Shown here piece by piece: positions 1 through 64,000 of a DNA stretch of 64,000 bases. Position 1 is the first letter of the stretch; every line of letters begins with the position of its first letter. Origin of the DNA: an uncultured Bacteriovoracaceae bacterium (GTDB lineage: Bacteria; Bdellovibrionota; UBA2428); assembly GCA_937952285.1 (NCBI GenBank), contig CALFZE010000124.1:36649-100648 (forward strand). The letters are read 5' to 3'. The position numbers were made by a program, and so were the translations under genes. The notes under the pieces were generated by a model that saw nothing but the letters and a program-made list of their open reading frames with translations, ran no database searches and was not told the origin of the DNA.

Positions 1-931
1 TGAGGTTCTCGACCGCGACGGCGCCCTTGCCCTTACGCATCTTTTCCTGGATCCATTTGCGGCGCTCGCGCACTTCCTGGCCCGAGGCCACGCTCAAAAC
101 GCCAAGGCCGTAGGTTCCCGCGTCGTTCTTCACGAAAACCCGCGGGGTCTCGCCGATCTCGCGCTCGCCGTAACCGCGTTTCAGCGTCTCGATCATCTGG
201 TCGACCTTGTTCGCGAGATGATCGATGCCTTCGTCCGTGGAGAGGTCCGGCAAGGGGATCGTCCACGAGAGCGGCGCGAAGTACCAGGGATCGAAGAAGT
301 CGAGTTGGCGCGCGATCGATTTGAGCAGCCCCTCGACGATCTGCTGATGGTCGGACTTGCGACGGCGGTACCACCCGAGCTTCGGGCTCGGGAAGGTAGG
401 CAGGTGCACGTCCTTCAGGAAAGCCGGCAATCCGCCGGACAGATCGTGGTTGAGCAGGATCGCGTCCGCGCCCTCGAGCGCGACTTGGGGGGGAAGGTAT
501 TCGAGCACGGCGCCCGACGCGGTCTTGAGCGGCCAAGCCTTCGGGATCGGCGGTCCCGACCAGGCCAAGCGCACCTCGCACCCGGCCTCGCGCAGCAGTC
601 CCAAGATCCCGCTGAGGTTCTCGAGGTAACCGGCGTTGTTCGTGTGCGACTCGGGCACCACGGTAATTTTCCAAGGCGCGGTCTTGAGCAGTTTGGCGGC
701 CAGAAACTCCCGCATGCGCTGCGATCCCCGCGCCCGATCGTTCGCGGTCAGCACGTTGAAGCCCGCCGGGAAGAGATTCACGTCGACCGCGCAAACCTTC
801 CAGCCGGAGTCCCGGATATCGAGCGAGGCGTAGACCGGATAACCGCAACTCGAAACGCGGGCTTGCAACAAAGGCAATACCTCGTCCATGCGCTCGACGA
901 GCACCTCGAAAAACTTCGCGGCCGAGGACAT
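1..931 (-). CDS. Putative glutamate--cysteine ligase-like protein (GshA/ATP-grasp-like), C-terminus beyond window edge
   Basis: Manual translation of minus strand from ATG at 929-931: MSSAAKFFEVLVERMDEVLPLLQARVSSCGYPVYASLDIRDSGWKVCAVDVNLFPAGFNVLTANDRARGS.... The frame is open to position 1, so it is absent from the ORF track. The ATG overlaps the upstream ArsA stop (ATGA). The family assignment is from memory of the GshA-type YPVYASLDIRDSGWK N-terminal region and is tentative. Confidence 0.45.
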   Translation of the reverse strand, partial: MSSAAKFFEVLVERMDEVLPLLQARVSSCGYPVYASLDIRDSGWKVCAVDVNLFPAGFNVLTANDRARGSQRMREFLAAKLLKTAPWKITVVPESHTNNAGYLENLSGILGLLREAGCEVRLAWSGPPIPKAWPLKTASGAVLEYLPPQVALEGADAILLNHDLSGGLPAFLKDVHLPTFPSPKLGWYRRRKSDHQQIVEGLLKSIARQLDFFDPWYFAPLSWTIPLPDLSTDEGIDHLANKVDQMIETLKRGYGEREIGETPRVFVKNDAGTYGLGVLSVASGQEVRERRKWIQEKMRKGKGAVAVENL

Positions 932-2001
932 CAGAGAAACCTTCCTTCCTGTATGAGCTGCCGACCTAAACGGGTCAGGCGATTCAGATCGAGTTCGTGG
1001 CCCGAGGCGCGCGCGAGCTCCGCGCGGGGGGCGTCACCCAAACGGGCGGCGATCTCGGCGCGGAGCCGCGCCTCGTTCGCCTGTCGGGCCCGCAGAGCCG
1101 ACGCGGTTTCCGCGCCGAGCGCCGCCTCGAGCGCGCCCGGGGGAAGCGGGTCCGCCGGCAGGCACTTGTTCAGGGCGAGAACGCGTCGGCCCGGCAGGCC
1201 GCGCGTTTCGATCTCGCGCGAGAGAAAAACGGCTTCCTCGACGGGATAGGTCTCGGGAGTCGCCACGAGCAAGAATTCCGTGCGGTCCGAACCCGTCCAC
1301 ATCTCGATCTCCCGCGCGCGTCGCTTGAGAACTTCGTAGACGGGACGAAACTCCGTCAGCAAGGTGGAGAGCTCGCCGAGAAAACTCTTCCCGAGGAAGC
1401 CGCGAAAAAGTTCGAGGGCCTGTCCGCGGCCCGTGTCGATCAATCTCGAAAAGAAACCCTTCTCCGTCAAGCGTTCGGACTCCACGAAAAAGCGGAGCAC
1501 GCTCTCGTCGAAGAAACGGAGCAGGTGACCAGGGCTGTCGAGAAAATCGAGCGCGTGCCGGGAGGGCGGCGTATCGAGGATGCACACGTCAAAGTCGCCG
1601 CCGCGGCCGACCGCGAGAATCCGCTCGACGCCCAAGTACTCCTCGATGCCGCCGAGTTGGCCCTGCAGCACCTTGAAGAGACGATTGCCGAGCACGCGGT
1701 CGGCGGTCTGCGGCGCGTACTGGCGCACGAGACTCTCGAGCGCGCTGCGGGAATCCAACCAAAGCGCGTCGGCCGATCCGCCGCCCGGCGCTTCGAAAAC
1801 CCGTCGCGGTTCGATCGACAGGGACTCGAGCCCCAGGATCGTCGCCAGGCGCTTGGCCGGATCGACGGTCAGCACGACGCTCCTCAGCCCGAGCTCGGCG
1901 AAGCCGAGCGCGAGCGCCGCCGAAAGCGTCGTCTTCCCCACGCCGCCGCCGCCCAAAGTGACGACGAGCCGGGCCTTCGGCACCTCGATCGAAGGATTCA
2001 C
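931..2001 (-). CDS. ArsA/GET3-family P-loop ATPase (anion-transporting ATPase-like), second of a tandem pair
   Basis: Carries GGGGVGKTT Walker A and the DTPPSRHALDFLD signature (the ArsA DTAPTGHT-like motif). It is 356 aa. Its start overlaps the upstream ArsA-like gene by 4 nt. Confidence 0.8.
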   Translation of the reverse strand: MNPSIEVPKARLVVTLGGGGVGKTTLSAALALGFAELGLRSVVLTVDPAKRLATILGLESLSIEPRRVFEAPGGGSADALWLDSRSALESLVRQYAPQTADRVLGNRLFKVLQGQLGGIEEYLGVERILAVGRGGDFDVCILDTPPSRHALDFLDSPGHLLRFFDESVLRFFVESERLTEKGFFSRLIDTGRGQALELFRGFLGKSFLGELSTLLTEFRPVYEVLKRRAREIEMWTGSDRTEFLLVATPETYPVEEAVFLSREIETRGLPGRRVLALNKCLPADPLPPGALEAALGAETASALRARQANEARLRAEIAARLGDAPRAELARASGHELDLNRLTRLGRQLIQEGRFL

Positions 2002-2936
2002 GTGCTTCCCCCTTGCGACCAGGCCGCGGCGAAACGCTCCACGACGACCTTCGCCGAAGCCTCGACGAAGTCCGGAATCTTCACGAAGGTCGCCGCGTCC
2101 AGCTTCGTCCGCAGCTCGGACTCAAGACGGGCTTGCTCATCGTGCCGCTCGCGTTCGAACTTCACTTCCTCGCGCCAAGCCTCGGAAAGGTTTTCGCCGG
2201 ACTCACCCTGCGCTTGCGCGCGCGGACGGCAGCGATTGAAAAGCAAAGACGGACGGGGCAGGCGCAGACGTTCCAACTCGGAGCGCAACTCGATCGTCTC
2301 CCGCACCGGAACTTCTTCGGGCAAGGCGACGATCCAGAATTTCGTCCGCTCCGGGTCGCGCACGAAATCCATGATCTCGGAGGCCTGACGGAAGATGAGT
2401 CCCGACCCGAAAACTTCGACGAGGGCCGCCACGCTCTCGAAAAGCGCGAGGCCATGCCCCGTCGCGGGCGCGTCGACGACGACGTCCGACCAGGGCTCGG
2501 AATCCGAAGCGCGCCCGTAGGCGGCTTCCCAGTGAAGCTTGCCCAGCAGCACGGAGGGTTCGAGGCCGGGGCAAACGTCGATGAACGCCGATACGATCTT
2601 GTTGTCGGTGACCTTCTCGGCGACGCGCTCGCGCAGGCCGGCCGTCACGGAAGCCAGCGTCCCGGTTTCGTTACCGAGCGCGAGGAGCTTGCCGAAGTAC
2701 TGCCGAAAGGTCTCCTTCGGGAGGATGCGCGATCCGAAGCCGCCGGGGATGCCGAGCGGTCGGTTCTCGAAGGGAGCCCCCGGCAATCCCAACCACTCCA
2801 GGGCGCGGCCCGATCCTTGGACGTCGACGAGCAAGACGGGACGCCGGCCGGTCGCGAGCAACTGCCGCGTCAAGGCCGCCGCCGCGGTCGACTTCCCGAC
2901 CCCGCCTTTTCCGGTCACGATGTGCAGCTTAGCCAT
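1998..2936 (-). CDS. ArsA/GET3-family P-loop ATPase, first of a tandem pair
   Basis: Start placed at the internal MAKLHIVTGKGGVGKST (ATG 2934-2936) rather than at the track's upstream start. Contains the VDAPATGHGLALFES signature. About 313 aa. Confidence 0.75.
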   Translation of the reverse strand: MAKLHIVTGKGGVGKSTAAAALTRQLLATGRRPVLLVDVQGSGRALEWLGLPGAPFENRPLGIPGGFGSRILPKETFRQYFGKLLALGNETGTLASVTAGLRERVAEKVTDNKIVSAFIDVCPGLEPSVLLGKLHWEAAYGRASDSEPWSDVVVDAPATGHGLALFESVAALVEVFGSGLIFRQASEIMDFVRDPERTKFWIVALPEEVPVRETIELRSELERLRLPRPSLLFNRCRPRAQAQGESGENLSEAWREEVKFERERHDEQARLESELRTKLDAATFVKIPDFVEASAKVVVERFAAAWSQGGST

Positions 2937-3684
2937 GCTTGACTGCAGCTTCTCTCGCGAAGGGAGCTTCGAGGATACGTACGACCGTCCGAATGACGTT
3001 TCGATCGTGGAGAAGCCCGGCGTGCCCGATACCGTCGAAAATAAGATTGGGAACGTGGGGCAAGAAAGTCGCCTGCGACTTGGCGACCAGATCGAGCCCA
3101 CCGCGCAAGTTCCAGTAATGGACCTGGCCGGGCAACGGCTCGTCACGCAGCCGCGCGAAGAGTTTCGAGCCCGAACGGAGGTCGCGAATGCAGGGAGGGA
3201 ACGGAAAGCGGAAGAAGAAGTTTCCTCCGTGGGGAACGCCCAAAAAAACGACCTTGTCGACGAGCGAAGCAAAGTCCGGATCGAGCAGGGCCACGCGGGT
3301 CACCATGCCCCCGAGCGAATGCGCGACGATGCGGGCGCGGCCCAATGGGTTCGCGTGCGCGCAACGCGCGAGCGCGCGACGCACGAAACGCTTGAGCTCC
3401 TCGGCCATCTTCTCGAGGGATTGGATCGAGGTCCAAAGCTCGAGCGTCGACAGGTTGCGGAAGCCCTCGCGACCGAGCACCCGCTCGAAGCGGTGGAACG
3501 CGGAGGCGTTGTGGAAAATCCCGTGCACGAGCACGACCGGCGCGCAATGCTCGGCACGGCTCGTGTCTTCGTTCGCCATCGCGTTGCGCAGGAAAGCCGA
3601 CTGCACGCGATCCAGGCCCCAGCCCACGGGATGATAGGTCGTCACGGCGACCGTCCTCAAGGATTCACGGATCCAATGCCTCAC
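2929..3684 (-). CDS. alpha/beta-hydrolase fold protein (esterase/lipase-like)
   Basis: HSLGG nucleophile-elbow motif (GxSxG) and a VLVHG oxyanion region. 251 aa. Confidence 0.7.
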   Translation of the reverse strand: MRHWIRESLRTVAVTTYHPVGWGLDRVQSAFLRNAMANEDTSRAEHCAPVVLVHGIFHNASAFHRFERVLGREGFRNLSTLELWTSIQSLEKMAEELKRFVRRALARCAHANPLGRARIVAHSLGGMVTRVALLDPDFASLVDKVVFLGVPHGGNFFFRFPFPPCIRDLRSGSKLFARLRDEPLPGQVHYWNLRGGLDLVAKSQATFLPHVPNLIFDGIGHAGLLHDRNVIRTVVRILEAPFAREAAVKHG

Positions 3685-4766
3685 GCGGACTCCTGCGCGC
3701 GCGCGACGCTCGCGCGGTGGGCGACCCGGCGCGACATCTCGAGGAAAATCTTCGCGACCTCGTGCTCCGGCTGGCTCGCCACGACGGGTTTCCCGTTATC
3801 GCCCGCGCGCACGAGCGTCACGTCGAGCGGAACGCGTCCCAAGAAAGGAACGCCCAGGCGTTCCGCTTCTTTCTCGGCGCCGCCCGAGCCGAAGATATCC
3901 GTTTCCCCGCGACAATGCGGACACACGAAACCGCTCATGTTCTCGACGAGTCCGAGCACCGGGATTTTCATTTTGCGGAACATCGCGATGCCTTTCGAGG
4001 CGTCCGCCAAGGAAAGGTCTTGCGGCGTCGACACGACGACGGCGCCCGCCACGTCGACGGCGTGATACAACGCGAGGTGAACGTCACCGGTTCCGGGCGG
4101 CAGATCGACGACGAGGTAATCGAGTTCCGGCCACTCGACGTCTCTCAGCATCTGTTCGACGGCCTTACCGGATTGGGGGCCACGCAAAAGCGTCGCTTCG
4201 CCCACGGGGGCGAAAAAGGCGAAACTCATGCAGGGCATTCCGTAAGCCGTCACGGGTTGGATTCTACCCTGCTTCACGGCCGGCATCGCCGTCAGCCCGA
4301 GTTGAATCGCGGCCGAGGGTCCCTGAACGTCGGCATCCAAGAAACCGACCCGGGCTCCTTCGCGGAGCAGGGAAAGCGCGAGATTCAGCGCGACGGTGGA
4401 CTTTCCGACCCCGCCCTTGCCCGCGCCCACGGCGATGACCTGGGCGATGCCGGGGAGGGACTTCGCGCCCCGTCCCGATTGGACGCGCCCCGTCACGGTC
4501 AGCTTGAGGGATCGAACGCCGGCCACGCCTTCTACGAGGCGTCGCGCCTCGGATTCGAAATGAGAGCGTAGCGGGCAAGCCGGCGTCGTAAGCTCCAGCG
4601 TCAAGGAGACCTCGTGGCCGAGAGGATACCGCTTGAGCAAGAGCTCCTTCACGAATCCGGCCGAGACGACGTCCTTATCGAGATCCGGGTCCTTGAGTTC
4701 GCGCAAAGCGTTCAAGATCCGATCGCGCAATCCGGCTTCTCCAGCGTCGTTCGCCGCGTCGTTCAT
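3681..4766 (-). CDS. apbC: Mrp/ApbC/NBP35-family Fe-S cluster carrier ATPase
   Basis: N-terminal MIP18/DUF59-like region (TTPACPL), deviant Walker A GKGGVGKST, and a CPHC motif (FVCPHCRGETDIF). 361 aa. Confidence 0.85.
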   Translation of the reverse strand: MNDAANDAGEAGLRDRILNALRELKDPDLDKDVVSAGFVKELLLKRYPLGHEVSLTLELTTPACPLRSHFESEARRLVEGVAGVRSLKLTVTGRVQSGRGAKSLPGIAQVIAVGAGKGGVGKSTVALNLALSLLREGARVGFLDADVQGPSAAIQLGLTAMPAVKQGRIQPVTAYGMPCMSFAFFAPVGEATLLRGPQSGKAVEQMLRDVEWPELDYLVVDLPPGTGDVHLALYHAVDVAGAVVVSTPQDLSLADASKGIAMFRKMKIPVLGLVENMSGFVCPHCRGETDIFGSGGAEKEAERLGVPFLGRVPLDVTLVRAGDNGKPVVASQPEHEVAKIFLEMSRRVAHRASVARAQESA

Positions 4767-4856
4767 GACTCAGAATGCTGCCCCCTTCGTCCCGATCTGT
4801 CCATGTCGGAACTCGTCGTGCTAAGCTGCCTCGCGGACAGAACCTGAGGAGGTCCC

Positions 4857-5462
4857 ATGAAAGCCCCGTCTCTCGCTCGCATCGCACTCGCCTTCGTCGC
4901 CGTTGCCTTCGTGGGATGCGCGGAACGCCGCTTTACGGAAGGCGAGTACGACGACGTCAACGAAGTCCGTCTCCTCGACGACAAGTTCAACGAGTCCGAC
5001 ATCACCGCGCTCGCCGACGAGATGATCGGATCGATGGCCGCCCACCCGATCTTCGTGGACGCCAAGCTCCCGCCCGTCGTGCAGGTCGAAACGGTCCGCA
5101 ACAAGACGACCGAACACATCGACACGAAATCCATCACCGACACGATCCGTACGGCGCTCATCAAGACGGGCAAGGTCCGCTTCGCCAACAAGGAAGACCG
5201 CGCCACGCTCGACAACGAAGTCGACTACCAACAGCAATCCGGGCGCGTTCGCCGCGACACGCAGAAGCCGCGCGACGGCTCGATCGGCACGGATTACATC
5301 CTGAGCGGCGATCTCATTTCGAACGTGCAGGAAGTCGGCAACCGCAAGCTCGTCTTCTACCGCTTGACGCTGAACCTCACGAACCTCACGACGGGCCTCA
5401 TCGAGTGGTCCGAAGAGAAGCCCCTGCGTAAGCGCTTCAAGAAGCGCGGCGTCGGCGCGTAA
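4857..5462 (+). CDS. lpoB: Penicillin-binding protein activator LpoB-like lipoprotein
   Basis: Lipobox VGCA. The blocks VVQVETVRNKTTEHID, GTDYILSGDLIS and YRLTLNLTNLTTGLIEW align with conserved E. coli LpoB blocks (VDSVNNRTN, GAHYVLYSSASG, LMLVQTGEIIW). Confidence 0.7.
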   Translation: MKAPSLARIALAFVAVAFVGCAERRFTEGEYDDVNEVRLLDDKFNESDITALADEMIGSMAAHPIFVDAKLPPVVQVETVRNKTTEHIDTKSITDTIRTALIKTGKVRFANKEDRATLDNEVDYQQQSGRVRRDTQKPRDGSIGTDYILSGDLISNVQEVGNRKLVFYRLTLNLTNLTTGLIEWSEEKPLRKRFKKRGVGA

Positions 5463-5483
5463 TCCCGAAGACGCGTCCCCGGA

Positions 5484-6707
5484 ATGCCCGTGAGCCTTCG
5501 CTTCGGCCTCGTCCTTTGCGCGGGGCTCGCAAGCGCCTGCGCCTCCGATCGCTACGTCACGGAGTCCGCGCACCGCGACTTCGATCGCCGCGACTACGCG
5601 ACGGCCGCGGAAAACTACGGAAAAGCCGCGTCCGAAGCGGGCGCCAACCAAGTCCTCTTCCTGCTGGACCAGGCGACCTCGCGTTTCGCGGCCCGCGAAT
5701 ACGACAAAGCCCTGCCCCTCTTCTTGCGCGCCGAGGATCTCATGGCGATCAAGGACTACACGAGCGTCAGCGAAGAGATCGGCACGCTCGCGACGGGCGA
5801 AGGTATCCGCGGCTACAAGGGCGAGGACTTCGAAAAAATCCTCGTGAACGTTTACCTCGCGCTCGGCTTCGCGAGCCTCGACAAGCTGGAAGACGCCCAA
5901 GTCGAAGCCCGCAAGATCAACCAACTCCTTTACCGCATGATCACCGAAGGCAAGCGCAACTACCAAGAGTCGCCCTTCGCGCGTTACCTTTCGGCCATGC
6001 TGTGGGAAGCCACGGGCGAAACGAACTCCGCCTACATCGACTACAAGAAAGCCTACGAGCTCGACCCCGGCTTTCCCGATCTCGGATCCGATCTGCTCGC
6101 GACGTCCAAGCGCATGGGCTTCGACGACGAGTTCGCGCGTTGGCGCGAAGCCTTCCCCCAATCTTCCCCTCGCGCGATCCCCAAAGACTCGGGCGAGGTC
6201 GTCGTTTTCTTCGAGAAGGGCCGCGGCCCGCTCAAAGTCCCCCGCTACGACGACGACGCCTCCCTTCCTCGCTACGTCAGCCGTTACAGCGACGAGATGG
6301 CGGCGCAAGTTCTCGTGAACGGCGTCGCGACGGCGAACGCGAGCGACGTGCTCGACGTCACCCGGCTCTCGAAAAGTTTTCTCGAAGATCGCATCGGCCG
6401 CCTTCGGGCCGCGCGACTCGCCGGAGCCGCCGTTAAGGGTGCCATCGCCTACGGCGTCGGCAAGGCGAGCGGCTCGGATGACTTGGGTTGGCTCACTTTC
6501 TTCCTGCTGCTCTTCAGCGACCGCGCCGACCTCCGTAGCTGGCGCACCCTGCCGTCGAGCATCCAGATGGCCCGCTTTCCGCTTCCCGCGGGCCGCTACG
6601 ACCTGGCCGTGGACGTGGCCGGGATCGACGGTCGGCCGATGCGACGCATCGATCTCGGCCGGATCGATCTGAAGGCCGGCCGCAAAGTCTTTCGCACGGC
6701 CCGCTGA
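5484..6707 (+). CDS. Lipoprotein of unknown function, frequent LpoB neighbour (COG3014-like, TPR-like N-terminus)
   Basis: Signal/lipobox LCAGLASACAS. 407 aa. Sits 21 nt downstream of the LpoB-like gene. The family call is from memory of lpoB neighbourhoods. Confidence 0.45.
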   Translation: MPVSLRFGLVLCAGLASACASDRYVTESAHRDFDRRDYATAAENYGKAASEAGANQVLFLLDQATSRFAAREYDKALPLFLRAEDLMAIKDYTSVSEEIGTLATGEGIRGYKGEDFEKILVNVYLALGFASLDKLEDAQVEARKINQLLYRMITEGKRNYQESPFARYLSAMLWEATGETNSAYIDYKKAYELDPGFPDLGSDLLATSKRMGFDDEFARWREAFPQSSPRAIPKDSGEVVVFFEKGRGPLKVPRYDDDASLPRYVSRYSDEMAAQVLVNGVATANASDVLDVTRLSKSFLEDRIGRLRAARLAGAAVKGAIAYGVGKASGSDDLGWLTFFLLLFSDRADLRSWRTLPSSIQMARFPLPAGRYDLAVDVAGIDGRPMRRIDLGRIDLKAGRKVFRTAR

Positions 6708-6749
6708 CGAACTCCTTCGCTTCGTAGCCCGATCGAAGGGCTTGCCAGG

Positions 6750-7475
6750 TTGCGCACGCCCCCTATGATGGGCCCCATGTTTGGCCCCATTCGCAACGTC
6801 GTCTTCGATCTCGACGGTACCCTCGTCGAGACCATGCCTTCCATCATTCGTGGGCTCAAGCTCGCGGTCGAAAGCGGCCTGGGCCGCGAAGTCACCCAAG
6901 CCGAGCTCGTCGCGACTTTCGGTCCGCCGCCCTTGGGCATCATGCGGACTTGGTTCAGCGACGAAGCCGTCGCGCAGCGCGCGCACCAGGTTTGGCTCGA
7001 CTTCGAGCGCGACCTCGATCCGAACGAGATGCGCGCCTTCCCCGGCGTGCCCGAGATGCTCGAGGGGCTGGCGGCGTCGGGAGTCGGACTTTTCCTGTTC
7101 ACGGGCCGCGACCGCAACGGCGCGCTCCGCACACTACAGCACAACGGTTGGCTCGATCGCTACTTCCTCGCCGATCGCATGCGCTGCGGGGACGACGGCT
7201 TCCCGCCGAAACCCGCGCCCGAAGGCCTCGTGCGCCTGCTCGCCGATCATGGCATCGACCCGGCGAGCACCCTCATGGTCGGGGATCACTCGATGGACGT
7301 GAAGGCGGGCCGTGCCGCGGGCACCAAAACCGGTGCCGCCCTTTGGGATCTACCACCCGGCGAAAAGACTCAACGCGCCCGTTTTCGCGAAGCTTGGAGC
7401 AAGTGGGACGGCCTTCCCGTCGACGTGCGCCTCATCGAACCCACCAGCCTCCTGAGCTGGTTGAAGAAGCCCTAG
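6750..7475 (+). CDS. HAD-superfamily hydrolase (phosphoglycolate phosphatase-like)
   Basis: HAD motif I VVFDLDGTLV, motif III K..GD (MVGDHSMDVKAG). The true start may be a later ATG (MGPMFGP). Confidence 0.75.
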   Translation: MRTPPMMGPMFGPIRNVVFDLDGTLVETMPSIIRGLKLAVESGLGREVTQAELVATFGPPPLGIMRTWFSDEAVAQRAHQVWLDFERDLDPNEMRAFPGVPEMLEGLAASGVGLFLFTGRDRNGALRTLQHNGWLDRYFLADRMRCGDDGFPPKPAPEGLVRLLADHGIDPASTLMVGDHSMDVKAGRAAGTKTGAALWDLPPGEKTQRARFREAWSKWDGLPVDVRLIEPTSLLSWLKKP

Positions 7476-8512
7476 ATCCCCCAACCCTCGATCGGAACTT
7501 TCGCTTCGAGAAAAATTTCTCCCGCGCCGTCGAGGCCGGCGTAGGTTCCCATCCAAGCTCCCCAGGCGGAACTCCCTCCGCCTCCGGAAGGCCACCCGTG
7601 ACAGAGGACGCGGACCTTGAGACGAGTTTGGTCGTAGGCGTAGGGAACACCGGTGCAAGCACTGAGGTTATCGCGAGCCAAGCGGCTGAAAAATCCGACC
7701 GGCGCCGCGTAACTGTCGACGACGTTCAATGCGAAAGGCAACTTCACGAGGTCGATCCGCGCTCCGGCCGGAAGCTGAAACAGGGTTAGTCCGGTTCCGT
7801 CGGTTCCGCCGGCCGTCTGTTGAAAGCGCCAGACCACTTCCATCGAATCTCCCACCCGACGCCAACTCACTCGGTCGACCGTGGTCGTCCCCTTCGTGGG
7901 CGCCGTGGCCGTGCTCGTCACAACCGCGGGGCCCGCATTTTGCCATTCCGTCACGGTCACCGACGCCGATTGCCCGCATCCCTGGATCGGACCCACGCCC
8001 GGCGTCGTGAGGACCGAGCGCTTGACTCTCAAGGAAACGGGAAACTTCCGATCGACCTCGAAGTTCTGCCCGGAAAGCCGGATCTTCAGTTCCAGCTGAG
8101 CCAAAACGACGTCAAACTTATCCGCTCCCACGTCGAAGCTATTCATCACGGTACCCGCGCTGAACGAAGCCGCCGTCACCGTGAAGTTTGGCTGGGCCGC
8201 GCCCAAAACAAAAATATTCTGGGCCGAAAGGCCGATCGGAAAACTCTGAATCGACGGATTGCCACCCGTCAAAGCGTAGTTACGCGCGGTCGCGGGCGAC
8301 AGGTTCGTCACGGAATCCGAGCAGGCCTGCGGCGAAGCCGTCGTGATCCTAACGAGGGATTCGAAATCGACGAGCTCCCCGTAAGAGGTGGCTCGTTTTT
8401 GAGTCGAAAAAACACCCTTAAAAAGCCCCGAAAATCCGACCGCCAAGAATCCCAACATCGCGGCCCCGACCAAGATCGACGCGAGGGAAAAGCCATCTCT
8501 ACCGTTCTTCAT
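7472..8512 (-). CDS. Large prepilin-like protein (class III signal-like N-terminus GFSL plus hydrophobic helix, no Glu+5)
   Basis: Start chosen at MKNGRDGFSLASILVGAAMLGFLAV (ATG 8510-8512). The C-terminus is Cys- and Gly-rich. Paralog of the 62152..63120 gene, sharing an STQK(R/G)xTS...FE(S/T)L block. Confidence 0.5.
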   Translation of the reverse strand: MKNGRDGFSLASILVGAAMLGFLAVGFSGLFKGVFSTQKRATSYGELVDFESLVRITTASPQACSDSVTNLSPATARNYALTGGNPSIQSFPIGLSAQNIFVLGAAQPNFTVTAASFSAGTVMNSFDVGADKFDVVLAQLELKIRLSGQNFEVDRKFPVSLRVKRSVLTTPGVGPIQGCGQSASVTVTEWQNAGPAVVTSTATAPTKGTTTVDRVSWRRVGDSMEVVWRFQQTAGGTDGTGLTLFQLPAGARIDLVKLPFALNVVDSYAAPVGFFSRLARDNLSACTGVPYAYDQTRLKVRVLCHGWPSGGGGSSAWGAWMGTYAGLDGAGEIFLEAKVPIEGWGI

Positions 8513-8552
8513 TCCATCAAAGTAACAGCTGTCTCGGACCCAAAGAAGCCGG

Positions 8553-10022
8553 CTAGGTCGTTCCAACGCCGGAACTTTCGAGCGCCGATCGACAGACCTC
8601 CACGTCGGAAAACACGCGTCTCTCCGTTCCGACGATCTGGTAGTCCTCGTGTCCCTTGCCGGCGACCACGCAGATGTCGCCCGGAGCGAGACCCGCGATC
8701 ACGGACTCGATGGCTTCACGGCGATCCACGATCGCTCGGTAACGGCCGCCCGCGAGGCCGCGGGTCATGTCGTCCAAGATCGAGGTCGGGGATTCGGATC
8801 GAGGGTTGTCGGAAGTGAACACGGCTTCGTCCGCGGTGAGCGCCGCGCGCGCCATGAGCGGACGCTTGGAGCGGTCACGGTCTCCCCCGCAGCCCACGAC
8901 GCAAACGAGACGCCCGCCCGAGGGGCGAAGCTCCTTCAGCGCATCGATGACTTTGAGCACGGCATCCGGCGTGTGGGCATAGTCCACGAAAACGTGACGA
9001 TTGCCCCGCGGATCGATCACCCTCTCAAGCCGTCCGCGCGCGCCGCCGAAGGAAGCGACGGCCCGACGGCAGACTTCGTCCGACACGCCGAGACCTCGGG
9101 CGACTTCCAGGCAACCCACGATATTTTCGGCGTTGTAGCGACCGAGCATCGGGCTCGCGAAAGAGGCCCCGTCGGCGCGCCGAATCTTCAGCCCGCCGAC
9201 GTCGTGGGACTCGACCTCGAAACCCTCGCCGAGGCCGACGACGTTCGCGCGTGCCCCCGGCGCGACCCTCCGAGCGATACGATGGCCCGCCTCGTTGGCG
9301 TTCAGCACGGCCACCGGCCGTTTCGCCGCGGCAACGGAATCCGCCAAGAGGCGCCCGAAGAGCTCCGCCTTGGCCGCTTCGTAAGCCTCCATGGTGCCGT
9401 GATAATCCAGATGATCCTGGGTCAGGTTCGTGAAGAGGGCCGCGTCGAAGTCGCAGCCGTCCGCCCGACGGAGCGAAAGTGCGTGGCTGCTAACCTCCAT
9501 CACGACGGCATCGACGCCATCGTCGACGAGCGAGCGCAGAAGTGTCTGGAGGGTGGGAGCGTCGGGCGTCGTGAACCCCGTTTCGAGCGCGCGCTCGGGG
9601 CTTTCCGGTTGCCTACCCGCCCAGAGCGAAACTCCGAGCGTGCCGATCTCGGCGCTTCGCCACCCGTTCTCGACGAAGATACGGCGCAGAAGACTCGCGC
9701 AGGTCGTCTTGCCGTTCGTCCCGGTAACGCCGACGAGCTTCAGGCGTCGACTCGGAAAGCGGCAGGACTCGGCCGAAGCGAGCGCCAACTCGCGCCGAAG
9801 GTCCGCGCGGCGTTCGTAACTCGTCAGCGCGGCATCGCGATCGTAAAGCGTGGCGTCGACGAACACGCGCGCGGGCGCGCGGGCGAGGAGCTGCGCGCGC
9901 GTTTCGGCGGGCTGCTCGGCGAAGAGGCAGACGACCTCGTCCGACCCCGACGGTGCCTGACGGGAGTCCCAGATCCACACGCCTTGGGAACTCTCGATCC
10001 GGGGAAACTTCTCGACTCTCAT
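8553..10022 (-). CDS. murE: UDP-N-acetylmuramoyl-L-alanyl-D-glutamate--2,6-diaminopimelate ligase
   Basis: GVTGTNGKTT P-loop, DYAHTPDA motif. 489 aa. Confidence 0.9.
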   Translation of the reverse strand: MRVEKFPRIESSQGVWIWDSRQAPSGSDEVVCLFAEQPAETRAQLLARAPARVFVDATLYDRDAALTSYERRADLRRELALASAESCRFPSRRLKLVGVTGTNGKTTCASLLRRIFVENGWRSAEIGTLGVSLWAGRQPESPERALETGFTTPDAPTLQTLLRSLVDDGVDAVVMEVSSHALSLRRADGCDFDAALFTNLTQDHLDYHGTMEAYEAAKAELFGRLLADSVAAAKRPVAVLNANEAGHRIARRVAPGARANVVGLGEGFEVESHDVGGLKIRRADGASFASPMLGRYNAENIVGCLEVARGLGVSDEVCRRAVASFGGARGRLERVIDPRGNRHVFVDYAHTPDAVLKVIDALKELRPSGGRLVCVVGCGGDRDRSKRPLMARAALTADEAVFTSDNPRSESPTSILDDMTRGLAGGRYRAIVDRREAIESVIAGLAPGDICVVAGKGHEDYQIVGTERRVFSDVEVCRSALESSGVGTT

Positions 10023-11956
10023 CGGAGCTTCAAAACAACTTTCTCGCCCGCCTTCAAGCGCGCGCCGGCGGCCGGGAACTGGTCCGCGACGAAGCGCCCG
10101 TTACCCAGCAATTCGAGAACCGCGCCGCGCTCCTGCAGGATGCGCAGCGCCCCGGATAAGGGGAGCCCCTTGAAATCCGGGAGCTCGTTCGAGGGGAGCG
10201 AGACCTTCGCGAAGCTCTCGCTCGAGGCGGACGAAGCGGCCGGGCGACGAGCCAACGGCGCCGTCGACGGCGGCGGAAGCGGCGTAGGAGCCCGCGACGG
10301 ATTCGAGAAGCGCAAAGCCGCCGAGGCGATCCGCGAGAAAACGGGGGCGGCCACCCCGCCTCCGTAGTATCCGCCCGTGCGCGGTTCGTCGATCAAGACG
10401 TAGATCACGAAGCGAGGATCCTGCGCCGGCAGGAATCCCGCGAACGACGACCAGTAGGCGCCCGACTTGTAACCCCGGGCTTCGTAGTCGACTTTCTGGG
10501 AGGTTCCGGTTTTTCCCGCGACCCGAAAGCTATCGACCTTAGCCGCGGTTCCCGTGCCCTCTTCCTCGACGACCTTCTCCAAGATTCCCCGCATGGTTTT
10601 GGCCGTCGCCGCCGACAACACGCGTTCGCGCGACGAGGTGCCGTGCCCGCGCGCGAAACGCGGTTTGACCCGGTAGCCGCCGTTCGCGATGACGGCGTAG
10701 GCCGTCGCGATCTGCAGCGGCGTCGAAGCGAAACCCTGGCCGAAGGACATCGTGGCTTGTTCGAGCTTCTGGGCCGCGGTCGGGCGGCGAAAGAGTCCCT
10801 TGGACTCCGCGCCCAAGTCGACGCCCGTCGCGCCGATGAGACCGACCGAGCGGAAGGCCTGCTCGACTTTTTCCCACCCCATCTTCTGCTGAAGCACGAC
10901 GGTGCCGACGTTGCTCGAGTAGCGGATGAGGTCGACGATGCTGACGTTTGCGAAACGGTGCTTGGCGTCGGCTTCGCCGATCGTCTTGCGGCCGATCTTG
11001 ATGAAGCCGTTGCCGGCCGAGATTTTGGATTGCGGGTTCACGAGCTTGTCTTCGAGCGCCTGGGCGACGACGAAGGGCTTCACGACGCTGCCGGGCTCGA
11101 TCGGGTCCGTCAAAAGACGAAAGCGCCGCGAATCGGCGGACGACAGGCCCGCCGCGTTCGGATCGAAAGTCGGCACGCTCGCGGCCGCCAGGATCTCTCC
11201 ATTGTGGGGATCGAGCACGAGCGCCGTGCCGCTCACCGCGTCGTGCTTACGCACGGCTTCCATGAGAGCGGATTCGACCGAAAACTGAAGGTGCGCATCG
11301 ATCGTGAGCTCAAGGTCTTGGCCGTGGTAGGAATCGAGACGGATCTGGTCGGCCTCCGAGAAGAGCGGCCGTCCGAGCGCGTCCCGGCGCAGCGTGATCT
11401 GGCCGCGCTCGGCCCGCAGACTTTCGTCGAAGGCCCGTTCGACGCCCTCCACGCCCTTGCCGTCGATCGAGACGAAACCGAGGGCGTGCGAGGCGAGCGT
11501 GCCTTGCGGGTACTGGCGACGGTACTCGCGGAGGGTACCCACCCCCGGCAGCGTGCGCAGATCGAGCCGACGAAGGCGCTCGAGCGCGCGCTCGTCGAGC
11601 TGGCGCGCGAGCCACGAGAACTTGCGTCCCGAGTGATCGCGGATGCGGTCCCGCAGGCCGCGGGCCTCGGTGCCCAGCACCGGCGCGAGGGCCTTCGCCA
11701 CCGCGTCGGGATCCTTGACGAGACGGGGATTCACGAAAACCGAAACCGTGTTCGTCGAGACGGCGAGCTCGCGCCCGTTACGATCGCGGATCGTGCCACG
11801 ACGGCCGACGAGATCGATTTTCTGTAGCAGCTGGCGGCGGGCGAGCGCCTCGACCTTGGGGCTCGGCAGGATCTGCAATTGGAAGGACCGCGCGAGCACC
11901 GCGAGGAACCCGACGAGAAGCCCGAGCGCCAGCAGGCGCAAGCGAAGCCGCATCAT
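10019..11956 (-). CDS. ftsI: Class B penicillin-binding protein (FtsI-like transpeptidase) with C-terminal PASTA-like domain
   Basis: SVVKPF (SxxK), SSN and KTGT motifs. C-terminal GALRILQERGAVLELLGNGRFVADQFPAAG is PASTA-like. 645 aa. Confidence 0.85.
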   Translation of the reverse strand: MMRLRLRLLALGLLVGFLAVLARSFQLQILPSPKVEALARRQLLQKIDLVGRRGTIRDRNGRELAVSTNTVSVFVNPRLVKDPDAVAKALAPVLGTEARGLRDRIRDHSGRKFSWLARQLDERALERLRRLDLRTLPGVGTLREYRRQYPQGTLASHALGFVSIDGKGVEGVERAFDESLRAERGQITLRRDALGRPLFSEADQIRLDSYHGQDLELTIDAHLQFSVESALMEAVRKHDAVSGTALVLDPHNGEILAAASVPTFDPNAAGLSSADSRRFRLLTDPIEPGSVVKPFVVAQALEDKLVNPQSKISAGNGFIKIGRKTIGEADAKHRFANVSIVDLIRYSSNVGTVVLQQKMGWEKVEQAFRSVGLIGATGVDLGAESKGLFRRPTAAQKLEQATMSFGQGFASTPLQIATAYAVIANGGYRVKPRFARGHGTSSRERVLSAATAKTMRGILEKVVEEEGTGTAAKVDSFRVAGKTGTSQKVDYEARGYKSGAYWSSFAGFLPAQDPRFVIYVLIDEPRTGGYYGGGVAAPVFSRIASAALRFSNPSRAPTPLPPPSTAPLARRPAASSASSESFAKVSLPSNELPDFKGLPLSGALRILQERGAVLELLGNGRFVADQFPAAGARLKAGEKVVLKLR

Positions 11957-12282
11957 CGAAGCGAGGCGCCCTTCGCGCGCGGCGATTCGGGGAAGAGCAC
12001 GCGTTTTCCGTCCGGACGCTCGAAGCCGCTACCTTCGCTCACGAGGGATTCGGCCAAGCGCTCGAGGCTGGCGGGCCCCATGAGCCGTTCCCGCTGGACG
12101 CGCAGGCTCGCGATCTTCGACTCGAACTCGCGGATCTTGGCGCGTTGCTCGGCGACCGCGAAGCCCTTCGTCACGACGAGGGTACGCAACTGGATGTGGA
12201 GCAGGAAGAAAAGCACGCAAAGACCGACGAAGGCGAGAACCTTCAAGACGGCCTTCTGATGATGGTTCAGCGACTCCCCCAA
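11953..12282 (-). CDS. ftsL: Cell division protein FtsL-like
   Basis: 109 aa, one TM helix then a coiled-coil. Positioned between rsmH and ftsI. Confidence 0.6.
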   Translation of the reverse strand: MGESLNHHQKAVLKVLAFVGLCVLFFLLHIQLRTLVVTKGFAVAEQRAKIREFESKIASLRVQRERLMGPASLERLAESLVSEGSGFERPDGKRVLFPESPRAKGASLR

Positions 12283-12317
12283 GCGCTCCCCCTCCGGACG
12301 GCATGTACGCGGTCGTT

Positions 12318-13202
12318 CTAGCGTCGGCGTTCCAAGATCCGAAGCTTCGCGCTTCGGCTTCGCGGGTTCGCCGCGATCTCTTCGTCGGACGGAATCACCG
12401 GACGCTTAGACAGAATATCGAAGGCCCCGTCCTCGGCCAAGTCACGAAAGCGGTTTTTGACCAGACGGTCTTCGATGGAATGAAAAGAGATGATCGCGAG
12501 GCGACCGCCGACCGCGAGCGCGTCCGGGGCCCAACGTAGCAAGGCCTTCAATTCGCCGACTTCGTCGTTGATCGCCATGCGAAAGGCCTGGAAGGCGCGC
12601 GTCGCCGGATGGATACGACTGTCGCTACCGTAGTTCAGGCTCTTCGAGATACGATCCGCCAAGGTCTTGGCGCTCACGAAGGCGTCGCCCCCCCAAGACT
12701 TCAGGTCCCGCGCGAGTTTGCGAGCTTTGGGCTCCTCGCCGAAGCCGTCGAGGATCTCGACGAGGTCCGCCTCGCTCGTCGCCGCGAGCCACTCCGAGAA
12801 CGAAGCGCCGCGCGTGGGGTCCATGCGAAAGTCCGGCGCTTGCTCCGAACGAAGGCTAAGTCCGCGCGCGGGGTCGTCGATCTGAAACGAGGAGATCCCG
12901 AGGTCCGCCAGCACGAACGCGAGCTTCCCGTCGAAGTCGGGGCGCTTCGAAAAAACGCCCGCCCGAAAATCCACGCGAGCCTCGACGCCCTTGTCGTGCG
13001 CGGTTTTCATCACGCGCGCTTGCGCTTCGGGGTCGCGATCGATCGCGAGGCCGCGCCAACGTGGAGAAGCGAGCAAACACTCGGTGAGATGCCCACCGGC
13101 GCCCGCCGTTCCGTCGATCAAAATGGCGTCTTCTTCACGCAAAGGCGAAGTGCGCGCAGCGTCAATTATTTCGGCAAGAAGAACGGACACATGTAAATTC
13201 AT
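12318..13202 (-). CDS. rsmH: 16S rRNA (cytosine1402-N4)-methyltransferase
   Basis: DGTAGAGGH SAM-binding motif, typical RsmH/MraW length (294 aa). Confidence 0.9.
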   Translation of the reverse strand: MNLHVSVLLAEIIDAARTSPLREEDAILIDGTAGAGGHLTECLLASPRWRGLAIDRDPEAQARVMKTAHDKGVEARVDFRAGVFSKRPDFDGKLAFVLADLGISSFQIDDPARGLSLRSEQAPDFRMDPTRGASFSEWLAATSEADLVEILDGFGEEPKARKLARDLKSWGGDAFVSAKTLADRISKSLNYGSDSRIHPATRAFQAFRMAINDEVGELKALLRWAPDALAVGGRLAIISFHSIEDRLVKNRFRDLAEDGAFDILSKRPVIPSDEEIAANPRSRSAKLRILERRR

Positions 13203-13285
13203 TGTAAGTTCGAAGACATTACGCGATGCAGCTAAATGGTCAACCTAAATCCCTAAGTTTCTAGAGATTTTTTTGCATCACCCCC

Positions 13286-13313
13286 TCAAGCCCGCCGTCA
13301 AAATTCCGATGAA
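13286..13313 (+). promoter_or_regulatory. Sigma-28 (FliA)-like promoter candidate TCAAG-N15-CCGATGAA for flagellin 1, about 300 nt upstream of the ATG
   Basis: Same architecture as the fla2 candidate. Consensus is TAAAG-N15-GCCGATAA. Confidence 0.35.
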
Positions 13314-13592
13314 CTGAGCATGATCGGCGTCACAGATTTGACGATCGATCTCAACCCGCGGGTTGCTCGCATCGGTCCAGTACCGCAGCGCAGTCCCAGG
13401 GTCGGAAGGAAGGAGGTTCGGAAGACGGAACGGAGGTTTTGACTACGGACGGACTCTGCACGGTGGGATGGACCCCCGAGGCAGCTGTCAAAGAAACCGA
13501 TTTTTGTTCTGACAACGAAGGCCAAGGAGAGTGGGCCAAACGATCGAGAAGGCCGGCAGCCGACTCGAACGTCACAAAACACGGAGGTGGAA

Positions 13593-13616
13593 ATGAAACA
13601 GTCTAAAGGAGACTAA
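13593..13616 (+). other. Conserved 7-codon uORF (MKQSKGD) ending 2 nt before the flagellin 1 ATG
   Basis: Own SD ACGGAGGTG 5 nt upstream. The stop TAA is followed by AA then the flagellin ATG. A counterpart MNTFDGD lies at the same position upstream of flagellin 2. Confidence 0.3.
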
Positions 13617-13618
13617 AA

Positions 13619-14452
13619 ATGGGACTTCGCATTAATACGAACCAGATCGCCGTGAACGCTCAACGTAACCTCCGCGGCAACCAAGCCACGCTTCAAGGTT
13701 CTTCCGAGAAGCTCGCTTCGGGTTACCGTATCAACAAGTCGGCCGACGACGCCGCCGGTCTCGCGATCAGCGATAACCTCGGCGGTATGGTCCGCTCGTA
13801 CCAACAAGCGGGTCGTAACGCTCAAGACGGTATCTCCTTCGTTCAGGTCGCCGAAGGCGGCATGGGTGAAGTCGGTAACATGCTCAACCGTCTCCGCGAA
13901 CTCTCGGTCCAAGCCGCTTCCGATACGATCGGCTCGCGTGAACGCGAGTTCCTCGACCGCGAAGCGCAACAGCTCAAACTCGAAGTTGAACGCGTCGCCC
14001 AGTCGACCGAGTTCAACGGCACCAAACTCTTGAACGGTTCGGGCACCAAGCTCGACTTCCAAATCGGCGTGAACAACGACGACTTCCTCGACCGGATCGG
14101 TTACGACCCGTCGCAGACGAACGTTTCCGCGGACGCCCTCGGTATCAGCGGAATCAACCTCGCCGACAAAGCGACGGCGCAAGGTGGTCTTAACAACATC
14201 GATAACGCGATCCTCGTTCTGAACAGCAACCGCGCAACGCTCGGTGCCCTTCAGAACCGCCTGACCTCGACGTACGCGAGCACGGAAATCGCGGTCGAGA
14301 ACTTCAGCGCCGCCAAGAGCCGTATCCGCGACACGGATTTCGCGTCGGTCACGGCTGATATGACCCGCGATATGGTCAAGACCCAAGCCTCGACGGCCGT
14401 CTTGAGCCAAGCGAACTCGTCCACCCAAATGGCCCTCCGCCTCTTGGGCTAA
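13619..14452 (+). CDS. fliC: Flagellin (short, D0/D1-only, 277 aa)
   Basis: MGLRINTNQIAVNAQRNL N-terminus and LSQANSSTQMALRLLG C-terminus. SD AAGGAG. Confidence 0.95.
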   Translation: MGLRINTNQIAVNAQRNLRGNQATLQGSSEKLASGYRINKSADDAAGLAISDNLGGMVRSYQQAGRNAQDGISFVQVAEGGMGEVGNMLNRLRELSVQAASDTIGSREREFLDREAQQLKLEVERVAQSTEFNGTKLLNGSGTKLDFQIGVNNDDFLDRIGYDPSQTNVSADALGISGINLADKATAQGGLNNIDNAILVLNSNRATLGALQNRLTSTYASTEIAVENFSAAKSRIRDTDFASVTADMTRDMVKTQASTAVLSQANSSTQMALRLLG

Positions 14453-14481
14453 GACCCTCCTCGATCGTCAAAGTTCTGACG

Positions 14482-14523
14482 CCGGAAATTCCCTCCAAGC
14501 GGGGGAATTTCCGGCTTTTTTTT
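14482..14523 (+). terminator. Rho-independent terminator after flagellin 1
   Basis: CCGGAAATTCCC-loop-GGGGAATTTCCGG stem followed by CTTTTTTTTT. Confidence 0.65.
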
Positions 14524-14667
14524 GCCCTTCATACAAAGAAAATAATCGGCTTCGCTTCCCTGCGACGCACGAGATCAATTCCAATGTCTCTGAAGACATT
14601 CTGCACAGAGTCAATTTAACAATTCACGCCTTCTTGATGCGACCTTAAGAATCTTTCCAAAGTCGCC

Positions 14668-14694
14668 TCAAGACCTCCTCCCCATCACCGATAG
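14668..14694 (+). promoter_or_regulatory. Sigma-28-like promoter candidate TCAAG-N15-CCGATAG for flagellin 2, about 315 nt upstream of the ATG
   Basis: Direct motif reading, coordinates +/-1. Confidence 0.35.
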
Positions 14695-14985
14695 CGCCCA
14701 TGTGCGAGGAGAGTCAGCTCTTCGCCGACACCTACTCCCAGGTGGATCTGCCGTGCGCTCCATTCGCGCGCGACTGTCTCCCAGGGTCGGAAGGAAAGGA
14801 GGTTCGGAAGACGGAACGGAGGTTTGACTAAGGAAGGACTCTGCCAACGGGGTCGGGAAATGATCTCCCCTGGCAGCTGTCAAAGACTGATTTTTTTCTG
14901 ACTACTGAGAGCCACGGAATCAACAGGCTCCTTGTTCGAGAAGGCCGGCAGCCGACTCGTTCATGAATCAAACACGGAGGTGAAA

Positions 14986-15009
14986 ATGAACACGTTTGAT
15001 GGAGACTAA
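14986..15009 (+). other. Conserved 7-codon uORF (MNTFDGD) ending 2 nt before the flagellin 2 ATG
   Basis: Same arrangement as upstream of flagellin 1 (SD GGAGGTG, stop TAA, AA, ATG). Coordinates +/-1. Confidence 0.3.
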
Positions 15010-15011
15010 AA

Positions 15012-15845
15012 ATGGGACTTCGTATCAATACTAACCAGATCGCGGTGAACGCTCAGCGCAACTTGCGAAACAACCAAGCCGTTTTGCAAGGCTCTTCCGA
15101 GAAACTCGCTTCGGGTTCCCGGATCAACAAGTCGGCCGACGACGCCGCTGGTCTCGCGATCAGCGACAACCTCGGCGGTATGGTCCGCTCGTACCAACAA
15201 GCGGGTCGTAACGCTCAAGATGGTATCTCTTTCGTGCAAGTCGCCGAAGGCGGCATGGGCGAAATCGGCAACATGTTGAACCGTCTGCGCGAGCTCTCGG
15301 TGCAAGCGTCTTCGGACACGATCGGCAACCGCGAGCGAGAGTTCCTCGATCGCGAAGCGCAACAGCTCAAGCTCGAAATGGAACGCGTCGCCCAGTCGAC
15401 CGAGTTTAACGGCACCAAGCTCCTCTCGGGGCAAGGCACCAAGCTCGACTTCCAAATCGGCGTGAACAACGACGACTTCCTTGACCGGATCTCCTACGAT
15501 CCGTCTCAAACGAACGTCTCGGTTGACGCGCTCGGCATGAGCGGAATCAACTTGTCCGACAAGGCCGCGGCCCAATCGGGTCTCGCCAACATCGACAACG
15601 CGATTCTCGTGTTGAACAGCAACCGCGCGACGCTCGGTGCTCTTCAAAACCGCCTGACCTCGACCTACGCGAGCACGGAAATCGCGGTCGAGAACTTCAG
15701 CGCCGCCAAGAGCCGTATCCGCGACACGGATTTCGCGTCGGTCACGGCTGATATGACCCGCGATATGGTCAAGACCCAAGCCTCGACAGCCGTCTTGAGC
15801 CAAGCCAACCAGTCCACCCAAATGGCTCTCCGCCTCTTGGGCTAA
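15012..15845 (+). CDS. fliC: Flagellin paralog 2 (277 aa), tandem duplicate of 13619..14452
   Basis: Near-identical protein. The last ~200 nt are almost identical at the DNA level while the 5' part carries many synonymous differences. Confidence 0.95.
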   Translation: MGLRINTNQIAVNAQRNLRNNQAVLQGSSEKLASGSRINKSADDAAGLAISDNLGGMVRSYQQAGRNAQDGISFVQVAEGGMGEIGNMLNRLRELSVQASSDTIGNREREFLDREAQQLKLEMERVAQSTEFNGTKLLSGQGTKLDFQIGVNNDDFLDRISYDPSQTNVSVDALGMSGINLSDKAAAQSGLANIDNAILVLNSNRATLGALQNRLTSTYASTEIAVENFSAAKSRIRDTDFASVTADMTRDMVKTQASTAVLSQANQSTQMALRLLG

Positions 15846-15918
15846 GACCGGATCCTTTGACCTGACCTTGAATGCGGAAGATGAGCTGAGATCCTAAGCA
15901 GAGTCGAATCAGAAAGAC

Positions 15919-15958
15919 GGCCTCCGGAGGCGAAAGCTTCCGGGGGCCTTTTTGTTTT
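15919..15958 (+). terminator. Rho-independent terminator after flagellin 2
   Basis: GGCCTCCGGAGG-loop-CTTCCGGGGGCC stem followed by TTTTTGTTTT. Confidence 0.6.
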
Positions 15959-16199
15959 CGGCGAAAACAAACTCGCCCAAGGCGGATTCTCTCCTCCCTA
16001 ACCTCACGCAAACCCTTCGTTGCTCATGACGCACGCTCGGAGCACATAGAAGCTTGACCCAAGTTTCGCCATGACGCACCTCCGACCCTCACGCTCCGTC
16101 TATCGGGCCTTCATCCCAAAATCGAGGCCTCAGAGCTTCAATCAAATTATTGAATTTACTCAATTTTTTGACGACCTGATTTTTTTTGACGCATCACGC

Positions 16200-16226
16200 T
16201 AAAGTTTTGACGCGCGCAGTCGATAT
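16200..16226 (+). promoter_or_regulatory. Sigma-28 promoter candidate TAAAGTTT-N11-GTCGATAT for flagellin 3
   Basis: 8/8 match to the sigma-28 -35 box and 6/8 to the -10 box, about 115 nt upstream of the ATG. Confidence 0.5.
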
Positions 16227-16342
16227 GTGACTCAGAGCGTTAAACGGTGTCCAGCGGAGGCAACGGAACCTTCGAGGGAGACTTGCAACGCCAAATGACG
16301 CAACGCAGCAATAGTGCGGCGTTGCTTAGGGAGGGTTACTCA

Positions 16343-17173
16343 ATGGGTCTTCGTATTCAAACCAACATTGCGAGCGTGAACGCTCAACGCAACCTGCGCC
16401 AAAATAGCGGCGGGGCCGAACGTTCGATGGAACGCCTCGGCAGCGGCTTCCGAATCAACAAATCCATGGACGACGTCGCCGGCCTCGCGATTAGCGAAAC
16501 GATGAAGGGCCAGCTACGGGGTCTCGGACAAGCCGAGCGAAACGCGCAGGACGGTATCTCCTTCGTGCAGGTGGCCGAATCGGGCCTCAACGAAACCTCC
16601 AACTTGCTCAACCGTGTTCGGGAACTCGCAACCCAAGCCGCGTCCGACACCATCGGCGATACGGAACGTGGGTTCGTGAACATTGAAGTCCAACAGCTCG
16701 TGACCGAAATGGATCGGATCGCGACGACGACCGAATACTCCGGTTCTCGACTCCTGGATGGCTCGGGCCAAACGCTCGACTTCCACGTCGGCTTCCGAGG
16801 CGACCCCTCGAAAAACGTGATCAGCTACGACGCCGGCGCCGCGAACGCACAAACTTCCGCGCTCGGCGTGGATGGAGTGAGCGTTGCCTCTAAAGATGAC
16901 GCACGGGGTACGCTCGACGTCATCGACCAGGCCATCTCGAAAGTCGCCGCGATGCGAGCCGGCTTCGGTGCGATTCAAAGCCGGATGAGCTCGACGATCA
17001 GCAACATCTCGGTCTACCGAGAAGCTCTCAGTGCCGCGAACTCCCGGATTCGAGATGCCGACATGGCCGAAGAATCCGCGAACCTCGCGAAGGCCAACAT
17101 CTTGCAACAAGCCGGTACCGCGGTCTTGGCGCAAGCCAACAGCGCGAACGCTCTCGCCCTGAAGCTGCTCTAG
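16343..17173 (+). CDS. fliC: Flagellin paralog 3 (divergent, about 276 aa)
   Basis: Start taken at the internal MGLRIQTNIASVNAQRNL with SD GGGAGGG, not at the track ORF start 16247. C-terminus ANSANALALKLL. Confidence 0.9.
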   Translation: MGLRIQTNIASVNAQRNLRQNSGGAERSMERLGSGFRINKSMDDVAGLAISETMKGQLRGLGQAERNAQDGISFVQVAESGLNETSNLLNRVRELATQAASDTIGDTERGFVNIEVQQLVTEMDRIATTTEYSGSRLLDGSGQTLDFHVGFRGDPSKNVISYDAGAANAQTSALGVDGVSVASKDDARGTLDVIDQAISKVAAMRAGFGAIQSRMSSTISNISVYREALSAANSRIRDADMAEESANLAKANILQQAGTAVLAQANSANALALKLL

Positions 17174-17358
17174 TTCCCATCATCCGTAACGAATTGGACG
17201 GAGGTCACGCCGGCCGGAGGCCGGTCCCACGACGAAGTGGTTAAGGACCTCCCTTCTTTCCCGCTGACGGGGAGAATCGGTAACGGCTGGTGCCCTTCGT
17301 TCCAAATCGTACTGTGCCCGGGTCAGCGCCGAGAGGCGCCGGCCCGGGCCATTTTTCT

Positions 17359-17949
17359 TCAGAGCGCGAACTGACAGATCTTAAGCGTGCCTCGATCCGA
17401 AAAGGCGACGACCCCGGCGCTGGAATCCATCTCCCGAATTGCGTACAGACTCTCACGCAAACGTCCGGCGGCCTTGGCCGACCCGGCGAGCGCCGGAGGC
17501 GCTTCGCCGCGCGAGTAATACGCATTTTCAAGATCGCTGATCTGACCAACCAACGTATCGACGAGACCCATAAGGCTTTCTTGCCAGTTCTTCTCGGTCC
17601 AACCGTTCGTCAGCGTCATCCCGGCTCCGCAGACCTCTTTGATATCCTGCAAAGTCCGCTCCATGGCGCCTCGCTTGGCGGCGACCAACGCGATGATTTG
17701 GCTTTCGATCGACTCGCCGCCGATGACCTTGTCCGCTTTCTGGATGAGGGCATCCAGGCCGCGGTCGCCGCCCCCCGCGCCGACGTCGCCGGGATTCTTG
17801 TCCGCGCTCAACCTCGCCCGCTTGACCCGTGTCTTCTCCGCCGAAGCCGGAAGACGGGACGGGCCCGCGGAAGCGCTTGCGCAGGCGCCGAGGCCCAGGA
17901 ACGCCCCGAGCACGAGACCCATGGCCGTGATTTTGGATTTTTTCTTCAT
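17359..17949 (-). CDS. Lipoprotein of unknown function (196 aa)
   Basis: Real start at the internal MKKKSKITAMGLVLGAFLGLGAC (lipobox LGAC), with SD AAGGAG. The upstream portion of the 459-aa track ORF is an Arg-rich antisense artefact. The ATGA overlap with the upstream gene indicates coupling. Confidence 0.6.
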   Translation of the reverse strand: MKKKSKITAMGLVLGAFLGLGACASASAGPSRLPASAEKTRVKRARLSADKNPGDVGAGGGDRGLDALIQKADKVIGGESIESQIIALVAAKRGAMERTLQDIKEVCGAGMTLTNGWTEKNWQESLMGLVDTLVGQISDLENAYYSRGEAPPALAGSAKAAGRLRESLYAIREMDSSAGVVAFSDRGTLKICQFAL

Positions 17950-18773
17950 GTTTTCTCCTTTTCTTTCACCGACGCATCGTCGGCGATTCTGAACAACTGA
18001 ATGGAAAGCGCATAAACCTGCTTTGCTTTCGGGTCGTCGAGCGACTCCGCGGTTTCCCGACGAAAGCGACGTATCTTCTCGCGCGCCTTCGTCATTTCCT
18101 TCGGATCGAAGAGGAAGACCGTGCTCGTATGGTCGCGCTCCTCGAAAGCGTCTTGGGCAAGCGAACGTTGCGCCGCCGAAAGAATCTGCGCCTGGTAGTT
18201 CCGTAAGGCCGACGACGGCACGCTGCCGGGAGCGAGCAGTACGTCCGAGGCACGCCACCGGCCGGCCTCGTCCTTCCAGATGAGCTCGAGCCGCTTGAGC
18301 CGCTCCCAGCTTTCCTCCACGACGGAGCGGGCCAACCCGAAGCTCCGCGCCAACTTGCCGAAGTCGAGTCGAAAACCCTCCGAACGCACGAGCTCGCGCA
18401 AGGCGAGGTGCTGCCAGTCCGAGATGATCCGGAACGCGTCGAGCGAAAGACGATGCTGGGAAAGGTGCCGGCGCTGCTCGATGCGCGCGCGGGCCATGGC
18501 TTTCTGCGTCGCGCTTCGCGCGTGTTCGCTGTCGACGAGATCGCAGAAATATTCGCCCTCGCTGCCGACCCAACCCAAGCGACGGGAGATCGCCTCGGCC
18601 TTCGTTCGCGATAAGCCTTCGCGACCGCTCAAGATCGAAGACAGGCGTCCCGGGTGCAGCGCAAGATCGCGCGAGAAAGCCCGCAGCGAATAGCGAGGAT
18701 TCGCCGCCATTCGACCACGCAGCTCTTCGCGCAACCAATCGCGGTAGGACGCGACGGCATCGACTTTGCCCAT
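17946..18773 (-). CDS. HTH-domain protein of unknown function (TIGR02147-like family)
   Basis: 275 aa. The N-terminal region resembles a winged-helix/HTH. Normal amino-acid composition, and it overlaps the downstream lipoprotein start by ATGA. The family name is a tentative recollection. Confidence 0.5.
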   Translation of the reverse strand: MGKVDAVASYRDWLREELRGRMAANPRYSLRAFSRDLALHPGRLSSILSGREGLSRTKAEAISRRLGWVGSEGEYFCDLVDSEHARSATQKAMARARIEQRRHLSQHRLSLDAFRIISDWQHLALRELVRSEGFRLDFGKLARSFGLARSVVEESWERLKRLELIWKDEAGRWRASDVLLAPGSVPSSALRNYQAQILSAAQRSLAQDAFEERDHTSTVFLFDPKEMTKAREKIRRFRRETAESLDDPKAKQVYALSIQLFRIADDASVKEKEKT

Positions 18774-18893
18774 GAAATTCCCCCTCGGGGCATTAAAGCG
18801 CAGGATCCCGGAGGCGGGTAGAACTCACGCTACAAAGTGTTGCGCGAGATCGCGTGAGCGCACGCGCGCGCAAAGATTTGCTAGACTAATACG

Positions 18894-19547
18894 ATGAGCC
18901 TCACGCGGAAAACACTGCTCCTTGGCGCCGTTCTTTCGTCCTCGGCCTACGCCCAAGACTATCCCTACGACGACGAACCCTCGGGTGAAGCCCCCCTTCC
19001 GCCGGAGGGACCGACGGAAACGCCGACGCCCGCCCCCGCGCTGCCCACCGAAGGCCCCGGTCGCGCGTCGCCCAAACGCACCCGTCAGCCCTCGCTCTTT
19101 CGCGTCGCCCTCAAGGCGGGCGCAAACTTCGCCGTCCTCAGCAGCGCCGCCGCGGGAAGCCATTCGGGCATGGGCATCGAAGGCGTCGTCGCGATGGGGT
19201 GGGATCTCGCATACCAGCCGATATTCCTGGAGCTCGAGTTCGGGTACCGCAGCCACTTCATGGGCGACGACCCGCTCCACATCGTTCCGATCCGCTTCGG
19301 AACCTTCTACCGAAAACGGATGGCGCGGACCCGACTCTGGAAGCCGGGAGTCGCGGTTTCCTTCGACGCGCGCATGGAAGCTTCGGCGAACGGATCCGGC
19401 TCGGATCTGAACTTCCTGCCCGCGCTTCATCTGAGCAACCAATTCGAGTTCGGTAACTTCCTCGCGGAACCCGTCGTGAGTCTCTACCGTCTCGGCTCGA
19501 CGGGTAACTCGATCGCGGCCGCGTTCCGGCTCGGTTACCGTTACTGA
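18894..19547 (+). CDS. Outer-membrane beta-barrel protein (OmpA-like beta-barrel / OMP_b-brl family)
   Basis: Signal peptide LLLGAVLSSSAYAQ, Pro-rich linker, alternating-hydrophobic strands, C-terminal FRLGYRY aromatic end. Confidence 0.65.
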   Translation: MSLTRKTLLLGAVLSSSAYAQDYPYDDEPSGEAPLPPEGPTETPTPAPALPTEGPGRASPKRTRQPSLFRVALKAGANFAVLSSAAAGSHSGMGIEGVVAMGWDLAYQPIFLELEFGYRSHFMGDDPLHIVPIRFGTFYRKRMARTRLWKPGVAVSFDARMEASANGSGSDLNFLPALHLSNQFEFGNFLAEPVVSLYRLGSTGNSIAAAFRLGYRY

Positions 19548-19584
19548 TCCGCGTCACCGAACACGAGGTACGTAGGCAAAGTTC

Positions 19585-22551
19585 GTGCGGGGCGACTATA
19601 TTCGCCCGATGCCGTCGACATTCCTCCCGCGTTACCTCTTCCGAATTTTCCTCGGCGCGGGCGGGGGCTTCTTCGTGCCGACGGCCGCCGCCATCACCTC
19701 GGGCAGCGAATCGGTCGACGCCATTTCGGGAGGAAGCTACCGCACCTTTCGACTCCCTTCGCATCACTTGCATTTCGACGTCGAGCTCGAGCGCCTCGCC
19801 CGGTCGCTCGCGCCCCGCTTCGAGAACTACCTCGACGGGCTCCAGTCGAGGCTGAAGTTCCGTTTGAAGCGGCCGATGCCCGTCTTCTTGGTGAAACGCG
19901 GATTCGGCAACGCCTTCGTCACGTTTCCTTCGGCGGCCTCGCCTTCTTTCTCGGTCCTTTCGCCTCGGCTCACGGCGGCCGAGCTCGGCTCGCCCACTTT
20001 CCTCTACGCCGGCGACGACGAAGGCGTTTTCGACACTTTCCGACACGAAGCCATGCATTACGTGGAAGAAGACCAGCGACGGAGCTTCTGGTCCGCGCTC
20101 ATGGGCGACGCGCCTTACTCCCTCCCTTCGGGTACGGCTTGGGCCGCCGAAGCCTGGGCGGTCGTCCACGAGAAGCCCTCGAACCCCTACTCCGGACGCA
20201 TGAAAGAATCCTACTTCGGAGCGCTCATGCGCGCGAACGTGTCCGGACGCGCGACGCCCGCCCCGACCGAGTGGGACCTCAGCGCGAACAATCCGGATTG
20301 GCGACTGCTCGGCAGCCACTACGTCGTGGGCTCGAACTTCTTCGCCTTCCTGGCGCGCACGCACGGCCTCGCGAAAGTGGACGATTTTATGATCCACCGA
20401 AACGGCTTCTCGGCGAGCTCCGCCTACGAAAAAAGCTTCGGCAAAGACTTCGAGGCGCTTTACGGAGAGTTCCGACGCGAAACCGCCGACGAAGTCCGTC
20501 GTCAAAGCGCCTCGGGGGCGGCCGTCGTTTTTGACGACGACATCGGGCGCATCAACGCGTTAGGTACCACCCTGAACGGCGAAAAAATCTTCGTCGGAAG
20601 CTCGCTCGACCGAACGCCGCGCCTCTACCGGGTTTCGGCCGACGGCAAACGCGACTTGGGCTCCGCCGCGCTCTTCGAATGGATCGCTCCGTTGGGCGGT
20701 CGCCTCGCCTTCGCCCCTTGGCAATGGTCCGAGGCCCGCGTCCCGGGCGCGCTGGATTTCTTTTCGGCGGAAAGCAACGCCGAGGGCAACGAAAGCCGGC
20801 CCGGCCTCTATCGCTACCATCTCGAAGCGGGAACGCGTCGTAGGCTCCGCGGCCTGCCCCTCGCGCGTGCCGCCGTCTCGCGTGGCGACCGGGCGGGATA
20901 CTACGCTCTCGTTCAGTCGGACCCGAACGAGAATCGCTTCCGCCTGGAAGAAGGCCCCCTCGACGAAGACGGCCCGACCCGCGTGCTTTCCGAGTGGTCG
21001 GAGTTCTCCAGCGTTTCGCAGCTGCGCCAGCACCCGGAGTCCGGCGCGCTCTACTTCGCCGCCATCCGACCGGAAGGCAGTTGGGGAATCTACCGGATCG
21101 ACGCGAATCCGAACGCGACGCCGCAGCCGCTCGTCGACACGCGAGGCCAGGATCTCTTTCCGCTCGTCGATCGGGCGGGCAACGTCTTCTTTCTTTCCGA
21201 CCTGAACGGACGGAGTTTTCAGGTCTACCGCTTGGACGGCGAACGGGTTTGCCGTCTGAGCGACGAGCCGTTCTTCGTGTCGAGCTTCGGATGGGGCGCG
21301 AACGAGCGCGAGCTCTTGGCCGTGAGCCGCCGAGGCCCGAGCGAAGTCCTCGTCTCGCTTTCGACCGAAGCGCGGAACTGCGTTTCCATGGCCGAGGTCG
21401 CGGCCGCGTCGACGAGTGTTCCCTCCTTCCGGAGCACCACGGTCGCGGCGACCGAAGAATCCGCTTGGCAAGGGCTTTGGCCGGCGACCCGCGCCCTGCT
21501 CCCCCGCTACACCCGCAGCGGCGACTTCGGAGTCCAGGCGCTCCTGTCCGGCGAGTCTCCCTACAAAGACTGGTCTTGGACTCTGCTCGGCGACTGGGAA
21601 GCCACCGACGAGAACACCCATATTCTCGGGGGAACGATCGGATGGCACGCTTTCTTTCCCGTCGTTTCGCGCCTCCGGGTCGAAGCGAGCCCGCTCGCGC
21701 TCGGCTACGCGTTCGTGCCCGACGCGCGCTTCTTGAACGCGAGCCTCGAGTTGCAGCGCGAACTCGGCCATCATCTTTTCCGGGGCCGCGCGGTCGCGAC
21801 GACCCAAACGGACGATGCCGCTTCGGATCCCGACCCCTACGGGTCGGCCACGGAGATCGGCGTGGCCCACTCCTTCTCGAACACCCAGCAGTCCGCGCTG
21901 GCCGCGGCTCCCCAAAGGGGTTGGTCGCTTTCGACGGCGTTCGAGGTCAATCCGAGTTACTTCGGCCAGGCGTCCACGCGAGCCGTCCTTTCGGCCCGAC
22001 AAACTTTTCATCTGCCGATCGAATCGTTCGCGCGCAATCACTCCCTGAGCCTGAGCCTCTCCGAGACGAAAGCGTTCAACGGTCTCCTGCGGGTTCAAGG
22101 TATCGGCGGCGGCAACGGCTTCGACTACGAGATCGAGTCCGCCGTCGCGCAGGGCTACGGTTTCGGCCGTCTCGTGGGCGCCGGAGAAACCCTTTTCGCC
22201 TATCCCGATTTCCGCATGACGGCCAATCTCATCTTGAGGGGGACGCTCGCCTACGTCATCCCGTTGAACTTCCTGCGAAGCGGCCTCTCGCAAGTCGCGG
22301 GAAGGCGCTGGCTCAACCCCGAGACCTCCGCGATGAACGTCTCGTTTTTCTACGACACGACCGTCGCCCGGGACGGTGACATCGACGTTACGGAGCAGCG
22401 GGGCAGCGTCGGCATCCGAAGCGACTGGTCTCTCTGGTTGAACGAGAACCAAAGCACGGGGATCTCGGCCAGCTACATCGGCGCTTTCGAGCTTCAGGAC
22501 GAACGCGCCCTGCGCCACACTTTCGCGACGAGCGCACGGATCTACTACTGA
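19585..22551 (+). CDS. Large secreted multi-domain protein: HExxH metallopeptidase-like N-region, TolB-like beta-propeller, C-terminal beta-barrel-like domain
   Basis: HEAMHYVEE motif. PD40-like repeats (RLYRVSADGKRDL, ALYFAAIRPEGSWGIYRID, FFLSDLNGRSFQVYRLDG). C-terminal RIYY. 988 aa, 37 nt downstream of the OMP gene. Confidence 0.55.
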   Translation: MRGDYIRPMPSTFLPRYLFRIFLGAGGGFFVPTAAAITSGSESVDAISGGSYRTFRLPSHHLHFDVELERLARSLAPRFENYLDGLQSRLKFRLKRPMPVFLVKRGFGNAFVTFPSAASPSFSVLSPRLTAAELGSPTFLYAGDDEGVFDTFRHEAMHYVEEDQRRSFWSALMGDAPYSLPSGTAWAAEAWAVVHEKPSNPYSGRMKESYFGALMRANVSGRATPAPTEWDLSANNPDWRLLGSHYVVGSNFFAFLARTHGLAKVDDFMIHRNGFSASSAYEKSFGKDFEALYGEFRRETADEVRRQSASGAAVVFDDDIGRINALGTTLNGEKIFVGSSLDRTPRLYRVSADGKRDLGSAALFEWIAPLGGRLAFAPWQWSEARVPGALDFFSAESNAEGNESRPGLYRYHLEAGTRRRLRGLPLARAAVSRGDRAGYYALVQSDPNENRFRLEEGPLDEDGPTRVLSEWSEFSSVSQLRQHPESGALYFAAIRPEGSWGIYRIDANPNATPQPLVDTRGQDLFPLVDRAGNVFFLSDLNGRSFQVYRLDGERVCRLSDEPFFVSSFGWGANERELLAVSRRGPSEVLVSLSTEARNCVSMAEVAAASTSVPSFRSTTVAATEESAWQGLWPATRALLPRYTRSGDFGVQALLSGESPYKDWSWTLLGDWEATDENTHILGGTIGWHAFFPVVSRLRVEASPLALGYAFVPDARFLNASLELQRELGHHLFRGRAVATTQTDDAASDPDPYGSATEIGVAHSFSNTQQSALAAAPQRGWSLSTAFEVNPSYFGQASTRAVLSARQTFHLPIESFARNHSLSLSLSETKAFNGLLRVQGIGGGNGFDYEIESAVAQGYGFGRLVGAGETLFAYPDFRMTANLILRGTLAYVIPLNFLRSGLSQVAGRRWLNPETSAMNVSFFYDTTVARDGDIDVTEQRGSVGIRSDWSLWLNENQSTGISASYIGAFELQDERALRHTFATSARIYY

Positions 22552-22553
22552 CC

Positions 22554-22976
22554 CTAGACCGGGCGCATGACTTTGGCGCCCATCTTCCGTTCGCGGTCGA
22601 TGAGTTCCAGAAGCCGGCCCACGGTCACCCGAAAGCGATTGGGGGTGTAGGGCCGCTGCAGCACGGCGAGGGCGCCCAACGAAAGCGCGCGATTTTCGAC
22701 CTCGTTCGCCATCATTCCCTGGTATCGGTGCGAAAGCACGACGCGCGCCGCGGGCTCGAGCTCCTTCAACTTCGTCAGACAGTAAAGTCCGTCGCGTTTT
22801 GGCAGCTGCAGTTCGACGAAGACGAAGTCGGGCCTCAACTTCTGCCAGGCGCTCATCCATCCCGAACCCGCCCGGGCCCACTCCACGACCTGGATGCCAT
22901 TCGCTTCCAGATTCGCGCGGAGTTCGGAGGCGTTTTCCTCGTAGTAATCCACGATCATAGCCGTGCAGGTCGCCAT
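22554..22976 (-). CDS. Atypical single-domain response-regulator receiver (pseudo-receiver: D13Y, D57E, K109R by CheY numbering)
   Basis: Aligns to CheY: MIVDYYEEN (beta1), FVFVELQLPKRDG (beta3, Asp57 replaced by Glu), VLSH (beta4), VLQRPY (beta5). Start taken at MATCTAM. Confidence 0.6.
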   Translation of the reverse strand: MATCTAMIVDYYEENASELRANLEANGIQVVEWARAGSGWMSAWQKLRPDFVFVELQLPKRDGLYCLTKLKELEPAARVVLSHRYQGMMANEVENRALSLGALAVLQRPYTPNRFRVTVGRLLELIDRERKMGAKVMRPV

Positions 22977-22998
22977 GGACTCAGTGTAACATGCTCCC

Positions 22999-24693
22999 GT
23001 GCCTTCACCCCGCTTCTTCGCGCGCGCGTCGGTCTTCAAGCTGCTCCCGGCCCTCTTGGTCGGGCTGATCCCGTTCGACCTCCTTGACCAGGCTCTGCTC
23101 TCCCGCCTCTACCGCATTCGAGGCGAACGACCGGGCCCGGCGGCCATCAAAGTCGTGCTCGTTCGCGACCCCGAGGAGATGTCGGATTTCCTGCGCGTCG
23201 TGCGGCCGCTCACGGATCTGCCCTGCATCAACTTGAGCCGGTGGAATCCGGGCGAACGTTCCTGTCTCTTTTTGCCGGTCGAGGAGATCTCGCGCCCTCG
23301 GGAGATCTTCACGTTCGCGCCCAGCCTCGCGCGCTTTCTGGGGCGGGAAGTCCCGCCTCCCTTCCACGCCGACGGCGGGATTCAACCGCTCTACTACGGG
23401 AACATTGCCGTCTTCCGGCCCCTGACCGTCCCGGAAGCCATCGCTTCGGTCAAATCGCTCTTCGGTCCCGGCGACATCCTGGTCTTCGCGCCGACGAGTC
23501 CCGTCCCCACGATCCCCGCCGAAACGCCGGCCGGAAGCCTGAACCAAGTCGAGATCGCCTTGAACATGGTGGGCAACGCTTTCGAAGAGCGCTCCCTCGC
23601 TTCGACGTCGCGCACCCTCCAGGTCATGCACTCGGCCGCGGCCTCGGCGCTCGTCGCCTGGATCCTGTACTCCTATCCGATCGTCCTGACGGCGGTGCTC
23701 ACCCTCTTGCTCGGCCTGGTCCAGCTCATCCTCGCGCTCGTCGTCTTCGATACGCTCGACGTCCAACTGCTCGCCGTCGCGCCGCTCGTGGCGATGCTCA
23801 CGGCCTACCTCCTCGGCCTGAGCGATCGGCTCAACAGCCGTGAACGCGAAGCCTGGTCCCTGGAACAGCGATCCGAGAGCCTGCGCGAGCTCGACGAGAT
23901 GAAATCCAATTTTCTCTCCCTCATTTCCCACGACCTCAAGACGCCCATCGCCAAGATGCAGGCCATGCTCGAACGCATGGCCCACGGCGAACTCGGGTCG
24001 CTCACCCCGACGCAGAACGAAACGCTCTCCCGCATCCTCTCGGCGAACGGGCACCTCCAACGAACGATCTCGACGCTGCTGCTGCTCAACCGCATCGAGA
24101 CGGGCCAGTTTCAGATCCGGCGGGAACCCACCGACCTTCTCGAGCTGATCGACGAAACCACGAAGGCGCACCAAGGTCCCGCGCAGGATCGCAACATCCG
24201 CATCGAGAAGGAGCTCGAGCCGCTCTTCCTGGCCGAGGTCGATCGCGGCCTCATCCGCGAAGTCATCAACAACCTCCTGGACAACGCGCTGAAGTACTCG
24301 CCCGCCGCCTCCGTCATTTCGGTCCGCTGCGGAGAGCTCGACAACTCGCCCGACCTTTCCCCGCCGCAACCGGCCATCTGGATCGAGATCCAAGACCGCG
24401 GCACGGGTATCCCGCCGCAGGACCGCGAACGCGTCCGGCAGAAGTTCGTGCGGGGCTCGAACGAAAACACGGCCGCGGACCAATCCGTCAAAGGCACCGG
24501 CCTCGGACTCTTCCTGAGCGGCTTCTTCGTCGAGAAACACGCGGGCCACATGCGCATCGTCTCGCGGACGCGCGGAGAGCCCTACGACCCGGGCTCGCCG
24601 GCCGCCCAGTACTTCGCCGAGGACGAGTCCGGTACCGTGGTGCGGATCAGCCTTCCCGTCGACGAAAGCTTCCTGACGCCCGAAGCCACGTAA
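22999..24693 (+). CDS. Sensor histidine kinase with N-terminal extracytoplasmic sensor domain and multi-TM region
   Basis: H-box SLISHDLKTPIAKM. HATPase_c N, G1 and G2 boxes (NNLLDNALKYS, DRGTGIP, GTGLGL). 564 aa. Confidence 0.8.
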   Translation: MPSPRFFARASVFKLLPALLVGLIPFDLLDQALLSRLYRIRGERPGPAAIKVVLVRDPEEMSDFLRVVRPLTDLPCINLSRWNPGERSCLFLPVEEISRPREIFTFAPSLARFLGREVPPPFHADGGIQPLYYGNIAVFRPLTVPEAIASVKSLFGPGDILVFAPTSPVPTIPAETPAGSLNQVEIALNMVGNAFEERSLASTSRTLQVMHSAAASALVAWILYSYPIVLTAVLTLLLGLVQLILALVVFDTLDVQLLAVAPLVAMLTAYLLGLSDRLNSREREAWSLEQRSESLRELDEMKSNFLSLISHDLKTPIAKMQAMLERMAHGELGSLTPTQNETLSRILSANGHLQRTISTLLLLNRIETGQFQIRREPTDLLELIDETTKAHQGPAQDRNIRIEKELEPLFLAEVDRGLIREVINNLLDNALKYSPAASVISVRCGELDNSPDLSPPQPAIWIEIQDRGTGIPPQDRERVRQKFVRGSNENTAADQSVKGTGLGLFLSGFFVEKHAGHMRIVSRTRGEPYDPGSPAAQYFAEDESGTVVRISLPVDESFLTPEAT

Positions 24694-24779
24694 AATCCTT
24701 CGGATCCCTGGACCCGATCCACGCCTGAAATTCGAGGAATCCTGACGGCGGACTCGCGAGGTCCTGCTAAGATGAACGC

Positions 24780-26252
24780 ATGAGTTCCGATCCCCTCCGC
24801 ATCCTCATCGCCGACGACGAAGCCGATCTTCGGCTCGGCATCCGCTCGCAACTGACGCCCCGAGGTTTTCAGATCGACGAAGCCGCCGACGGCGAAACGG
24901 CCTGGCAGATGATCCAAGCGAATTCCTACGACCTCGTGCTGCTCGACGTCCGGATGCCGGTCCTCGACGGGTTGACCGTGCTCAAGCGCATCCGCGACGA
25001 TCGCTCGACGACGACCGTCGCCGTCATCACGGCGCACGCGAACCTCAAGGACGCCGTCCAGGCCATCCACGACGGCGCTTTCGACTACATCGAGAAGCCG
25101 CTCAAGCGCGAGCGCCTCGACGAGCTCGTCGACAAGGCCCTCGAGGCACGCAGCCTCATCGCCCAGATCGCTTTCTCCCGCCCGCGCGAAGCCGCGGCCG
25201 CGCCCGAGGCAACGGCGGAGACGAGCCCGGATCCGCGCCAGGACTTCATCGGCCATTCCCACCCGATGCAGCGGATCTTCAAGCTCATCGAGCGCCTCGC
25301 GAACGTGAACACGAGCGTCTTGATCCGCGGCGAGAACGGCACGGGCAAGGAGCTCGTCGCCAAGGCGATCCACTTCAATTCTCCGCGCAAGCATCGCCCC
25401 TTCGTCGCCGTGAACTGCGGCGCGATCCCCGAGGATCTCATGGAGAGCGAGTTCTTCGGGCACGAGAAAGGGGCCTTCACGGGCGCCCACACGCGCAAGA
25501 TCGGGAAGTTCCAGTTCGCCTCGGGCGGGACCCTTTTTCTCGACGAGGTGGGCGACCTGCCGCTGCCCATGCAGGTCAAGCTCCTGCGCGTCCTCCAGGA
25601 ACAGAAGATCACTCCCGTCGGCTCGAACCGCGAAATGAAAGTCGACGTCCGCATCGTCGCCGCGACGAACCGCGACCTCGAAAAGATGATGGAGACGAGT
25701 CGCTTCCGGAATGACCTCTTCTACCGGCTCAACGTCATGCCCGTGTTCCTGCCGCCCCTGCGCGAACGCACGGACGACCTGCCCTACCTCGTTCCCCATT
25801 TCATCCAGAAGTTCAACGCGAAGCACGGCCGCAACGTGCGGGGGATCACGGCCGACGCGCTCGCCAAACTCAAGACCTACGACTGGCCGGGCAACATTCG
25901 CGAGCTCGAGAACGCGATCGAGCACGCCTTCGTCGTGGAAACGGGCGACGAGCTGACCTACGAAAGCTTTCCGGGCCACATCTCCGAAGCGCTGCTCGAC
26001 AAGGAAGAAGGCTGGTCGCTCCCGGGCTCGACCGGTAGCGGCGGCGCGAGCGGCACGATCCGGGCCGAGGTCGCGCTTTCGCTGAACTACCACGAAGACA
26101 AGGAACGCTTCGAACGCGAGTTCATCATCCAGGCCCTGCGCTCGAACGGCGGCCGGATCAACCAGACGTGCGAACATGCGGGCATCCCCAAGAACACGCT
26201 GCTGCGCAAGATGAAGAAGTACGGCATCAACGCCAAGGATTACGAGTCATGA
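24780..26252 (+). CDS. Sigma-54-dependent response regulator (NtrC family: REC + AAA+ + Fis-type HTH)
   Basis: REC with DLVLLDVRMP. GENGTGKELVAKAIH Walker A. GAFTGA motif. ESFPGHIS...LRKMKKYGI C-terminal HTH. Confidence 0.9.
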   Translation: MSSDPLRILIADDEADLRLGIRSQLTPRGFQIDEAADGETAWQMIQANSYDLVLLDVRMPVLDGLTVLKRIRDDRSTTTVAVITAHANLKDAVQAIHDGAFDYIEKPLKRERLDELVDKALEARSLIAQIAFSRPREAAAAPEATAETSPDPRQDFIGHSHPMQRIFKLIERLANVNTSVLIRGENGTGKELVAKAIHFNSPRKHRPFVAVNCGAIPEDLMESEFFGHEKGAFTGAHTRKIGKFQFASGGTLFLDEVGDLPLPMQVKLLRVLQEQKITPVGSNREMKVDVRIVAATNRDLEKMMETSRFRNDLFYRLNVMPVFLPPLRERTDDLPYLVPHFIQKFNAKHGRNVRGITADALAKLKTYDWPGNIRELENAIEHAFVVETGDELTYESFPGHISEALLDKEEGWSLPGSTGSGGASGTIRAEVALSLNYHEDKERFEREFIIQALRSNGGRINQTCEHAGIPKNTLLRKMKKYGINAKDYES

Positions 26253-26683
26253 TCCATCGCTTCTTCTCGAAGTCGGCGCTCCCGCCCCTTTCCCAGCAAC
26301 TCGCCCAAACGCCGATCTCGAAGTTCATGACCCGCAATCCCTACAGCGTGATGAAGACGACGCCGGTCGGGATCGCGATCCAAACGATGTTGACCCATGG
26401 CATCAGCGGCCTTCCCGTCGTCGACGTCTCCCAGGTCTGCATCGGCCTCTACACCGAGCTCGACGCCATGATCCAGGCCGCCAGCCAACCGCTCGACGCG
26501 CCGATCCGCTTTCGAAGCCCGGCGATTTCGGTTCAATCGGACTTCACCTTCAAGGAAGTCCTGCTCGTCATGGCCCGTCGCAAGTTGCGCCGGGTTCCGG
26601 TCGTCGACGACCGCAAGCGCCTCCTCGGCATCGTCGCGCGACGGGACATGCTCAAAGCCTTCATGGACGACGTTCAGCGTTGA
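26249..26683 (+). CDS. CBS-domain pair protein
   Basis: Two CBS motifs. The start ATG overlaps the NtrC-type gene stop (ATGA). Confidence 0.7.
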   Translation: MIHRFFSKSALPPLSQQLAQTPISKFMTRNPYSVMKTTPVGIAIQTMLTHGISGLPVVDVSQVCIGLYTELDAMIQAASQPLDAPIRFRSPAISVQSDFTFKEVLLVMARRKLRRVPVVDDRKRLLGIVARRDMLKAFMDDVQR

Positions 26684-26747
26684 GCCTTTCGCGCCCGACC
26701 CACGGGCGCGGCTTGCCGCCAAGGGACGGGGGTTCTAGGTTCGACCT

Positions 26748-27755
26748 ATGTCGAGCGGCAAGAAACGCATCCTTCTCCTTCACACCGGCGGAACCCTCGG
26801 AATGACGCTTTCGGGGCAACCCGACGACAGCGCCCGCTTCGTCGATTCGCTCCGCCAGCACGCGCCGCGGATCTTCGAGATCGCCGATCTCCACGTCGAG
26901 ATTCTCTTCAACAAGGACTCCTCGAACATGGTTCCGGGAGACTGGCTCAAAGTCGCGCGGGCGCTCTCCCAACGCATGAGCGAGTGGGATGGGTTCGTCG
27001 TCACGCACGGCACCGACACGATGGTCTTCACGGCTTCGGCGCTGAGCTACATGCTTCCGTCGCCCTCGAAGCCGATCGTCATGACCGGTTCCCAGCGCCC
27101 GATGGCCGACGCCAAGTCCGACGCCGCCCGCAACCTCATCGCCGCCGTCGAGATCGCGTGCGAGGCCCGCGTGAAGGAAGTCACGATCTTCTTCGACAGC
27201 TACCTGCTCCGCGGAAACCGCGCGAAGAAAGTCTCGATCCCGAGTTTCCAGGCTTTCGAGAGCCCAAACCTTCCGCCCCTCGCGCGCGTCGGCCTTCGCA
27301 CGGACTACGTGCCGGCTCCTTATCCCTCGATCGAGTCGAATCCGGACTTCCGCATCGAAACGCGCGTCGCCGCGCTCGCGCTCTTTCCGGGCATGGACAT
27401 CGAGCTCTTCTACGGTCTCATCGACAAGGGCGTCCGCGGGCTCGTGTTGAAGGCCTTCGGCCCGGGCGATATCCCGCTCGGCGAGCATTCCGTGGTCCAC
27501 CTCATCCGCGCGCTCACGGAGAAGGGTATTCCCACCGTCATTTGCTCACAGGCGCTCTTCGGCGCCGTCGACCTGAACCTCTACGAAACGGGACGCGCGG
27601 CCGCGACCGCGGGCGCGATTTCGGCGGGCGACATGACCTGGGAAGCCGCGCTCGTGAAGATGATGGTCCTGCTCGGACGCGGCTACCCGCTCGGCGCTTT
27701 CCGCGCCGCCTTCCGCAAGAACCTCGCGGGCGAACTGACCGAGGAGTTGATGTGA
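26748..27755 (+). CDS. ansA: L-asparaginase (type I family)
   Basis: HTGGTLGM and HGTDTM motifs. Confidence 0.8.
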   Translation: MSSGKKRILLLHTGGTLGMTLSGQPDDSARFVDSLRQHAPRIFEIADLHVEILFNKDSSNMVPGDWLKVARALSQRMSEWDGFVVTHGTDTMVFTASALSYMLPSPSKPIVMTGSQRPMADAKSDAARNLIAAVEIACEARVKEVTIFFDSYLLRGNRAKKVSIPSFQAFESPNLPPLARVGLRTDYVPAPYPSIESNPDFRIETRVAALALFPGMDIELFYGLIDKGVRGLVLKAFGPGDIPLGEHSVVHLIRALTEKGIPTVICSQALFGAVDLNLYETGRAAATAGAISAGDMTWEAALVKMMVLLGRGYPLGAFRAAFRKNLAGELTEELM

Positions 27756-28600
27756 TGGAATTGTCCGAACGTCTCAAGGCGCTTTGCGATATCGTCGAGT
27801 CCGCCACGCCCTTGCTGCTCGAAGGCTACGCGCGCGTGCCGGGTGCGGATCCGCTGCGTCGTGAGCACCTCGGAATCCAAACCAAGAAATCCGTGAAGGA
27901 TCTCGTCACGGTCTTCGACCAACGGGTCGAAGCCTTCCTCACGGCCGAGCTCGCGCGCCGCTTTCCGGGCGAAGCGATCGTCGGCGAGGAAGCCGTGGCG
28001 GCGTCGGGTCGCTCCGTGCGCGAAACCTGCGAACAACACGACGCCTTCTGGATCATCGATCCGATCGACGGCACGACGAACTATTCGCGCGCCTACCCCT
28101 TCTTCTGTTCGACCGTGGCTTACATCGAAAAGATCAACGGACGTTACCGTCCCGTCGTCGGTCTCGTCTGGAATCCGGTGACCCGCGAAATGTTCTCGGC
28201 GGCCTTGGGCCAAGGGGCCTGGCTGAACCGTGAACGCCTCAAAGTGACGCAGGTCGTCGAGCCCCACCAAGCCCTTTTAACAACCGGATTTGCTTCGGAA
28301 AGAGCGTCGAGCGGGAACCGCGCATTTGATCTCTTCCGCGACCTGACAAAGATGACCTTGGGTGTTAGACGGGATGGATCTGCGGCTTTGGACCTGGCGT
28401 ATGTTGCGGCGGGTCGAATTGACGCATACTGGGAATGGGGTCTCTCGCCCTGGGACACGGCCGCGGGTTTGCTTCTCGTCGAAGAAGCCGGCGGTAAGGT
28501 GACCCACCATGACGGCGGCGAAATCGACCTTATGACCGGAGAGATCGTAGCATCGAACGGCTCCATCCACGGATGGCTCGTTCAGGAGGTTGGAAAGTGA
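27755..28600 (+). CDS. suhB: Inositol monophosphatase family protein (SuhB/ImpA-like)
   Basis: WIIDPIDGTTNY and WDTAAG motifs. The start overlaps the asparaginase stop. Confidence 0.8.
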   Translation: MELSERLKALCDIVESATPLLLEGYARVPGADPLRREHLGIQTKKSVKDLVTVFDQRVEAFLTAELARRFPGEAIVGEEAVAASGRSVRETCEQHDAFWIIDPIDGTTNYSRAYPFFCSTVAYIEKINGRYRPVVGLVWNPVTREMFSAALGQGAWLNRERLKVTQVVEPHQALLTTGFASERASSGNRAFDLFRDLTKMTLGVRRDGSAALDLAYVAAGRIDAYWEWGLSPWDTAAGLLLVEEAGGKVTHHDGGEIDLMTGEIVASNGSIHGWLVQEVGK

Positions 28601-28620
28601 TCGAGACCAAGAAAAAGGGC

Positions 28621-28908
28621 ATGAACCAGCACGACATCAAGCAGGAGCTGGTGAACTTCACGCGCGAAGCCGACCTTCGTAACGCTCCCATGTGGCTCAA
28701 GGACGCCATCAAGGCTTGGGTCGAAGCCGTCGAGCTCAACCAAGATGAATTCGGCTACTACAACGCCGACAAGGTGAAGGTCACGGCTCGCACGGACTAC
28801 CTTTCGCTCGATACCCTGCTCGAGACCGACGAGAACTACGACAAATTCCGCGACTGGTTCAACCGCCAGCGCGCTCGTTTCGATCGCTCGTCGAACGCCG
28901 CCCGCTAA
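28621..28908 (+). CDS. Hypothetical small protein (95 aa)
   Basis: MNQHDIKQELVNF.... No recognisable family. Followed by a GC-rich hairpin at about 28921..28946. Confidence 0.4.
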   Translation: MNQHDIKQELVNFTREADLRNAPMWLKDAIKAWVEAVELNQDEFGYYNADKVKVTARTDYLSLDTLLETDENYDKFRDWFNRQRARFDRSSNAAR

Positions 28909-28984
28909 AATCTTCTCCTCGGACGCCCCGTTCCAAGGGCGTCCGATTCATCCCGCGCCTCGGTGGCCGGATTCAACGCCCAAA

Positions 28985-30523
28985 TCAGAACGAATGCGAA
29001 TAGGCCGCGTGAAAGAGACTCGACGTTAAGAGCGTCGAGAGCGAACGCGTCGTCCGCGTGCCAAGCCCCTCGAACGACGAATTGCTGCGCACGAAACTAA
29101 GCCCGGCCGAAAGCTTCGATTCGGCATTCAGCCGATAGGTCGCTCCCGCATCGAAGGTCCAGTTCACGCTATCCGCGTAGGCACCACCCGTTTTGGGCGA
29201 CTCTTGCAGATTCACGCTGAAGCTCCGGACCCCGCGAAAGTAAGCCCCGATATCCCGAAGCACGGGCACGCTGAGCGCCAGCTGGAGGTCGAGACCCGAG
29301 TAGGTTTTCGACGAAGGGGCCACCACGCTCGAGGTCGAGTCCAGCGAGTAAGCAAGACGCCCGTAGCCGCCGCCGAGCTCCAAGTAGCCCAGGCCTTCCG
29401 AATCCTCGATGAAGATGATTCGGTAAGCGCCGTAAGTGCGCAGGGCCGTCGAGCTGCCGCCGATGGCCGAGCCCGCGGCGTAGACGGCCGGAGGCCGACC
29501 GAAATTCATGAAGGCGTAAGCACCTTCCAAGCCCACCAACCACTCGCGGGTCAGGTAAAGTCGAGTCGCGAGCTCGAAGCCCTGCGTGAAGCCCGACATT
29601 TCGAGCGCATCGGTGCCACCTTCGACGCTCTCCGTGTGGCGACTGATCCCCGAAAGCGCCCGCAGCGAAACGTCCAAGAGACGTCCCGACGAGAAGAGCC
29701 CTTCTTCCGCGGAAGGCTCGGCCACGGGCGACGGCGCGACGGCCTCGGACGGACTCGGCGTGGCCGCCGCAGCCGTTTGGGCCACCACGCGCACGAGATA
29801 GCGATCGCCGAGCTGAATCGGATCGAGGCTCGACTCGCTCTCGACGCGCGCGATGCTTTGTTCGCCGACCGATTGAACGACGGCTTGGCCCGAAACGCTC
29901 GACTCGATACCGAGCAAAGTGCGCAACGTGGGGTGACGGCGGATTTCCTGCAAACGCCGCAGCTCGAGACGATCGCCGACCTTGAGCCCCTCCTGCACTC
30001 CGCCTTCCAGGGTCAAGGTCCCCAGGTCACGGGCGACGACGTAACCGCGGCCCGGAATGCGACGCCAGATATCGCGTACCCACTCGACGAGGCGCTGTTT
30101 ACGCGTGGCCTCTTCGCCGGGGCCGGCTTCCGGAAGTCCGAGCGTCTCGTAGTAGAGGGGCTGACCGTCGAGCGTCGAGTACCAGCGCATGTCGATCTGA
30201 ACGCCGCGACGAATCAAATGGACGATCCCATCCACCTTGTACCGAAGGCCAAGGCTACGCACGGCGCCGGCCGAATACCACGGGAAGTCCGCCGGAACCT
30301 CGACGGGAACGAGCGGACCCGCTTTTTGCGTGACCCAGCGAACGCGACCCCGCGCGACGAACTGATCCATGATCTGCGCTACGGTCATATCGTCCGGGTA
30401 AGCCTGCCCCGCGCCGCGGACGAGAAGGATCTGGCGCTGATCAAAGGGCCAAGGATCCGCGGCCCAGGACCGTCCGCTCAACAAAAAAAGACACAGGGCT
30501 CCGAAAACTCCTAAGCGCCGCAT
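28985..30523 (-). CDS. Secreted protein with C-terminal outer-membrane beta-barrel-like domain (512 aa)
   Basis: Real start at the internal MRRLGVFGALCLFLLSGRSWAADP (ATG 30521-30523). The upstream 357 aa of the 869-aa track ORF is antisense to the LptA-like gene. The C-terminus ends SHSF. Confidence 0.55.
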   Translation of the reverse strand: MRRLGVFGALCLFLLSGRSWAADPWPFDQRQILLVRGAGQAYPDDMTVAQIMDQFVARGRVRWVTQKAGPLVPVEVPADFPWYSAGAVRSLGLRYKVDGIVHLIRRGVQIDMRWYSTLDGQPLYYETLGLPEAGPGEEATRKQRLVEWVRDIWRRIPGRGYVVARDLGTLTLEGGVQEGLKVGDRLELRRLQEIRRHPTLRTLLGIESSVSGQAVVQSVGEQSIARVESESSLDPIQLGDRYLVRVVAQTAAAATPSPSEAVAPSPVAEPSAEEGLFSSGRLLDVSLRALSGISRHTESVEGGTDALEMSGFTQGFELATRLYLTREWLVGLEGAYAFMNFGRPPAVYAAGSAIGGSSTALRTYGAYRIIFIEDSEGLGYLELGGGYGRLAYSLDSTSSVVAPSSKTYSGLDLQLALSVPVLRDIGAYFRGVRSFSVNLQESPKTGGAYADSVNWTFDAGATYRLNAESKLSAGLSFVRSNSSFEGLGTRTTRSLSTLLTSSLFHAAYSHSF

Positions 30524-30589
30524 ATCCGCATTGTAGGTCGGCTTTCGGATGCCCGAAAGGGCGAAGGCTTTGCTAAAGTCTTTCTCTCG

Positions 30590-31702
30590 ATGATGGAATT
30601 CCGCGGTCGGCGATCTTCGGTCCTGCTTTTCTCGCTTCTGACGATTCCCGCGCGCCAACCTAACGTCGAGATCCGCGGTTTCAACTTCGTCGAAGCCAAG
30701 CAAAACAAAAAATCGATGGAGATCCGCGCCGCCGCCGCGGACGTGTACAAACCCGAGGACCTCATGGTGCTCAAGGAGCCGCTGACCTTGCTGTGGAGCA
30801 AGGAGCGCGCTCCCTACCGCGTGAACGGGGCGGTCGGCGTGCTCAAGACGGCGACCCGCGATCTCGAAGTGCGGGGCGGCTCGCAGCTGCTGAGCCCGGA
30901 CGAGCTCCTCTTCGTCACGGAGAAGCTCCGCTACGATCCCGCCGCGAACGACTTCTTGAGCGACGAAAGCGTCGAAGTTCGACGCCTCCGGATGAACTCC
31001 GACGCCGCCTTCAAACTTGCCGGCCAGGGGCTCCGTATCGACCTGGACCGCTCGCTCTACGAAATCCACTCGAAAGTCCGCGCGAGCCAACGCGTTTCTT
31101 CGGCGAGCAACTTCCTCGTGACTTCGCGACGCGCGGAAATCACGCCCGAACTTCGGCAGGCTTATTTCTACGGAAGCGTCGACGTCCGCTCGAAGTACCT
31201 TTCCTTGCGCGGCGACGAGCTCACCATCCATTTCAAGGACAACAAACCCTCGAAGCTCGTCATGGTCGGCCGCGGACGCAATCCCAAGATCCAAGCGACG
31301 ATGGGCAAACTCAAGCTCATCTCGCAGGGCCTCGACGTAACCCTCGGGCCCTCGGGAGAGATGGAGCGCAGCGAAGCCAAGGGATCCGTCGACGCGATTT
31401 TCGACGACGGAACCAAGTTCGTGGCCGAGCGTCTCGTCTCCGTAAAGGAGAACGGCCAGTCCGTCTTTATCCTCGAAGGCCAGGTGAATATCTTCACGGG
31501 CGAGCGCACCGCCACGAGCGAGTTCGCGCGCTTCTACCCCGATACGGGCGATATCCACCTGGAGCGGGTCGCCGCCGTCAAGAAAGGCGATCAACTCATC
31601 GAGGGAGAGCGGATCCGCTTCTCGACCAAGAACTCCGAGGTTCGAGTCGAGAAGGCGAAAGGCCGGGTCGGTCGTCAGGATCTCGGCCTCGGCGGTCGCT
31701 AA
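30590..31702 (+). CDS. LptC/LptA (OstA-like) beta-jellyroll periplasmic protein
   Basis: 370 aa. N-terminal TM then an LptC-like region, and an OstA_N-like C-terminus (LSLRGDELTIHFKDNKPSKLVMVG, ERVAAVKKGDQLIEGERIRF). Confidence 0.5.
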   Translation: MMEFRGRRSSVLLFSLLTIPARQPNVEIRGFNFVEAKQNKKSMEIRAAAADVYKPEDLMVLKEPLTLLWSKERAPYRVNGAVGVLKTATRDLEVRGGSQLLSPDELLFVTEKLRYDPAANDFLSDESVEVRRLRMNSDAAFKLAGQGLRIDLDRSLYEIHSKVRASQRVSSASNFLVTSRRAEITPELRQAYFYGSVDVRSKYLSLRGDELTIHFKDNKPSKLVMVGRGRNPKIQATMGKLKLISQGLDVTLGPSGEMERSEAKGSVDAIFDDGTKFVAERLVSVKENGQSVFILEGQVNIFTGERTATSEFARFYPDTGDIHLERVAAVKKGDQLIEGERIRFSTKNSEVRVEKAKGRVGRQDLGLGGR

Positions 31703-31722
31703 GAAAGTCAGGAGAAAGCAAC

Positions 31723-32199
31723 ATGCTCAAGCAACTCTTCGGCAGCGGACTCAAAGTCGGCGACGCGGCCCCCGATTTCTCCGGACGGGACCAGGAGGGC
31801 CGCGCCCGCGCGCTGAGCGATTACCGCGGACGCTGGCTCGTCCTGTACTTCTATCCGAAAGACGATACGCCAGGCTGCACGGCCGAAGCCTGCAGCTTCC
31901 GCGACGACCGAAGCGAGCTCGAGAAGATGGGCGCTTCGGTGCTGGGCGTAAGCGTGGACGACGCCGCTTCCCACGAAAAATTCTCACAGAAGCATGGGCT
32001 CAACTTTCCCATCATCGCCGATCCGGACAAGACGATCACGAAGGCCTACCAAAGCCTTTCGCCCCTCGGCGTCGCGAATCGGGTGACCTTCCTGATCGAT
32101 CCCGAAGGCCGAATTCGCGACCTCATCGCGTGGGCGCCCTGGTCGAGCTACGCGAAAACCGTCGCCAAACGACTCGGTCGGCTCTTGGGCGAGGCTTGA
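31723..32199 (+). CDS. bcp: Peroxiredoxin (Bcp/thiol peroxidase family)
   Basis: FYPKDDTPGCT peroxidatic-Cys motif. SD AGGAGAAAG. Start at MLKQLFGSG. Confidence 0.85.
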   Translation: MLKQLFGSGLKVGDAAPDFSGRDQEGRARALSDYRGRWLVLYFYPKDDTPGCTAEACSFRDDRSELEKMGASVLGVSVDDAASHEKFSQKHGLNFPIIADPDKTITKAYQSLSPLGVANRVTFLIDPEGRIRDLIAWAPWSSYAKTVAKRLGRLLGEA

Positions 32200-32254
32200 G
32201 CGCGGCCGCCGGCGTTCATTTCGCTACGCGCGCCAAGCCTGCTAGACTGGACGC

Positions 32255-33283
32255 ATGACGCTGACTCAACTTCTCGTCGTCGCGGCTTTAACCCTCTCCT
32301 CCGCTGGCGCCGCGGCCCAGACGCGGGCCAAACCCAGGCCGTCGCCCAAACCTAAAGTCCTCCCGCTCCCCAAGGAAACCGTCGCCGAAACGCTCGGACT
32401 CGAACGGGGCGAAGCGGATCTCGTCGCGCCGATCGAAAAACTCTCCCCCGCGAACGGAGCGGACGCCCCCGAAGAAACGGAACGCGCCGAAAGTCCGCGC
32501 CCCGTGAGCCGTCCCATCATCTCGGGCCCCACGCGGCCGAAGCGCGCGACGCCGGCCCGCGCCAATGCCCCCACTCCCACTCCGACCCCGACGATCGTGA
32601 ACAACGACGCGGACGACGATCGGCCGCCCGCGCCGATCTCTTCTTCGATCGACGTCTACGCCGACGATGAACGTCCGATGGTCCCCACCGTCAATACCGA
32701 TCCGGCGCCGGTCTCGTCGGGCGCCTGGGGTCGGATACGCGTCCGAAACTCGAATGAAAAGTTCGGGGAGCGCATTGCCGTGGCGCCGCGCGTCCACTTC
32801 GGCGTTCACGCGGTCGCTTCGCGTTGGCGCCAAATCGCTCCGAGCGTTCCCAACGGAAGTCTCGCTTTCGAGATCGGAGCCTCGCGCGAATTCGCGTCGG
32901 GATTGGAAGGTCGCCTCGGTTTCTTGCTCATGCGTGCCTCGACCAATTCCACCGACCGCGAGAACGTGGGCGCCTTCACGGTGAACGCGGACCTTCGCGT
33001 TTTCCCCTGGGGTCCTTCGTCGTTCCGCCCCTTCGGTGAACTCGGCCTGGCCTTCGGCGAATACCTTGCCTGGAGCGTCATGGCCGAGAACGAAGAGATC
33101 GTTATCTTTCGCAAGAACTCGAATGGACTGCTCTTCGGCCTGCGGCCGGCGTTGGGGATGAGATTTGCCGTCACCGACCAGATCGCGACCGATCTCCGGG
33201 TCGGCTACGACGCCTTCTTCGACAATCCCAACTACCGCATCGGCGGCTGGATCGCGGGCGTGAACCTGAGCCTTACCCGCTGA
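32255..33283 (+). CDS. Secreted protein with Pro-rich linker and C-terminal beta-barrel-like domain
   Basis: Signal peptide ending SAGAAAQ, PSPKPK repeats, C-terminal alternating-hydrophobic strands. Confidence 0.5.
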   Translation: MTLTQLLVVAALTLSSAGAAAQTRAKPRPSPKPKVLPLPKETVAETLGLERGEADLVAPIEKLSPANGADAPEETERAESPRPVSRPIISGPTRPKRATPARANAPTPTPTPTIVNNDADDDRPPAPISSSIDVYADDERPMVPTVNTDPAPVSSGAWGRIRVRNSNEKFGERIAVAPRVHFGVHAVASRWRQIAPSVPNGSLAFEIGASREFASGLEGRLGFLLMRASTNSTDRENVGAFTVNADLRVFPWGPSSFRPFGELGLAFGEYLAWSVMAENEEIVIFRKNSNGLLFGLRPALGMRFAVTDQIATDLRVGYDAFFDNPNYRIGGWIAGVNLSLTR

Positions 33284-35546
33284 GGGTCAGCTCCATCCTT
33301 CCGCCCCACCACTTCTCGATCATCCGTCGCAACGGGCGATTCTCGAGACGCTCGAGGCGGGGATCCTCGTCCAAAATCGCCCGCGCTTCGCGGCGCGCGA
33401 CCTCGAGCACGTTCAAATCGCGCAGGATGTGCGCCACGCGAAAGCCCGGTAGGCCGCTCTGACGACGCCCCAGGAACTCGCCCGGACCGCGGATCTCGAG
33501 ATCCTTCTCGGCGATGTAGAATCCATCCTCGGAATTTTCCATCACGCCGAGTCGCTCGCGCACCGACTCCGAAGGATTATCCGAGGACAAGAGCACGCAG
33601 AAGCTTTCCTTCGCGCCCCGGCCCACGCGACCGCGGAGCTGGTGGAGCTGCGAAAGACCGAAGCGCTCGGCGTGTTCGATCACGATGACCGAGGCGTTGG
33701 GCACGTCCACGCCGACTTCGATGACGGTGGTCGCCACGAGGATGCGCGTCTCGCCGGCCGAAAATGCGCGCATCGCCTTGTCCTTCTCGGCGGCTTTCAT
33801 TCGCCCGTGCAGAAGGCCGATCGGCGTCGCGGGGAAGCGCGCGCGCCACTCGTCGAAGGCCGTCTTCACGTCCTTCAAATCGAGTTCCTCGGATTCTTCC
33901 ACGAGCGGATAGACGAGGTAAATCTGCCGGCCTTCCTCGAGGAACTGACCGAGCCGATGCACGAGGGCGTCGAAAGCACGGCGCTTCACGACATGGGTGC
34001 GGATTGGGATACGCCCCGGGGGCTTCTCCTTCACGAGACTCACGGAAAGATCGCCGTAAAGAGTCAACGCCAGCGAACGGGGGATGGGCGTGGCCGTCAT
34101 CACGAGCAAGTGCGGCGTGAGTCCCGTGGCCTGGTGCTTGAGACCGAGCCGCTGCTCGACGCCGAAGCGGTGCTGTTCGTCGATGATGACGAAGGCGAGC
34201 TTCTCGAAAACCGTCGTGTCCGTGAGCAGCGCCTGCGTACCGATGACGAAGCGGCTTTCGCCGCGTTCCAACTTCTCGCGCACCTCGCGCTTGGTCTTCG
34301 CGGTGAGCGCGCCCTTGAGCAGGATGGCTTCGTGCGCCCGCTCGGGGAAGAGGCGCGCGAAGTTCGCGAAATGCTGGTTCGCGAGGATCTCGGTCGGCGC
34401 CATGAGCGCGACCTGGTAACCCGCGTCCATGACGGCCAGCGCCGAGAGGAACGCGACGATCGTCTTGCCCGCGCCCACGTCGCCCTGGAGCAATCGGTGC
34501 ATGGGGATGCGTTCTCGCGCGCAGCTCAAGTCGTGCGCGATATCCTCGAGCCCACGTCGTTGGTCACCCGTCAGGCGGAAAGGAAGCTTCGCCTCGGCTT
34601 CGTCCAACCACGCGGGACGGAACGCGATTGCCGGCACCCGGTCCGCCGCGCGATCCTGCACGACCCGCCACTCCGAGCGTCGCAGGTGCAACGCGAGCGA
34701 CATCAAGAAGAGCTCTTCGAAGACGACGCGCCGGAAGCATGCGCCGCCGGGGCGCAGCTCCGTCGCGCTCGGATCCCAATGCTTCGGAAAATGCAGCTCG
34801 CGCAGACTCACCGCGAGCGGCGGCAAACCCAGTCGCTCGGTCAATGCGCGCGGCAGGATATCGGGCAGCCGACGCGCGGGAGGAAGATCGAGCGCGTGAA
34901 AAAGAATTTTGCGCAGCGCCTTGGTCGAGACCCCTTGGATCTCGCGGTAGATCGGCGCGAATATTCCTTTTTCCCACTCGGGCGCTTCCGCGCGCGAGTC
35001 GAGGATATCGGGATGCGCGATCTGCAGGCGACCGCGAAAACCCTGAGCCTTCCCCCGAAAAAAGACCGTCGTGCCTTCGGGAAAGCTCTTGTTCCAATGC
35101 CCGCCGAAAGCCTGAAAGAAAACGAAGTGCACGCGCGGACTGAAAACCGTGGCGATCTCGACGTCCTCGGCCTTCGCGTCGGGGCCGAGCAAGCGCACGG
35201 AAGCCTCGAGACGAGCCCGACCACCGGGCCCCATGCGTTGCACGGCCCACTTCTCGATGACCCCACGCGAATACACGGTGTCGCCCGTGAGGGCGGCTTC
35301 TTCGATCGCGGCGTAGTCGTAGAACTTTCGACGATCCTCGTAGGACCGCGGCAAAAGAAAGAGCAAATCCCAGAGCGTACGGATTTCCGCCTTCGCCAAG
35401 AGCTCGGCGAGCTTCTCGCCGACGCCCTTCACGAAGCGAACGTCGAGGTCCCACGCCTCGGCGTTCGCCGCCGTAAGGCTAGTGGTAGGAGATTTCGGCG
35501 ACTTCGTAGGCGATATCGCCTTTGGGAGATCGGACGACGGCTTCAT
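33273..35546 (-). CDS. recG: ATP-dependent DNA helicase RecG
   Basis: GDVGAGKT Walker A, DEQHRFG, wedge-domain region. The annotated start overlaps the greA 3' end by 68 nt, so the true start is probably slightly downstream. Confidence 0.9.
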   Translation of the reverse strand: MKPSSDLPKAISPTKSPKSPTTSLTAANAEAWDLDVRFVKGVGEKLAELLAKAEIRTLWDLLFLLPRSYEDRRKFYDYAAIEEAALTGDTVYSRGVIEKWAVQRMGPGGRARLEASVRLLGPDAKAEDVEIATVFSPRVHFVFFQAFGGHWNKSFPEGTTVFFRGKAQGFRGRLQIAHPDILDSRAEAPEWEKGIFAPIYREIQGVSTKALRKILFHALDLPPARRLPDILPRALTERLGLPPLAVSLRELHFPKHWDPSATELRPGGACFRRVVFEELFLMSLALHLRRSEWRVVQDRAADRVPAIAFRPAWLDEAEAKLPFRLTGDQRRGLEDIAHDLSCARERIPMHRLLQGDVGAGKTIVAFLSALAVMDAGYQVALMAPTEILANQHFANFARLFPERAHEAILLKGALTAKTKREVREKLERGESRFVIGTQALLTDTTVFEKLAFVIIDEQHRFGVEQRLGLKHQATGLTPHLLVMTATPIPRSLALTLYGDLSVSLVKEKPPGRIPIRTHVVKRRAFDALVHRLGQFLEEGRQIYLVYPLVEESEELDLKDVKTAFDEWRARFPATPIGLLHGRMKAAEKDKAMRAFSAGETRILVATTVIEVGVDVPNASVIVIEHAERFGLSQLHQLRGRVGRGAKESFCVLLSSDNPSESVRERLGVMENSEDGFYIAEKDLEIRGPGEFLGRRQSGLPGFRVAHILRDLNVLEVARREARAILDEDPRLERLENRPLRRMIEKWWGGRMELTLSG

Positions 35547-35949
35547 CGCCCTCCTTCTTGCCCAAAAGGGCGCGCGCGATGGGAGAGGTCACGGAAATCT
35601 TGCCTTTGGAAAGGTCCGCCTCGGGTTCGCCGACGATCTGGTAACGGATCTTCTTTCCGTCTTCGTCCGTGATCGTAACCGTCGCCCCGAAAAGAATCTT
35701 GTCCGATTGGATGGTCTTCGGGTCGATGATTTCGGCGCGCGCGAGCTTGTCGCCGATCTCAAGGATGCGGCCTTCGATGAAGCTCTGCTTTTCGCGAGCC
35801 GCCGAATAATCGGCGTTCTCGGAAAGGTCTCCGTTCGCACGGGCCACGGCGATCGCCTCGATAACGTTCGGACGCTCGACGCTCTTCAAATGACGCAGCT
35901 CTTCTTCAAGGGCGCGTTTGCCATCGACCGTAAGGGGGATCTTATCCAT
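35479..35949 (-). CDS. greA: Transcription elongation factor GreA
   Basis: Start at MDKIPLTVDGKRALEEELRHLK. 156 aa. Confidence 0.9.
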   Translation of the reverse strand: MDKIPLTVDGKRALEEELRHLKSVERPNVIEAIAVARANGDLSENADYSAAREKQSFIEGRILEIGDKLARAEIIDPKTIQSDKILFGATVTITDEDGKKIRYQIVGEPEADLSKGKISVTSPIARALLGKKEGDEAVVRSPKGDIAYEVAEISYH

Positions 35950-36044
35950 AGAGGTCGACCCTAATGAAAAGCTCTCGAAAAGAAAAGGAAAACACACCCT
36001 CTCTCGAGGACGCTTCTAAAGGACTTCCATTATGTCGCGCAGCG

Positions 36045-39000
36045 TTAAATCTGCTGCGCCGACAGCTTCGAAGCGAAGTCTTGGATCGCGATCGGACGGA
36101 CGTTGCCGCGAATAAGCGCCTGGATCGCCATCGAGGCCATCTCCGCCCCCGAAATCGTCGTGAAGAGAGGAATCCGGTTCGCGAGCGCCGCCTTGCGGAT
36201 CGTGACGCCGTCGCGAAGCGAGTTCAGCGAACCCGTCGTATTCACAACCAGATTCACCTTGGCTTCTTTCAGGACCCAAAGCAGATCCTGCCCCAGAGCG
36301 TTCTGACCGATCTTGGCGACGGATTGGCAGCTCACGCCGGCGCGGTTCAGGTATTCCGCCGTTCCCGGGGTACCCCAGATCTCAAAACCAAGCAGCTGGA
36401 AGAGCCGCGCGACGTTCAGACCGCGGGACTTGTCCTGATCGCGAACCGAGAAGAGCACCCCGCCGCGAACCGGAAGCTTCATGCCGGCCGCGATGTAGGC
36501 CTTGGCCAGAGCGCCACCCGCCGTCGGGTCAATGCCCATGACTTCGCCCGTGCTGCGCATTTCGGGCCCAAGAATCGGGTCCACGGTACGGAACTTCGAG
36601 AACGGGAAGACCGGAACCTTCACGGCGTAACCGTTGCTCGGCAGATGATGGAGATCTCCGTCGACCTTGCCCGCCACCAGACTCGGCACCTTCTCGCCCA
36701 AACCGGCGCGGATACCCCACTCGATGAGCGGGTAGCCGGTCGCCTTGGCGAGGAAGGGGAGGGTCCGCGAAGCGCGAGGGTTGGCTTCGAGCACGTAAAC
36801 GCGATCGTTCATGATCGCCATCTGGATATTGAAGAAGCCACGGGCTCCCGCCGCGACCGCGATACGACGCGCCATCTCGGCCATCTCGTCGACCTTCGAG
36901 GCCGGCAAGCGGAACGGAGGCAGCACGCACGAGGAGTCGCCGCTATGGATGCCGGCTTCCTCGACGTGTTCCATGACGCCCGCGATCCAAGCTTGCTCGC
37001 CGTCGCAGATGCCGTCGATATCGAACTCGACGGCTTCGTTCAGGAAACGATCCAGGAAAAGCGGGTAGCTCTCGCTGACTTCCTTCGCCTCGGTGAAGGC
37101 CTGGGCCAAGTCACGCTCGCTGGCGCAAATCTTCATCCCGCGACCGCCCAACACGAAGGAAGGACGAACGAGGATCGGAAACCCGATTTTACGGGCCGCG
37201 GCCTGCGTCTCCTCGAAGGAGGTCGCCGTCGCGTAGGCCGGGAACTCGATCTTAAGCTTCTTAAGAAGGTTCGCGAAGAGATCGCGGTCTTCCGCGAGGT
37301 CAATCGCCTCGCGCGTCGTGCCGAGAATCTTGTAGCCGGAGCGCTCCACGAACTCGGCCAGTTTGAGCGGCGTTTGGCCGCCCGTCTGCAGGAGCACGTA
37401 GGCTTCGCCGCCTTTTTCTCGGATCGGGTCGAGCTCACGCTTGAGGATGGGCCCCACGGTCTCTTCGGTCAAAGGCTCCAGATAAAGGCGCGTCGAGATC
37501 GAAGGATCCGTGCTCACCGTCTCCGGGTTGCAGTTGATCATGATCGTCTCGAAGCCGAGCTTCTGCAGGCTGAGCGAAGCGTGCACGCAGCAGTAATCGA
37601 ACTCGATACCCTGACCGATACGGTTCGGGCCCGACCCGAGGATCGCCACGCGGCCGCGCTTGCCCGCCGGAAGCGGAGGCGCGTCGCCGGCGCTGCCGTC
37701 GAAGTTCTGGCCGCCGAAATCGACGCGGCCGACGCTCGATTGCGTCGAGTAAAAGAACGGCGTCTTCGCGCGCGTTTCGGCGCTGCACGTGTCGATCATC
37801 TCGTAGCGGATCTTCTTCACGTCCGAAGGCAAGCGGTTCTCGCGCGGCCCCAGCTTCTTCTCGAGCTGGTAGCGACGGATCTCACGCGTGAACCAAGGAT
37901 CCCAGCCCAGGATCTCCGAGAGTTCTTCGGGATCGAAACCGCAGGCCAACGCGTCCCACGCCGCGAAACCGCGACGCGAGTAGGCCTTACGCAAGAGTTC
38001 GTCGGCCTCGGCCTTCCACGCGGCCACGGGATCGACCGAGGAAACCGGCGCGAACATCGGCCAGCTGCGCTCCAGGCTGCAGAGCCCCTTATGGAAGGCT
38101 TCGCCCAGCGAGCCTCCGAGCGTGAGCGCCTCGCCGACGCTTTGCATCTGCGGCAGGAGCTCGTCCTTGGCGCCCGGGAACTTCTCGAAGTGCCAGCGAG
38201 GGATCTTGACCGCGACGTAGTCGAGCGGCGGCTCGAAACAGGCCTTCGTCGTCTGCGTGACGACGTTCTGGATCTCGGCCAAGGTGTAGCCGAGCGCGAG
38301 CTTCGTCGCGACGTAGGCGATCGGGAAACCCGTCGCCTTGGAAGCGAGCGCGCTCGAGCGCGAAACGCGGGGGTTCATCTCGATGATGATGCGGCGACCG
38401 GTCTGCGGTTGCACCGCGAACTGGACGTTGCAGCCGCCCGTCTCGACGCCGATCGTGCGGATGAGCTCGAGCGAATCCGTGCGCATGGCCTGGTACTCGC
38501 GGTCGGTGAGGGTCTGCGCGGGCGCGACCGTAATCGAATCGCCCGTATGCACGCCCATCGCATCGATGTTCTCGATCGAGCAGACGATGATCGCGTTGTC
38601 GTTGCGGTCACGCATGACCTCGAGTTCGTACTCTTTCCAACCGAGGACGCTCTCTTCCACGAGCGTCTCGCCGATCGGCGACTCGGTCAGCGCGGAGCGT
38701 GCCTTCTCGAGCAGCTCGTCGGCGGTGTAAACGAGGCTCTGGCCCGTGCCGCCGAGCGTGAAACTCGGGCGCAGGATGAAGGGGAAGCCGCACTCACGGG
38801 CAAAGGCTTCGATTTCCTCGATCGAGCGGCAGACGGCCGAGCGGGGCGCGTCGAGGCCCAGCCCCATCGCGACTTCGCGGAAGGCGCGACGGTCTTCGGC
38901 CAGGTTGATCGACTTGATGTTCGCGCCGAGCAGCGCGATGCCGTCGAGCGCCTGCGGGATGCGCGAGAGCGCCATCATGAGGTTGAGCGCCGTCTGGCCG

Positions 39001-39275
39001 CCCATCGTCGGCAGGATCGCGTCGACCTGTTCGCGGCGCATGATCTCGAGCACCGTGAGGGGCTCGAGCGGTTCGATGTAGGTGCGGTCGGCCATCGCCG
39101 GATCCGTCATGATCGTCGCCGGGTTCGAGTTCAGGAGGATGACGCGAAGCCCTTCCTCCCGCAGCGCGCGGCAGGCCTGGCTGCCCGAGTAGTCGAACTC
39201 GCAAGCCTGGCCGATCGTGATCGGGCCGCTGCCCAGCAAAAGAACGTTCTTGAAGGGATACTTCCGGGAGCTCAT
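36045..39275 (-). CDS. carB: Carbamoyl-phosphate synthase large subunit
   Basis: Start at the internal MSSRKYPFKNVLLLGSGPITIGQACEFDYSG (ATG 39273-39275). 1076 aa. The upstream part of the track ORF is junk. Confidence 0.95.
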   Translation of the reverse strand: MSSRKYPFKNVLLLGSGPITIGQACEFDYSGSQACRALREEGLRVILLNSNPATIMTDPAMADRTYIEPLEPLTVLEIMRREQVDAILPTMGGQTALNLMMALSRIPQALDGIALLGANIKSINLAEDRRAFREVAMGLGLDAPRSAVCRSIEEIEAFARECGFPFILRPSFTLGGTGQSLVYTADELLEKARSALTESPIGETLVEESVLGWKEYELEVMRDRNDNAIIVCSIENIDAMGVHTGDSITVAPAQTLTDREYQAMRTDSLELIRTIGVETGGCNVQFAVQPQTGRRIIIEMNPRVSRSSALASKATGFPIAYVATKLALGYTLAEIQNVVTQTTKACFEPPLDYVAVKIPRWHFEKFPGAKDELLPQMQSVGEALTLGGSLGEAFHKGLCSLERSWPMFAPVSSVDPVAAWKAEADELLRKAYSRRGFAAWDALACGFDPEELSEILGWDPWFTREIRRYQLEKKLGPRENRLPSDVKKIRYEMIDTCSAETRAKTPFFYSTQSSVGRVDFGGQNFDGSAGDAPPLPAGKRGRVAILGSGPNRIGQGIEFDYCCVHASLSLQKLGFETIMINCNPETVSTDPSISTRLYLEPLTEETVGPILKRELDPIREKGGEAYVLLQTGGQTPLKLAEFVERSGYKILGTTREAIDLAEDRDLFANLLKKLKIEFPAYATATSFEETQAAARKIGFPILVRPSFVLGGRGMKICASERDLAQAFTEAKEVSESYPLFLDRFLNEAVEFDIDGICDGEQAWIAGVMEHVEEAGIHSGDSSCVLPPFRLPASKVDEMAEMARRIAVAAGARGFFNIQMAIMNDRVYVLEANPRASRTLPFLAKATGYPLIEWGIRAGLGEKVPSLVAGKVDGDLHHLPSNGYAVKVPVFPFSKFRTVDPILGPEMRSTGEVMGIDPTAGGALAKAYIAAGMKLPVRGGVLFSVRDQDKSRGLNVARLFQLLGFEIWGTPGTAEYLNRAGVSCQSVAKIGQNALGQDLLWVLKEAKVNLVVNTTGSLNSLRDGVTIRKAALANRIPLFTTISGAEMASMAIQALIRGNVRPIAIQDFASKLSAQQI

Positions 39276-39913
39276 CAGAAAATCGGGTTCTCCGTATAGA
39301 TGTGATGAACGTCGATATGGGCGTACTGTTCCATTTTCAGTCGCATCGAAGCCAAGCGATGAAGGAGCGCGAGTCGCTTCTTCTCGTCGAGGAAACGCAC
39401 GAGCTTGATCTGCTTGAGCAGGAAGGGCCTCGCTTCGGCCGGGTGGAACACGAAGGAACTTCCGAAGACGAGACGGTCCTTGTACTTGATGAGGCGCGCC
39501 TCGAAGACGTCGCCCTTCGTGAAGCCGCGGTTGATCGCGTCGTCCTCGACGATGAACTTCTCGTTCGTGAAGAGATCCTTCACGTAGATGTCGTCGCCCT
39601 TGGCCTTGAGCAGTTCGAAAAGCGAGTGGTTGGACTTCGCGAGGTCCTCGAAGATCGAGCGCTCGTCCGCGGCGACCGTGTCGAGTTTCTCCAGCACGAA
39701 GAGCTTGACCGGCGCGAGCTGCGCTTGATCCATCGGGCGATCGAAGAGGTACCAGTCGAGGAACGCCGTCATGCGGATCTCGAACTTCTCGGAGCCCTCG
39801 GCGATCTCGCCCGTGCGCGCGCAATATTCCTGCCGCGCGCGTTTCACTTCCTCGTAGAAGTCGCCCCGCGTGTAGGCGTCCATCACGCGGTCGATGTAAG
39901 CTCTAATTCCCAC
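39275..39913 (-). CDS. Conserved hypothetical protein located between carA and carB (212 aa)
   Basis: Normal composition. Its stop overlaps the carB ATG (ATGA) and its start region overlaps the carA end. Confidence 0.6.
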   Translation of the reverse strand: MGIRAYIDRVMDAYTRGDFYEEVKRARQEYCARTGEIAEGSEKFEIRMTAFLDWYLFDRPMDQAQLAPVKLFVLEKLDTVAADERSIFEDLAKSNHSLFELLKAKGDDIYVKDLFTNEKFIVEDDAINRGFTKGDVFEARLIKYKDRLVFGSSFVFHPAEARPFLLKQIKLVRFLDEKKRLALLHRLASMRLKMEQYAHIDVHHIYTENPIF

Positions 39914-41093
39914 AGAACATCGCCTTTCGTACGAAATCCCGGATGAGCACGAAGCTCTCCATCGGTCCCGGCGCGGCCTCCGGGTGGAACTGCACCGTCT
40001 CGCAATTGTATTCCGGCGCGCTCAAGCCCTCGACGCTTCCGTCATCGGCGTGGACGAAGGAAACGCGGACGCCCTTGGGAAGCGATTCGGCGTCCACGGC
40101 GAAACCGTGGTTCTGGCTCGTGATCCACGTACGCTGCGGCTCGCCCGTCGGGGAAAGCTGCACGACGGGATGGTGGATCCCGCGGTGTCCGAACTTCATC
40201 TTGTAGGTCTTGGCGTCCACGGCGTGGGCGACCAGTTGGTGGCCCAGGCAAATCCCGAAGATCGGCTTCTTGCCCAAGACTTTCTTGAGCTCGGCGATGA
40301 TATGCGTCGCGGCGGCCGGATCCCCGGGGCCGTTGCTCAAGAAGATCCCTTCGCGACCCGCGGCCAAGATCTCCTCGGCCTTGGCCGTCGCCGGCATAAC
40401 TTGCAGGTCGGCTCCCATCGCGGAAAGGATCCGCAGGGTGTTCGTCTTGACGCCGAAATCCCAAACCGCGATACGCGGCTTCGCGAGCTGCTTCTGGTCG
40501 GCCGGGCGCGCGAAGCTCGATTGCATCGGCCAGTAGCCGTAGCGACCGGGTTGCTCGACCGCGGCGACCTCGTAGGGTTTTTCGCAGGTCACGAGCCCCG
40601 TCAGGTCGCGCCCCTTCATGCTCGGGACTTTCGCCCGGATGTAGTCGAGCGCCTCGCCCTTGGTCATGGATCCGCGCTTATAGACGAGCCCACGCTGGCT
40701 GCCCGACTCGCGCAGGACGATCGTGAGCGCGCGCGCGTCGATGCCGTCGACCGCGAAGCGGCCTTCCTTCACGATCCATTCCGGGATCGAGGACTTCGCG
40801 CGCCAGTTCGAGGGAACTTCCTCAAGACGGCGACAAACGAGCCCCTCGGCCCAGATCTTCGAGCTTTCCGCGTCCTCGCCCGTGTAGCCGGTGTTCCCGA
40901 CGTGGGCGGCCGTCGACACGAGCACCTGGCCCGCGAAGCTCGGATCCGTGAGGGATTCTTCGATCCCCGACATCGCCGTACAGAAGACGAATTCGCCCGA
41001 ACGCGGGGTCGAGAAATCCCCCCAACCACGTCCTTCGAACTCAACGCCATTTTCCAAGATAAAAGAGACCGCGACCGGTTCCCGAGTCGTCAT
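39903..41093 (-). CDS. carA: Carbamoyl-phosphate synthase small subunit (glutamine amidotransferase)
   Basis: GICLGHQ catalytic-Cys motif, HH pair. 396 aa. Confidence 0.9.
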   Translation of the reverse strand: MTTREPVAVSFILENGVEFEGRGWGDFSTPRSGEFVFCTAMSGIEESLTDPSFAGQVLVSTAAHVGNTGYTGEDAESSKIWAEGLVCRRLEEVPSNWRAKSSIPEWIVKEGRFAVDGIDARALTIVLRESGSQRGLVYKRGSMTKGEALDYIRAKVPSMKGRDLTGLVTCEKPYEVAAVEQPGRYGYWPMQSSFARPADQKQLAKPRIAVWDFGVKTNTLRILSAMGADLQVMPATAKAEEILAAGREGIFLSNGPGDPAAATHIIAELKKVLGKKPIFGICLGHQLVAHAVDAKTYKMKFGHRGIHHPVVQLSPTGEPQRTWITSQNHGFAVDAESLPKGVRVSFVHADDGSVEGLSAPEYNCETVQFHPEAAPGPMESFVLIRDFVRKAMFCGN

Positions 41094-41184
41094 CGGGGGC
41101 GAAGCCTGAACCGACAGACCCCCATTATCAAGAAGGAAATCAGTCCCTTTGAAGGATTCTTCGGACTGTCCCCGTCAGGGGATT

Positions 41185-42093
41185 TCAGGACTTCGTTTCG
41201 AGCACCCACTCGAGGAGTTTAGCGCGGAGCAAAACGCCCATTTCAGCCTGTTTCAGGATGAGCGAGCGGGGATCTTCGAGCCAATCCGGCTCTAACTCGA
41301 CGCCCCAATTGATGGGCCCCGGGTGCATGAGCCGTTGGTGCTCGGCGAGATCACGCCGGCCCAAGCGGAAATTGTTCACGAAGGCTTCCGTCACGGCCGC
41401 CGCCGGTCCGTCCATGCGCTCGCGCTGGACCCGAAGGGCCATGACGACGTCCTGATCCTTGATCGCGCTCCGGGAATCCGACCAATCATGGTCGACGGCC
41501 CAAGCCGGGCGCCATTCTTCGGGACTCATGAGGGTCAGGCGGATGCCGAGCTTCCGCGCGAGCTTGGACCAACTTTGGGCGACCCGCGAGTGCCGCAGAT
41601 CCCCGTAGATACCGATTTTGAGGGCCCGCAGGCGCCCTTCGTCCCAGTGCACGAGGTCGAGCAAAGTCGTCAGATCCAAGAGCGCTTGGGTCGGATGCTC
41701 GCCGACTCCGTCCCCGGCGTTCACGACCGGACCAAGCCCCAAGTCGCGGCAACCCTGCAAGCCGCCCGTGACCTGGGTGCGGATCACAAAGGATCCCATC
41801 CCCATAGCCTTCAAATTGCGCAGGGTGTCCTCGACGGTCTCGCCCTTCTCGATCGAAGTTCCCTTCGAAAGTACGAGCACGTGGTTGAGACCGATACGCT
41901 GGCAGGCGCGAATGAAGCTGACCGCCGTCCGGGTCGAAGGTTCCAAGAAAACAAGCCCGACCGCGGGCTTGGCCGGATCGATCGGTCGAAAAGCCGGCGG
42001 CTTCTTCAAAGCCGAACGACAAAGCTCAAGAACTTCGGATTCCGTAAAATCATCAATCGATACGCAATGACGCACGAAACGGTTTTCTAACAC
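41185..42093 (-). CDS. pyrB: Aspartate carbamoyltransferase catalytic subunit
   Basis: STRTR, HPTQ and HPGP motifs. 302 aa. Confidence 0.9.
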   Translation of the reverse strand: MLENRFVRHCVSIDDFTESEVLELCRSALKKPPAFRPIDPAKPAVGLVFLEPSTRTAVSFIRACQRIGLNHVLVLSKGTSIEKGETVEDTLRNLKAMGMGSFVIRTQVTGGLQGCRDLGLGPVVNAGDGVGEHPTQALLDLTTLLDLVHWDEGRLRALKIGIYGDLRHSRVAQSWSKLARKLGIRLTLMSPEEWRPAWAVDHDWSDSRSAIKDQDVVMALRVQRERMDGPAAAVTEAFVNNFRLGRRDLAEHQRLMHPGPINWGVELEPDWLEDPRSLILKQAEMGVLLRAKLLEWVLETKS

Positions 42094-42213
42094 AAAGGTG
42101 CCTAGCTCGGCGCCCCCGGCTCGGCGCCCCCAACTCCTTTTGGTTCAGCGGGTGCGTCATGGCTCTTTTCAACCTGTCTTGCGCCCGGCATCAAAGGACG
42201 GGATTCTGGACCC

Positions 42214-42804
42214 ATGGCCCGTCCTACGAAACCGCCGATCGACGATTCCTACTACCGCAACTACGCCGGCTCGGGCCGATCCTACGACTCCGTCTACCGC
42301 GACTACAGCTATTCGGAAGAATGCGCCGAACTCTTCTCGAGCGGTCGTTATCCCCGTCCCAAAAGCCTGCTCGTGCTGGGACCGGCGACCGGCCGAGTGC
42401 TCCAGGACTTTCACCGGGACCTCGGCGTAAAAGCTTGGGGCTGCGAGATCAGCGAGTGGGCTTGGGAGCGGATTCCCGCCGAGTACCGGGCCCGGGTCGC
42501 CCGCGCGAGCATGATCGACTACTTGAGCGAGCTCCGCGAAAGCGGTGCCCGCCTCGACCTCTGCTTCACGAACGCCCTCGGTTACCTGGCCACCCCGACC
42601 GTGGATCCCGTTTTGAACGGCCTCGCGCATTCCACCCGCTACGTGCACTTCCGTTCCAGTTTCCTCGGCGCGGCTTGTCCCGATCCCTACCGCCAAACGC
42701 TTAAGCCCTACGCCTGGTGGGTCGGACGCTTCGAAGCCGCCGGCTTCAAGACCCATTTCGAAGCCGACGGTTCCCCGCTCTATCTCTGGGAATCCCTCCG
42801 CTAA
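42214..42804 (+). CDS. Putative SAM-dependent methyltransferase-like protein
   Basis: VLGPATG motif I-like. 196 aa. Confidence 0.4.
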   Translation: MARPTKPPIDDSYYRNYAGSGRSYDSVYRDYSYSEECAELFSSGRYPRPKSLLVLGPATGRVLQDFHRDLGVKAWGCEISEWAWERIPAEYRARVARASMIDYLSELRESGARLDLCFTNALGYLATPTVDPVLNGLAHSTRYVHFRSSFLGAACPDPYRQTLKPYAWWVGRFEAAGFKTHFEADGSPLYLWESLR

Positions 42805-42954
42805 GTTTGCCAGTCCGGCCGACCGCTCCGAAATCCGGGAATAGCTGCCCGCCGCACGCTTCCGCGCTCGCTAAACCTCACCCTCACCTGGCCCCCCGCT
42901 TGCTGAGACGGAACCCGGAGCGCATGTCGCGCTCCATCTTCACAGGGAGTCCGC

Positions 42955-43599
42955 ATGAAAAATCTCGTCTTCGTTTCTTTGCTTCTCGCCACGCCCGCCT
43001 TCGCCCAAACCAAACTCTCCATCGTCGAGTTCGAAAACAAGGCGAACTCGGGCGACTGCCGCTTCGACGGTTGGGCCTGGTGGAATCAAAACCTCGGTAG
43101 CGCCTTCAAAGAAATGCTCGTCGGCGAGATCAAGAAGCACTCACGCTTCAAGCTCTACGAACGCGCCACCATTCGAAAGGTCTACGAAAACGAGCACGAT
43201 CTCGTGAACTCCGAGAACGCCCCCAAGAAAGCCAAGGGCCAGTTCCAGGTCGCGGATTTCACCCTCGCCGGATCGGTCAGCGAGTTCGAATACTGCTCCT
43301 CCGGACGCACGGGCGGCATCCGCCTCGGCGGACTCGGCATCCTGAACGACCTCTCGATCGGCGGAGAAACCCAAGAAGCCAAGGTCGTCGTCGACATCCG
43401 CGTCATCAACACCGAAACGGGCGAGATCACGGCCACCACGCAAGGCGAAGGCACGGTCAAAGATGGCAAGCTCGATCTGGGCGTGAGCCTCGGGCCCGTC
43501 TCGACGAACCTCGGCGGCCACGAGGGCACGCCGATCGCCAAGGCCGCACGCCTCGCCATCCACAACGCGACGAACGAAATCGTCTCGCGGATTCCTTAG
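42955..43599 (+). CDS. CsgG-family (curli assembly/transport component-like) periplasmic protein, no lipobox Cys
   Basis: KLSIVEFENKAN, RFKLYERATIRKVYENEHDL and ADFTLAGSVSEF match CsgG/COG1462 family blocks. Signal peptide ends AFAQ. Confidence 0.55.
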   Translation: MKNLVFVSLLLATPAFAQTKLSIVEFENKANSGDCRFDGWAWWNQNLGSAFKEMLVGEIKKHSRFKLYERATIRKVYENEHDLVNSENAPKKAKGQFQVADFTLAGSVSEFEYCSSGRTGGIRLGGLGILNDLSIGGETQEAKVVVDIRVINTETGEITATTQGEGTVKDGKLDLGVSLGPVSTNLGGHEGTPIAKAARLAIHNATNEIVSRIP

Positions 43600-43600
43600 A

Positions 43601-45467
<1,867 letters not shown>

Positions 45468-45484
<17 letters not shown>

Positions 45485-45716
45485 TTGTCTCTTCTGGCTT
45501 CTTTGCCTTAGGACCTACCCCGAGACTGGAGCCCGGGAAAGTCTCGAAGAGCGAAGTCTGACCGGGAAGCTGTTCGGCATAACGCTGCAGAATTAAATCG
45601 ATTCCCATCCGAATGTACTCGGCGATCGGGACGCGGGTGCGCTCGTGCAACTGCTTGAGCCCTTGCACCTGCTCCTCCGTCAGGTAGACGGTCGTCGAGA
45701 TCTTCTTCCGGGCCAT
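45468..45716 (-). CDS. Ribbon-helix-helix (CopG/Arc-like) protein upstream of lepA
   Basis: Start at the internal [43 protein letters not shown]. 82 aa. Overlaps the lepA start by 17 nt. Confidence 0.55.
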
Positions 45717-45823
45717 ACATGTATGGTAACACGTTGCACCAAAACCTGGAAAGCTATTTATGTTATGATTTCCATATCTTGAGAAGTAGAGTCCAAATCC
45801 CTCTTCTGAGCTTGGCCGCGAGC

Positions 45824-46432
45824 ATGGCTTTATGGAGCTGCTCGTCGAGCTCGAAGACTCCGCCAAGCTCGACGAGTAAAGGCTCGGACGAAAGCTCGGT
45901 TTCTCGCGAAGCCAAACTGCTGGGCCCGCGCCAACGTTTCCAGCCTCTCGCCGTCGGCGGCGACGGCTTTCCGCGCATGACGAAAGTTTTCGCGGAAGGC
46001 ACGCAAAAACTCGAACGCATCGATTTCGATTTCAATGCGGACGGACGCGTCGACTTCATCCAGTATTTCGATCCGACCGGCGCTTGGGTCCGCAAGGAAG
46101 CCTCCGATCTGGACGGGGACGGCCTCTTCGACGTCCTGAGCACTTTCGACAAGAAAGGCGCCAAGGCTCCCGAGCTCGTCGCGCAGGAATTCAATGCCCG
46201 CTACGAGAACCGTCCTTCCGTTTGGAAGGAGTATCGCAACGGCGTGCTCGCAAAGCGGGCCTTAGACCGCAAGGGTCGCGGCCGGCCGGACTATTGGGAG
46301 ATCTACGAGGGAGAGCGCCTCCTTCGCGTCGAGCGCGACGATGACGGCGACGGCCAACCCGACAAAGGCGCGCGCTTCCCGCGGGTCGTCGCGCCCGAAG
46401 GCAGCGAACCGGGGCGTCCCAAGCTTCGCTGA
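45824..46432 (+). CDS. Lipoprotein with three DxDGDG-type (EF-hand/dockerin-like) acidic loop motifs
   Basis: Start at MALWSCSSSSK (lipobox LWSC). Motifs DFNADGRVD, DLDGDGLFD, DDDGDGQPD. Confidence 0.5.
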   Translation: MALWSCSSSSKTPPSSTSKGSDESSVSREAKLLGPRQRFQPLAVGGDGFPRMTKVFAEGTQKLERIDFDFNADGRVDFIQYFDPTGAWVRKEASDLDGDGLFDVLSTFDKKGAKAPELVAQEFNARYENRPSVWKEYRNGVLAKRALDRKGRGRPDYWEIYEGERLLRVERDDDGDGQPDKGARFPRVVAPEGSEPGRPKLR

Positions 46433-46537
46433 AGTCCGGATTCCTCCGCGAGTTTCCGGAACGCCGGACGACGCCCGCGCCGACTAAATAAATAATAGCG
46501 ACTTAGGTCTGGCACGTCGGTTGCTTCGCCGTGCGGC

Positions 46538-47479
46538 ATGAAGAGCCCACTCGCTACCCCTTCATCCCCCACCTCGCATTTCTTTCCCCAGGGACTGAGT
46601 CGTTCCCCGACGCCGGCCAAGCCTCCGAAGCCGGTTAGCGTCGCGGTGGAGCATCCGCTCCTCGAAGAGTGGTTCTGGGGACTCGGCCAGGCGCTCGCCG
46701 AACTCCGGGCGGACATCGAGATCGCCGCCTCGAAAGACATCAACATCCTCGTCGTCGGCGAAACGGGGACCGGCAAGGAATACGTCGCCTCGCTGCTCCA
46801 CGAACAGCGTCTCCGTCGAATGCGCCGTCGGCCCTCCGAGTCGACTCCCTTCGTGCCGGTGAACTGCGGCGCGATCCCCGAGAACTTGGCCGAGTCCATG
46901 CTCTTCGGCCACGAGCGCGGGGCCTTCACTTCCGCCCGCGATCGGCGAGCCGGAAAGTTCGAAGTCGCCGGCCAGGGCACGCTCTTCCTCGACGAGATCC
47001 AATGTCTCGACAAGAACCTGCAGGCCAAATTGCTGCGGGTTCTGCAGACGCGCAAGGTCGAGGCGCTCGGCGCGCGCGAGGCCGTCGACATCGACTGCCA
47101 GATCGTCGCGGCGAGCAATATCCCCCTCGAGATTCTCGTGAACAACCAACGCTTTCGACGGGATCTCTACTACCGCTTGAACGTCTTTCCGCTTTACCTG
47201 CCGCCGCTGCGCAAGCGGAAGGAAGACCTGCCGACGATCGTCCGCGGCCTGCTTCGACGCCTCGAGAAGACCCTGGGCTTCACCGGCCTCGAGGTCGAAG
47301 CCTCCGCCTTCGAGCAGATCGTTCGCTACGACTGGCCCGGAAACATCCGCGAGCTCGAGCACGCGCTTCTGTACGCCGCGCTTCGCAGCCGTACGGGAAG
47401 CATCACTTCCGCCCATCTGCCCAGCTTCGTGACGGGTGCCCTTAAAGCTTACTTGAGCGAAGGGGAGTGGGACCTATGA
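46538..47479 (+). CDS. Stand-alone sigma-54 activator AAA+ core (no receiver, no HTH)
   Basis: VVGETGTGKEYVA Walker A, a GAFTSA variant of GAFTGA, and DWPGNIRELE. 313 aa, ends 45 aa after the AAA+ lid with no Fis-type HTH. Confidence 0.75.
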   Translation: MKSPLATPSSPTSHFFPQGLSRSPTPAKPPKPVSVAVEHPLLEEWFWGLGQALAELRADIEIAASKDINILVVGETGTGKEYVASLLHEQRLRRMRRRPSESTPFVPVNCGAIPENLAESMLFGHERGAFTSARDRRAGKFEVAGQGTLFLDEIQCLDKNLQAKLLRVLQTRKVEALGAREAVDIDCQIVAASNIPLEILVNNQRFRRDLYYRLNVFPLYLPPLRKRKEDLPTIVRGLLRRLEKTLGFTGLEVEASAFEQIVRYDWPGNIRELEHALLYAALRSRTGSITSAHLPSFVTGALKAYLSEGEWDL

Positions 47480-47484
47480 TCCGC

Positions 47485-48264
47485 TCACTTGACCTTCTCG
47501 ACCTTGAAGTCCCGCGAAGCTTTGGTCTGGAGCAGTCTTTCGCCTTCGCGCATGGCCCAGACCTCTTGAACGAAGGAGCCGACGCTAACCTGGAACCAGG
47601 GCGCCCCGTCCCCGGACTTGATGGGGCGCATGTAGGCATCGTTGAATCCGAGTTTCCGCAGGGCGCCAACCTTGGCGGTCGCTTCCTCGGCGGTGGCGAA
47701 ACTCTGAACGCGAACCGTGAACTGGTTCGAGATCGGCGTGAACACGTCGCGGGCCGCGGGCTTTCTTTCGAAGAGCGAGCGCACCGATTTTTCGGGTCCC
47801 TTCTCGAGCCGATTCGCCTCGGCGGCTTCGGCGCGCGCGATACGCGCGTCTTCGGCTTTGACCTCGGGAGGTTTTGGGCTGGCTTCGCCGGCCCATCCCG
47901 GATTCGCGCCAAAATGAGCGGCCGCATCCGCGACCGACTTTGGATCCGTACTCTGTCCTTCCTGCATAACGAGCTCGCGCAGCGCCTCTTGCTTGGCTTC
48001 CGCGTAGGCCGCCTTCAAATCGGCGCCAGCCTCGGCGATCGGCGCGACGGTCGCCGGCTTGGCATCGACCGAAGCGGGCGCGCGCCCTCCGTGTTCTTCG
48101 CCGTGCGCGACCTCGGCGACGAGCGGTGACGCCGGCCGCATGCCCATCCCAACCATGATCCCAAACGTGAACACCAACCCGGAGAAAAGAACCATGATCC
48201 CCAAGAGCGTCCATACTTCGAAACGGTCGAGCTCGAATCTCGTGCGCGGAGTCATCCTCCCCAT
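47485..48264 (-). CDS. SPOR-domain cell-division protein (DedD/FtsN-like)
   Basis: One TM (WTLLGIMVLFSGLVFTFGIMV), a Pro/Ala/Glu-rich linker, and a C-terminal SPOR domain (FTVRVQSFATAEEATAKVGALRKLGFNDAYM). Confidence 0.65.
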   Translation of the reverse strand: MGRMTPRTRFELDRFEVWTLLGIMVLFSGLVFTFGIMVGMGMRPASPLVAEVAHGEEHGGRAPASVDAKPATVAPIAEAGADLKAAYAEAKQEALRELVMQEGQSTDPKSVADAAAHFGANPGWAGEASPKPPEVKAEDARIARAEAAEANRLEKGPEKSVRSLFERKPAARDVFTPISNQFTVRVQSFATAEEATAKVGALRKLGFNDAYMRPIKSGDGAPWFQVSVGSFVQEVWAMREGERLLQTKASRDFKVEKVK

Positions 48265-48553
48265 TGTATCGGCCCGCGGGGGGACCGCGCTCGACAAATT
48301 CCCGGCGTCGGAAAACCGGCGCCGCGGGCAAGCTCTCTCGGAATATCTCATCCTCACGGCCCTCGTGGCCGTCGCCTCCATCGGCGTCATCCAGCTTCTG
48401 GGCAGCAACCTGAACCGCTCCCTGGGCGAAGTCGCCGCGGCCCTGGGGGGAGAAAGAAAGGAAATAACCAAGAAAACGGTCGAGGAAAAACATTACGAAG
48501 TCCGCGACCTGGGCGATTTCAACAAGGCCATGGAAGACAAGGACAGCAAATGA
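48242..48553 (+). CDS. flp: Flp-family type IVb prepilin
   Basis: Leader ...DKFPASENRRRG then mature QALSEYLILTALVAVASIGVIQLL. This is the Flp G/xxxEY motif (compare Caulobacter PilA ...KDESGATAIEYGLIVALIAV). The start is uncertain: GTG at 48242 or ATG at 48194. Confidence 0.55.
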   Translation: MRGVILPIVSARGGTALDKFPASENRRRGQALSEYLILTALVAVASIGVIQLLGSNLNRSLGEVAAALGGERKEITKKTVEEKHYEVRDLGDFNKAMEDKDSK

Positions 48554-48876
48554 CCGCCCGTCAAAAAGGAAACGTCCTCGTCGAGTGTCTGGTGCTGACG
48601 CCGGTGTGGGTCGCGCTTTTCTCGATCGCCTTCGGCGGCCTCGGCCAGCTCGCGATCCGCGAGGCCTTCCGCGCGAAGGCCTACCTGCTCGCCCGCGCCC
48701 ATCTCTACGGGAATGACCGCGGCGTCTGTTCGATCTCGTTCCCCAAGATCCCCGTCTTCGCCGAAAGCGTCGCTTGCCGGTGCTCGGGAGCGGGCACGGT
48801 AAGCGTCGACGTCCGGGGGCGGGGCCCTTTTCGCTACACGCTCGACATCGACCTGGTTAACGGAGGTGTCTCGTGA
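48550..48876 (+). CDS. tadE: TadE-like pseudopilin
   Basis: RQKGNVLVECLVLTPVWVALFSIAFGG matches the TadE/TadF N-terminal motif (G-x-x-x-VE-F/C-A/L). ATGA overlap with flp. Confidence 0.6.
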   Translation: MTARQKGNVLVECLVLTPVWVALFSIAFGGLGQLAIREAFRAKAYLLARAHLYGNDRGVCSISFPKIPVFAESVACRCSGAGTVSVDVRGRGPFRYTLDIDLVNGGVS

Positions 48877-49412
48877 TCGCCCTCTTCCTTGCCTTCCTGG
48901 GAGCAATTTTTCTTTCGGGACTCGAGACCAATCCGATTTCATTCGTTTCCGAAGTGGCCAGCGGCATTCACAAGACGTCCCGACTGGATCACGAAGTCGC
49001 TCGCCTTTCCGATTCGGCGGCGAACGCCATTCAGAACGTCGAACTCGCGAACGACCGTCTCGAGAAACTCAAGGTGCAGTGCCTCGCGCTCAATTTGATC
49101 GGCGCCATCGTGGAAGCTCCGCTCCTGCGGGGGATCGGCGAGGCCATCGCGCTGGAACAGGACTTCGCTTGGCGCGCCTGGACGTTGTCGAGCCGAACTT
49201 CGGGCGACTTCGCCATCCATCACCGCGAGCCCTTGCGCGGGGTACCCGGCGCCTGCCTCATTCCGGGCTCACTCGCCTGGCGAAGCTTCGGCCATCCCAT
49301 CGTGTCCCTCACCTGGTCCGAACAACCTTCGCGAGCCGGATCGAACGTCTACCTTTCGCTTCGCGGCGAGGCGTATTGGACCTACCACGGCCAGGGAGTA
49401 CGGGCCCTATGA
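48873..49412 (+). CDS. Membrane protein of unknown function in the Flp/TadE mini-operon
   Basis: 179 aa, N-terminal hydrophobic helix MIALFLAFLGAIFLSGL. ATGA overlap with tadE. Confidence 0.45.
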   Translation: MIALFLAFLGAIFLSGLETNPISFVSEVASGIHKTSRLDHEVARLSDSAANAIQNVELANDRLEKLKVQCLALNLIGAIVEAPLLRGIGEAIALEQDFAWRAWTLSSRTSGDFAIHHREPLRGVPGACLIPGSLAWRSFGHPIVSLTWSEQPSRAGSNVYLSLRGEAYWTYHGQGVRAL

Positions 49413-49539
49413 TGCCGCTCGAAGCACTCGTCCTGCTGCTCGCAACTTGCGTCCTGGCCGCGGGAATCGTCGAGGTCGCCCAGAGGGCGGACCTTTTTCA
49501 CGCGGAACTTCTCAGAACATCCTACGGGAGATTCGAATC

Positions 49540-50034
49540 ATGTCGTCGACCGACAAATTCGCCTGGCTTGAACCTTTGACGCCTTCGACCGCGGAAATCC
49601 CCGCCGAGGTTCCGGTCGTCCCGGATCGCTACGAGCGAATCAAGAAGCTGCGTCCTTTCGCGCCCTGGATCGGAATCACGATCGCGTTTGCCGTCCTCAT
49701 GAGTTTTCGCCGCGAGGCTCCCGCCCGGATCGAAGGCGGCGCCCCGACGACGATCGAAGTCGTCGCGCCCGTTCTGCCGCTCGCGCCTAGGACCACGCTC
49801 CGAAACGACCAGTTCCAGATCTTTCCCGTTCGAAAGTCCCAGCTCACAAAGACCCAACTTCAGGACATCGTACGTCCCGAGCAGGTCCGCCACTTCAACG
49901 GCACGATCCGAACGCGCAAACTCGTCTCGCCCGACCGTCCCCTTCGCTGGTCCGATCTCGAGTGGACGAAACCCGAACGCGGCGCCGGACGCCCCCAAGT
50001 TTTCTACGGTAATCCCGGAAAGGACACCCCATGA
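49540..50034 (+). CDS. Membrane protein with possible SAF/CpaB-like domain (164 aa)
   Basis: Start at MSSTDKF with SD GGGAG. TM WIGITIAFAVLMSF. The family call is weak. Confidence 0.35.
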   Translation: MSSTDKFAWLEPLTPSTAEIPAEVPVVPDRYERIKKLRPFAPWIGITIAFAVLMSFRREAPARIEGGAPTTIEVVAPVLPLAPRTTLRNDQFQIFPVRKSQLTKTQLQDIVRPEQVRHFNGTIRTRKLVSPDRPLRWSDLEWTKPERGAGRPQVFYGNPGKDTP

Positions 50035-50540
50035 GCACGACCCTAGGCTGCCTTGTCTTTCTTCGGCTGGCTTCCGCCAGCGCCCAGCTTCCCGCGCACG
50101 TGGAGTCCCTGCTGCTCGAGCGGGTGCGCGCGGGGATCGAGAGCCAAGCACCCGACCTCGACATCCGTTTCGACCGCGACGACTGCGAGGACCGGGCGAC
50201 CTACGCGTTCGGCCTCGACTCGCTCGTGCTCGAAGGCGCTTCGAAACGATGGACGGGACGGGCACTCGTCGCGATACCCGACCTGCTCGACGGCCGGCGA
50301 ATCGACTACGGTCCCTACCTGCGACACGGAGACGGTGATACGCCACGAACGGTCGTCCCCATCCCGGTGGCGCGCGACGAATCGAGCGCCCGGCCTTGGC
50401 TCTTGGGCCTTGGCGGTGGCGCGATCGGTGCCGGGGCCGGCGCCATTTTCAGCCCGAACGACGCCAGCCGTCCATTGAACGCCGTCGTCTTCGGACTTGG
50501 CGGAGCCCTCCTCGGCAGCATCCTTGGTTTTGTTTTCTAA
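50031..50540 (+). CDS. Secreted protein with C-terminal glycine-zipper transmembrane segment (169 aa)
   Basis: Signal peptide ending ASASAQ. C-terminal LGLGGGAIGAGAGAIF...VVFGLGGALLGSILGFVF. ATGA overlap with the upstream gene. Confidence 0.45.
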   Translation: MSTTLGCLVFLRLASASAQLPAHVESLLLERVRAGIESQAPDLDIRFDRDDCEDRATYAFGLDSLVLEGASKRWTGRALVAIPDLLDGRRIDYGPYLRHGDGDTPRTVVPIPVARDESSARPWLLGLGGGAIGAGAGAIFSPNDASRPLNAVVFGLGGALLGSILGFVF

Positions 50541-50556
50541 TTATTGGAGTGACATC

Positions 50557-51798
50557 ATGAAACGATTTCTTCTGACTTACATGACTTTCGTTCTGAGCGC
50601 GTGCGCCTTCGTCCCCGATCCTTCGATGAGACCGACGTCGGAAAGCGGCCCGCCCCCGAAGATGCCGGAGGTGATCGAGACTTCACCAAGCGAAGTCGAA
50701 ACGCCGGACACAAAACCGGCCGCGAAAGTTTCCGGTGAAACGCCGATCTCCCTCTCGAAACTCGAATTGAAGGTCGTCGGAGAGACGCAGCCGGACCAAT
50801 ACTCGGTTCTCGTCCGTTGGAACTACTCGGAAAGCCGTCACTACAAGCTCGTCCGCCAAGCCCAACACAAGACGGAGCTTATCGTGCTCGGGGTTCACGA
50901 CCAGGGCATGGGAGAGTACCGCGACCAAACGGTCGACGCCGGCGGCCGCTACGTCTACGCGCTCCAAGCGCAAGACGTCGCCGCGCGCACGGAGCTTCTG
51001 CAAAAAATCGCGATTCCTAAGGACTTCGTCATTCAGGGTGAAATGAGTGCGGGAGCGATTCCCACCGGAACGACGCGTTTGTTTCTCGCCAAGAACGCCG
51101 TGCTTCGCTCGGTCGCGCCGCTCACGGCGACGCGTATCGAAGTCCAGGAAATCGTCGCCGCGGAAGGATCCCGAATCGAGCCGGTTTCGGGACACGACGT
51201 CGTGCCGAACGGTTCGCCGGCGCCCTTCTCGGTGAAAGCCCTCAGCGCGAGGGGTTTCCTCTCCGTTTCGACCCGAGGATTCATCGGAGAAAGAGGCCGG
51301 GACGGCGGAAGCGGGGCCACGGGAGCCGCCGGCCCTCCCGGCATGCCTAGCTTCATCGCCGAGGAACAGGCCGGGCACGACTGCGGGAACATGCGGCGGG
51401 TCGGAGGATTCTGCCGCGCCGTTAAGGTTTGTCAGTCCGAACCGACGAACGGCGGCGGTGGCAACGTCGGCGGTCCCGGGGGGAACGGCGGAATCGGCGC
51501 GACGGGTTCCGACTCGGTCCGGGTTCGGATCGAGATCAAAGACGCCAAACATCTCGTCGTCCGTTACGACTCCGAAGGTGGAGCGGGGGGCGCGGGAGGA
51601 AGCGGTGGAGCGGGCGGGGCCGGCGGCGCGGGCGGCTCGCCCGGAACCCATACGCCGCCCTGCGCGAGAAGGGCCAGCGCCGGGCCGAGAGGCCCCCAAG
51701 GCCCGCGCGGTCAAGACGGAGCACGCGGCGCCCCCGGCAAAGCGCTCGATCCTTGCCTCATCTTGGGAGATACGACCCTAGGACTTTGCCGAGACTAA
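50557..51798 (+). CDS. Lipoprotein with C-terminal collagen-like (Gly-X-Y) repeat region
   Basis: Start at MKRFLLTYMTFVLSACAF (lipobox LSAC, SD GGAGTG). C-terminal GGAGGAGGSGGAGGAGGAGGSPG...GPRGPQGPRGQDGARGAPGKA. Confidence 0.6.
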   Translation: MKRFLLTYMTFVLSACAFVPDPSMRPTSESGPPPKMPEVIETSPSEVETPDTKPAAKVSGETPISLSKLELKVVGETQPDQYSVLVRWNYSESRHYKLVRQAQHKTELIVLGVHDQGMGEYRDQTVDAGGRYVYALQAQDVAARTELLQKIAIPKDFVIQGEMSAGAIPTGTTRLFLAKNAVLRSVAPLTATRIEVQEIVAAEGSRIEPVSGHDVVPNGSPAPFSVKALSARGFLSVSTRGFIGERGRDGGSGATGAAGPPGMPSFIAEEQAGHDCGNMRRVGGFCRAVKVCQSEPTNGGGGNVGGPGGNGGIGATGSDSVRVRIEIKDAKHLVVRYDSEGGAGGAGGSGGAGGAGGAGGSPGTHTPPCARRASAGPRGPQGPRGQDGARGAPGKALDPCLILGDTTLGLCRD

Positions 51799-51802
51799 GT
51801 TC

Positions 51803-52267
51803 TTAGAGGGAAGCCGGCGTCGGCAGCGGATCCAGCCGGCATCCCTTCGACGCGAGCTTGGTCAGAGCGCCCGCCCGGGCTTCGACCACGAAAATCGCGG
51901 GGCCTTTGCTTTCGTAGACGGGGAGCTTGTCTTCGCGCTGGAGCGGGCTCGTTCCCTTCATCAAGGTGGCCGAAACGAAGTGCCCCCGACGATCGAAAAA
52001 GGCGATGTCGATGTCGAAGGGGACGTTTTTCATCCAAAAGGTTTGGACCTCCTCGGAAGTGAAGACGAAGAGCATGCCTTTGCCGACGGGAACTTCCGTT
52101 CGATTCATGAGCCCAATGCGACGGGACTCGGGCTTGTCCGCGACCTCCAGCGAGAAGGCCTGATCGCAAACCCGGAACGATTTGGCGGGTAGAGACTGCG
52201 GCTTCGTTTGCGCGAAGCTCGACGAGGTCAATACGAGGGTGACGAGGAAGAAAGAAATCCGACGCAT
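51803..52267 (-). CDS. DUF192 (COG1430) secreted protein
   Basis: GLMNRTEVPVGKGMLFVF...FWMKNVPFDIDIAFFD matches DUF192 conserved blocks. Has a signal peptide. Confidence 0.6.
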   Translation of the reverse strand: MRRISFFLVTLVLTSSSFAQTKPQSLPAKSFRVCDQAFSLEVADKPESRRIGLMNRTEVPVGKGMLFVFTSEEVQTFWMKNVPFDIDIAFFDRRGHFVSATLMKGTSPLQREDKLPVYESKGPAIFVVEARAGALTKLASKGCRLDPLPTPASL

Positions 52268-52977
52268 CTTTCGAAGTGTGGCCAAGAAAGGCCCGTGATT
52301 TCAACCCATTTTCGATAAACCGCGATTTCTTGTGCGGCGCTCAGGCTTTTTCCGCGGTCGGCAAAGAAGGTCCAAAGCTTGGCGAAATCCGGAACTTGCA
52401 CGCCGAGGCCGTGGGACCACGCCGCGCGCTCGATCTCGCTCCAGGCACCGGACTTGAGGATCTCGGCCGCAAAATCCCCGTAGCCGAGGTGGTGAGCCGC
52501 CCAAAGCCAGAAAGCGATGCGGGGAAGTTTGCCGAGTTTCTCGAGCTCCGGAAATGAGGCATCACGCAAGAAACGGCCAAGGCCGCGAAAGAAGCTCGGA
52601 TCCCCGAGCCCCTCCGGCACCAGATCGCGAATCAAGGCGACCGCAAAAAGGCCGCAATCCAGTCGATAGTAGGAACTCCGCAGGTGGGGAAAGGACTCGC
52701 GCAGATCGACGCGGTCGAGACGCCAAAGCGCCACGCCGCCGCCCTCGGGATCACGGGGGACGACGAGATGCGCGGTGCCGAAATTGCCGGGATCGAGCGA
52801 GGCGCCGAAACGGCGCTTGGAAGACTGGGCGCCTTTCGCGACGGCCGAGATCTTTCCCTCTTCGGCGGAAATCAGGCGCACGATGGAGTCTTTCTCACCG
52901 AGCGGCAGGCTTCCCAAAATCAGCACGGGAAGCGCGATCGTATCGCCCGCCCGACGCGGAGCGGTCGCGGACGTCAC
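52228..52977 (-). CDS. recO: DNA repair protein RecO
   Basis: N-terminal OB-fold block ILGSLPLGEKDSIVRLISAEEGKISAVAKGA. 249 aa. Confidence 0.7.
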   Translation of the reverse strand: MTSATAPRRAGDTIALPVLILGSLPLGEKDSIVRLISAEEGKISAVAKGAQSSKRRFGASLDPGNFGTAHLVVPRDPEGGGVALWRLDRVDLRESFPHLRSSYYRLDCGLFAVALIRDLVPEGLGDPSFFRGLGRFLRDASFPELEKLGKLPRIAFWLWAAHHLGYGDFAAEILKSGAWSEIERAAWSHGLGVQVPDFAKLWTFFADRGKSLSAAQEIAVYRKWVEITGLSWPHFERCVGFLSSSSPSY

Positions 52978-54005
52978 GCGAGCGAGTCTCCGCCTTCAAC
53001 GTCGCTCAGCGGAACTTCGTGGCGGTAGGTCAGATAGAAAAGTCCGCCCGAGAGGTTCACGATGAGACTTAAAGCCTGGAAACCCGTGATCAGCGTGGCT
53101 CCGAACGAGGGAGGCGAAACGGCGAGCGCCTGGAACATCGACGCGAAGGCGAGCTGCCCGACCCCGAGGCCCATAGGAGCGATAGGCAAGGACATCGCGC
53201 AAAGGCCCATCGAGGCCGCCATCACGAAAAGCGAGAAGGGCAGCTCGACGGCGTGGCCGAAGAGGAGCTGCGCCATCCCGTACATGAGACCTAGGTTCGC
53301 GACGTGGATGACAAACGACAAGCCGTAAACGAACCAAAGCATGGCCGCCTGGCTACCGTAGATCCTCAGGACGTCATCGAGGATGCGCCCCAGACGCATC
53401 GCGCGAAAGCGAGGCGGAACCAACGCGCGAAGTTTTTCGTGAAGCAGCGGAACGAGCACGAGACCCGCGAGCGACGCCGCCAAACCCCACACCAAAAGAT
53501 GGCCCAACGTCGTCATAAGCAAGCGAGGACCGTCCGCGAGAGCTTCGATGCGTTCACGGCCGAGCAAGTAACCGACGCCGCCTACCCCGATCAGCGCGAC
53601 CAAACCCAGCCCACGATCCAAAAGGACCGAAGAAACGGTCAAGGTACGGCGGGAAGGATAGCGGCGCGCGACGTAAACGGCCTTCACGACGTCGCCGCTG
53701 ACGGTGCCCGGCAGCACGGCCGAGAAGAACGCGCCAACCATTCCCAGTCTCATCGCATCAAAAAAGCTCATCTGGACGCCAAGGCGCTGGACGAGAATGC
53801 GCCAGCGCCAGAAGCCGACCGCAAGCAGGGCGTAGACGCCGACCAGAATGAGAAGCGTCCATTCCGGCGACGAAAAAAGCGGGCCCAGCTCGGAGAAAGA
53901 AAGTCGATCGCTCCGGATAAGATAGGTCACCAAGCCGACCGCGAGCGCCCACTTGAAAAGACTCGTCCAGTTCAGGGCCGATCCTCGCGAATTCTTTTCA
54001 GACAT
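52974..54005 (-). CDS. UPF0104 / lysylphosphatidylglycerol-synthase-TM-like (flippase-like) membrane protein
   Basis: About 8 TM helices. Start at MSEKNSRG. Confidence 0.6.
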   Translation of the reverse strand: MSEKNSRGSALNWTSLFKWALAVGLVTYLIRSDRLSFSELGPLFSSPEWTLLILVGVYALLAVGFWRWRILVQRLGVQMSFFDAMRLGMVGAFFSAVLPGTVSGDVVKAVYVARRYPSRRTLTVSSVLLDRGLGLVALIGVGGVGYLLGRERIEALADGPRLLMTTLGHLLVWGLAASLAGLVLVPLLHEKLRALVPPRFRAMRLGRILDDVLRIYGSQAAMLWFVYGLSFVIHVANLGLMYGMAQLLFGHAVELPFSLFVMAASMGLCAMSLPIAPMGLGVGQLAFASMFQALAVSPPSFGATLITGFQALSLIVNLSGGLFYLTYRHEVPLSDVEGGDSLA

Positions 54006-54020
54006 TCTATAAGGGTTTAG

Positions 54021-55010
54021 ATGCAAGCCGAGAGGACTTCAACGGTCGTCGTAACGGGAGCCGCGGGCTTTTTGGGAAGCCATATCTGCGAGCGCTTCCT
54101 GAAGGACGGCCACCGGGTCCTCGGGATCGATAACCTTCGCACGGGCCTTCGCGCCAACGTCGAGTTCCTAGCCTCGCTTCCGACGGGCCGGGAGCGCTTC
54201 TGTTTCGTCGAAGCCGACGCCTCCGAGCCCTGGACGAGCTGGCTTGACCGGGCCCCGGAGGCCTGGATGAAGGACGTTCCCTACGTTTTCCACTTCGCGA
54301 GTCCGGCTTCGCCTCCGCTTTACCAGCGGTGGCCGCTCGAGACGCTCGCCGTAAACTCGGTCGGGCTTTGGTCCGCGCTCGATTTCGCGACCGAACGCGG
54401 CGCGCGCGTCATCTTCGCCTCGACGAGCGAGATTTACGGGGACCCGGCCGTTTCGCCCCAGCCGGAAACCTATTTCGGCAACGTAAACGGAATCGGGCCG
54501 CGCGCCTGCTACGACGAAGCCAAGCGCTTCGGCGAAGCCCTCATCGTGAGTTACAACCAGGCCAAAGGCACTCGGCACGGTTTCGTCCGCATCTTCAACA
54601 CCTACGGACCTCGCATGAACCCGGATGATGGCCGGGTCGTCGTGAATTTTCTTCGCCACGCCCAACTCGGACAACCGCTCCCCGTCCAAGGCGACGGCAA
54701 GCAGACCCGCTCCTTCTGTTACGTCGACGATCTCGTCGAAGGCCTCGTGCGCTTCGCCAAGAGCGAGGAAGTCGGCCCCATCAACCTTGGCAACGATCGC
54801 GAGTTCACGATCCTCGAACTCGTCGCCGCCGTGCAGAGCCTCTACCCCGAGAAGCCGCTCGCGCTTCGGCAATTGCCCGCGGCGATCGACGATCCCAAAC
54901 GACGAAGGCCGGATTTGAGCCTGGCTAAGTCGAAGCTGGGATGGTCGCCCACGATCGAACTCGAGAGCGGCCTGCGGCGCATGTCGGAATGGCTCGCGAC
55001 CCAAACATGA
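54021..55010 (+). CDS. UDP-glucuronate decarboxylase / UDP-xylose synthase-like NAD-dependent epimerase/dehydratase
   Basis: GAAGFLGSH Rossmann motif, YDEAKR catalytic YxxxK, TYGPRM. 329 aa. Confidence 0.85.
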   Translation: MQAERTSTVVVTGAAGFLGSHICERFLKDGHRVLGIDNLRTGLRANVEFLASLPTGRERFCFVEADASEPWTSWLDRAPEAWMKDVPYVFHFASPASPPLYQRWPLETLAVNSVGLWSALDFATERGARVIFASTSEIYGDPAVSPQPETYFGNVNGIGPRACYDEAKRFGEALIVSYNQAKGTRHGFVRIFNTYGPRMNPDDGRVVVNFLRHAQLGQPLPVQGDGKQTRSFCYVDDLVEGLVRFAKSEEVGPINLGNDREFTILELVAAVQSLYPEKPLALRQLPAAIDDPKRRRPDLSLAKSKLGWSPTIELESGLRRMSEWLATQT

Positions 55011-55873
55011 TTCGCGTCGTCGTCGTCTCCTATCGCAACGAGGCCACGTTGGATTCGTTGCTCGGATCCCTCGGGGAGAAACTTCGGACGAAGGCCGAGA
55101 TCGTGATGTGGACGAACGACGAGGGGAGCCGTGCTTTCCTCGAGGATTGGAAGCGGAGGCACCTTTCGTTTCCCCTTCCCGTTTTCGTGGGCGGTGACGG
55201 AACGAACGTCGGATTCTCGAAGGCCTGTAACCGTGCGGCGACCTTCGAAACGGGAAGCCCCAAGGCGGACGCGTTCTTCTTCGTCAATCCGGACGCGCGC
55301 CTGCTGACCCCGGTCGAAGACGCCGACGTAAGCGCCCTGCTCTCCCACCACGCCATCGTCGGCATACGCGTCTACGACGGCGACGCGAAAACTCCCCAAG
55401 CGAGCTCGCGCGGCTTTCCTTCCTTCGCGACCGCGATCACCGGTAGGGAAGGCTTCCTGACGAGACTGTGGCCCGGAAACCCTTGGAGCCAGCGCTACCT
55501 GCGGCCGGACCTCTTCGAAAAGAACGGCGTGGCCCGCGTCGACTGGGCGTCGGGAAGCGGACTTTTCGCGCCCCGGGACTTATGGGAACGCCTCGGAGGT
55601 TTCGACGAGCGTTTCTTCCTGTACGTCGAAGACGTCGACTTGGGACGCAAGGCCCAAGCGGCGGGGATTCCCGTCGTGCACGACCCGCGCCTTGCCATCG
55701 CGCACAGCATCGGCGGATCCTACGCCGGACGCCGAAGCTACCGCGCCGATCTTCACCATCACCGTGGCATGTGGAAGTACTACCTTAAGTGGTCGCGGGG
55801 GCCGCGGCTTCTCCTGGCCCCCCTCGTTTTGCTCGGAATTCTCGCCCGCTTTCTGCTGAGGCGCTTCGCTTGA
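55007..55873 (+). CDS. Glycosyltransferase family 2
   Basis: Start at MIRVVVVSYRNEATL, ATGA overlap with the upstream gene. DVD motif (YVEDVDLGRK). Confidence 0.7.
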   Translation: MIRVVVVSYRNEATLDSLLGSLGEKLRTKAEIVMWTNDEGSRAFLEDWKRRHLSFPLPVFVGGDGTNVGFSKACNRAATFETGSPKADAFFFVNPDARLLTPVEDADVSALLSHHAIVGIRVYDGDAKTPQASSRGFPSFATAITGREGFLTRLWPGNPWSQRYLRPDLFEKNGVARVDWASGSGLFAPRDLWERLGGFDERFFLYVEDVDLGRKAQAAGIPVVHDPRLAIAHSIGGSYAGRRSYRADLHHHRGMWKYYLKWSRGPRLLLAPLVLLGILARFLLRRFA

Positions 55874-56868
55874 AGGCCGTGATCCTCCTGGCGACTTACA
55901 ACGGCGAGCGCCACCTCGCCGAGCAGCTCGAAAGTTTGGCCGCTCAGACGCATCGCGATTGGCAGCTGTGGGTTCGCGACGACGGGTCCACCGATCGGAG
56001 CCCGCAGATCGCACGGGATTTCGCGGCCCGTGGCTTCGACGTGCGTTTGTTGCCGAGCGATGGCCGACGTTTGGGTCCCGCCGCGAGCTTCGGATACCTA
56101 CTGGGACGGGCGTTGGCAGAACCGACGTCGAACGAACGGATCTTTTTCTTCTGCGACCAGGACGACATTTGGAAGGCCAACAAGATCGCGCGCACGCTCG
56201 AATGCTTTGCGGACGTGAGCCATCGAGGTCGCGCGGTGTTTTCGGATCTCGAGGTCGTCAACCAGGATTGCCGTCCGATCGCGAGTTCGTTTCAGACGAT
56301 GGCCCGCCTGCGTTACCGCGCGGAAAACCCGCTCACTTCTCTCATCGTTCAGAATCACGTCACGGGTTGCACGCTCGCCTTCGATGCGGAACTCGCGCGG
56401 CGTTCCCTGCCGTTTCCGGCGGATCTCATGATGCACGACTGGTGGATCGCCCTGCTCGCGGCCGCGAGCGGAGAGCTCGTCGAAATCGAAGAAACGACTC
56501 TTCTCTATCGTCAGCACGAGGCCCAGGCCTCGGGTGGAGTCCGCGCCGGCCGTCTTGCCCGATTCTGGGGGCTCCTGAAACGCTGGACGCCCCTCGTAGC
56601 TCTGATGGAAGGACGTTTCCGCCAAAGCCGCGCGCTCGAGACCCGGCTCCGCGAAAGGGACTTGGCCCCAAAGGCCCAGGCTTTCTTGGCGACTTACCAT
56701 CGAAGGGCCGTCCGTCCTTTTCCTTTCTCGGCTTTAGGGATCTGGGTCCTGGGCATCCGTCTCCAGACGCTTCCCCGCACGCTCGTCTACGCGCTTCTGC
56801 TGGGATTGACGAGAGAACGGATCCGAAGCGTCCTCGCCTTGCCGTCCACTAGGCCCGATCGGGCATAG
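55870..56868 (+). CDS. Glycosyltransferase family 2 (second)
   Basis: Probable TTG start overlapping the upstream stop (TTGA). KAVILLATYNGERHL, WVRDDGSTDRS and CDQDDIW (DxD) motifs. Confidence 0.65.
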   Translation: MKAVILLATYNGERHLAEQLESLAAQTHRDWQLWVRDDGSTDRSPQIARDFAARGFDVRLLPSDGRRLGPAASFGYLLGRALAEPTSNERIFFFCDQDDIWKANKIARTLECFADVSHRGRAVFSDLEVVNQDCRPIASSFQTMARLRYRAENPLTSLIVQNHVTGCTLAFDAELARRSLPFPADLMMHDWWIALLAAASGELVEIEETTLLYRQHEAQASGGVRAGRLARFWGLLKRWTPLVALMEGRFRQSRALETRLRERDLAPKAQAFLATYHRRAVRPFPFSALGIWVLGIRLQTLPRTLVYALLLGLTRERIRSVLALPSTRPDRA

Positions 56869-56929
56869 ATCCTGCTCCGGCGGAGGCTAGGCCGCGCGAG
56901 GTGCCGGCCTTTAAGGAGGTAGAATCATC

Positions 56930-57352
56930 ATGTCATCCGTCAACCGTGTTCTGATCTGTGGGACCTTGGGCCACGACGTCGATCTGAAGACGACTCGTAA
57001 CGGGCGGCCTTTCTGTCGCATGAGTCTCGCGACGAACGGCCCCGCGAAAGACGCCGAAGGAAAGCGGCGAACTTACTGGCACAGCGTGCACGTCTTCGGT
57101 CCCCAGGCCGAATCGATGATCGCGCAGGCCCGTAAAGGATCGCAAATCTGGGTGGAGGGACGCTTGGAGACTTTCTCGCAAGAAGTCGAGAATGGACCGA
57201 AGGTCTGGAAGACTTGCGTCACGGCCGAAAGGATCAATGTGCTGTCCCGCTCGAGTTCCGACGCAACGCCCTCCGACGCGTCGATCGCCGAGGAGGCCCG
57301 CTTTCTGAAGGCGACCGACGCCGAGGCGATGGAGGACGTGATTCTGCACTAG
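56930..57352 (+). CDS. ssb: Single-stranded DNA-binding protein-like (OB fold), non-canonical C-terminal tail
   Basis: VNRVLICGTLGHDVDLKTTRNG and KGSQIWVEGRL align with the E. coli SSB core. Ends AMEDVILH instead of the acidic DDDIPF-type tail. Confidence 0.7.
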   Translation: MSSVNRVLICGTLGHDVDLKTTRNGRPFCRMSLATNGPAKDAEGKRRTYWHSVHVFGPQAESMIAQARKGSQIWVEGRLETFSQEVENGPKVWKTCVTAERINVLSRSSSDATPSDASIAEEARFLKATDAEAMEDVILH

Positions 57353-57368
57353 GGCCCAAAAGGAAAAC

Positions 57369-57394
57369 GGGCGCTTCCCCAAAGGGAAGCGCCC
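57369..57394. terminator. Bidirectional hairpin between convergent ssb-like and lon genes (mainly a lon terminator)
   Basis: GGGCGCTTCCCC-AAA-GGGAAGCGCCC 11-bp stem. On the minus strand it is followed by a T-rich tract GTTTTCCTTTT. Confidence 0.6.
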
Positions 57395-57419
57395 GTCCTT
57401 CGTGGGTTGGGTAACTCGC

Positions 57420-59885
57420 TTAGGCCGCGTCTTCGATTCGACGGACCTTGCTGCGGCTTGCGGCCGCCGAAGGTTCCTTGCTCGAGCTGGCACCGCTGCG
57501 ACCCGTCTCGCCGCCGCGGCGACGGAAGGGAGAGCGGGCGAGAGCGACGTCGAGGACTTCGCTCACGTTCTTCACCGGCACGAAGCGAAGTTGCTTCTTG
57601 TACTCGTCGGGGATCTCGACGAGATCCTTTTCGTTGCGGTACGGGATCACGACCGTCGAGATTCCGTGGCGCATCGCCGCGAGGGCCTTCTCTTTGAGGC
57701 CACCGATCGGCAACACCTTGCCGAGGATGCTCACTTCGCCCGTCATCGCGACGTCCTTCGAGACCGGGATTCCCGTCAGCAAGCTCACGATACCCGTGGT
57801 GATCGTGATACCGGCCGAGGGACCGTCCTTCGGAACCGCGCCCGAGGGGAAGTGGATATGGATCTCGTTCTTGGTGAACCAAGCGTCATCGACGCCGAGT
57901 TCCTTGGCGTGGGCGCGGATCCAGCTCATGGCCGCGTGGCAAGATTCCTTCATCACGTCGCCGAGGCTACCCGTGGTCATCACGCCGCCGCGACCCTTCA
58001 TCGAAGTCACTTCGACTTCGAGGACCTCGCCGCCGTTCTGCGTCCAAGCGAGGCCGGTCACGCAACCGACTTCGTCCTTTTCGCGGGCGTCGGTCGGGAG
58101 GTAGCGCGGGGGTCCCAAGAAGCGCTCGACCGCCGCGTCGTTCACTTCGATCTTGGGGAAAGGCGCGGTGCCGTCCCACGTTGCGACTTCCTTCGCGACC
58201 TTGCGGGCGCAGGTGCCGATGAGGCGTTCGAAGTTACGCAGACCGGCTTCGCGGGTGTACTGCGAGATGATCTTGCGCAGTCCCGGCTCGACGAAGTCGA
58301 TGGCATCCATCGTGATACCGTTCTCTTCGACTTGCTTGCGAATGATATAGCGGTTCGCGATCTTGAGCTTGTCTTCCTCGCTGTAGCCGGCGAGCTGAAG
58401 AACTTCCATCCGGTCGCGGAGCGGGGCCGGGATGGCTTCGAGCACGTTGGCCGTCGCGATGAACATGACGTTCGACAAGTCGAAGGGCATGTTCAGGTAG
58501 TGGTCGCGGAAGCTGTGGTTCTGCTCGGGGTCGAGGACCTCGAGGAGCGCCGACGAGGGGTCGCCCTTGTAGTCCTGGCCGAGTTTGTCGATCTCATCGA
58601 GCATGATGACCGGGTTGTTCGTGCCGGCTTGCTTGAGCGCTTGGATCAAGCGGCCCGGGAGCGCGCCGACGTAGGTTCGGCGGTGACCGCGGATTTCGGC
58701 TTCGTCATGGACGCCGCCCAGGGAGATCCGCACGAATTGGCGGCCCATGGAGCGGGCGATCGACTTGCCGAGCGAGGTCTTGCCGACGCCCGGAGGACCC
58801 GAGAGGCAGAGGATCGGTCCGCGGTTCGAACGCTTGAGCTTGCGCACGGCGAGGAACTCGAGGATGCGGTCCTTGACCTTCTCGAGGTCGAAATGGTCTT
58901 CGTCGAGGATCTTCTTGGCTTCGACGAGGTCGAGCTTGTCCGTCGAGGCCTTCGCCCACGGCAAGTCGCAGAGCCAATCGAGGTAGGTGCGCACGATCGT
59001 CGCTTCGGAAGCGTCGGGGTGCATGCGCTCCAGGCGGCCGAGTTGCTTGACGGCTTCGGCGCGGATTTCGTCGGTCATCGGCGCGTTCTCGACGCGGTTG
59101 CGGAGTTCGTTGATCTCGTCCGCGCGCGGGTCGTTCTCGCCGAGCTCGTTCTTGATGGCGCGCATCTGTTCGCGCAGGAACTGCTCGCGTTGGTTGCGGC
59201 CCGCGTCTTCGCGCGATTGGCCCTTCACCTTCTGCTGCATCTGGAGGATTTCGAGTTCCTTCGCGAGGATCTCGCGGACCTTCATGAGACGCTCGGAGGG
59301 ATCGAGGGTCTCGAGGATTTCTTGCGATTCGCTGACCTTGAGACCGAGGTTCGAAGTCACGAGGTCGGCGAGACGACCCGGATCCGAGATCTCTTCGACG
59401 ACCATCAGGATGTCGGGCGAGAGCATCTTGCCGAGGTTGATGACCTTCTCGAGCTGTTCCTTGACGGCCTTCATCTGCTGCTCGTCTTCGGCCTTGCGCT
59501 CCGGACGCACCGTCTCTTCGATGCGGGCGATCTTGACCGTGTAGAACGGCGCGCTGCTCTCGTACTGGGTGATCGACGCTTTCGCGATACCCTGCGCGAG
59601 AATCTTAATACGACCGTCGGGAAGCTTGCGCATCCGCATGATCATGGCGACGGTGCCGATGCCGAAGATACCTTCGGGCGCCGGATTGTCTTCGCCGATC
59701 TCTTTCTGGCTCGACAAGAAGATGAGACGATCGCGCCCGAGGGCTTCGTTCACCGCCTTGATCGACGATTCGCGCCCTACGAAGAGCGGCAAGATCATGA
59801 AGGGAAATACGACGACATCCCGAACCGGAAGCATGGGCAGGGTATCGGGGATGATGATGTCATCGGCGTCTCGGGTCAGCGACAT
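57420..59885 (-). CDS. lon: ATP-dependent protease Lon (La)
   Basis: N-terminal LON domain, GPPGVGKTS Walker A, PKDGPSAGIT catalytic-Ser motif. 821 aa. Confidence 0.95.
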   Translation of the reverse strand: MSLTRDADDIIIPDTLPMLPVRDVVVFPFMILPLFVGRESSIKAVNEALGRDRLIFLSSQKEIGEDNPAPEGIFGIGTVAMIMRMRKLPDGRIKILAQGIAKASITQYESSAPFYTVKIARIEETVRPERKAEDEQQMKAVKEQLEKVINLGKMLSPDILMVVEEISDPGRLADLVTSNLGLKVSESQEILETLDPSERLMKVREILAKELEILQMQQKVKGQSREDAGRNQREQFLREQMRAIKNELGENDPRADEINELRNRVENAPMTDEIRAEAVKQLGRLERMHPDASEATIVRTYLDWLCDLPWAKASTDKLDLVEAKKILDEDHFDLEKVKDRILEFLAVRKLKRSNRGPILCLSGPPGVGKTSLGKSIARSMGRQFVRISLGGVHDEAEIRGHRRTYVGALPGRLIQALKQAGTNNPVIMLDEIDKLGQDYKGDPSSALLEVLDPEQNHSFRDHYLNMPFDLSNVMFIATANVLEAIPAPLRDRMEVLQLAGYSEEDKLKIANRYIIRKQVEENGITMDAIDFVEPGLRKIISQYTREAGLRNFERLIGTCARKVAKEVATWDGTAPFPKIEVNDAAVERFLGPPRYLPTDAREKDEVGCVTGLAWTQNGGEVLEVEVTSMKGRGGVMTTGSLGDVMKESCHAAMSWIRAHAKELGVDDAWFTKNEIHIHFPSGAVPKDGPSAGITITTGIVSLLTGIPVSKDVAMTGEVSILGKVLPIGGLKEKALAAMRHGISTVVIPYRNEKDLVEIPDEYKKQLRFVPVKNVSEVLDVALARSPFRRRGGETGRSGASSSKEPSAAASRSKVRRIEDAA

Positions 59886-59996
59886 GGAGCCTCCTCGCAG
59901 TTGCTCATTCCATGAACCCGATCTTTTTCGGGCTCATAAATTGGCTTCGGCGGAGCGAGACGAGTTCTTGAGCCGGAACCGGTGAAGATCTTTTGA

Positions 59997-61913
59997 CTAG
60001 TTGTCGCGGCGCTTAATCTGAATGCCGTTCAGGTGGTGGAAGGCGCCCTTGCGAACTTCGAAAAGCTGCAGTTCCGAGAGAACTTCGCGCCCGGAGTCCC
60101 AGCGGTGTTGCCCGAGAACGCCCTCAAAAGTGCCGAGGCCCTCGAGACGCGTCCGGAGCTCGTCCCGCGAGGCGGGCGAACTTTCGTTTCCGTAGGCCAA
60201 GCGCAAGGCCGTCCCGACGTCGTAGCCGAGAGCGTTCAAAGAATTCGGTAAAGTTCCGCGTTTTGACTGGAAGAGATTCAAGAAATCCTTAGACGCTTTC
60301 GAATTGCGCTCCGCGGCAAACATGTCCACAAAAAGAGCCCCATCCAAGTACTGTCCGGCGCGCTCCAGGAGGCGGTTCGACTTCCAGGTATTCGGCCCCA
60401 AAAGCTTGGGCGTCGTCACGTTGGAATAAAGGAGGGTCGGCACGATCTGCCCCAGGGCCCGGAAGGAGTCCGGAATGAAAACGACGTCAAAGTCGACGAT
60501 GGGGCCCGGTTTGGCCGACTCGAGCTCACGCTTCGTGGCCTTGCGGGTGCCGGCCAGACGCTCGTCGAGCTTCTTGCGAAGTTCTTCGGCTTCTTTCGAA
60601 CGCCAGTTCGGGAATCCCGTTCCGGTCATGTTCTCGACCGGAATCTTGAAGTCGGCTTGCGAAGGCGCGTAACTCTCGGCCGCGGTGACTTCGGCGCCGT
60701 ATTCTTGAACGATGCGAAAATACTCCGTCGCGAACTCGCGACCGAAGGCGTCTTCCGGAAAGAGGATCGCGAAACGGCGCGCCCCGAGACGATCGTAGGA
60801 ATAACCGACCAGAGCGCGAACCTGACGTTCCGGCGTCAGGCCTACGCGGAAGACCGACGAGCCTTTCTCGAGAATCCCGCGCCGCGGAGAAAGCGAGATA
60901 TTCGGCACGCCCAACTGGCCGGCACGCTCGGCCACCAGCTCGGCTTGGTCGCCCGAAACGGGGCCGACGACGAGCATGACGCGTTCGTCGAAGAGCAGAC
61001 GTTCCAAGCCCTGCAGCGCACTTTCCTTGGTGTCCCCGGCATCGGCCGCCACGATCTCGATCGGATCCTTGGACATCTCCCCGATCGCGAGTTCAAGGCC
61101 CATGCGAATCGCGCGACCCGCCGACTCCTGCGGGCCCGACAAGGGCAGCAAGAGACCCACTTTGCGCGGCATCGCCGTCTCGAGCGAGCCCAGTCGGTTC
61201 GCGAGCTGTTCGGCCTTCGTGTAATCCGGCGTTCCGGGACGGGCGATCGCCTTGAGCTGAGCGAGAACCTGCTCGGCCTCGACTTTTTGGCCACGCGAAA
61301 TTCGCAGGGTCGCCAAACGATAGAGGACTTTGTTCGCCGGGAACTGCGTCGGGTACTCCTTCGCGAGGAACGAAAGGTCCGCTTCGCTCATCTGGACGTC
61401 GATCATTTCGGAGAGCTTCGATTCGATCGCACGCTGGGCCGCGGCGTCGGTGAGCTCCGCGCGGGCTTTGAGCATCGCGAGGGCCGACTCCAGCCAACGG
61501 CGCTCTTCGCCCGCGACGCGCGCCCAGAACGAGAAGAAGTCGGCGCGCATCGGACCGGGGATTTCGCGGGCCGAAACCTTGGCCAGCGTATCGAGCGCGA
61601 CCTTCGGTTTACCCAGCGAATAGTTCGCGCGGGCCGTCAAAAGAATGGCCTCGCCACGGGCCGCCGATTCTTGGGACTGCGAGCGGATCGCGCTCAAGCT
61701 CGAGATAACGTCGGCGTATTCCGCGCGATCGAATTTTTCGCGGGCAAGCTTAAGCGTAGCGCCGGGGTCCTGGGCCTGTTGCATCGGAGCGGGCGCTTGG
61801 GCCTGGCCGAACGCCATGGGGACGCCCAGGATCGCGGATCCCAACACGAAGGAACGAGACAACAGCACTCCGAGACTAAGCATGAGCGCAAGACTACCAT
61901 CGTGGCCTAGCAA
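59997..61913 (-). CDS. lpoA: LpoA-like protein (TPR N-domain plus periplasmic-binding-protein type I-like C-domain), no lipobox Cys
   Basis: Signal peptide with SPI site AFGQA. TPR-like helices. The VGLLLPLSGPQESAGRAIRMG block is typical of the LpoA/LppC (COG3107) C-domain. 638 aa. Confidence 0.6.
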   Translation of the reverse strand: MLGHDGSLALMLSLGVLLSRSFVLGSAILGVPMAFGQAQAPAPMQQAQDPGATLKLAREKFDRAEYADVISSLSAIRSQSQESAARGEAILLTARANYSLGKPKVALDTLAKVSAREIPGPMRADFFSFWARVAGEERRWLESALAMLKARAELTDAAAQRAIESKLSEMIDVQMSEADLSFLAKEYPTQFPANKVLYRLATLRISRGQKVEAEQVLAQLKAIARPGTPDYTKAEQLANRLGSLETAMPRKVGLLLPLSGPQESAGRAIRMGLELAIGEMSKDPIEIVAADAGDTKESALQGLERLLFDERVMLVVGPVSGDQAELVAERAGQLGVPNISLSPRRGILEKGSSVFRVGLTPERQVRALVGYSYDRLGARRFAILFPEDAFGREFATEYFRIVQEYGAEVTAAESYAPSQADFKIPVENMTGTGFPNWRSKEAEELRKKLDERLAGTRKATKRELESAKPGPIVDFDVVFIPDSFRALGQIVPTLLYSNVTTPKLLGPNTWKSNRLLERAGQYLDGALFVDMFAAERNSKASKDFLNLFQSKRGTLPNSLNALGYDVGTALRLAYGNESSPASRDELRTRLEGLGTFEGVLGQHRWDSGREVLSELQLFEVRKGAFHHLNGIQIKRRDN

Positions 61914-62151
61914 CCGAAAGCACGACTGTCGGCACCCGCGTATCGAGCGCGCCTAAGCATCGGTAGGACTTATCTAAAGCACCGCCTCAAGTAGGTAAAC
62001 GCGCTCATGCGATCCTGGCTCGCCGAGCCAAAACAAAGCACGAGGAATGCACCTGCGCCGCACGGACTCGGCTTCGTAAGGGACCTGGACGAGTCGAACT
62101 TTTTCAAAAATCCGTCACCGATAGAGGAGAATTCCGCTATCTTCGAGTTCC

Positions 62152-63120
62152 ATGAATGACATGCGTCGACGCGGCTTTTCTCTCGTTACCGTGTTGGTGA
62201 GCAGCGCCCTCTTGGGGACGTTGGCCCTCGTATTTACGTCGATGATGAGGAGCACGCAAAAGGGGCAGACGAGCGTTCGTAATGCCGCCGATTTCGAGAC
62301 GTTGAAATCGACGGTCGCCATGATCTTGGGCAACCGAGCGAAGTGCGCGACCGCCTTTTGGAACTCGGCGGGGACGGCCGCGGCAAAGTATTCACCGACG
62401 GGCACGGTTTCCGCGACGGAGTCCTTCGGGTCTTTGCGACTCGGTTCATCGACGGTCGCGGCCGCTGGACTAGATCTGGGCGCGGGACTCACCTTGACGG
62501 GGCTTAGCTTGGAGCCGGTCGCGGGAATCGCTCCCGATACGACTTCGATCCCGGGGCACGTCGTACACTCGGTGGCTTTGACCCTGGAAGCGGCCAAGTC
62601 GCAGGACTCCATTGGCGCCAAGACACTGTCGAACGCCTCCAATCCTTTTCGCTTCGAGATTGTCACCGACTCCTCCGAGTTTGTGGTGGACTGTCGGGGA
62701 GCCGCTAATTCCACAGCCGTGGTCACGGCAAGCGCCGCTCGCGTTCGTTTCACGGGAATCTACGCGTCGAAGAAAGTCGACTTTATGACGAAGGCCGCGT
62801 ACCCCATGACGCTCGCACCCGGTGTTTCGAATCCGGTCGCGACGTGGGCCAGTTCCACGGAATTGTATGTGCTTTCAGCGCCGCCCGGATCCTCGACTTC
62901 GTCGGAGGTCAGAGCTCCCTTCGTTGAGATACCCGCGTTTTCTTGGGATGGTTCGAGTTTCTACGGAATCGGCTGCAATGGCGCCACCGGATGGACTTTG
63001 AGTGGATGCATGCTCTCGGTGAGCGGAGCTCAAGAGAATAATCTCACCGTACCGAACGGCTGTATATCGAACACCTGGGCCGACATGACAATCTTGGGCA
63101 TCGTCTGCGTCCGTCGCTAG
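62152..63120 (+). CDS. Large prepilin-like protein, paralog of 7472..8512
   Basis: MNDMRRRGFSLVTVLVSSALLGTLALVFTSMMRSTQKGQTS. No Glu+5. Cys- and Gly-rich C-terminus. A CCGATAG motif lies about 30 nt upstream. Confidence 0.5.
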   Translation: MNDMRRRGFSLVTVLVSSALLGTLALVFTSMMRSTQKGQTSVRNAADFETLKSTVAMILGNRAKCATAFWNSAGTAAAKYSPTGTVSATESFGSLRLGSSTVAAAGLDLGAGLTLTGLSLEPVAGIAPDTTSIPGHVVHSVALTLEAAKSQDSIGAKTLSNASNPFRFEIVTDSSEFVVDCRGAANSTAVVTASAARVRFTGIYASKKVDFMTKAAYPMTLAPGVSNPVATWASSTELYVLSAPPGSSTSSEVRAPFVEIPAFSWDGSSFYGIGCNGATGWTLSGCMLSVSGAQENNLTVPNGCISNTWADMTILGIVCVRR

Positions 63121-63147
63121 CCTAGCCAAAGAAAGTTTCGACCAAAT

Positions 63148-64000
63148 CTAGAACCAGTCCTTCATTTTCTTGAGGAAGGATTGGCTCTCGGGAAAGCTTT
63201 CTCCGCCGATCGCGGCGAAGCGCTCCAAAAGCTGGCGTTGTTCGCTCGTTAACTTGGACGGAACCTCGACCTGGATCATGACGTACTGATCCCCACGGTC
63301 GCGACCGCCGAGTTGCGCGATACCCTTCGCCTTCAAACGGAAGCGCTTGTTCGACTGGGTGCCGGCTGGAATCTTGAGCTTCACCGTGCCACCGAGCGTC
63401 GGAACGTCGATCTCGGTCCCGAGCGCCGCCTGCGGAAAAGAGATCGGAACGGAGCAATGCACGTCCACGCCATCGCGGCGGAAAAAGGGATGCTCGTCGA
63501 CTTCGATGACGACGTAGAGATCGCCCGACGGCGCGCCCATCGTGCCCGCTTCGCCTTCGCCGCGTAGCTTGAGCCGCTGCCCCGAATCGATACCCGCCGG
63601 AACCTTGACCTGAAGGCGAGTCGTTTCGGTCTTGCGGCCCGAACCGCGGCAATCGCCGCACTTGCTCTTGATGATCTGGCCGCTGCCCGAACAATCCGGG
63701 CACGTCTTGGAGAGGGTGAAGAAACCTTGCTGAAAGCGAATCTCGCCCGCGCCACGGCAGGTGCCACAGGTTTCCGCCGAAGTGCCCGGACGAGCGCCCG
63801 TGCCTGAACAAGTCTTGCAGGCCGTCTCGCGCGGAACCTGGATCGTTTTCTCGACGCCGAAAGCGGCTTCTTCGAAGGACACCGAAAGATTGTAACGAAG
63901 ATCGGCGCCCCGCTGGCCACGCACCCCACCCCGGCCGCCGCGACCACCCGGGCCACCGGCGCCGAAGACTTCCGAGAAGATGTCGCCGAAAAGATCGTTC
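63148..64000 (-). CDS. dnaJ: Chaperone DnaJ, N-terminal J-domain beyond window edge
   Basis: Four CxxCxGxG zinc-finger repeats (CKTCSGTG, CGTCRGAG, CPDCSGSG, CGDCRGSG) and the C-terminal substrate-binding domain. The frame continues past 64000 (…DIFSEVFGAGGPGG…). Confidence 0.85.
   Translation of the reverse strand, partial: NDLFGDIFSEVFGAGGPGGRGGRGGVRGQRGADLRYNLSVSFEEAAFGVEKTIQVPRETACKTCSGTGARPGTSAETCGTCRGAGEIRFQQGFFTLSKTCPDCSGSGQIIKSKCGDCRGSGRKTETTRLQVKVPAGIDSGQRLKLRGEGEAGTMGAPSGDLYVVIEVDEHPFFRRDGVDVHCSVPISFPQAALGTEIDVPTLGGTVKLKIPAGTQSNKRFRLKAKGIAQLGGRDRGDQYVMIQVEVPSKLTSEQRQLLERFAAIGGESFPESQSFLKKMKDWF

Follow-up and report, generated by a model that had tools for sequence, protein, structure and literature searches.

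The locus at positions 46538-51798 of the 64-kb stretch of DNA analyzed here (the window), from an uncultured Bdellovibrionota bacterium related to predatory Bdellovibrio, may well encode a sigma-54 switch that activates itself and is tied to a satellite set of pilin and minor-pilin genes, the products of which would use a Tad machine encoded elsewhere (probability roughly 0.55, judged from sequence). The locus consists of an AAA+-only sigma-54 activator, a divergent SPOR gene, an overlapping six-gene chain, and a lipoprotein gene, which bears out the preliminary description of a pilin mini-operon with an AAA+-only neighbor. The components are of familiar types, while the combination of a six-gene satellite Flp set with a stripped-down activator is previously undescribed. 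Calling the locus unusual was nonetheless an overstatement, since non-TAD flp genes (PMC5430801), dispersed tad and minor-pilin loci (bioRxiv 10.64898/2026.07.08.737194; PMC12075869), and activators without both domains (PMC3162934) were already known.

The six-gene chain lies on the forward strand and runs flp (48242-48553, GTG start), a tadE-like gene (48550-48876), genes for a 179-aa pilin-like protein (48873-49412) and a 56-aa protein (49409-49579), a SAF gene (49540-50034), and a gene for a C-terminally anchored 169-aa protein (50031-50540). The genes had been described as joined by ATGA overlaps, which holds for flp/tadE-like, 179-aa/56-aa, and SAF/169-aa, but the tadE-like and 179-aa genes are joined by GTGA and the 56-aa and SAF genes share 40 nt. 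The earlier gene list omitted the 56-aa gene between the 179-aa and SAF genes. The lipoprotein gene (50557-51798, forward strand) does follow the chain, starting 16 nt past the 169-aa gene rather than the 17 nt first given.

The first gene encodes a predicted Flp-type prepilin of 103 aa, with a 29-aa leader ending in G followed by QALSEYLILTALVAVASIGVIQ; the motif GQxxxEYLILxAL is invariant across 7 orthologues. Pfam Flp_Fap scores below threshold for the window protein (E=0.006; 16.8 vs. 32.2 bits), and the family profile matches the Caulobacter Tad pilin PilA (PDB 8u1k, E=0.003). The family has 204 relatives at E≤0.001, of which the best 120 are 78-147 aa long and include some named Flp by JGI and 5 with PF04964. 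The 108-aa TadE-like pseudopilin combines a class III-type signal (KG/NVLVE) with a hydrophobic helix, the motif ARAxLYG, and two conserved cysteines. Among 13 orthologues G7, R49, L52, Y53, and both cysteines are invariant and E12 is nearly so. Pfam TadE matches one of these 13 (E=0.004), and no sequence match was found in the PDB; the sole basis of the putative tadE assignment, which is below the Pfam threshold for the window protein, is the G-x4-E motif. The 179-aa pilin-like protein has no leader, is hydrophobic from residue 1, and carries conserved cysteines near positions 67 and 124; every locus has an orthologue (165-179 aa), and neither Pfam nor NCBIfam returned a match. The 56-aa protein, MMPLE followed by a transmembrane segment, has an N-terminus resembling that of a mature pilin, with Glu at position 4-5, and its gene overlaps both neighbors. 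Counterparts of 43-75 aa, with M-x-x-x-E and then a hydrophobic stretch, hold the same position in 14/14 related loci examined; the gene is called in L005, L007, and L008 and is missing from the ENA record of the window's contig.

The SAF protein (164 aa) is modeled as a mini-RcpC, with a cytoplasmic N-terminus bearing (E)F(P/S)W, a transmembrane helix at residues 30-55, and a periplasmic SAF domain at approximately residues 70-142. The AF2 model was built on an alignment of 44 small-protein representatives (137-188 aa; four long repeat proteins among the 48 matches were excluded) and reached a pLDDT of 84.4. Its top Foldseek matches in the PDB are FlgA (3vjp/3tee; E=2e-3, rmsd 2.1 Å, 73 columns), RcpC (9gzr; E=3e-2, rmsd 2.1 Å, 72 columns), and type III antifreeze proteins; the original SAF-like call was correct. 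Pfam SAF was detected in 11 of the 44 relatives (best E=7e-4). The 169-aa protein starts with a short hydrophobic signal or anchor, carries two conserved cysteines, and ends in a Gly-rich membrane segment, with no family match in Pfam or NCBIfam; orthologues of 155-185 aa are present in all loci. Its description as a Gly-zipper protein fits the window and L003, but in most loci the C-terminal transmembrane segment reads WLPWxLG...GG.

The activator (46538-47479, forward strand; 313 aa) is a type Ic bacterial enhancer-binding protein (bEBP) with matches to Sigma54_activat (PF00158, 4e-58) and AAA_lid_14 (1e-15), a Walker A motif GETGTGKE, a Walker B motif LFLDEI, and a GAFTSA loop. As first described, it lacks receiver and DNA-binding domains: the Pfam scan found neither REC nor HTH_8, and the same lack extends through a clade of ~68 homologues. 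A stop codon limits the reading frame on the upstream side, and the convergent SPOR gene lies 5 nt downstream. Clade members are 194-344 aa long and score 246-370 bits, against at most 241 bits for REC- or HTH-bearing bEBPs. They share N-terminal SHFFPxGL and WFWG peptides and a C-terminal tail LPxxxTGxLxxYLxxGxW, and 66/68 retain GAFTSAR, the other two having GSFTSAR and GTFTSAR. No protein from a cultured organism appears among the matches listed for either the activator or Flp. A full NtrC-type bEBP and its kinase are also encoded in the window (22999-26252).

A predicted -24/-12 sigma-54 promoter, TGGCACGTCGGTTGCT (46510-46525, forward strand), precedes the activator and is the only match without mismatches to TGGCAC-N5-TTGCW on either strand of the 64 kb. 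It ends 12 nt upstream of the activator start; with the -12 C 14 nt ahead of the ATG, the activator mRNA would be nearly leaderless. At a cut-off of at least 18 of 20.5, an equivalent predicted site lies directly upstream of the activator in 27/28 related loci (GC 38-63%). A second good site, found in the window and L003, precedes a CsgG-like gene 3.6 kb upstream of the activator. The proposed search for sigma-54 promoters, carried out over the window, thus returned sites before these two genes but none before flp: the 200 nt ahead of flp contain no GG-N10-GC site scoring at least 18, either in the window or in any locus of the same arrangement (architecture A, below). Control of flp by the activator is, in the window, therefore an indirect deduction.

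The six-gene module and activator keep their order in ~30 loci from uncultured Bdellovibrionota (GC 30-63%), and the activator is immediately 5′ of the module in every locus with enough upstream sequence. A Flp-family match is also paired with the activator in at least 32 of the 68 clade members, as judged by equal size of the longest contig, including contigs of 1.5-6 kb. However, the surroundings are syntenic in every locus (RecG-GreA-CarAB-PyrB-LepA ... DUF192-RecO), so adjacency by itself does not distinguish a functional tie from gene order retained by descent. A link between activator and flp is best supported by architecture B, a low-GC sister lineage (L006, L012-L017, L034, L035, L039, L041, and L098) that has no SPOR gene and in which flp, behind a Shine-Dalgarno sequence, begins within 10-25 nt of the activator stop. 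Here the activator and flp are predicted to form one sigma-54 operon.

In architecture A the SPOR gene, which encodes a SPOR-domain membrane protein, is present. In the window (47485-48255, reverse strand; Pfam SPOR E=3e-4) it runs toward the activator and away from flp, and its start, MTPRTRFELDRFE, agrees with homologues and has a GGAGG Shine-Dalgarno sequence. With this homologue-supported ATG at 48255 it overlaps the flp start by 14 nt, with an ATG at 48264 by 23 nt, and with flp starting at 48194, as the gene caller has it, by ~70 nt; the overlap reported earlier was about 20-70 nt, depending on the start. An inverted repeat, GCCAA-ATTA-TTGGC, precedes flp in related loci; allowing up to two mismatches, it is found in 12/17 architecture A loci and in zero architecture B loci. 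The window has a degenerate copy, GACAAATTCCCGGC (48293-48306), which falls within the predicted Flp leader.

The module appears without assembly machinery nearby, as had been claimed. A Pfam scan of the larger ORFs across the 64 kb revealed no CpaF/TadA, TadB/C, secretin, or peptidase, and tblastn with B. bacteriovorus TadB, TadZA, and RcpA gave no match in the window or loci L001-L019. A tad locus of the canonical Bdellovibrio type, L046, did turn up elsewhere; it has its own flp, and its TadZA is 54% identical to Bd0111. Because the module lacks an ATPase, platform, secretin, and peptidase, its products would depend for processing and polymerization on a machine encoded at another site, either Tad or a different type IV filament system. 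It would supply a Flp major-pilin-like subunit, three small pilin-like proteins (a prepilin-peptidase site is present in one, and the other two have hydrophobic N-termini without a leader), and two bitopic inner-membrane proteins, one of them RcpC-like with a single SAF domain. These products would give the remote machine an alternative filament or tip. The activator gene would be transcribed from its sigma-54 promoter, and the protein, without a DNA-binding domain, would act on the sigma-54 holoenzyme from solution; the position of the promoter and the domain content suggest that it switches on its own promoter in positive feedback. In the low-GC sister lineage a single transcript from this promoter may cover both the activator and the flp operon. 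In the lineage of the window the SPOR gene would have been inserted between activator and flp, which has no sigma-54 site, and the link would be through read-through, or indirect via a factor acting at the inverted repeat.

Non-TAD flp genes are reported in all Bdellovibrio-like organisms; those of B. bacteriovorus HD100 include flp3 (bd3297) and flp4 (bd4000), the latter essential for predation, outside FliA control, and with a regulator not yet identified (PMC5430801). flp4 adjoins the RHS element bd2719 (PMC3818213). Like the window flp, these are prepilin genes with G/XXXXEY away from the tad operon in the same phylum, but they are described as single genes, whereas the window has a six-gene module and an adjoining sigma-54 activator. 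The tad genes of B. bacteriovorus are dispersed, with PilD processing Flp1 (bioRxiv 10.64898/2026.07.08.737194), and the Kil/Tad system of Myxococcus has dispersed minor-pilin 'Tip' clusters with kilLMN paralogues (PMC12075869). These resemble the window as small pilin-like clusters remote from the machinery that customize the Tad pilus in predators. Tip clusters encode TadE/F/G-like trimers plus a large KilN/TadG, while the window module has no large TadG-like protein and adds Flp, the mini-RcpC, and a second bitopic protein. Like RcpC/CpaB, the alignment protein of the Tad pilus (PDB 9gzr), the SAF protein has a membrane anchor at its N-terminus and then a SAF domain in the periplasm, but it has this one domain without the C-terminal RcpC beta-clip domain(s), and no sequence similarity between them is detectable.

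In the PilS-PilR system of type IVa pili, the pilin gene carries the sigma-54 promoter and the activator binds an enhancer. The window would likewise couple a pilin gene to a sigma-54 activator, but it is the gene of the activator that carries the promoter, and this activator lacks a DNA-binding domain. The bEBPs FlgR of Helicobacter and CtcC of Chlamydia also lack one and act from solution; they retain a receiver domain under kinase control, which the window activator does not have. In the flagellar hierarchy of Rhodobacter (Cereibacter) sphaeroides, FleT acts together with FleQ, which does bind DNA. FleT is a type Ic EBP without sensory and DNA-binding domains (PMC3162934) and, like the window activator, an AAA+ core-only protein tied to surface appendage genes. 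The window clade differs from FleT in its GAFTSA loop, its own N- and C-terminal motifs, the sigma-54 promoter of its own gene, and its pilin operon neighbor. An isolated bEBP AAA+ domain is described in PMC3844500 as promiscuously activating sigma-54 promoters from solution.

Against a linked switch stand the missing sigma-54 site before flp in the window and architecture A, the opposite-strand gene between activator and flp, and the sub-threshold Pfam scores of the window Flp and TadE-like proteins. It is possible, though on balance unlikely, that the activator and flp module are independent neighbors in the window's lineage. The activator would then be a general or other-purpose sigma-54 co-activator, serving for instance the CsgG-like gene or flagellar genes or, in the manner of FleT, assisting a full-length bEBP, and the flp operon would use its own sigma-70 or other promoter and a factor binding the inverted repeat. 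The lack of sigma-54 sites before flp throughout architecture A, the intervening SPOR gene, the architecture A-specific repeat, the second good sigma-54 site shared by the window and L003, the conserved housekeeping synteny, and the NtrC-type bEBP and kinase all fit such independence. It sits poorly with the dozen architecture B loci, in which only a ribosome-binding site separates activator and flp, and with the activator being immediately 5′ of the module wherever upstream sequence suffices. That the AAA+ protein is instead the assembly motor of a self-contained, Tad-independent apparatus might be suggested by its constant place beside a module without machinery, but is very improbable: it has the full sigma-54 interaction signature with a near-invariant GAFTSA loop, its gene carries a conserved sigma-54 promoter, it is cytoplasmic without a membrane or platform partner, and all type IV filament systems known to us use PilB/TadA-family ATPases.

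The lipoprotein (413 aa, lipobox LSAC) had been proposed as a collagen-like partner of an accessory pilus. The Flp and pseudopilin part of that proposal stands, but the lipoprotein is not a conserved partner: it occurs in the window and one other lineage, with 5 real homologues among 5.8 billion proteins, is missing from L002, L005, L007, and L008, and gave no tblastn match in the remaining loci. It is a rare lineage-specific add-on or passenger that closes the operon at its 3′ end. A role as functional cargo or tip adhesin of the pilus is improbable, although the gene follows the operon closely on the same strand and its tracts are kept in the one orthologous locus, since most loci with a complete module do without it, homologues are so few, and the tracts are short; 7-8 Gly-X-Y triplets are few for a stable triple helix in bacterial collagen-like proteins. 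The collagen-like character itself is real and was even understated, with four runs of 7-8 triplets each (residues 241-264, 299-319, 341-361, and 376-396, the last Cys-flanked), where 0/20,000 shuffles of the C-terminal part gave three or more, and the L003 homologue has an identical four-tract arrangement.

The window has a GC content of 63% and belongs to a contig of a bioreactor-sludge metagenome (ENA ERZ936775). Reading the genes at 46.5-51.8 kb from frames with high third-position GC places a 313-aa AAA+ protein at 46538-47479 (+), a SPOR-domain membrane protein on the opposite strand (47485-48255, -), and then a run of forward-strand genes: flp (48242-48553), a tadE-like gene (48550-48876), a 179-aa gene (48873-49412), a 56-aa gene (49409-49579), a 164-aa gene (49540-50034) and a 169-aa gene (50031-50540), which together form the pilin module, and a gene for a 413-aa lipoprotein (50557-51798). 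From flp to the lipoprotein gene, the successive junctions are ATGA, GTGA, ATGA, a 40-nt overlap, ATGA and a 16-nt gap. The chain of overlapping genes in the preliminary description is essentially correct, except that the 56-aa gene was overlooked and one junction is GTGA and not ATGA. At the 5′-ends of their coding regions, flp and the divergent SPOR gene share 14-23 nt (48242-48264), so that the promoter of each gene must sit within the coding sequence of the other. A conserved TACAAT is also found on the - strand, just 5′ of the SPOR Shine-Dalgarno sequence. A scan of 45400-52400 for sigma-70 promoters and terminators gave none above the shuffled expectation, and searches of the window for Rfam families and tRNAs found none.

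The AAA+ protein is a sigma-54 activator reduced to its catalytic core. Pfam identifies Sigma54_activat (PF00158, 4e-58) and AAA_lid_14 with no other domain, and the core carries Walker A (GETGTGKE), Walker B (LFLDEI) and the RFRRDLYYRL stretch of the arginine-finger region, while no REC, GAF, PAS or HTH_8 domain is found with Pfam or NCBIfam. A stop codon lies just upstream of the ORF and the convergent SPOR gene lies 5 nt after its stop; with the ORF closed on both sides, shifting either end recovers no receiver or HTH domain, and the protein does lack both, as first described. A search of 5.8 billion proteins placed it in a clade of ~68 proteins of 194-344 aa, all consisting of the AAA+ core only and sharing 45-60% identity with the window activator. 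Bit scores within the clade run from 246 to 370, and activators bearing REC or HTH domains score 241 or less. The only named sources of the clade are MAGs labelled “Bdellovibrionales” and “Bdellovibrionota”.

The clade is further marked by its predicted sigma-54 contact loop, which reads GAFTSAR instead of GAFTGA in 66 of the 68 members and GSFTSAR or GTFTSAR in the other two. The change is a glycine to serine substitution at position 5 that retains the key threonine at position 4; the string GAFTSA has no occurrence in the searchable literature. Outside the core, the clade shares the N-terminal motifs SHFFPxG(L/I)P and WFWG (46538-46680 in the window) and the C-terminal motif LPxx(L/I)TGxLxx(Y/F)LxxGxW (47400-47479), which could serve to dock a partner or an anti-activator. 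Activators that lack a sensory domain, a DNA-binding domain or both form a recognized minority, type Ic, and the window activator is placed there alongside FleT, an example without either domain (PMC3162934). The ~68 sequence clusters add a well-populated natural clade to a very short list of activators lacking both domains, and raise the question of how the off-state is kept and how specificity arises.

Contig look-ups and two collection scans gave ~30 distinct loci, all with the order LepA-RHH_3-(lipoprotein)-activator-[SPOR]-flp-tadE-like-X-small-SAF-anchored protein-DUF192-RecO, where X, small and SAF are the 179-aa, 56-aa and 164-aa proteins. Two architectures are seen. In architecture A, shared by the window and ~17 other loci, the SPOR gene sits between the activator and flp on the opposite strand. 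In architecture B (~12 loci, mostly of 35-47% GC) there is no SPOR gene, and flp begins 10-25 nt after the activator stop, with only a ribosome-binding site in the gap. The activator is found 5′ of flp in every locus with sufficient upstream sequence, and 32 or more of the 68 activator clusters have a longest contig equal in length to that of an Flp-family match. Since the housekeeping flanks are equally conserved, the adjacency of activator and flp is not in itself proof of coupling. The real argument for coupling is architecture B, where a single operon runs from the sigma-54 promoter through the activator into the pilin module.

In the window, the sigma-54 consensus TGGCAC-N5-TTGCW is matched perfectly only once, at 46510-46525, 12 nt 5′ of the activator ATG. 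In 27 of 28 related loci, from genomes of 38-63% GC, the activator is immediately preceded by a site with a score of 18 or more (of 20.5), against a background of 2-6 sites of that quality per 13-21-kb locus on both strands (six loci tabulated). The 200 nt 5′ of flp contain no site of that quality in any of the loci. The perfect site of the window thus fronts the activator gene and not flp. The conserved N-terminal SHFFP motif argues that the ATG at 46538 is the real start. In GC-rich members the -12 element is 13-15 nt from the activator ATG, spanning 46523-46538 in the window, 9987-10001 in L003 (a related locus with a homologue of the lipoprotein), and 9888-9902 and 6459-6471 in the related loci L007 and L010. 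In these four loci the activator mRNA is therefore predicted to be leaderless or to have a leader of 2-3 nt. Low-GC relatives have an activator leader of 25-77 nt with a Shine-Dalgarno sequence.

The module encodes several pilin-like proteins. Flp has the processing motif RRRG/QALSEYLILTALVAVASIGVIQ, of the form G/XXXXEY followed by ~20 hydrophobic residues, and this motif is invariant in seven orthologues, as is GQxxxEYLILxAL; a C-terminal HYxxxDLGDF is also conserved. The match of the window Flp to Pfam Flp_Fap (PF04964) does not reach threshold (16.8 bits against a gathering cut-off of 32.2, E=0.006), and the family profile matches the Caulobacter Tad pilin PilA (8u1k, E=0.003). The Flp family has 204 members at E<=0.001; among the best 120 of these, PF04964 is found on five and no cultured organism is named. 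Neither Pfam nor NCBIfam gives a significant match for the lipoprotein or for the five remaining module proteins. In 13 orthologues of the tadE-like protein, G7 is invariant and the Glu five residues on (E12) is at least 90% conserved, along with a hydrophobic helix, ARAxLYG and two Cys; Pfam TadE (PF07811) matches one of the 13 (E=0.004), and the window protein is unmatched. The 179-aa protein begins with a hydrophobic helix from its first residue and has two conserved Cys, the 56-aa protein opens with M-x-x-x-E and a hydrophobic stretch resembling a mature pilin N-terminus, and the 169-aa protein combines a signal or anchor at its N-terminus with a membrane segment at its C-terminus.

The 164-aa protein was modeled with AF2 using 44 relatives (pLDDT 84; a single-sequence model at pLDDT 42 was discarded), giving a transmembrane helix at 30-55 and one beta domain. 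Foldseek ranks FlgA, RcpC (9gzr, the alignment protein of the Tad pilus) and type III antifreeze proteins as the best PDB matches of this domain. The model therefore indicates a SAF fold, and the protein combines a membrane anchor with a periplasmic SAF domain, as in RcpC/CpaB. Pfam SAF matches 11 of the 44 relatives. The C-terminal beta-clip domain of RcpC (PF16976) is absent; Pfam does not detect it, the protein stops ~20 residues past the SAF domain, and the 44 small representatives aligned are all 137-188 aa. Searching PDB sequences with profiles of the tadE-like and SAF proteins returned nothing useful.

Among the Pfam-scanned ORFs across 64 kb there is no TadA/CpaF, TadB/C, secretin or prepilin peptidase, and tblastn with the B. 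bacteriovorus proteins Bd0110, Bd0111 and Bd0112, as given in the PMC5430801 supplement, found no match in the window or in the related loci L001-L045. The absence of assembly machinery claimed for 15 kb on either side extends to the ORFs scanned across the whole window, among which there is no complete tad/cpa locus. The ORFs scanned elsewhere are nearly all housekeeping or unrelated: the dcw genes, a kinase with a full NtrC-type activator (22999-26252), asparaginase, LptC/A, RecG, GreA, CarAB, PyrB, a CsgG-like lipoprotein and LepA with the RHH_3 gene on one side, and downstream DUF192, RecO, an LPG-synthase-like membrane protein, a sugar epimerase, glycosyltransferases, SSB, Lon, LppC and DnaJ.

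Flp/Tad pili are essential to prey invasion by Bdellovibrio. Avidan et al. showed that all the Bdellovibrio-like organisms they examined carry extra flp genes apart from the tad operon; flp4 is indispensable for predation, is not FliA-controlled and has no known regulator, and flp3 is silent (PMC5430801). The tad genes of HD100 are spread over at least six loci, and PilD processes Flp1 (Tesseur et al., bioRxiv 10.64898/2026.07.08.737194). Remote minor-pilin clusters also serve as interchangeable tips of the Myxococcus Kil/Tad pilus (Herrou et al., PMC12075869). A satellite pilin cluster in this phylum and a domain-less sigma-54 activator are thus already known kinds. Three things are new: a six-gene set of fixed composition (one major pilin and three pilin-like proteins together with a mini-RcpC and another anchor), the constant pairing of this set with a GAFTSA, AAA+-only activator, and the sigma-54 promoter on the activator's own gene.

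The observation behind the preliminary description is confirmed, and its interpretation as an accessory pilus or adhesion module is supported in part. The most likely mechanism is a positive-feedback sigma-54 switch, in which the activator, given its promoter and domain content, would drive its own transcription. This switch would be coupled to the satellite set of pilin, minor pilins and alignment protein, as the operon of the sister lineage shows for that lineage and as we infer for the window, and the filament set would depend on a Tad machine encoded elsewhere. We tentatively propose, with a probability of roughly 0.3, that this uncultured, probably predatory clade has recruited a minimal sigma-54 switch that activates itself, and that the switch is dedicated to turning an alternative Tad filament or tip set on and off. 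The switch would comprise the AAA+-only activator with its clade-specific GAFTSA loop and its own, partly leaderless sigma-54 promoter, and a putative partner would provide input to the activator at the conserved peptides of its two termini. If true, a second pilus type would be expressed in an all-or-none (bistable) manner. The locus is a concrete, conserved case of an extra pilin set traveling with a dedicated regulator, and it predicts sigma-54 dependence, positive feedback and reliance on a remote Tad machine.

Other readings of the locus and its parts were considered. It is not a counterpart of HD100 flp4, which is not syntenic and lies beside the RHS element bd2719. A soil lineage (L050 5437-8219 and ~25 similar soil-metagenome loci, GC 0.67-0.70) encodes a related Flp of 33-36% identity whose gene stands divergently next to genes for a histidine kinase and for a complete NtrC-type activator (REC-AAA-HTH); this could have been an independent activator-flp linkage, and was rejected as such since the activator is of the kinase-coupled NtrC type with GAFTGA and belongs to another clade. 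Strong sigma-54 sites, CGGCACGGGGTTTGCT and CGGCACACGGCTTGCT, lie 5′ of flp in the loci L056 (where TadZA and TadB follow flp) and L083, and sigma-54 control of Flp pilins may be more widely distributed. The lipoprotein had been presented as a cargo or partner of the pilin module. Its Gly-X-Y periodicity is real and far above chance, with four separate runs of 7-8 triplets in the same layout as in the L003 homologue, although these are short and apart and do not form the long uninterrupted region of Scl-type collagens (Pfam Collagen, PF01391, E=0.022, 15 bits against a cut-off of 27.2; NCBIfam SclB, E=0.43). With five homologues in all and the gene missing from most loci that carry the module, the lipoprotein is instead a lineage-specific addition and does not define the module.

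In 12 of 17 architecture A loci, and in no SPOR-less locus, the ribosome-binding site of flp is immediately preceded by an inverted repeat, GCCAA-ATTA-TTGGC. It is found at 11759-11772 in L003, 11811-11824 in L005, 11617-11630 in L007, 11890-11903 in L008 and, in degenerate form, 48293-48306 in the window, and falls within the predicted Flp leader peptide in the window and L003. FliA (sigma-28) drives the tad operon in B. bacteriovorus, and for this reason the repeat was considered as a FliA promoter, its reverse complement GCCAATAA resembling the -10 element GCCGATAA. This was rejected by inspection, as no consistent TAAA -35 stands at a suitable distance and the element points to SPOR.

A second good sigma-54 site (TGGCCCCCCGCTTGCT, 42889-42904, +) lies 51 nt 5′ of a gene for a 214-aa CsgG-family lipoprotein (42955-43599, +), and L003 has an equivalent site at 6396-6411 before its CsgG-like gene at 6466; this gene may be a further target of the DNA-binding-less activator. 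In every locus, a gene for a small RHH_3 DNA-binding protein (45468-45716, -, in the window) overlaps the start of lepA and diverges from the activator region, and its product is a candidate DNA-binding partner or local regulator. Between it and the sigma-54 promoter is a 237-aa probable lipoprotein (45719-46432, +) with repeated DxDxDG-type motifs and weak DUF6802 and Lsa25.6 matches, present in SPOR-containing loci only. In L017, a contig of a Bacteriovoracaceae MAG, a ~2.5-kb unit of a LepA fragment, RHH_3, activator and flp occurs twice in tandem (9054-10228 and 11538-12712), either as a true regulator-pilin duplication or as an assembly artefact. Finally, three + strand ORFs of 277-308 aa lie 400-560 nt apart in the window (13619-14452, 15012-15845 and 16247-17173), the third of which is a flagellin by Pfam and the other two putative paralogues; multiple fliC copies are typical of Bdellovibrio-like organisms.
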